Shown here piece by piece: positions 1 through 64,000 of a stretch of DNA of 64,000 nucleotides. Location of the stretch: assembly GCA_047495785.1 (NCBI GenBank), contig JBLDXI010000023.1, positions 558,001 through 622,000 on the forward strand, written 5' to 3'. A program made the position numbers and the translations under genes. Numbering within the stretch: the stretch's first letter is position 1; each line of letters begins with the position of its first letter. Source of the DNA: Lepidodermella squamata (taxonomy: Eukaryota; Animalia; Gastrotricha). Below the pieces are notes generated by a model that saw only the letters and a list, made by a program, of their open reading frames with translations, had not been told where the DNA came from and searched no databases.

Positions 1-303
1 GATGATGGCCAGTCCCCGCTTGATCTGGCTTTGCTATTCGGGAACACCCAAGTTTTAGACATTTTAAGAGCAGTCGAAGCTGTTGTAGCTAAACCGAGAA
101 GAATAGCGCTTAGCGCTACACTGAAAATGACTACAACAACCGATGTTGAACACGATGACGCAAATGAAGTGGAAGATGAGGAAGTCGGCGATGAAAACGA
201 TGGAGGCGATGAATTCCACAAGGACAATGCAGACGAGGAGTATAATGCAGCCCGGCACAATTTTGAACGGCTCCCTCCATGCAAATTATTTAACACCGCT
301 TAA
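1..303 (+). CDS. 3' end of an ankyrin-repeat gene (paralog of the secreted ankyrin array), with acidic tail; 5' part outside window
   Basis: Frame 1 from base 1 reads DDGQSPLDLALLFGNTQVLDILRAVEAVVAKPR, which aligns with the last ankyrin repeat of the array genes (DDGLTPLDLALLYGNAKAANALMTLKALTSRP). A Thr/Asp/Glu-rich tail follows, then TAA at 301-303. Confidence 0.75.
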   Translation, partial: DDGQSPLDLALLFGNTQVLDILRAVEAVVAKPRRIALSATLKMTTTTDVEHDDANEVEDEEVGDENDGGDEFHKDNADEEYNAARHNFERLPPCKLFNTA

Positions 304-1067
304 TCGTCACGTCGATGTTACATTGCGTCAAAGCAAAAGCTAGATATTCGACAAGTTTGTTCTTGATAAAATCGACCGATTTCGTTTTAAAATAAAAGTG
401 ATGATTTTGTAATCCCACCAGTTCCTATTTGAATTTCATTGGGCCGTATGCAGTCTCCATCCTCGGAGCTTCTTCCTTGGGTTAAGTCCAGGCCTAGCCT
501 AGCCATTTCTCTTGTCAGATGTGGCATAATCTCACCCAGACTGAATCGCTCTGGGCTTTCATGCTCGCTAGTAATTCTCCGTATGGCTCGTTTGCAAGCC
601 TTTCGAGTATCGCATACATAGTATACAAAAAATCGCCTGGTTCTTTTCTTCTGCTTTTTATTAACGATCTGCTTTTTCGTAGATATAGGAAGACTCATAT
701 CGGGACGACGCATTTACACGTGATAAATATAGATGATCAAATCGAACATGTATTAAACAGGAATAAACAATACATTTATAACACTTGTGTATACGTGAGT
801 CCATTATGAGTAATTCGTAGTCAATACGAGCGAATTCATCGAAAAATCTCGCAACTTCCAAAATTATTTCAAAATTTTCCCCTAATTCTAAAAATTATTC
901 CGAATTTTTACGAAATTTTTAAACAAATTTCCACAAAAATTTGCTCACTTAATTGGAATAATTAATTAACTTATTTGCAATTAATCATTTGGACGTTGGT
1001 TTTCGAAAAATCGCTCGTATGGCTATAATAGTTTGAATCACCGATTGCGCACGTGGAGGGTCGATTA

Positions 1068-3730
1068 TCATTTCATTAGACAATGTAACGCTAGGATAGC
1101 GCCTACCACTATTGCCGATGTCGATGACAGCAAATTGGTCGAGTGGATCGAGCGGTCGGCGATGCTTTTCACCGCCACAGGGTTGAGCACAACAGCCGGC
1201 GTGACGTCCCCGTTATCCGGGCACTCATCAGCCGCGAACGCCTCCGTGTTGCACGAATCACCGCAGCACGTGCACCGTGTCGCCGAGGTCCAAATAATCG
1301 AATGCCGCCTTAGCGATATTGTTTGGTACAAGAGCCGGTTCGAAGGTGTGCATTGCTTCGGGAAAACGTCCATTTCCTTCACGCATGAGTAACTAACCAT
1401 CCGACCGGCGCCTTTGTTCTGTAGAAGTTTCAAAACCTGGCAGGAAACACAACCAGATTCTTGCTTCATAGCTTGGCTGATATTTTGTGGCTGTCTGCCC
1501 TCTTCGAAAAGGTAATTCATGAAAAATTGACCGGAATTACACGTGATTCTACTTTGACTGGAACTAACAATAGCTGGTTCAGTAGTAGCGACCAATTCAT
1601 CGGGGCGAATTATGCAGTTTTTCGCCATTTGCTCCGGGCTATTGCAGTTGCTTTCGCAGCAAATGCATTCTCGGGTTATGCCGAACTTTGTTTTGTCCGT
1701 TTGTTCGCTTTTCGAGCATTTTTGAGTGTTAGCGTCCAATTTAGCGCAGATGTAGTGAATTTTCAGGCCAGATTCGTCTAGCAACGACGTCGTCTGACAC
1801 ATTGAACAGCCTGGGACTAGAATTAATGTAGTAGAGACATTTCGCCCGTTTTTCCCGATATCAACTTGTCCGAAGTAGCAATTGATGCCAGTATCGAGGT
1901 TTCTTTCAGGATCTGGGATGTAGACGATTTTTGCAGTTGCCGGTGGACTCGGAGTTGTAGTTGTAGATGTCGTAGTGGTTGTAGTTGTAGTTGACTTTTC
2001 AGGAGGTTTGATCACACATTTATCAAGCATAGCCTCTGGTAGATTGCAACGATCTTCGCAGCAGTAACATTCTTTCTTGGTTTCACTGGTTTTGGTATCT
2101 TCAACGCATTCCGAATCTTTGCTCTCGCCAGTGTAACAAGTGAAGCTGGTTTTAACGTCATCGTCGATGAGCTCAGTTGTTTTCTGAAAAAGGCACAAAC
2201 TACAAAATCCAAGACAATCAATTTTCGACCTAATTGGTTCTCTAAAATGGGAAGCAATCTTAATTTTGCAGTTCCTCGACGACTGAACTAGAATTCAATT
2301 TCAGGGGTAAAGAAGTTTTACATTTTTAGGTAATGATCGGAGTTCATTCCATGTGTTAACAAACCTGGCATCTTGTACAGCCCGGTTGCAGTGTGATATC
2401 AGTCGCAACTTTGACGCCATTTCTCAGAATTTCCTGGCCAACATAGCACGATAAGCTGTATTCTTCGGGGATAGATTCAGCAGGCATCACCACAGCAGCT
2501 TCTGTAGACGGCCTAATCATCGTTGTAGTTACCACTTCTGTAGTTGTTGCCTGTGTCACTTCTGTGGTTACTGCTAATGGCTGGGTGGCTTCTTTTGTGG
2601 TCGATTCCTCAGCTTCAATAGCTGCCTCAGCTGCAGCTGCCGTGGTCGCAACAGGCGTTGCAGTGGCCGATGCAGCTTTTTCAGGGCAAACCTTGCCGAA
2701 TTCGGCGTTGTTGCATAGCTCCGTGCAGCATGTGCAACGCGAGAACATACTGCCCTCGACCTCCTCGTCTTCTTCTAGATTTTCCGACCGAATGCAAGTC
2801 AAAGCCATCCGCCGGTCTTTCACGCATTGATATGTTGTAATTGGAACATCTTCTTCCGATTTGATTGTAGCCTATTCGGGAATAGAAATGCGACTTACTT
2901 GAAATAAATACCTATGTGGTAATAGCAAAGCCCGTCCTAGCCCTAGCCCGTATCAAAAATTCCAATGTAGTAGCTACATCTCGATCGTGAGCAAGGTTGA
3001 GAGCAGCAATAAGAACAATGAATCTATAGATCTTGATTAAAGAGGCTGAATGCTGACCTTAATATATGATCTTTACTTTCTTCTATACTAAGTTACTAGT
3101 GGCTTGAGTAAGTAAATAATATCCTTATATTCGGTGGAACTTATTTCTCACTTTCTCATCATGAACGAAAACGAAAATCAGTTTATTTGTCACAAACTAC
3201 AACTGAGTAGTGTATCGAAAGCCAATTACAGATTCCTCATTCGATGGAGCTTGCGGTTTTCTAAGAGTTAATTGTGCCTAAAATAGGAAATTTTGGAGGA
3301 TTTAAGTGGAATTCTTGAAAAGTCCTAAATTCCTAAATAAAATATTGAAAATTAAGAAATTAGGAGATAAGCTTCTAGGAAATATTTGAAACTTGAAAAG
3401 ACCCTCGAAAATCGTAAAAAAAATTCTTGTTATCTATTTACTAGTCTCATGCAGAATATTGATTCGATTTTGATTTAGGACAAGGAATGATGAATTCATG
3501 CGAAAGCTGACATTAGCCCCTACTTGAAATTTAATTTCAAGGGTATAATATTGATTACTATTATTGACATGAAATGGGAATTTATTTTTCAAAGTGCTTA
3601 CTTGGCACATGATGCAATTCTGCTCTGGTGTAAGATTTGAAGTTTCGCCCGAGTAGCATCCCAGGGCGTGAGCGCATCCGATCTCCAGGCTGGCTATCAA
3701 CGCCACGATTAACGTGGCATGAGCCAACAT
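1068..3730 (-). CDS. Cell-surface protein with four Ly6/uPAR (three-finger)-like 10-Cys domains, Thr-rich linkers and probable GPI signal (~583 aa)
   Basis: Exons 3730-3602, 2871-2365, 2183-1068 joined by phase-0 GT-AG introns. Signal peptide MLAHATLIVALIASLEIGCAHA. Four repeats of C..CxxC..C..C..CxCC.xx.CN..C with mucin-like T/A/E/P spacers. Hydrophobic C-terminus (SAIVVGAILALHCLMK) with no cytoplasmic tail. Confidence 0.8.
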
Positions 3731-5914
3731 TTTAAATAGCCTAAATGAAAACCATGCAGCAATAAAGTATAGGTAACCTGAAAAATGAGCAAATGCCTCG
3801 GCAAAATTGATTACCGCAAAGTGTGAACAGCGCATGCTGCGGTAATAAAATTTGCGTAAAATTCACAAGCAGCTTCACGCCCGAGCGGATATGGCCATGC
3901 ACAGCGCACAGCACAGGTGAGCATCGTCATGCAAATGCTGCTCGCTCGATACACAGTACTTTAATGTGTTTCCCGTGCAATGCTATTAGCTACTACACAC
4001 TCGAGCTACAACTACTTAGCTAACGTATTTCATATATAGCGGGAAATTACTCATTACTACAACAAGCCGTAGTATACCTGGGCATACTGCTCAGTTGTGT
4101 AGCGTAGCTAACAGGCTGATCCTAATATTGCGGGGAATTATTGCGATGATAATCTCGCCGAGATGACGCAGATTATTAACGACGCACTCGAGTGTGGCGA
4201 GCGTAATGCGGATAAACAGAGAATGAACATTTTGCACAACACACAAAGTCACGGCCTTTGTTCAAAACTAATCATCGTTTTTTTGTAAAACAAAAAGCTA
4301 TATGATAAACTTTCGGCTAAAAAACCGCTAGATTGGGAAAGCAAATTTGCTGACAGTGGTATGGGTTATTGGTTTAAGGGTGCGGCCTCAAACCTCAAAC
4401 ACTATATCCAAATGCCTCATCAGGTTTCTCGTTTTCTGGAAGATTTATATAAATAAGCTGTACTGCAATTCTTTTATAACTCAAAACATGTGGCCAGAAC
4501 GTTTGGCTTCTCAGAGTAACAGTGGAGGATTTCTGATATTTTCCAATTTAAAGAGACTTCTACACTGCCTAAAGTCAAATGTGGAAATACTTTCCGAAAA
4601 ATCAAACGTTTTTCAAAGGCAAACTGCGAAACCATGGACAATTTCACCGCCATGGATTGAAGACGTTGAAAGCCAATGCTGATCACAGAAGGCTTTCAGA
4701 GAAACAGCTGAAATCAGCTTTCATATTAGTTTCATTCGGTTCAAAGTAATACCAAAGGCAACATCTGGGAATGAAGGTTCAACTCTTAAATAAATGACAT
4801 TTCTAGTTTGACTGGGGACATTCTTTTATTAAGAAAGTTGTGAAATTAAGTAATTAGGTATCCAGGCTAATTGATCAAATTGTTAATTCGGTAATCTAAA
4901 TTCTGTAAACAAAGGGCTGAAAGCTGTATTTATGATTTACTGAGCATGCCAGACAGGTTCACAAGCAAAGATCTATAATTTTTGTGACATGGCAAGATTG
5001 TAACACTGCCATACCATCCTATATATGGTTTGGAATGAGAGGAATGCGTTCGTTCACACGAATAGCCATGTACTAATTTACGATCGAAGTCAATGGCACA
5101 GTCTCGGCATAATTACCGGTTAAGTAGTTGCGGAAAATGTATTCAATGCTCACCTCTTTCAAATGATATAAATAAAGAAGCCGGCTGTTATCTGTGTTGA
5201 ATAGTGCGCGCAAGTCTTGCGTATTGCAGAGGTCTAAACAACATCAGGCAAAAAATGTGAACGGCGCGCATTTTTTCACGATTAGGAAAAACAACATGAT
5301 TGGCGCCCACTGTGAATAGATTATCGCAGCAAAAGCTACGCGCAAAACAGCCCTAGGCCGTAAATATATGACTGTTATGTATAACTAGCTATCAATCGGC
5401 TGCCATATTTTCTATTTATAACAGACAATTTTACTGTCTGCCTGCGAGCGAATCGTAGTTGCGAACGCCTGATAACAGATTGAAAAAAGGTGTTAGAGGT
5501 CGGTCTGTCAGGTCATAATAGCTTGTGTACGAAGAATCGACTAGTAGTCACGAGTGCATAAACCGCCTGTAGGCACGTGACCTTTCTGCGTGAGGCTGAA
5601 ACGTGATTCTGACAATTTTTCTCGCGAGTGAGAAAATTGCGATTGATATGAAAAGCGATTCGCACCGGCCGTGCTAAGGGAAAGAATCCACACCGGTCTG
5701 ATGCTAGAAATTGATAGTAAGACGACTGCAGTGTGAGAAGAAATCGATAATGAGCTTTATCCATTCCCAGGATATTATGTCTCAGTTATTGCCAAATCCA
5801 ATTTATTTCAATGCACGGCTCTGCGCGAAAGTCGCCCATCAGATTAGACTCTGAAAAAAACAAAGATGCACTTATCATTTTTTGCGACTCCGCCGCTATT
5901 GAATACAAGGAATA

Positions 5915-6223
5915 ATGAAACGAGGAATAAATAAATTTTGCATAAATTTCGGCTGAGCTGTGCTTGTGCTTTTTTCAAATGCGAGTCTTGCATCCTGTTT
6001 GAATCAAGATTACAAGCATTGCATAGTTTGCCTTTCCGATTTCTGTTGCTACTTCGATCACATGATATCCTATAGTGATTGCTATGCCAGTTGTTCAAAG
6101 GGAAAGAACAATCCAACGATTGGAATTGCGTGTGTCCAATATCGAGGCTTTTGGACTATAAATGTGCCGTTTTTGTGGCATCACAGCACCAAATTTGTTG
6201 CTCTAGCACGCGGCCAAGCCTAA
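5915..6223 (+). pseudogene. Possible small Cys-rich secreted peptide gene with an in-frame TGA in its signal peptide
   Basis: ATG 5915 is in frame with ORF 5960-6223: MKRGINKFCINFG*(TGA 5954-5956)AVLVLFSNASLA-SCLNQDYKHCIVCLSDFCCYF..CYASC..C. Confidence 0.3.
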
Positions 6224-6975
6224 GATGTGAATATTTGAGTTTCACGTCTTCGTTGAATCTCAAATTGGTTTCATCCAGGCCGTTATTTTCCTATACTATA
6301 ATGTCTGTAATAACCTTTCTTCTCAATACATGAGCAATAAGTTAGCAATCATTCATTGGCTGTCTTACTCGAAAATTAGCACTGGATGCATTTTATTATC
6401 CGTAGATTGTAGACTAGGTTTTTTCACGTCTGCTGACTATCTTCTCCTTTTGCAGGTTGATAAGAAACCACACCGTATGCAGGTCATATAAATCATATAA
6501 TCAAGATCATATAAATTCAAAATTAAAGTAAGAATAAGATAAATCCTTGGGGCTAATAGTAGATGGACTCGACGCTCAACGAAATCATATTCGGACGGGA
6601 GCAAAAATGGCTGAATCGCGATTATTTGTTCACGCTAAAGTTATGCTCATGAATAAAAACAATCTTTATTTAAATGCTAATTTTCGAACTATTGTGCTCA
6701 AAATGTACTGGATATCATGTTTGCTCAGCGGGCTTTTGGAATGGGTCATTTCCTTTCATTTATTCATCACGCGATAAGAAACAAGCAGCAAAGAGGCATA
6801 TTTGGAGACATTCTTAATCACGCGCAGTTATATAGGTCACAATATTTATTTTTTCCAGACATTGATTGGGGATAAGGGTTGAGCCAAAAAGGTTTAACAC
6901 GACAGCGAGGGTATATAATCAGGCTGAAAATGTCACTTTTTCAATTCACATCCTCTTCATTTCACTTGAACAATC

Positions 6976-7613
6976 ATGAAGGTAATTACCGTATTTGTTG
7001 CTGTTCTAGCTGTTGCTTTTGCGAATCCTAATCAGCAAGGTATGGCATTTTTCAAATTGAGAGCGGCAATGACACTTTTCTTGTAGACGTAGTCTGTCCG
7101 GATGGTTTCACGGGAATTTTCGAAAATAAGGCGCTTTGCTGCGCTGGCAACGCTAACCCCCTCAATCAGGGATTGGAATGCTGCGGAAATGCTGCCTACG
7201 AACCTTCGATTCAGAAGTGCTGCGATGGAGCCATTTTAGCTGCTCTTGGCGATAACAAGGAATGTGTGGCTGGCGAATCAAGTAAGTCCTCATGCTGGAG
7301 GTCGACTAAAACCTTTTGAAAGCTAGTTGTGAAGAAATTGTGAACTTCTGTTAGGGGAATTTAAGAATGATTTGCTATAGCGCCGACTAATTGAATTTTT
7401 CTGATCGAAATAGACTTTTGCCTGACCGAAGCAGGCCCCGGCATCAACAATGACGGCCCATTCGGCTTCACGCAGTGCTGCAACGCGAATGCTTTCCCCT
7501 GGGATCGTTACACCATCTATTGCTGTGGCACAGCTTCCTTCAATTCCATGTACCAGGCATGCTGTAAGAACAACAAAGTCATCCTGGGCAGGCACTCTCC
7601 ACTGACGTGCTGA
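6976..7613 (+). CDS. Galaxin-like secreted di-cysteine protein, type A copy 1 (152 aa)
   Basis: Exons 6976-7039, 7087-7281, 7414-7613 with phase-1 GT-AG introns. Signal peptide MKVITVFVAVLAVAFA. Exons 2 and 3 each encode C..CC..CC..CC..C (e.g. CCGNAAYEPSIQKCCDG). TATA-like TATATAA at ~6912. Confidence 0.85.
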
Positions 7614-7817
7614 ACATTGTTTGCATGGATGAATGATATAACGTGAAACATGAAATTACAGTAAAGGTTATGGGCAACATACTCAATTTTCGATGTCTGA
7701 GTTTGAACCAAAAACTGTACACACCCTCTTGTGCCAGTACGATTTGACCTCCATTACTATAACTTGTCGCTTGTCGTGCTTCGCGAAACGGAAAAGCCTT
7801 ATGTGAACCCTGATTCT

Positions 7818-8628
7818 GCGAATCGAGTAAGTATTCATACTACAACCTTTTAAAAACTGGTTTTTGCTCAATTCCGAAAGGTTAAAGTTTGTCACCGATT
7901 GTCATCACCGTTCAGGCTCCGCAAAAAGTGGTCGAAATCTATCGGCCCAGCTGATTTCAGCATACTTTTCAAACACCCTACTTACAGCATCAAATGCTCT
8001 CAACATTGAATTTTCATGTTCTAAGCCTCTTCCATGTTTTGGAACAAAAAACACGCATCTCGCCTGTATAACGTCTGGGCCGATACGACGATTTCGACCG
8101 GTTTGATTAAACTTCAATTGCTTCATCATTTTTCATTTCCAACTCGAAAAAATTGATACAGGGGTCACTAAGACTATGACAAACACGGTAGTTATTATTT
8201 GATCAAAACAAGATCAGAAACCCCTCGAAATTTTAATCTCAGGTAGACTATTTTAATAACTACTAACTACCATGTCCTGACCCTGCCAAATAACAGCGCG
8301 TTCGTTTGAAATTCTTATTGCCAACATCGAAAAGTAGTATTCCTCTAGAGGGCGATCAACAAATCATCAAATTCAAATTATGTTGGCAATAAGAAATAAA
8401 GAAATAAAGAAGTTGGCCAAAAAATTCCGAAATCGTCCTTATGGCCATGAAAAGGTAAAGGGCAAACTACCCGATGTCTGAATTTGGACCAAAAACTGTG
8501 CACACCTCCTGTGCCATTAAGTTCTGACCTCCATTGCTATCACTTGTCGCTTATCATGCTTCGCGACTCCTAAAAAGCATTATGTGAACCCTGATTCTGC
8601 GACAAATCACATTCCCACGAGATAATGT
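7818..8628 (+). repeat. ~810-bp segment apparently identical to 23104-23914
   Basis: Constant offset of 15286 with no differences seen by eye. It starts with the exon-2 end and donor (GCGAATCGA|GTAAGT) of the type-A copy 2 gene. The ORF track gives identical translations at 7864/23150 and 7905/23191. Confidence 0.9.
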
Positions 8629-8710
8629 GTTGTACCTATTTAGCTGCCATCGAAAAACGGAAAAAGCTGTAACCACATTTTTCTGACTATAATTCTAACG
8701 CATACATATC

Positions 8711-9429
8711 ATGAAAGCTGTCATCCTGATTTTGGCACTGGTCGCGGTTGCTGTCGCGAATCCTGAAAAGAAAAGTCAGCTCCGCATCCTATCATCATCT
8801 GCTGACAACTCTTTGATTATTTCTAGATTTAGCCTGCCCGGACGGATTCACGGGAGTTTACCAAAACAAGGCGTTGTGCTGTGACGGTAATGCCAACCCC
8901 TTAAATGAAGGACTTGAATGCTGTGGAAACGCTGCTTACGATCCTTCCATCCAGAAGTGCTGCGATGGTGCTATTCTAGCCGCACTTGGTGACAACAAAG
9001 AATGTGTGGCTGGCGAATCAAGTAAATCATTAAAATTAACTCATAAATTAGTCAAATATCCCAAAAATAGCAGTACTCTGTGCCTTCGAGGTTTTTCAAG
9101 CTCTAAAATGCCATCTCTTTTTATTTAGCTAGAACCAATTCTCAAAAATGCCACCAAGTAATCTCAAATATTTCGTAGATCGCAGAGATACAAAGGATAA
9201 TTATGTTTTACTTCGCTGATTTTCAGATTTTTGTCTGGAATCGTCGATGGGTGGCGTTGACAACAATGGCCCATTCGGCTTCACCCAGTGCTGTGGCGCT
9301 AACGCATTCGACTGGAACCGATACACCATCTACTGCTGTGGAACAGCTTCTTTCAACTCGATGGACCAGACTTGCTGCAAAGATGGCAAGGTTTTGCTTG
9401 GCGGTCAGCAGTACCCTAAGCAATGCTAA
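8711..9429 (+). CDS. Galaxin-like secreted di-cysteine protein, type B copy 1 (153 aa)
   Basis: Exons 8711-8774, 8827-9021, 9227-9429. Signal peptide MKAVILILALVAVAVA, 16 Cys in two CC-repeat modules. Confidence 0.85.
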
Positions 9430-10289
9430 ACTCCCCCATCTCTTATACATTGGGAGAAATTTCGCCTAATAAATTTCAAACATTCTATATTCCTGTGAAT
9501 AAGGCATGGGATATCATATATCAAATAAATCTTTCCTTATCCAAAGCAGATATATAGCCTGGTCAAGAAAGGTACCTTCTAAGGTGGAACTATGGGACCA
9601 TTGTTTTAACACCTTCATACCAAACAATGTGAGAGCAATGTTGCTGCGAGGGAAACTGGAGATCATTGCAACACTTTTATATGGCATGAACTAGAAGAAA
9701 GGAGCATAAGTCGTATGCAGAATTTTGAGAGAAATCAAACAAAGATGTGTTGAGGTCCTGTATTTTTATTCTTCAGCTTATCTTAAAAGCATAAACTGCA
9801 ATTAGAAACGGGCACCGGTTGCAAATTATTATAGGACAATCTACGTTATGAAAAATGACTGGTGGATAATCAGTGCCACCGTAACCATACAATATACAAT
9901 GGTATCAGTAGAATCGACGTGTCAGTGGGATGAAAACAACTGCATCCAAAATTGTTCCTTGGCATGACTATTAAGTGGCATTTGAGGTCCGAGCAACGCT
10001 CATCAGCATAATACACTTATTTCTGTGAGCCACAAAACGCCACCGGAAATCCATATTCCAGATTCAGGTCGGATTGGGTAGGAGTGCCTAATTCCAAGGG
10101 TTATGTATCAAGGCGGGGTAAGAAGAGATTGGACTAGTTTTAAAATAATATTCTATAATATACGGGCGAATATCATAGATGGATATCACGATGAATGAGA
10201 GGTAGAAGGGCAACCCCGAGGTCCAGCGGAAGGCCGGAATAGCGGGCTGGTAGAAGGTAGAAGGAAAGTTACGATGGCCTATATTATTT

Positions 10290-10855
10290 CGTCGTTGGTG
10301 CGGCTAAAAGTCCTATCTCTAAAACAATTTATTTCGAGATAAATCGAAAAAACAGCTTTATTTCCAAAATTTTCACTAAAAAATGTCACTGATGTGAAAT
10401 ATAGGGGTAATCAAACCCGGCGGATCGAATGGCGCCGGCCATTTTTACCGGTGACGCATCGTTATTGCACAATAAGGACATTCGCTGCAGATAGGACTTT
10501 TTGGTTGATTTTTCATTTTTTGTCCGTGTTTTTTTAAGGTTGTGGTTCGGGTCCTAGCGAAATCATTCATTTTTGGCCGATTTTTGCCGACTTATTTTCA
10601 CTTGGCATCGAATATCGCACTGAGTCATCGTCATTTTTTGTCGTGATCGAATTATTTTTGTGATGCACATTGCACTTTTTGTCCCCTATTCGAACTCATG
10701 CTATGGAGCACTTTTTCTGATGGAAAAAGAATGCCCTGGAAATAAATCCACGAATGTGGAGATAGGACTTTTGATCCCTAGCGAATTTTGAAATTTGAAA
10801 TCGTTTTCAATTTCGATTTTTGATGGAGATTTGACTTTTAGCCGCACCAACGACG
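10290..10855. mobile_element. MITE with 4-bp ATTT TSD (Sola-like non-autonomous DNA transposon)
   Basis: TIRs CGTCGTTGGTGCGGCTAAAAGTC / GACTTTTAGCCGCACCAACGACG, flanked by ATTT at 10286-10289 and 10856-10859. An AWWT TSD is typical of Sola1; the superfamily call is inference. Confidence 0.8.
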
Positions 10856-11306
10856 ATTTATCACTAGCTGTGGGTCCTGCGCCTTTGCGGGGTGTATGTA
10901 TTATTATAGTAAATTATGATAAAATACACGTGTTCAGTCCGATTTGCAGATCACATAGGAAATATCATTTCCGAGTCCGGGTTGACCTGACAAGGGTCTC
11001 AACTTATTCGCCAAGAAATTTGGCCGCCTTACTGATAACGGGTATTAGAGTTCTGAGGCCCCTGGCGGTTACGAAGCAAAACCCACGCGTCGGCAGTACT
11101 ACATTCATTGGCCCTGGTATCCCTGGTGCTGATTTCCACGCTGAAGTCGTGTGATTAGCAAAAATCTGATGGGAACTTGGATTTTCGAGACATACCTCAG
11201 TCTCACGAGATAATTAGAGAACCTCTATTTAAGCGATTTCAAATCGCTCCAATTCGACACAACTTACTTCTCCGTAAATATTACCGATTTAAACTCGTTC
11301 CTAAAT

Positions 11307-11938
11307 ATGAAGGCTGCCGTCTTAATTTCTGCTCTCCTGGCTGTTGCTACTGCTCGGCCTGCGAAGGAAGGTTAGCTCAATCTCTTTCCATTTTCCCTTA
11401 TCGTCTTTCTAAACCGTATAATTCGCAGACATCTCCTGCCCGGAAGGATTCACTGGAGTTTACCAAAACAATGTGCTTTGCTGTGAGGGTAACGCCCATG
11501 CGAACAACGGAATGGCTTGCTGTGGAAACGCTGGATACCACCCGAACATTCAGAAGTGCTGCAATGGCGTTGTGCTGGCTGCTCGTGGCCCAAACAAGGA
11601 GTGCGTTGCTGGCGAATCGAGTGAGTCTATTTCTCTGATTTTTCAGATCCAAGAAGACATCCGCGATTAGAGGCGTTCAAGATATCTAGGATTATACCTT
11701 TTTCTCATAATTAACCTGTTATTCTTGCTTAGATTTCTGCCTTTCCGAATACGACGGCAATGGCCTTGCTAAGAACGGCCCATTCAGCTTCACACAGTGC
11801 TGTGGCGCTAACGCTTTCGACTGGAACCGTTACACCATCAAGTGTTGCGGAACAGCTATGTACGACTCCATGTTCCAAACCTGCTGTAAGAACGAGAAAA
11901 TTATCTACGGCAAGGAGCAGTACCCTACTCAATGCTAA
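11307..11938 (+). CDS. Galaxin-like secreted di-cysteine protein, type C copy 1 (153 aa)
   Basis: Exons 11307-11370, 11429-11620, 11733-11938. Signal peptide MKAAVLISALLAVATA, same 16-Cys pattern. Confidence 0.85.
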
Positions 11939-12285
11939 AAACAATGAAAAATCAAGAGACATGTCAATAAGACATCAAGTCTAATAAAGTCTAATCCACC
12001 ATCGGATGTAATAATTAATAAAATAAAGCTAAAATGACAGCTACTCGTGGAACTACTGGCGGCTCAGGTGCCAGTGGCTTGACTCCCCCGATTCGAGTTA
12101 CGCGCAGCAAAACTGCAAAAGAATGACTGCTTATTGTGCAATGTGAGTGAAGCACGAAATATAGATCGAGTAAAACGAATGAACCGAGTGAAATCGAGGC
12201 GGAACCAGCCGGTAGGCGAGTGGAGACGAGATTTCACGAGATGAATGCGTTGTACGAGATCTGAGGGGCTTCGTGATCGAACAAC

Positions 12286-12523
12286 TGTGGCGAAGCCACC
12301 TGTTGAATATTGAATTTGAAAGTGGCGGTCGACCTTGACCGAACCTCACGGATACGTGTAGCGTTAATGTAGTGACAAATGGCGAACTATGATTGGCTGG
12401 ATATCGGTATATAAGATGACTTGTTAATAATGTCGGAGAAGATTTCGGAGAATAAACTAGAGATCATTAATAACGTGTTTTATTGTTGCCAGTAGAGCTA
12501 CTAGCCTTGGTCTTCTCGCCACA
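12286..12523 (+). repeat. 5' LTR
   Basis: TG...CA termini, internal TATATAA (~12408) and AATAAA (12451). Confidence 0.95.
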
Positions 12524-12524
12524 C

Positions 12525-12538
12525 TGGTGTCAGAAGTG
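12525..12538 (+). promoter_or_regulatory. Primer-binding site, tRNA-Leu type
   Basis: TGGTGTCAGAAGTG one base after the LTR, complementary to the 3' end ...CACTTCTGACACCA of eukaryotic tRNA-Leu. Confidence 0.8.
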
Positions 12539-13092
12539 TGTGCTTATTTTTCTTTCACGTTTAGGTTATTTACCGGTCCGAACCCGCGATTTGCCGTGGT
12601 CCGCGCCCGAGAGTCGTGAGTTGTGTTATTTCGTTGCAGAGTTAAGGAACAAAATTCGTAGGTGTCTGGTGGTAATTGAACCACAGAGTACGTAAATTAA
12701 ATTCCTCGAGTAAATTCTCCCTTTGAATTTTTGCATACTGGTGGCCACCAAACCTAAATTGTGTCGGTTCAATCGTGAATAGCAAAAAAAAAAAAAAAAT
12801 TTTACGTCGCTGATAGTCATTGATAAAATTATTGGCTGGCTCGAGCCGTGCGAATTTCTGAATTGATCCGTAATAAAAGATAAATTAACAAAAAAACAAT
12901 CGCGAATTTTATAGAGACTTTGACTGAATTACGTCTGCAATAAAGCAAAAAGTTAGCTAGGGGTTTACACGCTACAACTAATCATTTCGGTTCATTTTTT
13001 ACGTCGTCGCGTCGCGCTTTTCTTCGTCGTCGTCGAGGATTTCGGTCGCTTTTAGCCCATCGTTCCATCCACTCGTTCATTTGCGTCGTTCC

Positions 13093-14139
13093 ATGCCCGA
13101 AGTTACGTCAGACCAACTGGCCGAGCTGTCGGCTAAACTTGCCGAGACGCTAAACGCGGTTGCCCAAGCTCAAATAGCCGGAGCGGTTCGAGCTTCCACT
13201 TCGAAAATTATCCCTTATGACGGCAGAGAGGACTTTGGCAATTGGCTAAATCGGGTGAGGAGCCAGTTAGAAATGGAGAAAGTTCCCCCAGAGAAAGCTG
13301 TGCAAGCCATCGCTCTTGCCTTGCCCCGTCGAGGAATGGATATTTATACCGAGATGGTGGACGCTGAGAAAAAGAAAGACCCAGCTAACCCAGCACCAAT
13401 CGAGGCGAAGACTTTCTACGAAAGAGTGCTCGCCCTGTTCGAAGGAGAAGTTCTACCCGCCGAGCTCCTACGCCGTTTCGAGCGGCGCTACCAGCGCCCG
13501 AATGAACGTTTTGCCGAATACGTTCATGACTTGGATAGTCTCCTGCGTCGCTCTGACCCGGAAATGAAAGCTGAACAGCGTTTCATTCGCGTTTGCCTTC
13601 AAGCGCGCCAAGGCTGCTCGTCGCCTCAGCTGAAGCTGGCAATCACTCGTTTCGAACCAGACTCTATGAAGGAATTGCTGGACCTCGCTCGTCGCGAAGA
13701 AGCTGCAGAGGAACTGCAAGCCCGGATGTTCAGTGAGCCCCGAATGAACCTGGTGGAAGCCAGGAATCCTCCAGCGCCGTTGAATGAAGCTGAGGTCCGT
13801 AAGATCGTGGCCGAAGAAATGGCCAAGCAGAAGGAGGCCATGGTTGCTGCCCTGCGAGAAGAGTTGAAGCGCCATGAGGAAGGTTTTTCGAAGTTGGCGC
13901 GCAATGAGAGTCGCTTTCCATCTGCATCCTTCCGAGGCGGTGGGGGAGATAATGATTATTACGAAAGGCCGCCGTTCGGCCGAGGTCAAGGGTATCGTCA
14001 ACGCCAAGGCGGCCCAGAAAGGCCAGGGGGAAGACGAAGCGACGGGTGCTATCGGTGTGGCGTTCCTGGTCACATCGCCCGTGATTGCTCCAATCCGCCT
14101 GATGATTTCGCAAAAAACGGCAAACCGGCGACGCAGTAG
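13093..14139 (+). CDS. gag: Gag (capsid plus one CCHC zinc knuckle)
   Basis: ATG 13093, capsid-like PYDG..F..W and RRYQRPNERFAEY segments, knuckle CYRCGVPGHIARDC. Confidence 0.9.
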   Translation: MPEVTSDQLAELSAKLAETLNAVAQAQIAGAVRASTSKIIPYDGREDFGNWLNRVRSQLEMEKVPPEKAVQAIALALPRRGMDIYTEMVDAEKKKDPANPAPIEAKTFYERVLALFEGEVLPAELLRRFERRYQRPNERFAEYVHDLDSLLRRSDPEMKAEQRFIRVCLQARQGCSSPQLKLAITRFEPDSMKELLDLARREEAAEELQARMFSEPRMNLVEARNPPAPLNEAEVRKIVAEEMAKQKEAMVAALREELKRHEEGFSKLARNESRFPSASFRGGGGDNDYYERPPFGRGQGYRQRQGGPERPGGRRSDGCYRCGVPGHIARDCSNPPDDFAKNGKPATQ

Positions 14140-14171
14140 CCGGGGCGCCGCCGCTGGTCGAAGATCCGGCA
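14112..14171 (+). promoter_or_regulatory. -1 programmed ribosomal frameshift signal (gag-pol)
   Basis: Slippery heptamer A AAA AAC (14112-14118) in the gag frame; the -1 frame is open into pol. Downstream stem ACCGGCG/CGCTGGT, with loop GCCGG able to pair with CCGGC (~14166), suggests an H-type pseudoknot. Confidence 0.8.
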
Positions 14172-14186
14172 CCCTGGATTCCCTTT

Positions 14187-17100
14187 GTGGCTGGGGCACC
14201 TTTCGTTCCAGCCTTCACTCAGGCCGTCGAAATTATGTTGTACAGTACATCGAATAATATTGAACCCAGTGTAGTTAAAACGTCGGTAGTGATAGATTCC
14301 GGCGCTACCATGTCGGCTGTAAGCCGCGCTACAGTGAACTGGCTGAAGCTCAAGGTTGACGAGGAAGATTTGCGCGCCATGAGACCGCTTTACAACACGC
14401 CTATGAGGATCTCTGGGTCAGTACTGTTGACGATGAATTTAGGTAGCACACGTGTGGTCCATCGATGCGCTGTAGTGGAAGAATTGCAACCCTTTATTGT
14501 GCTCGGTGGAGATTTTGTGATTGCGAACGGAGCGAAGTTGAATCTTACGACCCAATCAATGACTCTTGCCAAACCACAATCGAAGGGTTATGTGAAGCTC
14601 AAAAACATTAAGTCCATTCATATTCCCATAAAGCTCAATGGCGTCAAGGTCGAGGCAATTTGTGACACCGGTGCTAATGTCAGCATTCTAGGCGAAAAGG
14701 TTGTACCACGCTTTGGGTTGCAAATTGAACCAACTCGAGTTCCAATCCTAGCGGTTGATGCCAGGGCAGAACCGCTTGAGATCCCCGGGGTGGTCAAGGT
14801 ATCGGCGCAGATCGGCGATCAGGTATTTTGCCCGACAATGTTAGTTACCAAGGCCACGGTGCCTCTGTTATGTGGCCTGGATTTGCTCCGTGAGGTTGCG
14901 AAGGAAATCGATTTCAATGAAATGAAGTTGGTCCTAAAATCGGGCGAGAAAGTTGATCTCGTTCAATCAGGTGTCGATACTGCAAGCATGTGCTTCGTGC
15001 ACACGATGGGAGTTCCCGAAGATAGCACGGTTCCCGAATTATTTGATGCGTCCGCACCGTCGGAGGTTGACATCGAAAATCTGTTAAGTCAGGCTGAAAC
15101 TTGCCCGGAACAGTTACGCGAAAGGTTGAGGCATCTGCTGAAGGCGCACCCCGACGTCCTTGCATGGGGAACAGGCAAGACCAGTTGCATTTCAGGGGTC
15201 GAATTTTCGGTCGACACCGGCGACAGCCCACCTGTCGAGGCGAAGAAAAGATATCATTTTAGCGATTGGCAGCGGGAAGAGATGGATCGCCAAGTTGACG
15301 TTGGGTTGCAGCGTGGTTGGTTTAGGCGCTGTGATGACAGTCCGTACAATGCTCACATGATCCTTACTCGCAAGAAAGGCGGCAAATGGCGAGCGTGTGT
15401 CGATTATAAGCCGCTGAACGCCGAGACACGGTATAAGTCGTATACGATGCCCGACCTTCAGGACCTGATCCGCCGCGTTGGGAAAGCTCGTTATTTTTCG
15501 GTTTTGGATTTTGCTTCGGGATACCATCAAATCAAGGTTTCAGAGGACACCATCAAAAAGCTTGCCTTCACAGTGAACGGTTTCCGGCACCGTGGTAAAT
15601 TCGAGTGGCTCGTGATGCCATTCGGTGTCCGAGGAGGGCCGGCTTGTTTTCAATCCTTCGTCGACAAATTATTTAAAGACCTGATCGATCGTGGGGTCCT
15701 AGTCGTATTTGTTGACGACATTTTCATCTTCACTGAAACCGCTGAGGAACACATGGAGGTGTTAGAAGAGGTTTTTCGCCGTTTAGCGGCAAGGAATGGT
15801 CGACTGAAATGGGAGAAGTTGCGGCTTTACCAATCGCAGGTCGAATTTTTGGGCCACCTCTTAGGCCAGGATGGGTTCGTTCTGAATGAGGAAAACACGA
15901 CTAAGCTGCGCAATTTTCCTTACCCAAAGACCAAGAAAGGCGTCAGGAGTTTCCTTGGGTTGGCGAACTTCGCGAGGCAATTTTCCCCGAGGATGGCCGA
16001 GCTCGCAGCACCGCTGGCTGCTCTCACAGCTAAGTCCGCCAAGTTCGTTTGGTCCCCGGAATGTCAGGCGAATTTTGAGGAAATTAAGAAGATACTAACA
16101 TCAAAACCCGTGTTGGCCTACCCGATTCCCCGATTAGGCGGCTATCGGCTGTACACGGACGCGAGCGAGGTAGCCGTATCGGCATTATTGACTCAAACGC
16201 AGGAAGGTGCTGAGAGGTTAATAGCCGCAGCTAGCATGAAGCTTTCGCCGAGTCAGAGTCGCTATTCCGCAACCAAACGCGAGATGCTCGCGATCCATTG
16301 GGCAGTGACAAAACAGTTTCGTCGATTTTTGTTTGGGTCTAGATTTACAATCCTTACTGACCACAAACCGCTAGTGTATCTGGACAATTTCCAAGATCCC
16401 TCGAATTGCCTATGGTCGTGGAGTCATGATTTGTCTGAATACGATTTTGTAATCCAATACCTACCCGGGTCGATGCAAATAGCCGACAGTCTGTCACGAC
16501 CAGAGGAAGGGCCGTCAACAGGGGAGCAAGGGGATGAGGAGGAGAGTGAAAGTCCGGGCCAAGACCCCATTATCGCTTGGTTCTCGCTGTTGAACGCGCC
16601 GTGGTCAGCGGACCAGATCAGAGCGGCTCAGCTAGCGGACCCTGAGCTAGGTCCTGTACTATCGAAAATCGCAAATGACGAACCGGTGGTTGTAGGGCCC
16701 GAAGAGACACACCGGGTTAAAGTGTTGGCTCGCATGAGCGATCGAATCGTCACTGATGAGGAAGGCGTTTATCATCTGGTCGTAGGGGATCGGCTACTAC
16801 CCCGACAATGTCTACTGGTGCCGGCGAGCATGAGGAATCAGTTTCTTAAGGCGGCGCACGACTCCCCCATGGCTGGCCATTTCGGTAACAGGCGCACGTT
16901 GGCGCGAGCCAGAGATGCGGCATGGTGGGTTGGGATGCCCGCGGATGTAGGAAGGTTTGTGAAACAATGCGAGCCTTGCGCCGTGAATCGGGACTCGTCG
17001 GATCCTCAAAGGTTGCCCCTAACGAGTCCCAAGGAAGAAGCCAAAGAGCCGTTCGATATTGTGCAGATGGATTTCGTTAAGGTGAACCCACCCTCGTCTC

Positions 17101-18692
17101 GTAGGCATAATTGGGTTCTGGAGATAACCGACGTCTATTCGAACTTCGTGGCCGCATACCCCTTGGTCTCGTCAGACGCGGTCAGTACCGCCGATGCCTT
17201 CATCGACTACTGCTGTAGGTGTGACATTCCTCGAGTTTGCATCACTGACAGAGGATCCCAATTCGAAAGTGCCCTGTTTGCCCGCGTTTGCCAGGTCTTG
17301 AATATCGAAAAACGAAGAACGGTTCCATTCAACCCCAGAGGCAATGCCGGGAATGAAAGGCAACACAGAACAACGTTTGACGTGCTCGGGATAATTGCAG
17401 AGAATGGGCGTGACTGGGACAAGAAGCTGCAGTTAGCAGTCAGGGCGTATAATACGTCGCCGCATCAGGCAACTGGCATATCACCGTTTGAAGTTATCCG
17501 TGGCGTACCAGCTCGAAGTCCCATGGAGTTCCTGTGGCAACCGTCGAGACCTGAGCCCAAGGAAGTCTCGCAGTATGTGGAGGATTTGCAGAAAAGATTA
17601 TCGAATGTTCAAGAGATTGTCGACAAGGCGGTGGCGAAACGTTTCGGCCAGTTTAAGCTTCAGTACGACAGAACGGCAAGCCACCGATCCTTCAAACCAG
17701 GAAAGTTTGTTTGGAAAAAGATTGAGCCACCGCTGTCAGGGAAATTTCCGATCAAGTATGATGGTCCTTACGAAGTCATCGAACAGGGCCGATCTCGGAA
17801 CTGCTATCACTTGCGGTCGTGCCGCAGCGCCAGAGTGTTCACGGCCAGTACCCGCCAACTCAAGCCGTGTCCTCGTGAAGTTGGCGAAGCCCATCGGAAA
17901 CGATGGCAAACGCTGAATGCGGATTATCTCGGCCGTCTGCACTACCCGATTCAAGGCCAGGAGCAGCGAGTGAATGAAGAAGAGGCACCGATCTATGAGG
18001 CAAGTTTTGAAGTTCCACCCCCACAAAATTTTTGCTCTTTTCCAGAGAATCTTCCCCTTGAATGGCGGCCAGTTGAGCCGTTGGACGAAGAAGTCGAAGA
18101 AGGGATTCGCGATCGAAGTCGATGTGGTTGGTTGGAAGAAGCTACAACATCTGAAATGCTCGATGTCGTGAAGCCGGATGGGTTCAAGGCGATCATCGAC
18201 GGTCTACAGTTGCTGTCGCAACAGCTGAGGAAGGTTCCGGTGGCCGAGCAGCCACAGCAAGAAGACTCGGCTGACAAGGCTGGAGACGCGTTCAATTTCG
18301 AAGAACCTAGCCACCCGTTCGAATTCGATCTATCTGGCTCGATATCATCAGGTGAGCTCTCATGGCCGGAGCTCGAACATGAGGTCGAACCTGGAAGTGC
18401 CGAAGAAGCTGAAGAAGAGTTCGTGGATGCCACAAGCCGACCACCGAGTGGCCTGCAAGTGATTGTAGCTGAAGCAGAAGCCGAGTCGAAAGTCGAGGAA
18501 GAGGTGGTACTGGAAACTGGTTGTGACACGCTGCCATGGCTGGGCCGAAAAGGTGAAGGAAAGCGTGTTCCGAAGCTGAGTTCGAAGCTTGCCGGTGGGG
18601 AATTCGATCTGTCAGGCGCGTGGAAGCTGGCCAAGGCGACGGCTAGGAAGGCTGCTTCGACGTCGAAAACGGCGCTAAGCTTCTTATGGTGA
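14187..18692 (+). CDS. pol: Pol polyprotein: protease x2, RT, RNase H, integrase, acidic C-terminal extension
   Basis: IDSGA and CDTGA protease motifs, RT LDFASGYHQ / MPFG / FVDD, RNase H TDAS..E..TDH..AD, integrase HHCC (AHDSPMAGH..CEPC), D-D-E and GPY. ORF is uninterrupted. Confidence 0.95.
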   Translation: MAGAPFVPAFTQAVEIMLYSTSNNIEPSVVKTSVVIDSGATMSAVSRATVNWLKLKVDEEDLRAMRPLYNTPMRISGSVLLTMNLGSTRVVHRCAVVEELQPFIVLGGDFVIANGAKLNLTTQSMTLAKPQSKGYVKLKNIKSIHIPIKLNGVKVEAICDTGANVSILGEKVVPRFGLQIEPTRVPILAVDARAEPLEIPGVVKVSAQIGDQVFCPTMLVTKATVPLLCGLDLLREVAKEIDFNEMKLVLKSGEKVDLVQSGVDTASMCFVHTMGVPEDSTVPELFDASAPSEVDIENLLSQAETCPEQLRERLRHLLKAHPDVLAWGTGKTSCISGVEFSVDTGDSPPVEAKKRYHFSDWQREEMDRQVDVGLQRGWFRRCDDSPYNAHMILTRKKGGKWRACVDYKPLNAETRYKSYTMPDLQDLIRRVGKARYFSVLDFASGYHQIKVSEDTIKKLAFTVNGFRHRGKFEWLVMPFGVRGGPACFQSFVDKLFKDLIDRGVLVVFVDDIFIFTETAEEHMEVLEEVFRRLAARNGRLKWEKLRLYQSQVEFLGHLLGQDGFVLNEENTTKLRNFPYPKTKKGVRSFLGLANFARQFSPRMAELAAPLAALTAKSAKFVWSPECQANFEEIKKILTSKPVLAYPIPRLGGYRLYTDASEVAVSALLTQTQEGAERLIAAASMKLSPSQSRYSATKREMLAIHWAVTKQFRRFLFGSRFTILTDHKPLVYLDNFQDPSNCLWSWSHDLSEYDFVIQYLPGSMQIADSLSRPEEGPSTGEQGDEEESESPGQDPIIAWFSLLNAPWSADQIRAAQLADPELGPVLSKIANDEPVVVGPEETHRVKVLARMSDRIVTDEEGVYHLVVGDRLLPRQCLLVPASMRNQFLKAAHDSPMAGHFGNRRTLARARDAAWWVGMPADVGRFVKQCEPCAVNRDSSDPQRLPLTSPKEEAKEPFDIVQMDFVKVNPPSSRRHNWVLEITDVYSNFVAAYPLVSSDAVSTADAFIDYCCRCDIPRVCITDRGSQFESALFARVCQVLNIEKRRTVPFNPRGNAGNERQHRTTFDVLGIIAENGRDWDKKLQLAVRAYNTSPHQATGISPFEVIRGVPARSPMEFLWQPSRPEPKEVSQYVEDLQKRLSNVQEIVDKAVAKRFGQFKLQYDRTASHRSFKPGKFVWKKIEPPLSGKFPIKYDGPYEVIEQGRSRNCYHLRSCRSARVFTASTRQLKPCPREVGEAHRKRWQTLNADYLGRLHYPIQGQEQRVNEEEAPIYEASFEVPPPQNFCSFPENLPLEWRPVEPLDEEVEEGIRDRSRCGWLEEATTSEMLDVVKPDGFKAIIDGLQLLSQQLRKVPVAEQPQQEDSADKAGDAFNFEEPSHPFEFDLSGSISSGELSWPELEHEVEPGSAEEAEEEFVDATSRPPSGLQVIVAEAEAESKVEEEVVLETGCDTLPWLGRKGEGKRVPKLSSKLAGGEFDLSGAWKLAKATARKAASTSKTALSFLW

Positions 18693-19828
18693 CATGGAGC
18701 GAAGTCTTCAAAGACTTATGTATGGTGTGCCGTTAGATGTGAATGTAAGATCGAAAGTTCGTATAATTTTCCTCTGTGATTTTTTTGGTCTCGGAATCGA
18801 GAAGCGATCGGAAGTGATTGTATTAATGAATGAATTGTTGCTACTCTATTCATAACAAAAAGTGTTAATGGTGGTAGTTTACGATTAAATCGCCATGATC
18901 CTCCCAGAAAAAGAGATGATATTTTCGTGCTGGATGAATTACTCATGCATCAGCTCACTGACCCTTTTGCGATTCTTCCCGCTTCTTCAATTGTAAATAT
19001 TTTAATTAATAACCTCTAATATGAAGAAGAATACCTAATGTCGAACGTCTCTCCTCTATAGTCTCGTATTATCTATAATATTGTACATAGTCGATCACAT
19101 CTTGCCTTTTCTCTCAATCAAATTGTCAATCGAACTCTCTCTTTTTCCTTGTGAGATTGTAAATAAATGATATAACACTGATCTACATTTCTTATATCTT
19201 CTCTCTCCAATCCTCTCCCTTGCCCTGTACCCTGTACAACAGTGATCCTTCCCCACAGTGACGCCTTCTTATTGCCTCTGTCCCTTCTATTCTTTCATTC
19301 TTCTGTTCTTGCCAAATAACATTTTCCCTTATGAAATAATGTACATACAATTGCCTGAAACCTGCTCTTCTCAAATCGATGATCTATAATCCGTTGAAAA
19401 TCATATGAAGTACCGTTCTCATTTACGTGAAAGAAATTTATATTTGCCCGCTTGTCAATATTTATGATTTCAGAATGTCGGTTGGGCGATGAGCCAGGCG
19501 GCCCGGTCCGGCTTCGATGGATGTCGCCGAGCCGAGGAAGCTTGGGGGTCGTCTCTTCTCGACCAGCGGGAACACGAGAAGTTTTGAAGCCCTAGCGGCG
19601 AATATTACCAATGAATAAACGTTTGCCTTTCAGATCATCGAGATTGCGGTTTGGGTCTTCGCTAGTCTTATTCTAATCTTATCTAATCTTATCTAAATCG
19701 TATTCTTGAAACTTCTGTCTTGGTCGTGTATCTTAGGCCTGGTCTTGTGCGTGGCTGTTCGAGTAACCGTGAACTGTATATATCTTATATGCTGTCTCTT
19801 TCTTATCCTTATATCTATATTGTAAACC

Positions 19829-19843
19829 GAAAGGTGGGAGGAG
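19829..19843 (+). promoter_or_regulatory. Polypurine tract
   Basis: GAAAGGTGGGAGGAG abutting the 3' LTR. Confidence 0.85.
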
Positions 19844-20081
19844 TTTGGCGAAGCCACCTGTTGAATATTGAATTTGAAAGTGGCGGTCGACCTTGACCGA
19901 ACCTCACGGATACGTGTAGCGTTAATGTAGTGACAAATGGCGAACTATGATTGGCTGGATATCGGTATATAAGATGACTTGTTAATAATGTCGGAGAAGA
20001 TTTCGGAGAATAAACTAGAGATCATTAATAACGTGTTTTATTGTTGCCAGTAGAGCTACTAGCCTTGGTCTTCTCGCCACA
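19844..20081 (+). repeat. 3' LTR
   Basis: Matches the 5' LTR except that it begins TT instead of TG. Confidence 0.95.
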
Positions 20082-22031
20082 ACAACATTATTATATTTAT
20101 AGTGCGATCATAGAGCAAAAAATGACCAGAGTAAGCACTCAAGGGGTGTTTTTTTTATTCGACCCGGCTTGCCCGCGCCCGCACTGCCCTCGCACGTTCA
20201 TTTATTCCACCCAGACCGCCCGAACACATTTTTTTATTCGCCCGGCTTGCCCGCACTCTAGACAACGCCCATAACGCCCAGCCTCTCAAGACCGGGCAGC
20301 TGCGGGAAAATGCACGCGATTCGAAGCAGCAAAAAATTGCATAAAAACACCAAATATAAGTCATCAAGTAGTGCAAGTGACTATATTTCTGCTGCTGAAT
20401 AATAATTCAGAAAATTATAAGACAAATGAAAATCATTTGAAAATATTTATGCTTAATAAGAAGTGTGGTGAAATCGCAGCGATTGACAAGCGATTCCGGG
20501 TGGGTACTTCATCGTAGACTCGGCTATCGAATCACAATAGCAGTGGTAGAATGATACCGAACGTCTAAACCCGTTTTAATTATCAAATTTTAATAATGCT
20601 GCATTAAACAGTCCTTAATTATTATTTTATCAAATCCAAATTATTGAATCAGTTATCGGTAATTATCTTTATCTTTTTCTGATTTTGGAGCTGCGTCTAT
20701 GCCTATAGTAAAACCATGGTGATTTTGGTTAAATTCGCAACAAATTTTGAATTCATAATTCGAGCCTCCGTTCAAAATTTTAGAAAATTAGAAAAACTTC
20801 ATGACAATTTTAGAAAATTGGCGAATCATGGAGAATCATATGAGGTCGAATTTGTCTATCCGAAGCGAGTCAAACATCGGAATTAAATTTTGCGTGGCGA
20901 ATGACCTTGACCATCAGGTTGACCAGGCCTTCAGAATATTTTTAATGCTGAAGAATAGGAATTTGAGATCAGAAATATATCACATGAAACAAAACTGAGA
21001 TTGGTCATATTTCTATTCATTTAATCATGCTGTAGATTTTGTCAAGTTAGACTGGAATGATGCGAATAATTTTCCCTTTGTTTGTGAGCATAAGCATGAA
21101 TCAGCAATCATTCAGAATCAGCAAAAGAAAACACCCAAGCTAACACTTCATTTTTATTCAAAGTTGAATCAAAGTTGAATCTCAAAACGGATATCTCCGT
21201 TTTTTACCAAATTTTGCATGCCTATAGAACACGAGCTGCTCTTTATATTGTCGAGATTTTCCGAAGGTGCTCAAGTACTTCTACCCCTCTAGTTTTCATA
21301 GGGGCGAGACTTTCACGCATCAATTCATGTAAAGTTTGCCCCTTCCATTTGACTAAAGATAAGGATAAAATGCTCAAGAAATGATTCGAATTTCATAAAA
21401 TTGACAAGCGAGCATTTGCCTAGAGGCTATAACGATTTAAAATATTGTTGGTTGAAATGGCTGTAAAGGGTTATTCTATAGTTGCACGAGTAAAAAGTCT
21501 ATATCTGAACGGAGCCGGCCGAGATTTACGAATACTATGCTGAAATTTCACGAACATGGGCTCCCAAAATTCTGCTCCGATTGGTTATGCGGACGCATTC
21601 GAAGCCCAATGGTTCGAAAACCCATCAACCCTGAAACGAAATCTTTCGCGAAAAATTTGCCGCTTTTCAATCCGAAGAAAGTGGTTCGATTAGAACGACA
21701 AGCGAATGCGATGCACGAGACTCGAAAGCAGTCCGTCGAAATTTCATCTCTGGTTGTAAAAAAATGGCTCAGTTTCGGACAAGCGCGTCTCAACGGTGTT
21801 TGGTACGGCCATTTTTTCAACACAATCGGTGCTGTCACTGGCGGAATGGTGCAAGGTGATATCCCCTGTGGTGATTTCTGCGAATCGTTTCTTGATCTTT
21901 TCGAATAATTTGTACTAAATTGGTGCATTCCGTTTTATTGCGTGCAGACTGTAGACTTGCGTGCAGACTGGGATTATGCAAGGCTGCTTCTTCTCTTCCC
22001 GGTTTGCAGATTGATAAGAAACAACAGCACA

Positions 22032-22245
22032 TGGTCAGTTGGCTCGTATTCATGACTCCGCCTTGCTACTTGATCGTGCGATCTATATAATTTGTGGCTT
22101 TTATTATTTTTATGAAGGCCGTATCGTAGCACGCGTTTCCAACAAATGCGTAAAACCATTCATAAAAAGATATTTTTTGCAAACATTTTATGGATCGCAC
22201 CATCAAGTAGCAAGGCGGACTCATGGATACGAGCCAACTGACCAA
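22032..22245. repeat. Imperfect inverted repeat (~55-bp arms), probable MITE remnant
   Basis: TGGTCAGTTGGCTCGTATTCATGACTCCGCCTTGCTACTTGAT... mirrored by ...ATCAAGTAGCAAGGCGGACTCATGGATACGAGCCAACTGACCA. Confidence 0.8.
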
Positions 22246-22803
22246 TCAGCGTGCGGATTTTTTTCAACTTACAACCTCAAACACAATGCTAATCAGCGCT
22301 TTCGAATTGAAATTCGATTCCACAACAATTAAGTTATCAGTTAGCTCCGCGTCTACTTTGCTGAAGTCTTTGCGAACTCTTCAAGTCATCGACCTCAGGA
22401 ATGCACGTAACTGTTCAACGAAAAATTCTCATGATTCTCATCACACAAGCATGCCTAGATGAATTTTCAGGATTTTCAAAAATAAATATTTTTCTGGCAA
22501 TGACAACGCTAACCCGAGAAATGTGCTCAAAATGTACTGGATAGCATGAATGCTCAGCTGGCTTTTAGAATGGGTCGATTTTCACTTTCATCCCGCGATA
22601 AGAAACCACATGTGGTCACAAGCGTAATGACATAGTTATTTCTTAATCACGCGCCTTTATATAGGTCACATTCGTAATTTTCGCTAGACATTGAATTAGG
22701 ATAAGGCTCGAGCCAAAATAGTTTCACACGACAGCGGTGCTATATAATCAAGCTGATAAATGTTAATTTTTTATTTCAAACCAACTGATTTATTTTAACA
22801 ATC

Positions 22804-23112
22804 ATGAAGGTAATTGCCGTTTTTGCCGCTGTTCTAGCTGTTACCTTTGCGAATCCTAATCAGGAAGGTATGAAATTTGTCAGCTCGATAGCGGCGATTT
22901 CACCATTTCTATTGTAGACGTAGTCTGTCCGGATGGTTTCACGGGAATTTTTGAAAATAAAGCACTTTGCTGCGATGGCAACGCTAACCCCCTCAATCAG
23001 GGTCTGGAATGCTGCGGAAATGCTGCCTACGAACCTTCGATTCAGAAGTGCTGCGATGGAGCCATTTTAGCTGCTCTTGGCGATAACAAGGAATGCGTTG
23101 CAGGCGAATCGA
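22804..23112 (+). pseudogene. Galaxin-like type A copy 2: exons 1-2 intact, own exon 3 absent
   Basis: Exons 22804-22867 and 22918-23112 closely match copy 1. No exon-3 sequence is found before the next gene starts at 23999. Confidence 0.7.
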
Positions 23113-23998
23113 GTAAGTATTCATACTACAACCTTTTAAAAACTGGTTTTTGCTCAATTCCGAAAGGTTAAAGTTTGTCACCGATTGTCATCACCGTTCA
23201 GGCTCCGCAAAAAGTGGTCGAAATCTATCGGCCCAGCTGATTTCAGCATACTTTTCAAACACCCTACTTACAGCATCAAATGCTCTCAACATTGAATTTT
23301 CATGTTCTAAGCCTCTTCCATGTTTTGGAACAAAAAACACGCATCTCGCCTGTATAACGTCTGGGCCGATACGACGATTTCGACCGGTTTGATTAAACTT
23401 CAATTGCTTCATCATTTTTCATTTCCAACTCGAAAAAATTGATACAGGGGTCACTAAGACTATGACAAACACGGTAGTTATTATTTGATCAAAACAAGAT
23501 CAGAAACCCCTCGAAATTTTAATCTCAGGTAGACTATTTTAATAACTACTAACTACCATGTCCTGACCCTGCCAAATAACAGCGCGTTCGTTTGAAATTC
23601 TTATTGCCAACATCGAAAAGTAGTATTCCTCTAGAGGGCGATCAACAAATCATCAAATTCAAATTATGTTGGCAATAAGAAATAAAGAAATAAAGAAGTT
23701 GGCCAAAAAATTCCGAAATCGTCCTTATGGCCATGAAAAGGTAAAGGGCAAACTACCCGATGTCTGAATTTGGACCAAAAACTGTGCACACCTCCTGTGC
23801 CATTAAGTTCTGACCTCCATTGCTATCACTTGTCGCTTATCATGCTTCGCGACTCCTAAAAAGCATTATGTGAACCCTGATTCTGCGACAAATCACATTC
23901 CCACGAGATAATGTTGTACCTATTTAAGTGCCATCAAAAAACGGGGAAAATCTGTACCCATATTTTTCAGACTCCATAACTCGTACGCATTATACAAC

Positions 23999-25562
23999 AT
24001 GAAAGCTGTCATCTTGATTTCGGCACTGGTCGCGGTTGCTGTCGCGAATCCCGAAAAGAAAAGTCAGCTCCGTAACCTATCATCATCTAGTGACCACTCT
24101 CTGATAATTTCTAGATGTCACCTGCCCGGATGGATTCACGGGAGTTTTTCAAAACAAGGCGCTGTGCTGTGACGGCAATGCAAACCCCCTCAACCAGGGA
24201 CTTGAATGCTGTGGAAACGCTGCTTACGATCCTTCCATTCAGAAGTGCTGCGATGGCGCTATTCTAGCCGCCCTTGGTGACAACAAAGAATGTGTGGCTG
24301 GCGAATCCAGTAAATCATTTTCACTGTCAAAGCCAAATCAGCCTTTTACCCCTGTCTCCCACCTACTTCTTCCTCGAACTAAATTATTTAGCCCTGTGAC
24401 TAGTCGATGCATTTTTCTATTGCGACCTTGTAATCCTTTCAGATTTTTCTGATTTCAAGGCGGAAATTTTTCAAGGATTCGAATTTGCCACTCCCCTCAA
24501 GACCCAAAAGAAGATGAAGGCTTAATACTGAAATGACTTATCAGTTGAGTAAGGGGAGAATAATGATCTCCTTAGTAGACTAAAAAAGCGGAACATGCTC
24601 TCTAGAACAGGGGTTCTCAAACTTTTTCGCGGCGGTGCCCCCATTTGGGGCACGCGACCAAGGCCGCGTGCCCCACTATTAAATCCATCTAAAAACGCAG
24701 ATATCTCTTTTTCCTCATTGTGGAAAAACATGTAATCGGCTTCCAACTTTGAATTGAAGTGATAGATATTCTTCTTTGGGGCTTACTTAGATTTTTTTCA
24801 TGGCAGGAGTTCCAACTTCAGACTCGGAAGCAGAATCATCGCCGTCATCTCCGAGTCATCTTGACCAGAACCCCTGCGACTGGTTTAAAATAGAGCGTAA
24901 TGTTGGCAGAGGCGTAGCCAGGATTCATTTTTGGTGGGTGATAATTTTTTTACCTGTGGCTTCGAAAATTTCTGGGTCGAAAAAACACTTACTAAACCCA
25001 TTTGCGAGCGAAGCGAGCTTTAGCTGACGCTTTTTCGGGCATTTTTTAGCTGAAATTAGCCTCAGAATGCGTTAAAAGTTGCATGGTTCACAGAACATTT
25101 GTTACTGGAGACCACTTTCAGGATTTCTTGGGTGGGTGTTTAAGAAAACTGGAAACGGACAAAAATGGGCCGGCGTGCCCCAAGTCGCACGCATTCCCCG
25201 TCGGCCCTTCAAAATGCCCCAAGTCGCACGCGTGCCCCAGTTTGAGAACCCCTGCTCTAGAAGGAGAAAGGTGATATATATTATTCAAGTTTAAATTAAA
25301 AGAAATAAATTCGAGCAAATTTTTAAATCAGAAATGATGTGTTCAATTTTGCGAATTTTCAGATTTTTGTCTGGAATCGTCGCATGGTGGCGTTGACAAC
25401 AATGGCCCATTCGGTTTTACGCAGTGCTGTGGTGCGAATGCTTTCGAGTGGAACCGATACACCATCTACTGCTGCGGAACAGCTTCTTTCAATTCAGCGT
25501 ACCAAACTTGCTGCAAAAATGGCAAGGTTTTGCTTGGCCCTACCTGGCAGAATCAATGCTGA
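23999..25562 (+). CDS. Galaxin-like type B copy 2 (152 aa)
   Basis: Exons 23999-24062, 24115-24309, 25363-25562. Intron 2 is enlarged by a hAT MITE. Confidence 0.85.
24608..25254. mobile_element. hAT (Charlie-type) MITE
   Basis: 16-bp TIR CAGGGGTTCTCAAACT / AGTTTGAGAACCCCTG and 8-bp TSD CTCTAGAA (24600-24607, 25255-25262), matching the NTCTAGAN target preference. Confidence 0.92.
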
Positions 25563-25719
25563 GCTCTCTTACACCTCTTGTCCATTCGGAGAAATTTCGG
25601 CTTGCTTCAAAACTTCTACATTCCAGTGAATATTATCTATATCAAATAAACTATCCTTATCCAAAGTAGATATAGCATATTATAGTCCATTAGGTGGACA
25701 CCTACTATAGATCGAAGCC

Positions 25720-26002
25720 ATCGATACTCTATTGTATTCAGCCTATTTTCTTGGACTAACGAGATGTTCCAGGATTCACAGGCGTAAATGATGGTAGGTA
25801 TTATCACGCAAGTTAGGACCTTTAATTTTGTTGATATGGAGACCTAATTCTTATTGCACATAAACTTATTCATAGCTCCGAATACACTACCAGCCTTAGA
25901 AATCCTATAATTTAGTTCCTCGTCAATTTTGCCATCGCTGGTGATAATGCTACCTAAATATTTGAATTTGGTAACTTTTTCAAGTTTTTTACCATTTAGT
26001 TT
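25720..26002 (-). mobile_element. Fragment of an RTE-like LINE related to the element at 46716-51046
   Basis: Translates LEKVTKFKYLGSIITSDGKIDEELNYRISKAGSVFGAMNKFMC, nearly identical to ORF2 around 47470-47600. Confidence 0.85.
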
Positions 26003-26329
26003 TTTTTCATAAATATAAAATAATTTCGCACGACGGAAATGTTTCATTCCGGAGTCATTAGCAGCGATAAATTGACCAATCAGCGTGCGCGCCAAGATTC
26101 AACTTACCAGTGGTTCCACAATGAATTATGACCGCCTTACTGATATGTAGCACATCTGACGCCCCTGGCGGCTACGCGGCTCGCGTCTCCCTAACTGCCT
26201 TTTTTTTGCTAGCGAACAATCTACTTGTTAAGCAAAGTCCCATTATTAATGTTTTCCGGATATTGAAAATGATATGAGCCTAGCCAACTACACTGTAGTT
26301 TAACGTGACAGCCGTGTTCGTGCATAATC

Positions 26330-26580
26330 ATGATGAAAATCTTGTCATTCCCGAGTTTGTGGCTGTTCCAGCTGGAGCTTTCGCGAATCCTAAGCAGAGA
26401 AGCGGGAATTTCAGCAGTCATTTCAATTGTTGGCGCAGACTGTCCGAATGTTTTGACATTTTCGAAAGTAAGCGTTTAGCTGTGATTGCTATTCTTTACT
26501 CTCTGTACGGAATCTGCTTAAAATCGGTGATGCTTTCCAGCTTCCAAATTGACGTCGTTATCATTGTGGAATCGCAAGTA
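26330..26580 (+). pseudogene. Decayed galaxin-like (type A) gene fragment
   Basis: TTTGTGGCTGTTCCAGCTGGAGCTTTCGCGAATCCTAAGCAG resembles exon 1 (TTTGTTGCTGTTCTAGCTGTTGCTTTTGCGAATCCTAATCAG). CTGTCCGAATG..ATTTTCGAAAGTAAG resembles the exon-2 start. Frames are broken. Confidence 0.6.
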
Positions 26581-27893
26581 AGTTGAACTTTGGCGCGCAC
26601 CCTGATTGGTCAATTCATCGTTGCTTATTATGACTCTGGGATCCGGGAGGAAACATTTCTGCTGTGTGATCCAAGAATAAAATAGTAAAAAATGTCCGCG
26701 CCCGCTGCACGGTTTCCATTGGCCGCGAGCGTAAACTCCGAAATTAATCCTGTTGTTTAATTATTGTAGCAAAAACAATTGTTGCAAAAAATCTGTTGGA
26801 CCACACGACTATAATGTTTCATGCGGAAGTCATGGCAACAATCGGTTGACCAATCAGCGTGCGCAACTGAATTCGACTTTGAAGATGCTGCCGTATTGAC
26901 CATCACTGACCGTACGGTCCGAACAAAAAACAAAAGCGGGTTCTCCGTTGTTCATCGAAACTAGTCTCATAAAATGTTCTGCATCATCCACCGTAGAAAG
27001 TTTGAAATATAGGTATTACTTTTTAATTTTCTCGTAGAGAACATTTTTACAAAAAAGGAAATAAGTTGATTTTGCCAATGACAACATGTAAAAATATTCA
27101 GGTACTGTTTAGGACGCAAGTTTGAGACGCCGAGAGTGTTACGGCCGGTTATGGACATTCCCGGCCGTAAAAATTGCCAGTAGTTGAATGGGTGTACGCA
27201 CCACTCTAGTCGACGCTGTTCACAAAGAGTTTTTGTGAACCAGAAGAACACGATTTTATCCTTCACTTCAACTGTCCCTGTGCCAATTTTGGCAGCAGGA
27301 AGTCGAAAAAAGCGTCTTATTCGAAGATTTTTCGGCATTGCACGATTTAGTACGATAGCCTGTCGAACTGAGTCAGCTGTCAAATGTTTCGCCGGCTAAG
27401 AAAAACCAATTGGTTGCAATGAGCTATAATGTAAAAGCCACTGCCTCGTCTGAATGAAAGAATAAGGTCAAGTTAATAGCGGGGGAGAACTACTAATTAA
27501 TAGTGACATAATAGAACGCATAATAGAAAACATACAGGTGTTGATTACACTTTACTAATCGCCTACGCCTAATACCTTTCCGGGTCTGGGCTGACCTTGT
27601 CCGCCAAAAAATTTGGCCGCCTTATTGATAAGCTGAATGTATTGGAGTACTGGCGCCCCTGGCGGCTGCGGAACCAATCCTACGCGTCTGCGGTACTACA
27701 TTCATTATCCCTGGTATCCCTTGAGCAGATTTCCACGCTAGCAAATATCCGATGGGAACTTTGATTTTCATCACAGGCAGTTGTCTCACGAGATAATTTG
27801 AAAGACTCTATTTAAGCGAGTTCGAATCACTTCAAATTTGTCACAACTTACTTTTCCGTTTAATCTTCAACCAATTTAAACTCGTTCCTAAAT

Positions 27894-28497
27894 ATGAAGG
27901 CTGCCATCTTGATTTCTGCTCTCCTAGCTGTTGCTACTGCTCGGCCTGCAAAGGAAGGTTAGCTCAATCTCTTTCCATTTTCCCTTATCGTCTTTCTAAA
28001 CCGTATAATTCGCAGACATCTCCTGCCCGGATGGATTCACTGGAAATTATCAGAACAAGGCGCTGTGCTGTGAGGGTAACGCCAACCCGGTGAACACTGG
28101 AATGGCCTGCTGTGGAAACGCTGCCTACTACCCGAACATTCAAAAGTGCTGCAATGGCGCTCTGCTGGGTGCTCGTGGCCCAAACAAGGAGTGCGTTCCT
28201 GGCGAATCAAGTGAGTCTACTATCTTGTATAAGGATTAGACCATCCGCAAAGAAATTCCAGTCTCATAATTAAACCTGTATTTATTATTAGACTTCTGCC
28301 TTTCTGAATATGACGGCAATGGCATTGCTAATAACGGCCCGTTCGGCTTCACCCAGTGCTGTGGTGCTAATGCTTTCGACTGGAATCGTTACACTATCAA
28401 GTGCTGCGGAACAGCTTCGTACGACTCGATGTACCAGACCTGCTGTAAGAACCAGAAAATTATCTACGGCAAGGAGCAGTACCCTACTCAATGCTAA
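27894..28497 (+). CDS. Galaxin-like type C copy 2 (154 aa)
   Basis: Exons 27894-27957, 28016-28210, 28292-28497. Confidence 0.85.
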
Positions 28498-30142
28498 AAA
28501 CTATGAAGAATCAAGTGACAATGTTAAGGAATCATTAAGTCTAATTAAGTCCAATCCATCGGGTGCAATAATTAATCAAATAAAGCTAAGCCTAAACTGA
28601 TAGATGAGGGTGCTTTCTAGTCATAGCTCATGTAGCCAAAACAACTAAAATCATGCCTCTTCTAGAAGGAGAACAAGCTCGGGAAATTGAGCTTACCGAA
28701 TTGAGCTCATTCTGCGATTCATGTCGTGCTGCCGTCTGACCGCGCACGGCTGTAGAACGTGTAGTAGTCAACTTTTTTTGCGACAGTTGATCTTGAAAAT
28801 GGCCCCAGCAATCGGCTGCAGTCCATTATTGATTGCCTCGTCGCTGGGCTTGAGTTGAGTCGCATTATCTTGCCACGGTATCAATTAATCCCCTCGCCGC
28901 CTCGAAATGCTGTAAAATAAAACACTCAGTGCAAATCTGGAAGTCCGTCCTACAACTAAAGCATCGGAGTCTCCGCTCTCGAGCAACGCCGTCGCTTGCC
29001 TTCCTTGTTGGTGCGCTTTTAACGCCACTATGAGGATAACGCCGCTATGTACCGCCGTTGCCTTATGAATTTGTGAGGCTGCTGCGAATCTTGTTCGCGG
29101 TTAATCGCGGTATTAGAGCAGTTCGATCCCGTCCCAGCAGTGTTTAGATGGAACTATTAGTATTGTTTTCCTCCGTCTCAAAGGTTTCCCCCGGTGGCCA
29201 ATTGAATTCGCATTGACAAGGCCCGAGTTCAACATCTGACGAACCGTCGCCATTTGGCCAGACAAAATTTGCTCGGCAGAACGCCTGCATGAACTATAAT
29301 TATATATTTCAAATATGAGTAACTCCGAGGTCTTACGCTGTCATAGTCGATCCCTTCGGCTACCTTAACCGCGCTCGGGAGAAAAAATCCCAGAAAAATC
29401 AATTGAATAGTCGATATCTTTCTTTCAGAATTGACTTGCCTAGGTGTTTAGGTTCAGAACAACTATTGAAAATGCTGGCATTCATGGGAAATTCTAAGAT
29501 GCCTTTTTCAAACATGAATATAGCGCACCATTGGCAGGCAAGCAGTGAAAAATGTTCAAACTTGAGGAATGTTTTTCTGTTTCCTATCAACTCATGTGAT
29601 GCTTTTGTGTTTTAACTGTCAGTTTCTTTCTCAGTTTCGATATTCTATGAAGTGCAATTAATTATCTTCAAGTCAGGCTTTACACTCAAATACTGTATAT
29701 TTCGATTGGATTTATTATTTATTGCATAGTCCTTACTGATCAGCTAATTTTATCTGCTCAACTGTCAACTTGACCCCTGGAAACTGGAATGTTAAGTCTC
29801 TATATTGCTAGAAGAAGTTCATGAATCATTAATGTTATGACTAATCAATTGGATATCAAATAAAGCTCGGCAATTCACAAATGTTTCACAAAACCGTCAA
29901 AACGAAAGAGTTAATTATATATTCGAGTCACCAACATAGCTGATTTTTATGAATCGCTTTATTATAAATATTTGGCACGCACGCTGTATATCGATATACA
30001 GGTTACATTATTTCGTTTTGATAAAAAACCACCTGGCTACCAAGAAATTACATTCTGTTTGTAGGTATGTAGCAAAACACCATATGTTGTGCAGCTCATT
30101 CTGCTAAACCTAAAACTAAACAGTCGATTTTCGCGTAAAAAA

Positions 30143-31990
30143 ATGTCTAGCTCATCTAGTCAGCAATCCTGGAACCATGAACTCGTTACATTCAACAATC
30201 AAAACTCGATATTAATATTAAAATTTATCCGACGGCGCAACAGCCTTAGCAGTGTTGAGGATAGCAAATCGCAGCCTGAGGAGCTTGCGTGCCTCCTGCA
30301 TGACAATCGCATTTTTGCGTTCAAGTGCTCCCAAGATGACGGTGACATCACGTCATCAACAGCCAGCTATCAAAATCTGATGTTGAACATGTTGACAACT
30401 CCAAGGTACAGGGCAATGGGAAGTTTGTATCTACTACACAGGTAAGATATGAAATTCACGTTCTAATATTCCAAACATTGACCTATCTAAAGGCTTATTG
30501 ATAACTTGGCTTTTGTGGTCACCGTTGTTCTGAGTGCCATGGGCCAGAAGGTTGCAGCGTATCCAACGCTCAGTGACACGGCATTGTTCTCAGCTATCGG
30601 CTTTGACCTGTTCTACGCCGTTATGCTGATGACTCACCGATTTTGGATCATGCAACGCTTCAGCATTCACGTTGGCATCGTGCTGTACTGCATCTATTTC
30701 GCCATTATTGCCTACAAGAAATGCGCTGGCGAGTACACTGGCACGCAATTTTGGCTCGTTTTCGACGTAGTTGCAATCAGGTTAGAATTTTGAAGTCTCA
30801 AAGCTTCAGCTTAAAGTCAAATAACCGCCTTAACCCAATAATTAAGCCCACCCGTGACTACACATAATATCCTAACTATGAACCCTAAACCTAGCCAGAG
30901 GCTGTTTTCCGACTCGGTCCAGCTCCCAAGGCGGTAAATCGAGTCATTTTGAGCCAGGAATTTACAAATCATAACCAGGGGTGGTTGCTTTCCTCCCTTC
31001 TTCGCCTTTCTCGGAACACTGGCAAAACGGTAAGGTTTAATGTTGATTCCATACGCAGATCAGCCATTCCAAATCCATTCCAAAACCTAACCGTACGCAC
31101 AGAATATAAGTCATGCAAGCTAACCTCAGCCCTAACTCTAACTCTAACCCTAACCCTAACCCTAGGTCTAACCCTGACCGTAGCGCCCTACCCCGTAGTT
31201 TTAAACCTGTGTGGAATTGGAATCCTAATTTTTGACCCGAACTATGTCCAATATACCTTTCCAATATAACTTTTTCCTATTCTAATTCATCATTGAACCC
31301 TTAGCTTTGGCTTTCTTTGTCCATCGACCTAGAGTTATATGGTGGCGTAATTAATCTCTAAGACTCCCTCCTGTCATATGTTACAGATTGGCTGCCTTCA
31401 CATCTGAAGAGCTAGTCGACATCGTTCTCGACTGTATGCTCCACAACGATTTACTGCAAATGTCAGCTCGGCGAGCTGCTGCCGACTCACGAAAAGCTGA
31501 TTGCATCGAAAAGAGAGGCCGCTCAGCGTCCCAGCGAAGCAAAAACAGTGGCAGTGATACGAGTACCACGTCTGAAACCAGCAAAATCACGCTTATCAGA
31601 ATGCACCTGAAATCTGTTGCGCAACGCTTATCGGATTTTTTCACTATCAAAATTCCTGACTACCTGAAGATTGATCGCATAGAAATGCCGAGTGGTATCG
31701 AGTACGAAGGCTCGATAAGTGCCTGGTGGATCGAGTCCGTCTACTACAAGACCCAGTGGCGGAAAACGCCGTTCAACGCAAAGCTGTTCTGGCTGCTGTG
31801 CTTCATTCCCGGTCTAAGCACGATTTCATGCTTCATTGTCCTGTCAATGGTTATCGCTTGCGTTTTCAGCCTGGCCCTTGCCATTTTTTCTCTCGTCGTT
31901 CTTATTCGATACGCATTGGGCCGGCAGACTGCTGAATTTTCGCTGAGGCAATTTGTCACGGCGCATTTGCAAGAATTCAAAGAGATATAA
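30143..31990 (+). CDS. Uncharacterised multi-pass membrane protein (~396 aa)
   Basis: Exons 30143-30441, 30493-30780, 31387-31990 join in frame through phase-2 GT-AG introns. About 5-6 hydrophobic segments. No family recognised. Confidence 0.65.
31120..31180 (+). repeat. Degenerate (CCCTAA)n telomere-like tract in an intron
   Basis: CCCTAACTCTAACTCTAACCCTAACCCTAACCCTAGGTCTAACCCTGA. Confidence 0.7.
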
Positions 31991-32176
31991 CAGGCGTACA
32001 TATATTGTTAACCTTCAAAAGACAAACTTTTCGTCTTGCTTGCTCTAGTGCTAACTGTAACTGCTGGTATGTAATTGAAGTTTGCATTAGGGGCATTCTA
32101 ATTAATAAAACGAATAAGTCTTGTTATAAATTCCTCGAACTGTGTCTTAACAAAGGCTTAACCTTTAGATACTGTA

Positions 32177-32953
32177 CAGCCCTTAATTTTCGCGCACGAT
32201 ACCTCTTGCGCGAGATGAAAACGCGCGAAAATTTCAGACTTCACCCTATTTTCCTGCAAGCATGATTCGATAAGAAAAGAATGAACATCTTTAATCACAC
32301 CAGCCGAACCTTCGGTCTACTACGACTGCTTTCTTATAGGTAATTTTCCGGAATTGACATGATTTACTATTTTGAACATTTCTCCCATGAAAGCCAACGA
32401 TGATCAATAATTTCAAAACTAACAAAACCGCTTGGTAATTTTGGTCTGATTTCTCTAGTTTTTCATCATCCTCAGGACTAACAAAGAACTAAGTGAGGCA
32501 CTAAAAGCTGACCACTGACCACCTACTGAGATTGCAAACAGATGATGCTAGGCTTAGGAGTGCCCAGCACTGAAGTCAGTCGGATGAGCTCGCTCTCGTT
32601 ATTTATTGACTTACAGCTTAACCCTTCGGTCGAGGCCATAGAGCTAGTTTTAAGGTCCTGACCATGACTAAGATTGTAATCGCCATGATGTTGATGTGAA
32701 TCAGCTTGGACTAGCAGGGAAAAGTAAACAAATCAAGTTGAGGCTAATATATAAATTTAAATAAATTTGTATGCGATGTTTATTGCTACGCATATGTAAA
32801 TTGAGACGCAGGTGGGACTTCAGTTCGCTGTTTTATGTCCTTATTGATAAAATTTGAAAAATTGGTGACAGAACAATTGTCCCGCGCGAAATTAAAACCG
32901 GGTGAAAATAGGCCTCTGCGCAAAAATTTATGGTGCGCGAAAAATAAGGGCTG
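32177..32953. mobile_element. TA-flanked MITE (Tc1/mariner-like)
   Basis: TA|CAGCCCTTAATTTTCGCGCAC ... GTGCGCGAAAAATAAGGGCTG|TA. Confidence 0.75.
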
Positions 32954-33076
32954 TATATTAAAATGACGTGCTATTCATGTTTGTGTATTAGCGGCGTTTA
33001 TTACGTCACGACGATGCATTTTTGCCAAACACCAAACATAGTGCCAGCGAAGGAGAAATTTTCTTAGTGTAAGCAG

Positions 33077-34118
33077 CATAGACAACTCTATACAGATCGG
33101 AAACTAGCGATCTTCCTATAGTAAATAAATTCACACCAAAACGTGAAAAAGTGGGCACGCGAACCTCAAATTTTATTCACTCATCGCCCTATCCGCCCAT
33201 AGTAATTTTTCCGATTTTTAATTATTTTCTAAAATTCCCCAGAGAAAATCTTTCATTTCCCAAAAATTTCTAACAAATTAACCGGAATACTAGAAGCGCT
33301 CCTCTATCGAATGAGTCCCGTCTCATGAGACGGTTTTTTTTCTAACTTTTTTAAAATTATCTCAAAGTTGGTCGCTTTTACGAAAAATCGCCATTTCAAG
33401 AGTCTTTCAGGACGGTAAAATTTTTCATTTTAAGCCGAAAAATTCCGAGAAAAAATACTATGATCTTATTCGATTTTTGCTCTATCCGAGGATATAAAAC
33501 TTGATCGAATCATAATTTTTTTCCGAATTTCGCGAAATTTTCGGACTTGTAATATTGGGGATTTTGCGTGATAATGCTAAATCTAAAATAGCTATTAGGT
33601 TTTTTTATAGCTATTTTTAGCTCGCTCAAAGTATTATCAAGCGAATGCAAATTTCGCGAAATTCAAAAAAATTCTGAGTAGCTCTTGGATAGAGAAGTTT
33701 TATATCTTTGGATAGGGCAAAAATCGAATAAGATCATAGTATTTTTCTCGGAATTTTTCGGCTTAAAATGAAAAATTTTACCGTCCTGAAAGACTCTTGA
33801 AATGGCGATTTTTCGTAAAAGCGACCAACTTTGAGATAATTTTTAAAAAAGTTAGAAAAAAAACCGTCTCATGAGACGGGACTCATTTGATAGAGGAGCG
33901 CTTCTAGTATTCCGGTTAATTTGTTAGAAATTTTTGGGAAATGAAAGATTTTCTCTGGGAATTTTAGAAAATAATTAAAAATCGGAAAAATTACTATGGG
34001 CGGATAGGGCGATGAGTGAATAAAATTTAAGGTCGCGTGCCCACTTTTTCACGTTTTGGTGTGAATTTATTTACTATAGGAAGATCGCTAGTTTCCGATC
34101 TGTATAGAGTTGTCTATG
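33077..34118. mobile_element. Foldback-type non-autonomous DNA transposon (P-superfamily-like) with ~420-bp TIRs
   Basis: CATAGACAACTCTATACAG... / ...CTGTATAGAGTTGTCTATG, near-perfect arms ~33077-33500 and ~33696-34118, 8-bp TSD GTAAGCAG (33069-33076, 34119-34126). Confidence 0.9.
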
Positions 34119-34184
34119 GTAAGCAGTATCCATGCAGAGCTGCTCACACGATTGGTGTTCTATTTGCTTCACAAATCTTTTGAC

Positions 34185-37100
34185 ATGGTGAAACTAGGAT
34201 GGCTGGCTTTCTTCTATTTAGTTGCTGAATCAACTTGCTCGGATAGCATCAACAACGTATGGCATTATTTTTCCATAGCAGCTCTCAAAATAGCTATCGA
34301 TTGACCACTATGTTCGATGCTGAACTCGATGTGCTAATGGCTTATAGCGTTGCGGTTTTAATAGTAGGACTATGATTTTGCGCAGTTTTAACCATGAGTC
34401 GTTGCGAGGAAACTGCTGCTCAAAACCGAACCAGGCCATATTGGGTTCACATTTGTAGTCGTGTTGAGGCTTGGGCTTGGGCCGAAATTCCCGTTTTATC
34501 TTGAAATGCAACGTTTGATAGATTATAGCACATTAGCTCGCTGCAATGGGGATTATATCCAGTTCAGCATTTAATTTTCCAAAATGCATCCGATCAACTG
34601 TTGAAAACATTCAGTTCTTTGTATCTTTGTTCTTCTGTTTTATCTCTGTCCTTCATAAAAATCAGGCTTTTGTTCATGCCGCTGGAAACGGGCAAATATC
34701 GACTGTACGCCGATGGCTCTCAAGAGGCATAGTGGATATCAACGCCAAAGTGCCAGGTTATAACGGGGAGATCACTACAGCCCTCCTCAAAGCCGTGAGA
34801 TCAAATGCAAGCTACGACATGGTGTCGCTTCTGCTGGAAAATGGAGCAAAAGTCGATGATGTTGAGCAAGGCCCCAGTAATTTTTCTGCTCTCCACTTGG
34901 CGGCCATCTGTGGCCGGCTTGATCTTGTGAAACTTCTAATTGAGAAATTCAAAGCAAACGCGACTGCTCGAGATGCTTACGGCAATACAGCTATCATGAC
35001 AATGTTCCTAGGCAGTAACGTAGCACCTGAATACTTGAACCTTATGCGATACTTGTTGCCACTCGTCGATTTCAGCGCTAGGAATAAGGACAATGAAACA
35101 ATACTGCATCTTGTCCGAAGAATTTACTCGGCAGGTAAGAAAATTACAAAAAAAACAGAAGTACTTACTAACAGTTAACTCTTTCCTGGGCATGAGGCTT
35201 GTGAAAATTAGCATTTAAATTTGATGAATTGTTGATCGTCCGTTCGAGGAGTACTACTTTTCGATGTTCGCTATAACAATACAAAACAAAGCGCCGTTAT
35301 CCGGCAAGGTAAGGACATGGTAGCTATTTTAAGTAGTCTAATCGAGATGAAAACTAGTTCTAACTGATTTCTTTCCTCAGCAAAATAAATTGAGAGTTTC
35401 AGGGACTGTTAGGGAGGGGCTTAGAACTTGAAATGCTGAAACTAGGGTGTTTGAAGTTTGAAAAAGTGCTGATATCAGATGGGCCAATTGGGCGATTTCG
35501 AGCACTTTTTGTACAGCCTTAACGGTGATGGATAGAGACAAGCGGGTTTCAAAGTCGTAATCAGGACCCCTAAAGCCCGTAGAAATGTTTAAATCAAATA
35601 TTTTTCTACCGGAGATAAATAATTCGGCCATGAAATGGTTAAGATCGGCTGGGGGAGACTGGCTGATTGTTGAGCCAACGGCTGAAGCTTTAAGCATGGT
35701 AAATGTAGTAAATGCTTAGTGGTAAACGTGGGAGCTTATTAAAACTTATTAAAACTTTTGCTTGAGTTTCTATAATCCGTCCTTCAGAGTCAGCGATTAC
35801 GCACTAAGCATAATGTTTCCGATTTTCCGGGTCAAATTCCACACTCAGCCACTGCTGTCATCCATCAGCCACGGTCAGCTCGCGTGTTGTCGTCCAGAGA
35901 GCTTGGTGACTTGGTGACTTGATGACTTGGTCGTGTCATTGCAGTTTTCAATCCAAATTTCGCATGATTTTTCCAGGTGTTACTTACACTGCAGCACCTC
36001 TAACCTTTATTTCTTACCTGTATCATTAATCACCATAACATCAGCGGGCAGATTTTCATTATGAAAATTTTTCAGGTCAAGGCATCTATGCTTTGATGAC
36101 TTACAAACAAAATGATTTCGTTGGCCATATCATTAAACAGTGGTTAATAAGTCCCTAAATTACTTCAAAAACTCATTCCGAACTAAAAGCAAGAGGTTAA
36201 AACATGAACAGAACCGCAATTCACCCGTTTCTTGATAGCAAGTTGCAAGGGACTTCCCGATCATTTTCAGAACACATTATAGGTGCTGCAGTGTAATAAG
36301 CAACACCTGGAAAAATCATGCGAAATTTGGATTGAAAACTGCAATGACACGACCAAGTCACCAAGCTCTCTGGACGACAACACGCGAGCTGACCGTGGCT
36401 GATGGATGACAGCAATGGCTGAGTGTGGACTTTGACCCGGAAAATCGGAAACATAATGAGCAATACTGAACTGACTCCTAAGGTATGCTGTAGATGTTAG
36501 AATTTCGTAAATTCCCCTCAGAACGCCTGGTTGAAAGTGATGGCCTCCGCTCAAAGCCACAGCGCTAACAAATCAACACATTTGCAGCCAGTGTGCGACT
36601 TTCAGGGGGGGATGGGGGGGATCATCCCCCCCAGCTCGGCCGGGCCAGACAACAAAATGAGAATTTATCCCACTGTTTTGTTAATTTTGCAAGGTTCTGG
36701 GGCGTGTTTTAGTGGAAATTCTCCAAAAGTTTCTCGCTCCGCTCGGTTATTAGCCGAAATGACACGTCATTTTGGCAAATACAGCAAAAAAATTTTTTCC
36801 ATCCCCGGGAGCTCGGGGATCGAAGATCGCACCCTGTTTGCAGCTGAAAATTTCTCGAAAAATTGAAAGTTCACTGAATTCTGCAGACTCAGGATAGGGG
36901 TAGTATATCAAGCTCAATTCGAACTACAATTATTGACTATCTTTTTTTCCTAATGAGGTATGCTGTAGCCTGATAGGGCTCAGAAAACATCTACCAGTGT
37001 GACTGAATTTCACTTATTTTGGTATATTTCTGTGACACTGTGATACTTGAAGTCAACTTAATGTGCTTATGTGAAAAGATCCGCTTCCATTCGTCCAGTT

Positions 37101-39683
37101 GCTGCTGGAAACCAACGAGGGCCGACTAGACATCAATGCTCGCGACAAGGATGGCAACACGCCGCTGCTGCTCGCTACGAAAGCCGGTAAATCAACTGCC
37201 TTGGTTCGATACCTCATCGAAAAAGGCGCCGATACCAACGCAACCAACAACCAAAATGTAAACATGCTACTCGCAGCCTGCCAAGTCGATCGCCCTTTCT
37301 CTAAACCGGACCCTCTTTCATTCATCAAAATCGCTGTTGAAATGGGTGGTGTTGACGTCAATTCTCAAAGCGTAGACGGGAGCCGGTGTTTCAGTTTCCT
37401 AATTTACCGGGAATTGGTGTCTCGGCCTATCTATGATTTGGATTTTCTTCCAATCATGGCATACCTATTAAGGAAAGGCTACGTCGTCGACAACAATGAT
37501 TTCGGCTTCACGCCACTCATGTCAACAGTTTCTTCATACCCTGATCGCCCAAGATTGCTCGATTTGCTGCTGGAAAATGGCGCCGATGTCAACGCGACAG
37601 ATTACAACGGCAGAACGGCAGTTGATATTGCATTGGCTGTATTTTCGAAAATGACTACGGCGTATTTGCGTAGGCGAGGCGGTGTTTCTGGGAAAGAGAC
37701 TCATAGAGTAACATCGATGCCGCGTCAAACTGCCACGCCATTTCAGCAGCGGATTGTAACGCCTGACTGGCCTGCGTGGCAACCGCAACCATCCGCAACT
37801 GAATCTATCACAACTCAATCTGATCAAGAAAAGCAAGACTCCGTAATTGAAATACTTAGTTATTCAAAGTTAAATTGTCAGCATTATAAAACCCTTCCCC
37901 AATTAGGAATTTATCGACTTTATCACAGCTGGCAATTTTAGTGCTGTGAAGCAAATGATTGAAGAAAAGCGAACTACAGGAGATGCTTTTCGCTTGGAAT
38001 TGGTGAGTAACTACTACGTCATCATCCCAACCGTAGCCAAAGCTGTCATAGCCGAAAATGCTTCAATTGACATGGTAAAGTTGCTTCTTGAAAATAACGG
38101 CGATCCAGACGCGATTCACCCGGGAGCGAGTCTCACCCCATTGATGATCGCTTTGGACGAAAACCGGCTGGACATGGCGAAACTTCTTATCGACCATGGG
38201 GCTGATGTTAACCATATTCGACCATCGGGTGATTATGAAGAAGCATTTCACGAAACTGCATTGCTGAGAGCTGCATCGAGATCACTGGAACACGTCAAAT
38301 TTCTCATCGCAAATGGAGCTGTGAAGGATAAAGATCGGTTATTATTTGAGGCTTGTAAAATCCAATATCCAATACCGAATACCAAACAAATCCCCGATGC
38401 ACTGCCGTTTGTGAAATTCGCTGTGGAAGAGGCTGATAATTCCCCGAATGGCTTCGATTCATTCGGGAGAACGTCATTGTTAATTGCAGCAGACGAGCTG
38501 AAAGCGCCCGATCGCATGCAAGTTATCGAGTACTTGTGGTCTAAAGGAGCCAATCCTCTATTGAATGACTTGTCTACGAAGGGCTACACCCTTCTGCATC
38601 TAGCTGTGGATAAGCAGGATTTTGATTTCGTGCGGTTTGCCGTGGAGAAGATGAACATGAGTTTGGAAATTCGTGATTCTTACGGCTTCACGCCGCTTTT
38701 GTTGGCTGCGAACAACAGGCTTGACGAAATTGCAAATTATTTGCTGCAGCGTGGCGCTGACAAAAATGCGATTGACCTGCTTGGCAACAACGCGTTTTTG
38801 CACGCTTGTCGTGAATCCCCGCCGTTCATGCTGGCTAAACTGTTGATCAATCAATACGAATTTGACGTCAACTCACAGGTAATTTTGCCAAAGCTCACGT
38901 TGATAATGGGAGATGATGGTGAGGTGGTTCTACGTCCTAGAAACATTACCACCAAGGCTCCTGTTGCACGCAGTTTAGTCAAGCATAGCATGTAGGATGG
39001 GTTTCATGCTTCGGCTTATCATCAAAAAGGCTTACATATATTACGGACAGCTCAACATTAAGAATCAGATTTTTTCTTGCTTTCATTTGCGAGCATTCAT
39101 CTCTATTTTCTCCAAAACCTTCAGGGATTTCTATATGCGAATTTTCGATATAAATAGGCTAATGGCATAGTGCAGGCTTCTCCAACTTGGGTCCTTTTTC
39201 CTTGGGTGACGAGGAATGTCTGATGATTTCTGTAAAATATACCGAAGATTTAGTTCACTTTTGATCACTCTTCCAAAAAAGTATTCAAAAACAGCGTTGG
39301 CTAATGGTCGTTATTTCTAGAATTATGACAACGAAACGTGTCTGGCTCTCGTTTATCAACTGCGCGGCTTGGGCGATTTCCCGAAATTTCTTGTGTCAAG
39401 AGGATACGACATCAATCGAAAGCTACGCAATGGCGATACTGTTCTTGCTTTGCAAGTGAGTCAAGCTGAGACTTTCAACATTGATGCGATGTTTGAAGCT
39501 GGAGCGGATATCAATGCGGAAAGCGACGATGGACTAACTCCGCTGGATCTGGCCCTGCTTTACGAAAATACAATAGCGGCCAATGCTTTGATAGCACTGA
39601 AGGCTGTAACGTCGAGGCCATTGCCGAAATACGTGACTTTGCCGGCTCCCGGCCCACTATCCAAGACAAAACCGGCCTTATAA
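34185..39683 (+). CDS. Signal-peptide-bearing ankyrin-repeat protein, copy 1 (~879 aa)
   Basis: Exons 34185-34256, 34666-35134, 37079-37842, 37907-38878, 39321-39683, all phases compatible. Many G.TPL..A / LL..GAD.N ankyrin repeats. Exon 1 encodes MVKLGWLAFFYLVAESTCSDSINN. Confidence 0.85.
35213..35345 (-). repeat. Dispersed repeat, inverted copy of 8244-8378 / 23530-23664
   Basis: Reverse complement matches TAGACTA..TACCATGTCCT..CATCGAAAAGTAGTA..GATCAACAA..CATCAAATT. Confidence 0.7.
35810..36458. repeat. Inverted repeat (~185-bp arms, ~275-bp spacer) in ankyrin copy 1 intron 2
   Basis: 35810-36003 is the reverse complement of 36277-36458 apart from an internal GACTTGGT expansion and a few mismatches. 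Confidence 0.85.
36589..36836. mobile_element. hAT-like MITE
   Basis: CAGTGTGCGACTT...AAGATCGCACCCTG with 8-bp TSD TTTGCAGC (36581-36588, 36837-36844). A shorter diverged relative lies at 56520-56633. Confidence 0.8.
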
Positions 39684-40540
39684 TTGATTATAATTGATAA
39701 ACTCAGCCCCACAAACTTTGTTTCTTCTGAGTTGAATTAGTTGACCATGAAATTCCCGATAGCCTGTTCTATTTCAGGATCAATTCACGGTGATCGCCTT
39801 GGTTTCGCACTTCATTGATGTGTATTGTTTGATTTTAATGTTTTGCCTTTTTTCTTCTGTGTATGGGATATCGGTTCCTGGCCCATATAACCTGGCCCAA
39901 TTATCACCATTCCTTGAATTCAGATGAATAAAATAATTGATATTTACAGTTGACAGTGAAATCCCCACAGCTGACAGCTCTACATGTAATAAGGTGCGTG
40001 TAGAAAACAACAACTCGTGCAGAGAGACGAATTCACTTCAGGCCTTCAAGTCGTGTGAAAACGACGTGTAGGGGTTTGTATAGTTATAATTTCTACGGCC
40101 TACCGTTGTCTCACGCTTCAGCCAGATGCCATTTGCGATACATTTGAAAATGTTTTTCAAGAGATTTAAAAAAAATCGATTATCTCGAATCTCGAAATTT
40201 CACATAACTAGGTATCTGTTGGCACATTATCTTGCTGCTATGCAGTTAAGATCCATTTCACCGGTTAACTTTCTCAATTATATTAAACTAATTTATTTTA
40301 AGAATATTAATAAAATATCTCCTGCGTTTAGGACTGTTAGACTCTTTCAACTTTTATTTATCATCTATCGCGCTTTGAGTGTCATGCCACTTTAGCTCGT
40401 TTTACAGTGGCATGCCAGATTGAATTATATTGCAAAACATTAGGTGCCACTAAAATCGAGGAAATTAAAAATGGATCAAAAACCGTGTTTCACTTTATAG
40501 TGGCATGACACCAAAGCGCGGTAATACGGTATAAAATCAG

Positions 40541-40725
40541 GCGCTTGTTCACGATGCCGTTTATGGGCACATATCGAATGTTCGCCGCTTGCTCTCAAGA
40601 GGATAGTCGATATCAACGCCAGAGTGCAAATGGCTGGTGGCACAACATCTACAGCCCTCATCAATGCTGCGAGGTGTAATGCTCGCCACGACATTGTGTC
40701 GCTCCTGCTGGAAAATGGAGCAAAA
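40541..40725 (+). pseudogene. Truncated ankyrin exon-2 copy, ending at the adjacent LINE
   Basis: After acceptor ATCAG: ALVHD..SNVRRLLSRG, frameshift, IVDINARVQ..TALINAARCNARHDIVSLLLENGAK, homologous to exon 2 of the array genes. Confidence 0.75.
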
Positions 40726-40759
40726 CTGTCAAATATTAGTTATTGAAATCTGTTTAAAC

Positions 40760-42144
40760 TACAGAAATTTTGTTGCAAAATCACTTCCTAGAGTCCAGAA
40801 ACCTCCTACCTCGCCATCAATATGGCTTTAGGTCCCTTCGATCTTTGCAACAAAATTTCTGTATCACTTCCTAGAAATTTTGTTGCAAAATCACTTCCTA
40901 GAGTCCAGAAACCTCCTACCTCGCCATCAATATGGCTTTAGGTCCCTTCGATCTACCATCGACCCAGTGTTCAGATTCATATCTGACATTGGCATCTCCA
41001 TCTCGAAACGATACAAGCTGGTGGCGTTGCTCCTTGACTTCAAGGCTGCGTTCGATTGCATCTGGCACGATGGTCTTCGAACCAATTAAGCTGAAGCAAT
41101 CAGGTGCCCCGGAACCAATCGTCAGATGGGTGTCCGACTTTCTGCGCGACCGCTCATTTCAGGTCCGCGTCGGCTCTGAACTTAGTGATTCGCGGCCTAT
41201 CTGCTGTGGTGTGCCGCAAGGCTCGCCACTGTCGCCCCTTTTATTCATTTTTTACGCTGCAGAAATGCAGCCGAAGGATTCCAAGCCAGACGACGGCTCC
41301 CATCGTGTCGCGAAAGGCACGTTTGCCGACGACGCGCTCAACTGGGCGTATGGTGTGAACTACCACACCTGCGTCAGCCGCCTGCATAGGCGCCTGCGGG
41401 TTATCGAACAATGGTGCAATCGCTGGAGATTGCGTCTCAACCCGGCCAAGTGCGAGTCGATGGTTTTCGGCCACTACGGACGCACGCCACCCTCTGTCGC
41501 CCTTGAGCTCTATGGCCAGCCGATTCCGCAGGTCAACCGAGTCCGTTATCTTGGCATTCACCTGACGCCTCAGCTGAGCTGGAACTACCACATAAGCGTT
41601 GTAGCCGCGAAGCTCAGGCCCCGGGTGGGGTCACTGTATGCCCTTTGCAAACGCAATATACTTAATAAGCGCACTTGCGTTCTTCTGTATAAATCCCTTC
41701 TAGAGTCCTTGGTTGCCTATGGAGCACCTGCCTTGCGCTGCATGCCCTTGTCATCCTGGAAGCAGCTGACGGATCTGCAAGCCCACTGCCTTAGAGCCCT
41801 CCTTGATCTGCCCTTCGAAGTTGAGCCTTGTGACGCCCTTGCCTTCGCTGGAGTCGACTCCATCGAAGAAGTGTTCCATCGAAGTTTTGAACGATATGGA
41901 GGCCGCTGCTTAGCGGCTGATCTTGACATGGCGGAGTATATCAAATACGTCGCCGAAATCGCACCTTCTGATGAAAAAGCCCGTCAAAGCTTGGAGCAAA
42001 AATGCCCCGCCTGGCATTTGCGAAACGAAACCAGAACCGAAATAATCTCAGCTGATAACCGCGTATGGCTAGATATCGAATGCTAAGAACAAAATCAACG
42101 AAAAATCAACAGAAATCAATGAAAAACGGCATGAAAAAAAAAAA
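40760..42144 (+). mobile_element. 5'-truncated non-LTR retrotransposon (Jockey/I-like RT)
   Basis: QYGFR..ST, LDFKAAFD, GVPQGSPLSPLLF, FADD, LNPAKC, RYLG. Frameshift near 41085, ~80-bp tandem duplication at the 5' end (40763-40842 / 40873-40952), A-rich tail at ~42134. Confidence 0.88.
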
Positions 42145-42532
42145 CATATAAAAATATCCTGTTTTATATATAATTATAACATATGTGATGAAATATTGTT
42201 ATAGCTTTTATATTTTTATGAAAGCACAGTGCGGGCATGAGTTAACGCGCCGCGAGTGCCGAGAGGCAAAGGTTGTAAAATAAAATCTTTTTCATGCCAA
42301 ACTAACTTTTGAATGGATCCAATGAAATCAGACGTTATATATTACAATGGCATGCTATTCATGTTTGTGTGTCAGCGGCGTTTATCACGTGACGACGATG
42401 CATTCTTGCCCAACACAAGCATAGTGCCAGCGCTGGAGAAATGTTCTTAGTGCCATACTCATATGCCACCGGTATCCACACGATGGGCTGCCCACACGAT
42501 TGATGTCGTATTTGCTTCATAACACTTTTGAA

Positions 42533-45500
42533 ATGGTAAAATTTCCACGATTTCTGGCTTGCATCTGCTTAGTTGCAGGATCAACTTGCTCGGATCACAT
42601 CAACAACGTATGACATTATCATTTCTTCATACCGTATTTCTCGAAAATATACCGCTCCTCGAAAATATCCCCCACCCGAATACAACCCTACAAAACGTAC
42701 CGTTTGATCATAAATATACCGCACCTCGAAATTCTACCCCATGATATTTGAAAACATCAGAGCACAGTATCAATTTACCATGAAAACGAAATAAGCACCC
42801 CATCAGGATGTTGCTCAGCTTTGGCGGGACATAAGATTATCAGTGAATAATCAGTGAATCAGTTAATAGAGGCATGAAGAGCGAAGTGGGAGTAGAGCAT
42901 TTTGAATTTTACAGTCGATTCTTTTCGAAATATGCATTATAGGTTACTGATTTCAAGGCTTATTTCGTGTTTCAATCGTATACAACTAAGACTAACTGAT
43001 AAAACATCAATAAATGTGCAAGTTGTCCTTTTGCACGCTTCGGTCCAATAAAACGAAAGCGCGTGTTGTTAGCAGTATTTACCACATTTCTGAAAAATTG
43101 TTCATGGATCATAAATATACCGCACCTCGAAAATATCCCGCACCCCGATTACAACCCTATAAAATGTTTGGTTCAATCGCAAATATACCCCGGTGTATAT
43201 TTTCGAGAAATACGGTACATAGCAGTATGAGTGAAAGTGTAAACACCACCAATATTTCAAAATTTACTTTTTGCTCTTTCATATTCAGTTTTTCAAAGTG
43301 GTTCTAGGTGTGCAATTATGTTTTCGAAGTGCGATCGGGAACTCGAGGGTGTGCTAATAGCTTATAGAATCGCAGTTTTCATTATTAAAAGCAGGGTTAT
43401 GATTTGCACTGTCGCGATTCAACCAGGTGTTGTAGCAAATAAAATATGCTGATTTTTACGGCCGTGGCTTCAAGTGAGCTATGCCGCTCAAAACAAACCA
43501 GGTCCCATCGGGTTAAAATTTGTAGTCTTGTTAACTGGTACCAGACCGGTTTATTGCTTATCTAAAACGCGCATCAGCTCGTTGCCATGACGATTTGATC
43601 CAGTTCACTGTTTCATTTCCAAAATTCATTCGCTCAACCGTTGAACACATCAGTTCTTTGTATATTTGTTCTGTTTTTATCCTTCATACAAATCAGGCGT
43701 TTGTTCACGCCGTCGAAATCGAACAAATATCGACTGTTCGCCGCTTGCTCTCGAAAGGCCTGGTCGATATCAGCGCCAGAGTGCCAGCTGATGACGGGGA
43801 GGTAACTGCAGCTCTCATCGCCGCCGCGAGCTCAAATGCCAGTTACGACATGGTGTCGCTTCTGCTAGAAAAAGGTGCAAATGTCAACGACGTTGAAATA
43901 AGTACCTCAAATCGCACTGCTCTTCATTGGGCGGCTTACTGGGGCCGGCTTGACATAACGAAACTGCTAGTTGAGAAATTCAAGGCAGACCTAGGTGTTC
44001 GAGACGCCTTTGGTAATACAGCTCTCATGACAATGTTCCTTAGCAGTGATGTTTCGCCCGAATATTTGAGTCTTTTGCGACACTTGTCGCCCCTCGTCGA
44101 TGTCATCTCAAGGAACGTGTACAACAAAACGGCACTACACCTTGCCAGTGCGATTTCTTCGACAGGTAAGAAAAATTACAAGAAAAGTATACTCACTAAT
44201 AGCTAGGCTCGGCGGGGGAGGTTGTCCGAATGTTGGGGCACCAGCTGAACCTTGAAACATGATAAATATTTTGTTTTGAAAATTGCTTGAGTTTCTCTAA
44301 TCTGTCCGGCAAAGCCGGCGATCTGAGGGGTTTGGGCACTGAGCACTAAGGAAATACAGGATGACATTGTTAATATTCCCTTAAGAAAGCCCGATTCAAA
44401 CTTTTTTATTGATTGTCGGCCAATTGATTAGTAATTTGAACAGATCCGGTTCCATTCGTCAAGTTGCTGGTGGAAACCAACGGGAGCCGACTGGACATCA
44501 ATGCTCGCGACAAGGATGGTAACACGCCGCTGCTGATCGCTACGAAAACCGGTAAATCAACTGCCTTGGTTCAATACCTCATCGAAAAAGGCGCCGATAC
44601 CAACGCAACCAACAACCTAAATGAAAACATGCTGCTTCTCGCTTGCCAGATCAGCCGCCCCAGCCCAAACCCAGACCCGCTTCCATTTATCGAAATCGCT
44701 GTTGAACAGGCTGGCGTTGACATGAATTCTGAGAGTGTCAATAGAACGCGATGTTACCACCACCTGATCAATCGCGATGCAAGGTCTACTATATACGAAA
44801 CGGGTCTCGTTCCTATCACGGCATACTTATTGAGAAAAGGCTACGACGTCAACAGCCGGTCGGGTGATTTCGGCTTCACACCTCTCATGATGTCAGCTGC
44901 TTCACCACTTTACCCAAGATTGATCGATTTGCTGCTGAAAAATGGCGCCGATCTCAACGCGACAACTTACGACGGCAGAACGGCAGTTGATATTGCAATT
45001 GACGGTTCATACTCGAAAATGACAGCTGCGTATTTGCGTAGGCGAGGCGGCGTGCCTGGGCAAGCGATTCACAGGGTAACGTCGATGCCGCGCCAAACTG
45101 CTATGCCATTCCAGCCGCGGATTGTAACGCCTAACTGGTCTGTGTGGCAACCGCAACCATCTTATACTCAATCTAATCAAGAAAAGCAAGATTCCGTAAG
45201 TGATATACCTGGTTATTCAAAGTTAAATTGTCAGCATTATAAAACCCTTCCCCAATTAGGAATTTATAGCCTATATCACAGCTGATAATTTGAGTGCTGT
45301 GAAGCAAATGATTGAAGAAAAGCGAGCCACAGGAGATGCTTTTCGCTTGGAATGGAAGAATAATCACTACGTCCTCTTTCCAGCCGTAGCCGAAGCTGTC
45401 AACGCTAAAAATGCTTCAACTGACATGTTAAAGTTGCTGCTCGAAAACAACGGCGATCCAGATGCGATTCACCCGGGAACCAGTCTCACCCCATTGATGA

Positions 45501-48500
45501 TGGCTTTGGACAAAGGCCGGTTGGACATGGCGAAACTTCTGATTAGCCACGGGGCTGACATTGATTTCAGAACAACTTACCGAACAACTGCGCTGCTCAG
45601 AGCTGTACCAATATCGTTGGAAAACGTTAAATTTCTTGTCGCGAATGGAGCTACGAAGGATAAAGATCATTTATTACTTGAGTCTTGTAAAATCCAATTT
45701 CCAATATTCGATACCCAACAAATCCCTCATGCACTGCCGTTTGTCAAATTCGCTGTGGAAGAGGCTAATAATTCCATGAATGGCGTCGATTCATCCGGGA
45801 AAACGCCGTTGATAATTGCAGCAGAGCAGCTAAAAGCGCCCGATCGCTTGCAAGTTATCGAATACTTGTGGTCCAAAGGAGCTGATCCTAACGTTCCATT
45901 GAATGACTGGTCGACGATGGGCTACAGCCTACTGCATCTAGCTGTGGACAAGAGGGATTTTGATTTCGTAAAGTTTGCCGTGGAGAAGATGAACTTGAGC
46001 TTGGAAGCTCGTGAATCTAACGGATTCACGCCGTTGTTGTTGGCTGCGTACAAAAAGCATGGCGAAATTGCAAATTATTTGCTGCAGCGTGGCGCGGACA
46101 AAACTGCGGTTGACCTGCTTGGCAACAACGCGTTTTTGCACGCTTGCCGGGGACAATCCTCGCCATTCACACTAGCTAAACGTTTAATCGATCAATACGG
46201 ACTTGATGTCAACTCACAGGTAATTTTGCCACAGCTCACGGTGATAATGAGAGATGATGGTGAGAAGGCCCAGGGTAATCTGTTGCACGCAGATTAGTCA
46301 AGCATAACATGTGGTATGGGGTTCAAGCAGAATCGATTCCTGTAGAAGCTTCTAGAATTACAAGCTTCGGCTTATCTTTGAATCGACTTAGTTATTTTAC
46401 TGACCGCTCATCACTAAGTATCAGATTTTTGCATAGTGCTTCTCCAACTTGGGTCCTTTATCCTTACAAGCTTCCTCCAGAATTACAAGCTTCGGCTATC
46501 TTTATTCAGATCGATATATATCACAGACCGCTTATCACTATGAATCAGACTTTCTCTTTTATACTTGCTTCCATTTGCGAAAATAGTGAAAATTTACTTT
46601 GTGTGAACAAGAGTTAATAATTATGAATCATCGCTGCATGTTTTGCAAAGTGATGATTCATAATTAGTGCAAAAGGATCACACCAGGTAGTTCACATTTG
46701 ATCACTCCAAAAGAATAATAATAATAATAATAATGGTTTTATTTAGTCCTCCTCTCGATTAAGCATCTATACCGTAAAAACGGTTTTGAGGAGGGCGAAG
46801 GCAGGCGAAAGATGGAAATCACCCACCCCCACAGTTGAAGATTCTACTTTTTCCAAAAAATTCATAATCATTCATTGAGTCAACAATGTTGCGCCATTCA
46901 ATTTTATCAAAAGAAAGTAATTCAGTCAATTGCAGATCAGGAATAATTTTAATTTCAAATTTATTTTCTTTTTCGCCGGATTTTTTGTTTTTAGCTGGCT
47001 TTTTGCCTTTCTGATTTTTGGGTTGTCTTTTCTTCCGGCGAACTTCCTTAACAATGCCAACCTTGTGTAGACTTCTGTTTATGCCGTTTATCCACCTAGT
47101 TCGAGGTCTGCCTCTCGGTGCGAACCACCCGAACGGAGGTGTCCACGTATAAATCAAGTTCAGAAGGCCGTACTCATCGTAATCACGAGATCTAATGATG
47201 TGTCCTAGATATCTTAAACGCTGTTTTTCAATGATGCGGCTGACTTCGATCAGACCTCCGCACAATGCCAATCTAATGTCAATGTTAGGAATATAATCCA
47301 TCAGGTGTATACCTAAAATCGCTCGTAGCCAACGATATTCTAAAACATTCAACCTATTTTCCTGGCTTAAAGAAATATTCCAGGATTCGCAGGCGTAAAT
47401 GATGGTAGGTACGATGACGCAAGTGAGTACTTTCAATTTGGTTTGTAATGACACATGATTCCTACTGCACATGAATTTATTCATCGCACCAAATACGCTG
47501 CCAGCCTTTGAAATTCTATAATTTAATTCTTCGTCAATGCGACCGTCGCTGGTTATAATGCTACCTAAGTATTTGAATTTGGAGACCTTTTCCAGTTTCG
47601 ATCCGCGCAGCTCTAGTTCATAATTTCTTACTGCAGCATCGTCCCTGGAAATGATCATGTATTGAGTTTTTGCCACGTTAATTTTCAATCCTAATTCTTC
47701 GCATGCCATGTCAAAAATTTCTAGAAGGCGCTTAATTTCGTCATGGTTCATGCCTAGGAGAGTTCCATCATCGGCGAAAGCTAATAAATTTAGATAATCA
47801 CCGTTGTTCATAGGGAAACCAAATTTTGTGTCGTATAATTTTTCGCAAATTTTGTTAAAAGTAGCAATGAAAAGCAGAGGGGACAGCGGGCAGCCTTGCC
47901 TTAGACCCCTAGTTACATAGAAAAAATCGGAGACCTCAGAATCCACTTTTACCGCAACTTTATTTACTTTATATAGACTCTTAATCGCGTCAATAAGGCT
48001 AGTTTCAACACCCATGTTTTCCAAGGCTGTCCAAACCTTTTCCCTATCGACCAGATCATAGGCTTTTTCGAGGTCAATGAAGACAAGATGAAGTTCTTTG
48101 CGAAAGAAAATAATTTTTTCAATTATTTGTCTAAGAACAAAAATACAATCACGGGTGCCTTTAAGAGGCTGAAATCCGAATTGTAATTTGGAGATTTTCG
48201 ATCCAATCAAAGACCTTAGTTTTCTTTCGAGGATAACAGCATAAAGTTTACCTACAACAGAAAGCAGACTGATGCCTCGATAGTTTTGACACTTGGATTT
48301 TTCACCCTTATTTTTATAAATCGGAGTAATAAGGGCGGTGGACCATTCCTCGGGGACCTTCTTTTCCCGCCAGGCTTGGTTTAAAATTTCACCTAACCAT
48401 TTGATATTTGTTTCTGACAAAGCTTTGATCATCTCAGGTCTAATTTCGTCAATACCCGGGGCCTTCCCGTTTTTCATGTGATCAATAGCTCCCTCAATTT

Positions 48501-51476
48501 CGGCCTGGGTAATTTCGGTGAGATTAGTTAAATCGGGTGGTTCGGGTTCAGGATCGGGGTCATGAGGTTGGTTCTCTAGTCCCTCTAAGAGCTCCATGAA
48601 ATAACTTTTCATCACTTCCAAGATTTCGTCAATACTGTCCGTTAGCGAGCCATCCGATTTTTCGAGTGGGTCTGGTTCACCTTTACTTCTTCCTTCGCCT
48701 CGGATTCGTTTGATTTCATGCCAAAATTTTTTGATGTTATCGTAATCAAAGGGATTTTCCAGAAGTTTATCTAATTCGGCAAATTCGTTCTGGTCTTTCA
48801 AGAGTTTCACTCGCTCTAGAGCATGGTTTTTCTGGTTCCTATTTCGCGTGAATTCCTCTCTTGAAATACGGCCCTTGGTATAATTTTTTAAATTTTCCTT
48901 GCCTTTTTGAATGATTTCATTGGCTAATGGGGACCACCACGGGGGCTTTTCACTGACCGTGCCAACTTTCCTTTCACCGCAGGTTTCCCTAGCGGTGTCA
49001 AGAAGATTAGACTTGGTAGTAGACCAGTTTTCTTCAATAGATTTTGGCTCGTTCGACAAAATTCGAGTGTTAACAGTTAAATTTTCATTGAATTTTCCAG
49101 CGTATTCTTCTTTTCGCAATAAATGGTGCTTGATCGACTTTTTAATAATTTCTTTCTTTCGATTGAAATTTGGGCAGTCGATGACGCCTCTGACCAGCCT
49201 ATGATCTGATTCAAGAATGGGTGTTTCTTCAATGTCGCAGAATGAAAATTTGTCTTTAAAATTCTTATCAATCAGGATATAATCGAGAAATGATCTTTTT
49301 CGTCTGGCCCCGTTGCCCCTCTGCCATGTGTAACCGGTATTTGGAAAGTATGTATTAATAAAGCATAAATTGTTACTGTTCGCAAATTCTATCCACAAAT
49401 CGCCTTTATCGTTGCCAATTTTGTCACCATAAGGTCCTACTGTTTTTGAGCTCTCTGTGCTAAAAATACGTCCATTCAGATCGCCCATTATTATAGTAAA
49501 ACCCTTTTTCGCACTTATCCTAGCGTACTCTTGTTGTAAGACATGGAGAAAAGCGTCTAATGTTTTAGTACAAGTAGTAGCCGGTGCGTACACAGAAATA
49601 ATATTGTAAACTTCGCGATTGACTTTAAGCCTCACAGAAATAATACGTTCATTTAAGGGATTGACATCAATAATAGTGATGTTTTTACAGCGACGAACAT
49701 AAACAGCTGCCCCAGCCTGGGCTCTACCATCATTTACGCCACTATAAAACAGAGTACCGTGCCTTAGATTTAATTTGCCTCGTCCTTTAAAGCAATGTTC
49801 TTGCACAGCGACTGCATCATATTTACAAAATTCGAAATCGGCTTCTTCTTCCTTTTCATTCAAGGTGGCAATGTTAAGGGTACAAATTTTAAATGGGACA
49901 AATGAATTTTCAGTAATTTTTGATTCGCGCAAAATTGTTGATCCCTTACTTTTTCGTCGATTTTTTTGGTCTTTTCCTCTTCGCCTTGCCTTCGCCCTTC
50001 CCAGTCTTCTCATCCGGAAAAAAATTATCAATGTTGTTCAATTCATCAAATTTGTTATTGAGCAGAATCGGTTTCGGGAGTGGGTGATATCGTGACTAGT
50101 AATAGAACGGCATCCTGTGCTGCTGCGGGTGGCCGCCGTAGCCGTAGCCGTTGTTGTTGCGGTTGAAGTTGAAAGTGCCGTGTTGGTTGTTGCGGTAATC
50201 GTTGTTGCTGTTGAAGTTGTTGAAACCGCCGCGATTTCGAGGCGGCCCGCGGTATTGCTGTTGGTAAAACCCGTTGTTGTTGTTGTTATTCACACATTGC
50301 TTCCCGATGTGGCCGTAGCCTTGACAGCGCCAGCATTGTGGTCCCGGCGGGTGAGGTTCAGGCGGGCGTGTCGTCACGGGTGGTTTGTAGTCTTCCAACG
50401 GTTCGTGTCTCGACACGAGTTGATTTGCCTCGGAGCAATATTGCTTGATGTAGGCGCTGCCTTGCATAAGATTAGCGCCGCGAATCTCTAGACCTTCGAT
50501 TCCTTGGTCTTCATAGGCCTTTTTCTCGCACGCTAGTTCTTCTTGGACAGCCTTCATATGTCCAGTTGCGGGGTGCTTCGCCTTCAGGGGTGTTTTCCAA
50601 GACTTCGCTTCAAATAGAACGCGCTCCTTTGATCTTCGAGCATCTTGAACGAATTCGATAATGATCGTACCGTCCGCTTTTCTTTCTTTTATCATCCAGC
50701 TCGTGATTTCTTGCGGGATAAGTTTTCGCACCTCTTCTCGCCAGTTGGTTTCTGGGATGCCAGAGATTTCCAACAGATCCTGGTTAAGGATTTTTTCCAC
50801 CATATGATCCGCCTTTTCTTTTTCTTTCTTGGCTTGCTTCGACTCCAGTGCCGAGATGACGTCGCATTGGATGCCAGAGACCAGTCGTCTCAACTTTTCG
50901 CGTTCCTCCGGGCTGACTTCCAGCTCGTCGATTGCCTTGTTGAGAGCGATGAATTTCTCGGCCGTTCCAGTGCCAGATTGAGCCATCGTTTATAATTATT
51001 TCAATTAAAAAACCTCAGAAAATTTAATATTCAATCGCAGATATTTCAAAAGAAAACAGTCAAAAATAGCGTTAGCTAATTGTCGATATTTGTAGAATTA
51101 CGACAACGAAACGTGCCTGGCTCTGGTTTATCGATTGCGCGGCTTGGGTGATTTCGCGAAATTTCTCGTGTCAAGAGGATACGACATCAATCGAAAACTA
51201 CGCAATGGCGATACTGTTTTGGCTTTGCAAGTAAGTCAGTCCGAAACTTACAACATTGATTTGATGCTTGAAGCTGGGGCGGATATCAATGCGAAAAGCG
51301 ACGATGGGCTGACTCCGTTGGATCTGGCCTTGCTTTACGGCAATGCAAAAGCGGCGAATGCTTTGATGACACTGAAGGCTCTAACGTCCAGGCCATTGCC
51401 GAACTACGTGACTTTGCCCGCTCCGGGCCTATTTTACGATCCAGATCGGCCCCCTTATTACGATGCTTATTATTGA
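42533..51476 (+). CDS. Signal-peptide-bearing ankyrin-repeat protein, copy 2 (~878 aa)
   Basis: Exons 42533-42607, 43697-44165, 44444-45195, 45260-46219, 51096-51476. Exon 1 encodes MVKFPRFLACICLVAGSTCSDHINN. Intron 4 holds a full-length antisense LINE. Confidence 0.82.
42632..43215. mobile_element. TA-flanked MITE (Tc1/mariner, pogo/Tc2-like ends)
   Basis: TA|CCGTATTTCTCGAAAATATAC ... GTATATTTTCGAGAAATACGG|TA with internal subterminal repeats ATATACCGCACCTCGAAA. Confidence 0.85.
46819..50013 (-). CDS. LINE ORF2: APE endonuclease plus reverse transcriptase
   Basis: TLNIATL, AVQE, SVYAP, GDLN, LDY, SDH (APE). YRGISLL, QFGF, FIDLEKAYD, GLRQGCPLSPLLF, FADD, FKYLGS (RT). YACESW, RLRYLGHIIR, PRGRPRTRW (RTE-clade C-terminus). 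First ATG at 50013. Confidence 0.93.
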   Translation of the reverse strand: MRRLGRAKARRRGKDQKNRRKSKGSTILRESKITENSFVPFKICTLNIATLNEKEEEADFEFCKYDAVAVQEHCFKGRGKLNLRHGTLFYSGVNDGRAQAGAAVYVRRCKNITIIDVNPLNERIISVRLKVNREVYNIISVYAPATTCTKTLDAFLHVLQQEYARISAKKGFTIIMGDLNGRIFSTESSKTVGPYGDKIGNDKGDLWIEFANSNNLCFINTYFPNTGYTWQRGNGARRKRSFLDYILIDKNFKDKFSFCDIEETPILESDHRLVRGVIDCPNFNRKKEIIKKSIKHHLLRKEEYAGKFNENLTVNTRILSNEPKSIEENWSTTKSNLLDTARETCGERKVGTVSEKPPWWSPLANEIIQKGKENLKNYTKGRISREEFTRNRNQKNHALERVKLLKDQNEFAELDKLLENPFDYDNIKKFWHEIKRIRGEGRSKGEPDPLEKSDGSLTDSIDEILEVMKSYFMELLEGLENQPHDPDPEPEPPDLTNLTEITQAEIEGAIDHMKNGKAPGIDEIRPEMIKALSETNIKWLGEILNQAWREKKVPEEWSTALITPIYKNKGEKSKCQNYRGISLLSVVGKLYAVILERKLRSLIGSKISKLQFGFQPLKGTRDCIFVLRQIIEKIIFFRKELHLVFIDLEKAYDLVDREKVWTALENMGVETSLIDAIKSLYKVNKVAVKVDSEVSDFFYVTRGLRQGCPLSPLLFIATFNKICEKLYDTKFGFPMNNGDYLNLLAFADDGTLLGMNHDEIKRLLEIFDMACEELGLKINVAKTQYMIISRDDAAVRNYELELRGSKLEKVSKFKYLGSIITSDGRIDEELNYRISKAGSVFGAMNKFMCSRNHVSLQTKLKVLTCVIVPTIIYACESWNISLSQENRLNVLEYRWLRAILGIHLMDYIPNIDIRLALCGGLIEVSRIIEKQRLRYLGHIIRSRDYDEYGLLNLIYTWTPPFGWFAPRGRPRTRWINGINRSLHKVGIVKEVRRKKRQPKNQKGKKPAKNKKSGEKENKFEIKIIPDLQLTELLSFDKIEWRNIVDSMNDYEFFGKSRIFNCGGG
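50096..50986 (-). CDS. LINE ORF1 with CCHC knuckle and N/G/Y/Q/R-rich tail
   Basis: 296-aa ORF upstream of ORF2 with a charged helical N-terminus, CWRCQGYGHIGKQC and a low-complexity C-terminus. Confidence 0.85.
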   Translation of the reverse strand: MAQSGTGTAEKFIALNKAIDELEVSPEEREKLRRLVSGIQCDVISALESKQAKKEKEKADHMVEKILNQDLLEISGIPETNWREEVRKLIPQEITSWMIKERKADGTIIIEFVQDARRSKERVLFEAKSWKTPLKAKHPATGHMKAVQEELACEKKAYEDQGIEGLEIRGANLMQGSAYIKQYCSEANQLVSRHEPLEDYKPPVTTRPPEPHPPGPQCWRCQGYGHIGKQCVNNNNNNGFYQQQYRGPPRNRGGFNNFNSNNDYRNNQHGTFNFNRNNNGYGYGGHPQQHRMPFYY

Positions 51477-52199
51477 CAAATGTGTTCCTCTTTACTGGAC
51501 TTGTCGTAATTTGAACATTTCTGATAGCTTTTATCAGTGTTTCTCAGGATTAATCACTTGATTTAATAATTGAATTATCTTTGAAGATAGAGGAAGAATG
51601 AACTTCAGTCTCGAATGATTTCCCAGAAGTGAATGGACTTACTTTTAATTATCATATATGAGCGTCCAGTAAGTTTCAAAAAGACGACCCCAACGATGAC
51701 GAAATTCCAACTGGAAACGAATTTTCATTATCCACAGCTTGGTTCCACTTCCGGTTGAATTTGGTTTCGCAAAAAGGTAGGCCAATCAAAGCTGTGATTT
51801 AAATGCAAATTAGGTGATTGAATACTTGAAAAACTCACTGTGCCGAAATGTAACGAATGATTGAGGCTGATAAATCAGTTTGAAGTTCTATGAAGAAGAC
51901 ACTATAATTTCGAATTTCCTTTTTGATATTGCTCTTCCTGAAGCCATGTAGACACGAATTGAGATTCAGTTGCTCGAAATTCCTCAGCTGCGCAATCAAA
52001 ATTAGTCTTAACAGAGTCTGTAAATAGTAAATAGAGGATGTTAACTATTGGTTTAACGACGTAGCCCTTAGTCGTGTAAAAACATCGTGTGTGATGAACG
52101 TCGCGTTTAACACATCATAGTGCCAGCGTAGGCGCAATCTTCTTTATTGCCATATCCATGCAGAGCGATGCTATACATGTGCTTTAATTAAAACTTGGA

Positions 52200-55100
52200 A
52201 TGGCGAAATTACTGGACTGGCTGGCTTTCTTCTGTTTAGTTGCTGGATCAGCATGCTCGGATCACATTAACAACGTATGACATTACCATTTCGTAACAGT
52301 GGCAAGTAAAAGTGACGTCGAACCACATTTATAAAAGCGACGTTTTGGTATATTTTGGTCATCGGATGGGCCGTGAAAATTATCAAAGCATGATATGTGT
52401 GTTTCTTGCTCAACAAGTGAACACAACAGAAAGCGCACTCGAACAATGAGTTTCCCTTCCCATTCTTGTCTCCGTTTCAGCCAAGTGTCGCTTACAAAAC
52501 AATGAAAAAGCTTGTTCGTCACGAAATTTCTCGAAATATTTGTCAGGCACATCAGCTCACTGCAATTTAGTTGTGACCATTTCACTCGGTAATTTTTCAA
52601 CATTCGTTCGACGAAATCCGAAATCCGGATTATCTAGTAGATATTAGACCACCCGCGCTTGGGACTTGGAAACTCTTTCACTTTTATTTATATCTGTATC
52701 TATACAACAGGCGTTTGTTCACGCCGTCGGAGGCGGATCAAATCAAATATCGACTGTTCGCAGATTGCTCTCAAGAGGGATAGTTGATATCAACGCTAGA
52801 GCGCAAGCGATTTACTTGGAACGTCCAATCTACATTACAGCCCTTATCACAGCCGTGGGATCGAATGCTAGCTACGAAATGGTGTCACTCCTGCTAGAAA
52901 ACGGAGCAAATGTCGATGATGTCGATGAACAAAGCTCTTGGAATTTTACTGCTCTTCTATGGGCGGCTTACTGGAACCGCCTGGATGTAACGAAACTGCT
53001 TGTTGAGAAATTCAATGCAGACGTGGGTGTTCGAGATGCATACGGCAATACAGCTCTCATGAAGATGTTAATTGACGGTTACAGTATCATTAGGCCCGAA
53101 TGTAATTTGAATCTTATGCGGTACCTGTTGCCTCTTTTGCCTCCTGCCCTTGTCAACGCCATGAATGCGGACAATAAAACGGCACTACATTTTGCCAGTG
53201 GAATTTTCTCGACAGGCAAGAAAACTTAAACATTAATTATACTCGCTACTAGTTTTAAAACAGATTCGCTTTCATTCGTCAAGTTGCTGGTAGAAACCAA
53301 TGGCAGTCGACTGGACATCAATGCTCGCGACAAGGATGGTAACACGCCGCTGCTAATCGCGACAAAAGCCGGCCAATCGACTGCCTTGCTTCGTTACCTA
53401 ATCGAAAAAGGCGCCGATACCAACGCAACAAACAATCTGAATGAAAACATGCTCCTGGCTGCCTGCCAGATCCGCCGACCATTCTCAAACTCAGACCCGC
53501 TTCTATTTATCGATCTCGCTATGGAACAGACTGGCGTTGACATCAATTCTCAAAGCGTAAACGGGACGCGGTGTTTCGATTACCTTGTCACGTTTTCGGA
53601 AACAGATGACCGGGTTCTCCTTCCAATTATGACTTACCTATTAAGGAAAGGCTATGGCATCAACAGCCAGTCAGGTAATTCAGGCCTAACGCCTCTCATG
53701 TCAGCAGTTTCGTCAAGCTTTGCTGATCGTGTAAAATTGATCTTTTTCCTGCTGGAAAATGGCGCTGATGTCAACGCCACAACTTACGACGGCAGAACAG
53801 TTATTGATGTAGCGGGTGAGAAGACATGGGCACTTGACTGGGTGCCATATTTTCGTAGACGGGGCGCGATTTCTGGGCGAGAGATTCACAGGGCAACGTC
53901 GATGCCTCGCCGAACAAATGGTCCTATCATGCAGCGGAATTACACGCCAACTATTGACGTTACGCTGCCGGCGAAAAACGAATCAAAGCAAGAGCAATTA
54001 GATTCCGTAAGTGAGATTGGACTATATTCCCATTATTCCAAGCAGATAATTCCGGAAAGGAGTCGTCTGCCCAGCTTTTAAAGCATTCGGACAACAGAAA
54101 CCTAGAATCTGATGATCCTCGAACTAGGGGGTATTTTTGGGCTCAAATCCAAATTCTTTATTACCAAAGGGTGCCCCTGTTGTCTTTTTGGTGTTTTCCA
54201 CCTTTGCCTGCCGAACAGGGGGTTACGATACCCCTCATTACTCCCCGTGCTTCGCGCCCTGCTGATGATTCCGACAAACATTATAGTTTTAACTTTCCTT
54301 AGGAATTTCTCAATTACGTCAAAGCTGGCAACTTGAGTGCTGTGAAGCGAATGATCGACCAGAAACTAGCAACTGGAGATGCTTTTCGTTTGGAAGGAGT
54401 TTATTACTACGTCATCATCCCCGCTGTAATTGAAGCTGTCAACGCCCAAAATGCTTCAATCGACATTTTGAAGTTGCTGCTCGATAATAACGGCGATCCA
54501 GACGCCGTAAAACCAGGTACAGGTCTCACAGCATTGATGATAACGTTAGACAAAGGCCGATTGGACATGGCGAAGCTTCTTATCAGCTATGGAGCTACTG
54601 TTGATCTAGAAACTCGGCGAGAAACTGCATTGCTGAGAGTTGCATCAAGATCATTGGAACATGTCAAATTTCTCATCGCGAATGGAGCTGTCAAACATAA
54701 AGATCAGTTATTACATGAGGCTTGTAAAATCGAATTTCCAATATCCTACGGTCAACAAATCCCTAATGCATTGCCGTTTGTCATATTTGCTGTGGAAGAG
54801 GCTAATAATTCCCTGGATAGCGTCGATTTATCCGGGAGAACGCCGATAGAAAATGCAGTAGTAATTCTGAAATCGCCCGATCGCATGCAAGTTATCGAGT
54901 ATTTAATGTCGAAAGGAGCCAAATGGAATGCTAAAACAAATAAATACTCCTGTTCCGACTGCACCATACTACACCTAGCCGTTCAAGAGGGGAATTTGGA
55001 TCTCGTGAAGTTTGCCGTGGAGGAGATGAACATGAGCTTGGAAGCTCGTGAATCTATCGGCTTCACGCCGCTGTTGTTGGCCGCGTACAGAAAGCGCGAT

Positions 55101-56081
55101 GAAATCGCAAATTATTTGCTGCAGCGCGGCGCGGACAAAACTGCGGTTGACATATATGGCAGCAACGCGTTTCTGCTGGCTTGCAACTACCGATCCTCGC
55201 CGTTCAAACTAGCGTGGCTTTTGCTCACTGAATACGGATTCGATGTGAACTCACAGGTAATTTTCTCTCAGCGAAATCAAATAACAAAAGCTGCAGCCAT
55301 ATGCAGATTAGTTAAGAAAATTAGCAAAACAAAATTCAATCAAGGGCGATACCTGAAGGAGGTTCCATAAAATAGGTAATTTTTGCTGTCCAGTGCCCAG
55401 TGCCGTATTTTCCATTAGGCATCTGCCTTATTGGGCATAATGCATTGTCATTGTCCAATGTCCACTCCGGGCAGAAAATGACTTTTTGAGGGATTCATAA
55501 TCTGCTCATCGCGGTCTACAATAAATCGAAATTGTGATGTGAATATTGCGAAATTTTCAGAGTTCTCATTTTACGGACGTGGCGACATTGTCCCGGGGCA
55601 AGGATAGCGTTTTTCAGAAATAAATAATCATTATCAAAAAATCCAGAATACCAAACTTGTTTTAACGCTTGCTAATAGACGATATTTGTAGAATTATAAC
55701 AACGATACATGTCTGGCTCTTGTTTATCAATTGCGCGGCTTGGGCGACTTTGCAACGTTTCTCGTGTCAAGAGGATACGACATCAATCGAAAGCTACGCA
55801 ATGGCGATACTGTTCTAGCTTTGCAAGTGAGTCAGTCCGAAACTTACAACATTGATTTGATGCTTGAAGCTGGGGCTGATATCAATGCGAAAAGCGACGA
55901 TGGGCTAACTCCGCTGGATCTGGCCTTGCTTTACGGAAATAGCATCGCGGCGAAAGCTTTGATAGCACTGAAGGCAGTAACGTCCAGGCCATTGCCGAAC
56001 TACGTGACTTTGCCGGCTCCCGGCCCACTATCCACGACAAAGCGGCCTCTGACCAATAATTACGATTTATATTATCCATAA
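52200..56081 (+). CDS. Signal-peptide-bearing ankyrin-repeat protein, copy 3 (~888 aa)
   Basis: Exons 52200-52274, 52711-53215, 53264-54006, 54303-55256, 55692-56081. Exon 1 encodes MAKLLDWLAFFCLVAGSACSDHINN. Intron 2 has a GC donor. Confidence 0.8.
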
Positions 56082-57166
56082 AGTTGTTCCTTCTGAGTTG
56101 AATTATGCTAACTATGACAAATTTCCGATAGCCTGTTCTATTTCAGGATGATTTAATGGTGAATAAATCGGCTTAGGTTCGCTTCGATGTGGCGCAGTGT
56201 TTGAAATTAAAGGTTTTGCCACGAAAGCTCTCTTGCTCAATTTTTGTCTTATTAGGCTCAGTTTCTTTGTAAAGTAGGGTATGCTTAATCGTTAGGAAGA
56301 GCACACATGCCGTAATAGCCTAGGCTACTTTTCGAGATAAGACTATGCATCAGCGGATTCCAATTTACCTATTAGGCTTCTAAACGAGGGCGGGAGGCTT
56401 ATATTTTGGTAACTACGGTAAATTCAACACATCCGATGGAAAGACTGTGTCAGGTGATTTTTGTCATCGAGACAGGTTCATTTTGCACCTTGCTATGAAA
56501 TCCGGCTCAAACGAGACTGCAGTATGCGACTTTCATGGGGATGGGGATGTTTAGGGGTCACCAGCCATTTTGGCGAATAGAGCAAACAAAATTGTCCATC
56601 CCTGGCAGCTCCAGGATCCAAGATCGCGACCTGATTATTAAGGCCCTGCCTTCCAAATCGGTATACGGTAATTATATTTGTTTCCGAATTTCGCTTCGAA
56701 TGTATCCTTTGCTTTCGCTTATTTGTTCGTTTATTCACGTTTGTTCACGTTTATTTGCTTTCGTTATGATTCGGGAATTTCGAGTGCAATTTTTTGTGAA
56801 ATTGAAAAGAAATTATGCTGATCCTCTGGCGCCTCTTCAGTCGACCCGTAAACAATCGAAACTTAGAACGACTGATGTCCCTTGAACGCGCACTGATAAA
56901 ATTACCGAAGTTTGGGGACTCTCTCCAAGGTTTGTTTGTAAATAGATCGATCTATTTTTAACCGCTGAAAAGTCGCCGGGAAATTCTTCATTTTCCACCA
57001 AAGAATCAACAACGGATAAAAGCGCGCAGCACATAGCGTGTTCCGGTACAATATTTGCTTCTCGAACCTGCTTTACAATAGAGTGCAATTAATGGAATAA
57101 AACCCCGCCTAATTAATTGAACGGATGACGCGATTGCAGTTATGGCAGCGTTAGTATTACTGATTT

Positions 57167-58372
57167 ATGACTAAACGTACAACCGAGAAATTCGGTTACC
57201 TATTTTCTTCAATGACAAACATATTTCAGACCATTTGCGCAGTTATCATTCTTAACCATGTATTGGCTGAACCGGAAGACAACAACAGCATCTGGAAGTT
57301 CGACACGACTAAAACGATCCTTGACAACTGCAGAATAGGCCCGAATGTCAACACTCCAACTGAACTCGAGAATAAACCGACTCTTATTTCGTTAGACTTC
57401 AAACCGAAGCGTTTAGTCGATATCGACGACGTTGCTGAGACATTCACTATTTATGGGGCACTCAATGTTAAATACGAATCGAAATGCATTGCAGATTTGT
57501 ACCGGAATCTATCGCGAAATGGCAGAGTAGCATGGCCGCCTAGCATAGTTCAACTGTCTAAAGAAGACCCGACTAAATACTGGTTTCCGGATTTGGTACA
57601 TGAAAATTCGGTCGGAAGCCCAGCCATGAACGACGGGTTTTATCGGTATCTTCGTATTAGGATCACTCCGAACGGAATGCTTACGTTCGGTTTCTCGGGG
57701 AAATTTACATCCTACTGCGATTTGGACGTCACCTATTTTCCTTTCGATGTCCATGTGTGCAAGATCGAGTTTTACCTCGCCCAAGCCCAAAACTACTCCA
57801 GTATAGCAAAGGCACTGTTATTCCCTCACGAGGCCCCGTTTTTAAAGATGAATTCAGGCTGGCAGCATGACAACACGACACGATACTCCGTGTGGGGCGC
57901 TTCGGACCCCACTAATAATCTTACATCGTTTGCCAGTTTCAGCTTCGAATTCAGGCGGAAGCCGCAATATTTCTTAACATACCTATTCGCGCCAAGTTTC
58001 ATTCTCAGTGCATTGGTTCTGGCGTCATTTTTCATCCCGGCCGAGGTTCCAGATCGTCCTGCTTTCGCCTGTACTGTTATGCTGGCGATTTTCGTTCTTC
58101 AAGACAACGTCCAGGCAAATTTGCCAAAAACTCCGGGCCCGGTGATTGTTGGAATTTTCAGCTTATCGCAAGCTGCCATCGCAACTTTCTGTGTGCTATA
58201 CGAGGCGATCATGTGCGGGTTCCTTGCCATGTTCCCACGAATCGGCGAGGCAACTTTCAAAATTTACGGAAGAAACATTGCTCGATATTTGGTTGTTGAC
58301 ATCGTTATGTTTATCGTCGCATTCCTTATGTATTTAATCACAAATTTCACTGTTTGGCTAATTCTAAGATAA
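57167..58372 (+). CDS. Intronless Cys-loop (pentameric) ligand-gated ion channel subunit
   Basis: Signal peptide (likely from ATG 57212), WFPDL, Cys-loop CDLDVTYFPFDVHVC (C-x13-C with FPFD), pre-M1 RR, four TM helices, LPKT after M2. Confidence 0.92.
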   Translation: MTKRTTEKFGYLFSSMTNIFQTICAVIILNHVLAEPEDNNSIWKFDTTKTILDNCRIGPNVNTPTELENKPTLISLDFKPKRLVDIDDVAETFTIYGALNVKYESKCIADLYRNLSRNGRVAWPPSIVQLSKEDPTKYWFPDLVHENSVGSPAMNDGFYRYLRIRITPNGMLTFGFSGKFTSYCDLDVTYFPFDVHVCKIEFYLAQAQNYSSIAKALLFPHEAPFLKMNSGWQHDNTTRYSVWGASDPTNNLTSFASFSFEFRRKPQYFLTYLFAPSFILSALVLASFFIPAEVPDRPAFACTVMLAIFVLQDNVQANLPKTPGPVIVGIFSLSQAAIATFCVLYEAIMCGFLAMFPRIGEATFKIYGRNIARYLVVDIVMFIVAFLMYLITNFTVWLILR

Positions 58373-58869
58373 CATTGAAACTATGTATTAAGAATGATGT
58401 TATTTATGGCGGCCGAATGGTGTGTGCTAATGGAGATTGAAATATGTTTTCTGTGGGTATGCCAACACTACTACCAGGTCTACCTTGAAAGGTGAAAGAG
58501 TCTTGTCCGATCAGTAGTTTACAACAATGTATCAACAATCTGGAGTCTGAAAATAGGTGTTTTTTTATGGTTCAAGTGTCAAATGAGTGAAAAGCTACCT
58601 TGGACGCTGAATTTCAAAATGTTGATCATCGTTTCTCACATTGAAAAATGCTGAATAATGGAAGCATTAGGTAGCCTATTGTGACAATTTTATGTTGGGG
58701 TCGGCGATGGAGGACAACCTTTTAATTTAATTTTTCGCACGAGAACCCCATATTCAATCGATATTTATTTACCGTAGTTACCGAAATACAAGCCTAGGCG
58801 GCAACCCTTTGTCGGCACTTTGATGTTATTTGTAGTGCCTCCCAGGCTTGTATTTCGGTAACTACGGTA

Positions 58870-59496
58870 TTTATTTATTTTGAAGCTCATACGCCCAAGA
58901 GAGGGCAGCTTGACAATTTTAAGGAAAACAACATATAATTGCAGGACAGATTCAGATTTAGGACAGGAAAGGTGTAATAGGAGAGAAACAAAGTTATAGA
59001 TCAGTTTGATGTTTGATAATGTCAAACTCAACAAACAACATAACAACAAAATCGCAGCACAGTAAAAATCAGCACAGTAAACATTAAACATAAAAATCAA
59101 ATCACAAATTGCATTTTATATTTCATCTCAAACATAACCAGAACAAGGCCTCCGCTAATTTTTATTCAACTTTAATTTCCCAGATTTGGTAGAGTAACAA
59201 TGATTGTACACAGCTTCGCGGCATTCCTTGGCCGATGCTGCTCGGTGAGCTTCGGTCGGCAGTACGTTCCACCAGTCCGGCCCGCGATAGCTCAAGCTTA
59301 GCGTGCCGCGTTCCTTTTTGAAAGTTGGTTTGAACATTGGTTCAGATCGGCGAACATCGTAGGGACTGGTTTCGTTTAGCCGGAACAATGTTTGCATCGC
59401 TACTGGTGCTTGATGGTGTAAGCAGCTCCAAATCAAAGTAGCGAGGTGGATAGAGTGTTTTTGATTGACGTCGACCCAACCTAGACGGCGTCTCAA
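58870..59496 (-). mobile_element. 3' end fragment of a CR1/L2-like LINE
   Basis: LGW...AP..MQTLF...Y.VR...LSYRGP.WWN.LP matches the C-terminus typical of CR1/L2-clade ORF2, followed by a T-rich 3' UTR ending near AATAAATAAA. Confidence 0.65.
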
Positions 59497-60037
59497 CGGT
59501 AGAACGATAGAAAACTGTCTGAATTATTTTTTCGTATAGAAAACGCCAAGATATTCAAAAGTAGCCTTTTGACATCAGCCCACGCGGCCGTAGATTCATC
59601 AAAATTTCGACTTAGCGCATTGCGCTGAGTCCACTTTTACCCTCCAATTGCACAACCGACGCGCGCGCGCCGGACGAAACAACGATTGGCCCGGAATTGA
59701 GCTTTTCTTGAAGCTTCGGAGCTATGGCTTGAAAATGTCCTCAGTTTGAAATTAAATGTCTTATAAGAGCCTGCAAATACAGGATGTTAACAGCTGGCGA
59801 TTAACCCTTCGTGTACGATTAACCTAACGTGTAAAAACGGCGCGTGTGCGTGTGTATGATGCATGAGAGTAGCCATTACAGGTGATGATGATGCTGATGA
59901 TTCTCGCCTTACACAAGCATATGTTGTGCCAGCTCTGGATAATTCTCTCTCATTGCCATATTCGTCCACCGCTATCAAAGATTTCCATATAAAGCTCGGT
60001 GTTCCCGGTGCTCCCCTTACTTCATTCAAGTTTCGAA

Positions 60038-63000
60038 ATGACGAAATATCTGAAATTACTGGCTTGCTTCTGCTTAGTCGCTGGATCAGCTTGCTCAGAT
60101 CTCATCAACAACGTATGTAATTATTAATTCGTCATAGCGGCGAGACAATTTGCCAACTTCTAAAAAGTAGCCTTTTCTTTCTACCAAATATAGTTATTCA
60201 GGTGGCCTATAGTCGTGGAATCAGGAAACCAATCTTCTCTTACAAACAGCTGTAAAGAGCAGTTTTATAGGGCGCGAATCTTTCCACGCTCTCGCCATTG
60301 ATTTCAGGATATTAGAAAATTATAACAAACAACCTTATAACCAACAATAATTAATTTCGTAGCTAATTTATTATCGCATAAAAGTCGAAATATTTATTAG
60401 CCCGCCGTATTCCGTTGTTTGAGACTGTGGCTTTCGTTCACTACTTTTCTCTCTGTCCTTCATAAAATTAGGCTTTTGTTCACGCCGCCGGAATCGGACA
60501 AATATCTACTGTTCGCCGCTTGCTCGAAAAAGGACTGGTCGATATCAACGCCAGAGTGCCAGCTAATGACGGGGATACAATCACAGCCCTGATCAAAGCC
60601 GTGAGCTCAAACGCTAGCTACGACTTGGTTTCGCTCCTGTTAGAAAAAGGTGCCAAAGTCAACGATGCGGAAATAAGTGCCTCAAATCGTACTGCTCTAA
60701 TATGGGCAGCTGCCTGGGGCCGGCTTGACATAACGAAACTGCTTGTTGAGAAGTACAAGGCAGACGCGAGGGTTCGAGATTCCTTCGGCAATACCGCCCT
60801 CATGTCGATGTTTGATCTCGCACTTGATGTAGAGCCTGAATACTTGAACCTCATGCGATACCTGTTGCCCCTCGTCGATCTCAGAGCTAGGAATGTGTAT
60901 AACCAAACGGCTCTGCATCTTGTCAGTGGAATTCTCTCGACAGGTAAGAAAAATACTAAATACAAAAGATGTAGGCAGTGGTGCGAGAACGGGGGGTAAG
61001 GGGGTAAATAAACCGAAAATTTCGTTCGAAAATTTCTGAAAAACGTAAGGGCCCCCCCCCTGTTGATTTGCAAATTTTGGTCTCAAAATGCTCGATTTAC
61101 TCCCCTCGGAATCCTGGATGTAGGCTTATTCCAGCCCAATTCGACGAGTGTTTTCAGAACTGTCCGGAATCATTTTCTTTGGTTAAAGCATCAAAAATTA
61201 GGAACTTTTTACGCCTGGAACTTTCGTCTGTGACGCAAAGGCGTGACAGGAAAATTCAAAAAGTGAAATCCACCTTAAAACATAGCCGGACTCGTCAATG
61301 GGCTCGCTCTCATACCCGTTGGGTATTTCGTCTGATATTTTTACTGAAATTGCCCCTCGATGGTATCAACATCTGTGCAAAAATTGGGCCAACAATAATA
61401 TTGATTACGGGGGAACATATTATTTAATAAATCTTGGATCAAAAATGGGGTACATTTTCAACAGGGTCAAACGATTGTTCTTAAAAGCTTTTCCGGTATA
61501 TGGGTTGCATATTCGGATTCAGCATCAAAACCTGAGCATTCCTAAATGTCAAATGCCATGTGATGATCCTTCGTATGCGACATCCTCTACTTTCTACTTT
61601 GGGAAAACCCTGAAGTTTCATATCAGCAAAATGTGGCGGTTACTATAGACGGTTTTTATATGGCCCTTCAAATGACCATGCCAATTTGGCCCCAACAACC
61701 TAAGTTAGCTGAGGAACATGATAAACTAAGTTACAATTACAACCAAATGGATGCTCTCAATTAGTTCAATTAGCTTAATTAGTTCTAACATAACTGGATG
61801 AATTTTGCTAATATCAAACAGTAAACTCCAGGGTTTTCCAACATTTGTGGAGGTGGTATCCGAACGATCGCAACCTGGCTTTTGACACGGCAATACTCCG
61901 TTTCTGATGCTGAAATACGCGGGGAGATTGCTAGATTGTTGGATCAATGGCTGAACCTTTTAAAGAGTTGTAATTAGTTCTAGAAGTGATGCAACCGGCA
62001 ACTTTTGCGTTATTTACGCCTTACAGGAATTCATAAGGAAAAACAGGACTTCGTAAGTGAAATTCCCACCAGAATCTGAACGCATGACTAATTGCCAACG
62101 AGCTTATTTATGAATAATATGAACAGATCCGCTTCCATTCGTCAAGTTGCTGGTGGAAACTATGGGTAGGCGGCTGGGCATGAACGCTCGCGACAAGGAT
62201 GGCAACACCCCTCTTCTGCTTGCTTCAAAAACCGGCCTCTCAACTGCCTTGGTTCGATACCTCATCGAAAAAGGCGCCGATACCAACGCAACCAACAACC
62301 TAAATGAAAACATGCTACTCGCTGCCTGCCAAGTCGATCGCCCTGACAAAAACCCGAACCCTCTTTCATTCATCAAAATTGCTGTTGAACTGGCTGGTAT
62401 TGACGTCAATTCTCAAAGCTTAGACGGGGAACGGTGTTTCAACCACCTCATGATTCGAAATGAGCTGTCTAATATCTATGATCCGGGTTTTCTTCCAATC
62501 ATGACATACCTTTTAAAGAAAGGCTACGACGTCAACAGCCAGTCGGGTGAGTTCGGCCTCACGCCTCTTATGTTAACAGCTTCGACCCTCCCAAGTCGGC
62601 CGAGATTGATGGATTTGCTGCTGGAAAATGGCGCTGATGTCAACGCGACAGATTACGACGGCAGGACGGCCATTGATATAACCACTGATTATATAAACTC
62701 GACAATGACAGTGGCGTATTTGCGTAGGCGAGGTGGCGTAACTGGGAAAGAGATTCGTAGAATAACGCCGGTGCCACGTCAAACTGTTACGCCTTTCGTG
62801 GAGAACGTCTTCACGCCCTGGTGGACCCCTTCCAGCTGGGGAACGCTGGAACCGCAACTTCCCGTCACGCAATCCAATCAGGAAAAACAGGACTTCGTAA
62901 GTGAAACTTAATTTTAGCTTATTTGCACCCTTTTCCACTTACAAGAAAAGTGCATGATTTTCGCTGCAAATTAAAATTGCATCTAAAAGCAAATTCAAAA

Positions 63001-64000
63001 ATAAAAACGAAGAAAACCAATTTTTTTGTATATTTTGTTTTAATTAGCATTTTTGCTCTTTCGTTGGGCATCAAGTGCGCGCGAGACCGTGGCGTAGGGA
63101 AGACCAGTATGACGCGGCGTCACTGATAACAGTGAATCGAACCACCAACCACCATCGAATCAATCATGCACCCCCAATCACTTACGCCACCCACTACTTC
63201 TCAAAGTATAATGCGGTTATCGTGCTGATCTCCTCCAGGAGGACATATATAACATGATTGTTAGGATCAAGGGAAAGGGCAGGATGTAAGGTGAAAAGAT
63301 TAAAGCCAACCACAGTAAGCTGTTTTGACGCGTCAAAAACGCTAAAATTACGCGATTGCTCGCATTTGGGGCTGACCTTGCGGCCAATTTTCAATGCCAT
63401 GGAATCTTTTCTTCGGGTTCTAACCATGACAGACGAATAGAACGCCCTCTGTTCCATAAACCCGAAAGATTTCAAGCCATCGGCTGCCAAGGCTTATCGC
63501 TTATAACGCGTCAAAAACGGAAAAACTGCGCTCCCCGACTTATCCGTGGGATTTTACCTTAAACTGTCCCTACCACTTCACACTTCAGTGAATTTTACGA
63601 CGTTTATCTCTGACGAAACAGTCACGTCTTCAATTGAAAATAGTTTGAAAACTTTCTTTTCTAGGTGCCTCGCTAATACGTTGTTGATATTTTTTCATAC
63701 CGTAGTCATACCGTAGTACTTCCGTAGTTTCCGTAGTTTTACCGTGGTGCCACGGAAAAACTACGTAGCAATCGATTAGACATTGTCATGCATTCAATGT
63801 GTTTGAGCCTTGATTTTCAGGACAGTTTCATGATACAGCTTCAAAATATTCAGAGTTAAATAGAGCGTAAAAATAATGCTGCAAGAGTCAGGAAATAGGT
63901 CTCCGATTTTCCAATCGTGTCTGATGAACATTTATGTTTTTTGCTTACATGTCACTAGGAATTCCTTGGCTACATAACCCACGGCAACTTGAGTGCTGTA
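60038..64000 (+). CDS. Signal-peptide-bearing ankyrin-repeat protein, copy 4 (runs off window)
   Basis: Exons 60038-60112 (MTKYLKLLACFCLVAGSACSDLINN), 60472-60943, 62127-62896 and 63959 to the window end (EFLGYITHGNLSAV). Confidence 0.8.

What the first reader, a model, noticed from the sequence alone, without database searches (positions are those of the whole stretch)
14260..14945. Ty3/gypsy pol with two complete tandem aspartic protease domains
Seen: domain 1 has VVIDSGATMS...IVLGGDF (DSG at 14295) and domain 2 has AICDTGANVS...LLCGLDL (DTG at 14664). Each is ~100 aa with both the catalytic motif and the C-terminal (I/L)(L/C)G-x-D motif. The two are highly diverged and lie in an intact, recently inserted element. 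Established: retropepsins have one such domain and work as homodimers, whereas pepsins are single-chain bilobed enzymes thought to derive from duplication and fusion. Inference: this may be a single-chain pseudo-dimeric retroelement protease that needs no Gag-Pol dimerisation to activate, or two proteases with different specificities.
Basis: partly seen in the sequence, partly recalled or inferred. Interest (0 to 1): 0.8.

Follow-up and report, generated by a model that had tools for sequence, protein, structure and literature searches.

The report
Jumping gene with a doubled protease
An intact Ty3/gypsy-type jumping gene in an unidentified small animal genome carries two different retroviral-type protease domains in a row, which two structure predictors pack into a single pepsin-like enzyme with one active site; I found no published description of this layout in retroelements.

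Summary
The pol frame (14187-18692) of an intact LTR retrotransposon has two non-overlapping retropepsin domains. PR1 is residues 31-131 (DSG at 14295). PR2 is residues 146-241 (DTG at 14664). Each passes Pfam gathering cut-offs on its own and each keeps the catalytic motif and the hydrophobic-Gly-x-Asp motif.

The element has 236-nt identical LTRs, a 5-bp target duplication, a gag with a CCHC knuckle and an A_AAA_AAC -1 slippery site. Independent read contigs tile the junction between the two domains.

The tandem is not a private accident. The closest relative by RT-RNaseH-integrase (P0012, 34% identity over 1216 residues, reciprocal best hit) has the same collinear PR1-PR2, with both motifs intact. 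At least two other retroelement contigs, and a Caenorhabditis japonica protein of unknown context, carry independently duplicated tandem proteases.

AlphaFold2 (pLDDT 84.9, pTM 0.81) folds the tandem as a pseudo-dimer that superposes on tethered HIV-1 protease dimers (182-186 residues, rmsd 3.0-3.8 A). A complex test of PR1 with PR2 passes (0.69, best control 0.00). These predictions could come from memory of solved dimers.

The element is unique among 49 protease loci in its genome. Six literature searches found no description. My verdict is a new variant of a known kind. The single-chain mechanism is likely but unproven.

The parts
12281..12285 (.). Target-site duplication, left copy (ACAAC)
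   Evidence: Read directly. The same five bases follow the 3' LTR.
12286..12523 (+). 5' LTR (238 nt, TG...CA)
   Evidence: Direct repeat 12288-12523 / 19846-20081 is 100% identical. The ends were read. One mismatch at LTR position 2.
12525..12540 (+). Primer-binding-site-like stretch beginning TGG, one base after the LTR
   Evidence: Read. The tRNA identity was not tested.
13093..14139 (+). gag (first ATG of the ORF that opens at 13081), with one CCHC zinc knuckle
   Evidence: ORF, translation, Pfam zf-CCHC 30.2 bits.
14112..14118 (+). A_AAA_AAC slippery heptamer in the gag frame, in the gag/pol overlap; pol is in the -1 frame
   Evidence: Read, frames. The downstream RNA fold is no better than shuffles (z -0.18).
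14187..18692 (+). pol open frame (open from about 14106): PR1-PR2-RT-RNaseH-integrase plus an acidic tail with no domain match
14277..14579 (+). Protease domain 1 (pol residues 31-131). Catalytic Asp37 in D-S-G-A at 14295-14297; G-G-D-F motif at residues 107-110
   Evidence: Pfam Asp_protease_2 27.4 bits and RVP_2 22.7 bits, both above cut-off. AF2 block pLDDT is mostly 87-93, with dips to 63-78 at model residues 41-60.
14568..14615 (+). Linker between the last strand of PR1 and the first strand of PR2 (pol residues 128-143)
   Evidence: Loop between strands E110-113 and E130-136 of the model; block pLDDT 68-72.
14622..14909 (+). Protease domain 2 (pol residues 146-241). Catalytic Asp160 in D-T-G-A at 14664-14666; G-L-D-L motif at residues 230-233
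   Evidence: Pfam gag-asp_proteas 34.1, Asp_protease 32.0 and RVP 22.9 bits, all above cut-off. Matches DDI1 RVP structures at Z 14.5-15.2, rmsd 1.9-2.4 A.
15369..15857 (+). Reverse transcriptase (residues 395-557)
   Evidence: Pfam RVT_1 108.3 bits.
16050..16442 (+). RNase H (residues 622-752)
   Evidence: Pfam RT_RNaseH_2 90.3 bits and RT_RNaseH 90.9 bits.
16818..17336 (+). Integrase: H2C2 zinc domain (878-935) and core (953-1050)
   Evidence: Pfam Integrase_H2C2 65.2 bits and rve 46.9 bits.
19830..19843 (+). Polypurine tract (AAAGGTGGGAGGAG) abutting the 3' LTR
   Evidence: Read.
19844..20081 (+). 3' LTR
20082..20086 (.). Target-site duplication, right copy (ACAAC)

Best explanation
This is an intact Ty3/gypsy-type LTR retrotransposon. 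Its Gag-Pol, made by a -1 ribosomal frameshift, starts with two diverged retropepsin domains joined by a 16-residue linker. The most likely mechanism is that PR1 and PR2 fold against each other within one chain into a pseudo-dimer. Asp37 and Asp160 would form a single catalytic dyad, Ser38 and Thr161 would form the fireman's grip, and the two C-terminal strands would pair at the interface. That gives a small asymmetric pepsin-like protease that cuts Gag and Gag-Pol. Shown here: two bona fide domains, both catalytic motifs, conservation of the tandem in the nearest relative, and contiguity in reads. Predicted here: the intramolecular packing. Inferred only: that activation is independent of Gag-Pol dimerisation, and that the two unlike halves give an asymmetric substrate cleft.
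For: Each domain passes Pfam gathering cut-offs on its own. The nearest relative by RT-RH-IN alone, P0012, is a reciprocal best hit (563 and 551 bits, against 483 and 456 for the next). It aligns collinearly through both domains at 34% identity over 1216 residues, with D-T-G / G-L-D-F in PR1 and D-S-G / G-Y-D-W in PR2. So both active sites were kept across deep divergence. The AF2 model of the tandem has pLDDT 84.9 and pTM 0.81. It superposes on tethered or single-chain HIV-1 protease dimers over 182-186 of about 200 residues at rmsd 3.0-3.8 A, Z 14.3-15.1. It also superposes on a two-lobed Bacteroides endopeptidase (9iy9; 213 residues, 3.1 A, Z 14.8) and on renin and other pepsins (about 200 residues, Z about 10.6). 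The P0012 model behaves the same way (pLDDT 78.6, pTM 0.66; 188-191 residues on tethered dimers, Z 12.6-13.4). The complex test of PR1 with PR2 scored 0.69, best of 3 controls 0.00. That mark was reached by 51 of 78 solved complexes and 2 of 108 mismatched pairs. Runs agree in at least 93% of contacts and the partner's pLDDT is at least 79. Contacts include chain 1 residue 24 with chain 2 residue 26, and residues 101-107 with 103-109. Tandem proteases arose independently in other retroelements: L039 is gag-CCHC / PR-PR / RT and L041 is gag-CCHC / PR-PR. In those proteins the two halves are each other's closest kin.
Against: All structural evidence is prediction. The predictors have seen many retropepsin homodimers and tethered dimers, so a pseudo-dimer may be recalled rather than deduced. 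The complex tool itself warns that a pass does not tell which family member binds, and it did not use my alignments. The alignment behind the AF2 models is shallow (17 rows, only 5 covering PR2). I could not read coordinates, so the Asp-Asp distance in the AF2 model was not measured. From established knowledge (Krausslich 1991, recalled, not re-read here), a tethered protease dimer inside HIV-1 Gag-Pol fires prematurely and blocks particle formation. A constitutively paired protease would therefore need some other brake. No RNA or protein data exist for this element.
Confidence: 0.58

Rival explanations
1. There are two separate proteases. Each domain pairs with its own kind across two Gag-Pol chains, giving a PR1 homodimer and a PR2 homodimer with different specificities or timing.
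For: Both domains keep complete catalytic and structural motifs, which a homodimer also needs. The two are very unlike each other (20.8 bits), as expected if they diverged in function. PR2 alone looks like an ordinary DDI1/retropepsin monomer (Z about 15). Homodimerisation is the rule for every characterised retroelement protease (PMC2642776).
Against: Both predictors pair PR1 with PR2 in the canonical geometry. The short linker holds the two at very high local concentration, which favours the intramolecular pair. Homodimers were not tested, so this is weak evidence against.
Confidence: 0.22
2. Only one domain is the working protease. The other, most likely the fast-evolving PR1, is a non-catalytic partner: a regulatory lobe, a substrate-binding lobe or an inhibitory lobe that caps the active domain until it is cleaved off.
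For: PR1 sits on a very long branch (2.61 against a median of 0.94). It scores only just above the Pfam cut-offs. Its flap region is modelled with lower confidence (block pLDDT 63-78).
Against: PR1 keeps D-S-G-A and G-x-D here, and D-T-G and G-L-D-F in P0012. That is unexpected for a lobe freed of catalysis over this much divergence.
Confidence: 0.14
3. It is a neutral accident with no function: a recent recombination or duplication in this one copy, or an assembly error.
For: There is only one full copy in the 121-Mb assembly. It is the only one of 49 protease loci with two domains.
Against: The same collinear tandem is present in the closest relative at 34% identity, from other samples. The frame is open for 1501 codons. 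Independent contigs tile the junction. LTR relatives at 71-93% identity show the family is old in this genome.
Confidence: 0.03

Closest known systems
Retropepsins of LTR retroelements and retroviruses (clan AA; Pfam RVP, RVP_2, gag-asp_proteas), and the related DDI1 RVP domain
   Same: Each of the two domains has the fold, size, D-S/T-G-A motif and hydrophobic-Gly-x-Asp motif of a retropepsin monomer. They sit between gag and RT. The predicted pairing geometry is that of a retropepsin dimer.
   Different: Known members have one domain per polyprotein and work as homodimers of two chains (PMC2642776). Here two unlike domains lie in one chain and are predicted to pair with each other.
Engineered tethered (single-chain) HIV-1 protease dimers (PDB 1hvc, 1g6l, 1lv1, 4eqj)
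   Same: Two retropepsin units are joined head to tail by a short linker and fold as one active-site body. The model superposes over 182-186 residues at rmsd 3.0-3.8 A.
   Different: Those are artificial and their halves are identical or nearly so. This one is natural, about 22% identical between halves, has a 16-residue linker and sits in a retrotransposon.
Pepsin family (A1): renin, endothiapepsin, plasmepsins
   Same: Single chain, two homologous lobes, one Asp from each lobe. About 200 residues superpose at rmsd 3.6-4.2 A, Z about 10.5.
   Different: Pepsin lobes are about 160-170 residues with extra sheets, a single flap, disulfides, a signal peptide and a propeptide. No Pfam A1 match was found here. 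Not a member.
Bacterial two-domain retropepsin-like proteins (PDB 9iy9 of Bacteroides fragilis; Rv0977 C-terminal domain 4ehc; ESM Atlas clusters, mostly Verrucomicrobiota)
   Same: Natural single chains with two small retropepsin-like lobes. They are the best whole-model structural matches (TM by query 0.72-0.76, 207-221 residues at rmsd 2.0-3.0 A; 9iy9 Z 14.8).
   Different: They are cellular, often secreted bacterial proteins that are not part of a retroelement. Their sequence similarity is no higher than to any other retropepsin (E about 1e-4).

Membership tests
Ty3/gypsy (Metaviridae) LTR retrotransposon | Long terminal repeats ending TG..CA, flanked by a short target-site duplication | tested here: met
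   238-nt LTRs, 236 nt 100% identical, with a 5-bp ACAAC duplication.
Ty3/gypsy (Metaviridae) LTR retrotransposon | pol domain order protease - RT - RNase H - integrase, with gypsy-type RT_RNaseH and Integrase_H2C2 domains | tested here: met
   Pfam positions 31-241, 395-557, 622-752 and 878-1050.
Ty3/gypsy (Metaviridae) LTR retrotransposon | gag with a nucleocapsid zinc knuckle, plus a primer-binding site and a polypurine tract | tested here: met
   CCHC knuckle. TGG-initiated stretch one base after the 5' LTR, and a purine run abutting the 3' LTR. The tRNA identity of the primer site was not tested.
Retropepsin (clan AA single-domain aspartic peptidase), PR1 | D-S/T-G-A catalytic motif and hydrophobic-hydrophobic-Gly-x-Asp motif, with a family profile score above the curated cut-off | tested here: met
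   D-S-G-A at residues 37-40, G-G-D at 107-109. Asp_protease_2 27.4 bits (cut-off 24.3), RVP_2 22.7 bits (cut-off 20.3).
Retropepsin (clan AA single-domain aspartic peptidase), PR2 | D-S/T-G-A catalytic motif and hydrophobic-hydrophobic-Gly-x-Asp motif, with a family profile score above the curated cut-off | tested here: met
   D-T-G-A at residues 160-163, G-L-D at 230-232. gag-asp_proteas 34.1 bits (28.2), Asp_protease 32.0 (26), RVP 22.9 (20.7).
Retropepsin (clan AA single-domain aspartic peptidase) | One domain per chain; active as a homodimer of two chains | tested here: not met
   Two domains lie in one chain and are predicted to pair with each other. The oligomeric state itself cannot be measured here.
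Retropepsin (clan AA single-domain aspartic peptidase) | Proteolytic activity that depends on the Asp residues | not testable with these tools
   Needs expression and an assay.
Pepsin family A1 | Profile match to the A1 family, lobes of about 160-170 residues, signal peptide and propeptide | tested here: not met
   No A1 family appears among the Pfam hits at E up to 1. The lobes are about 100-120 residues and lie inside a polyprotein.
Pepsin family A1 | Single chain with two homologous lobes that each give one catalytic Asp to one cleft | tested here: inconclusive
   Met in sequence layout and in predicted models only.

The most novel reading that the evidence does not exclude
A small clade of Ty3/gypsy retrotransposons, plus at least two other retroelement lineages independently, has turned the obligate-homodimer retroviral protease into a natural single-chain asymmetric enzyme. 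These would be living counterparts of the duplication-and-fusion step long proposed for the origin of pepsins. They would also be a natural experiment in uncoupling protease activation from Gag-Pol dimerisation.
Probability: 0.5. Interest if true: 0.75.

Novelty: new variant of a known kind. Interest (0 to 1): 0.62.

Why it matters
Retroviral-type proteases are the textbook case of an enzyme that exists only as a dimer of two identical chains. That requirement is thought to time the maturation of virus-like particles. Pepsins are thought to descend from such a protease by duplication and fusion, and the known natural single-chain forms with small lobes are poorly studied bacterial proteins. 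A retrotransposon that has kept a fused, diverged pair of protease domains across deep divergence offers three things. It gives a natural system for asking how a retroelement manages a protease that may be pre-paired. It gives diverged halves for studying how asymmetry in the substrate cleft evolves. It shows the fusion step has happened several times. Annotation pipelines that expect one protease per element will merge or miss the second domain.

Tried and rejected
1. Word-indexed protein searches restricted to the tandem region found nothing for the window protein and only the query itself for P0012. This reflects the method's sensitivity, not absence. The exhaustive search found 82 weak hits, including P0012.

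2. A 70-row alignment (A1) collapsed nearly every sequence onto PR2, so I dropped it. I used a 17-row alignment that keeps both domains in register.

3. Origin of the second domain. A maximum-likelihood tree of 87 protease domains was a quick search, because the careful search did not finish. It left WIN and P0012 PR1 and PR2 unresolved on long branches. Pairwise scores favour positional orthology only weakly: PR1-PR1 38.1 bits and PR2-PR2 37.7, but WIN PR1 with P0012 PR2 is also 35.4. The distance from the catalytic Asp to the RT motif in single-protease relatives has a median of 369 residues. That lies between the distances for PR1 (404) and PR2 (281), so it does not show which domain is the extra one. 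An ancient tandem duplication and capture of a foreign protease both remain possible.

4. Capture of the host DDI1 gene. PR2 is weakly similar to solved DDI1 RVP domains (E 1e-4). The strongest PF13975 locus in the genome (C42:4069667) was not among the matches of the tandem region, so there is no support for capture.

5. Frameshift-stimulating RNA structure. The fold downstream of the slippery site is no better than shuffles (z -0.18).

6. A degraded relative on contig C32 starts at the first residue of PR2, with no PR1 or gag upstream. It is truncated, so it says nothing about the age of PR1.

7. ESM Atlas search by features returned only single-domain clusters.

8. None of the 120 closest full-length pol homologues has two adjacent proteases. 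The few with two hits are fused multi-element predictions.

Full report
**1. What is there.**
The region lies in a 7.8-kb LTR retrotransposon.
- Two 238-nt LTRs (12286-12523 and 19844-20081) share 236 identical bases in a row. They end in TG..CA and are flanked by the 5-bp duplication ACAAC.
- A TGG-initiated primer-binding-like stretch follows the 5' LTR. A purine run (19830-19843) abuts the 3' LTR.
- gag (13093-14139) carries one CCHC knuckle.
- pol is open from about 14106 to 18692 in the -1 frame. The overlap contains the classic slippery heptamer A_AAA_AAC at 14112-14118 in the gag frame. The RNA downstream does not fold better than shuffles.
- Pfam gives the gypsy order: protease, RT (395-557), RNase H (622-752), integrase (878-1050). 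The last 300 residues or so are acidic and match nothing.
- The element is 49-50% G+C in a 39-44% background.

**2.
- Both motif pairs are at the stated coordinates.
- Scanned separately, residues 1-136 and 137-258 each exceed curated Pfam cut-offs for retropepsin families.
- The halves are only about 22% identical over 58 residues.
- Contigs of a public run tile 14112-14545 and 14516-16720 without differences, so the junction is not an assembly artefact.

**3. How unusual it is in its own genome.**
The genome is 121 Mb in 151 contigs. Earlier notes of this scan call it an unidentified small-intron animal.
- It holds one full copy of this element. The next-closest RT is 37% identical.
- A genome-wide scan with PF13975 found 49 protease loci. 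Only this open frame has two.
- The family is not a newcomer. LTR relatives occur at 91-93% identity (three loci) and at 71-79% (about ten more). Some lie about 1.9 kb apart around a piece of the 3' internal region.

**4. Relatives elsewhere.**
- The exhaustive search of 1.84 billion representatives with the 278-residue tandem found only 82 hits, the best at E 1.4e-8.
- One hit, P0012 (1387 residues, from two Logan assemblies), aligns collinearly with pol at 34% identity over 1216 residues, through both protease domains.
- Pfam sees its proteases at 68-166 and 183-266 and its RT from 404. Its motifs are D-T-G / G-L-D-F and D-S-G / G-Y-D-W.
- Its gag and pol also overlap in the -1 frame.
- On RT-RNaseH-integrase alone, this element and P0012 are reciprocal best hits among about 130 pol proteins (563 and 551 bits, against 483 and 456 for the next).
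- None of the 120 closest other pol proteins has adjacent tandem proteases.
- So the tandem looks like a shared trait of a small, sparsely sampled clade. Both catalytic sites have survived more than 60% sequence divergence, which argues for selection on both.

**5. The same idea arose elsewhere.**
- About a dozen of the 82 hits have two or more protease domains in one protein, mostly adjacent.
- P0057 lies between a CCHC gag and an RT (L039). P0017 follows a CCHC gag (L041).
- P0005 is a Caenorhabditis japonica protein.
- In these, the two halves are each other's closest relatives: 62.8, 46.6 and 107 bits. The P0057 and P0005 pairs have 95-99% SH-aLRT support in the tree. They are therefore independent and more recent duplications.
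- P0061 is an isolated tandem-protease ORF in a eukaryotic chromosome with no large neighbouring ORF.
- P0064 and P0077 look bacterial.

**6. Predicted structure.**
- AlphaFold2 on a 17-row alignment that keeps both domains in register (A2) gave pLDDT 84.9 and pTM 0.81.
- VIA-align superposes the whole model on tethered or single-chain HIV-1 protease dimers: 182-186 of about 200 residues, rmsd 3.0-3.8 A, Z 14.3-15.1.
- It also superposes on the two-lobed Bacteroides protein 9iy9 (213 residues, 3.1 A, Z 14.8), on Rv0977-C (188 residues, Z 11.3) and on pepsins (about 200 residues, Z about 10.6). PR2 alone matches DDI1 RVP domains at Z about 15.
- The ESM Atlas shape search returns bacterial two-domain aspartyl-protease clusters: TM by query 0.72-0.76, 207-221 residues at 2.0-3.0 A.
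- The P0012 tandem gives the same picture: pLDDT 78.6, pTM 0.66, 188-191 residues on tethered dimers.

**7. Complex test.**
- PR1 and PR2 as separate chains scored 0.69, with the best of 3 controls at 0.00.
- That mark was reached by 51 of 78 solved complexes and 2 of 108 mismatched pairs.
- Runs agree in at least 93% of contacts, and the partner's pLDDT is at least 79.
- Contacts include Ser of D-S-G against Thr of D-T-G, and the pairing of the two strands that follow the helix. This is the canonical retropepsin interface.
- The tool did not use my alignments. It warns that a pass for a family with solved complexes may be memory and does not tell which member binds.

**8. Interpretation.**
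- The best-supported reading (0.58) is an intramolecular pseudo-dimer with one dyad, Asp37 plus Asp160.
- From established knowledge, tethers of a few residues give active HIV-1 protease. Such a tether inside HIV-1 Gag-Pol causes premature processing. If this reading is right, the element must tolerate or restrain early activity in some other way. That part is inference.
- Rivals are two separate homodimeric proteases (0.22), one catalytic domain plus one accessory domain (0.14), and a neutral accident (0.03).
- Whether the second domain came from an ancient tandem duplication or from capture of a foreign protease could not be resolved.

**9. Literature.**
- Six full-text searches found no description of two protease domains in an LTR retroelement.
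- The clan AA survey states that LTR retroelement peptidases are single-domain and dimerise (PMC2642776).
- The library lacks most subscription journals, and Repbase, Dfam and GyDB could not be searched. 'Undescribed' is therefore provisional.

**10. Handling.**
The profile built was used only to count domains.

Noticed in passing
window 12536-14516 and 13823-14112: Contigs of the one public run that holds the element also show two deleted forms. One joins 12536 (just after the 5' LTR) to 14516, inside the G-G-D-F motif of PR1, skipping 1979 bases at depth 46. The other replaces 13824-14111 in gag with 5 letters, at depth 28. Depths add up across the joints (about 70 upstream, 117 downstream). 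The sample therefore holds more copies or alleles than the assembly shows.
   Followed up: partly
window 12286-12601: Word depth over the LTR is about 700-1100, against about 70 for the internal region, in that run. The assembly holds about 20 LTR-like matches at 71-93% identity. They include pairs about 1.9 kb apart on contigs C74 and C26 around a piece of the 3' internal region, which are possible non-autonomous derivatives.
   Followed up: partly
window 17787-18689: The last 300 residues or so of pol, after the integrase, are acidic and of low complexity. They match no Pfam family and there is no chromodomain.
   Followed up: partly
window 18693-19843: About 1.15 kb lies between the pol stop and the 3' LTR with no open frame over 60 codons on the + strand, so there is no env-like gene. 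P0012's contig has a 102-codon ORF in the same place.
   Followed up: no
window 12001-20000: The element is 49-50% G+C while the flanks are 39-44%.
   Followed up: no
window 46822-50986 (- strand): A LINE-type element: a 1070-codon ORF with an AP-endonuclease domain and an RT, preceded by a 296-codon ORF with no family match. A further RT fragment lies at 40932-42083.
   Followed up: partly
window 37099-38995; similar ORF pairs at 44464-46297 and 53284-55370: The first pair of ORFs encodes ankyrin-repeat proteins. The other two pairs look alike by ORF layout only. This fits the ankyrin families that earlier notes of this scan report for this genome.
   Followed up: partly
window 57167-58369: An ORF with Cys-loop neurotransmitter-gated channel domains (ligand-binding and membrane), probably an exon block of a host gene.
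   Followed up: no
L040:6001-6852: P0061 is a 283-residue tandem-protease ORF in a 78-Mb eukaryotic chromosome (GCA_015104395.2). No other ORF of 150 codons or more lies within 6 kb. It could be a relic or a domesticated single-chain protease.
   Followed up: partly
L039:760-1656: Here the tandem protease is an ORF of its own between gag and the RT ORF, overlapping the latter. This resembles a gag-pro-pol layout with two frame changes.
   Followed up: no
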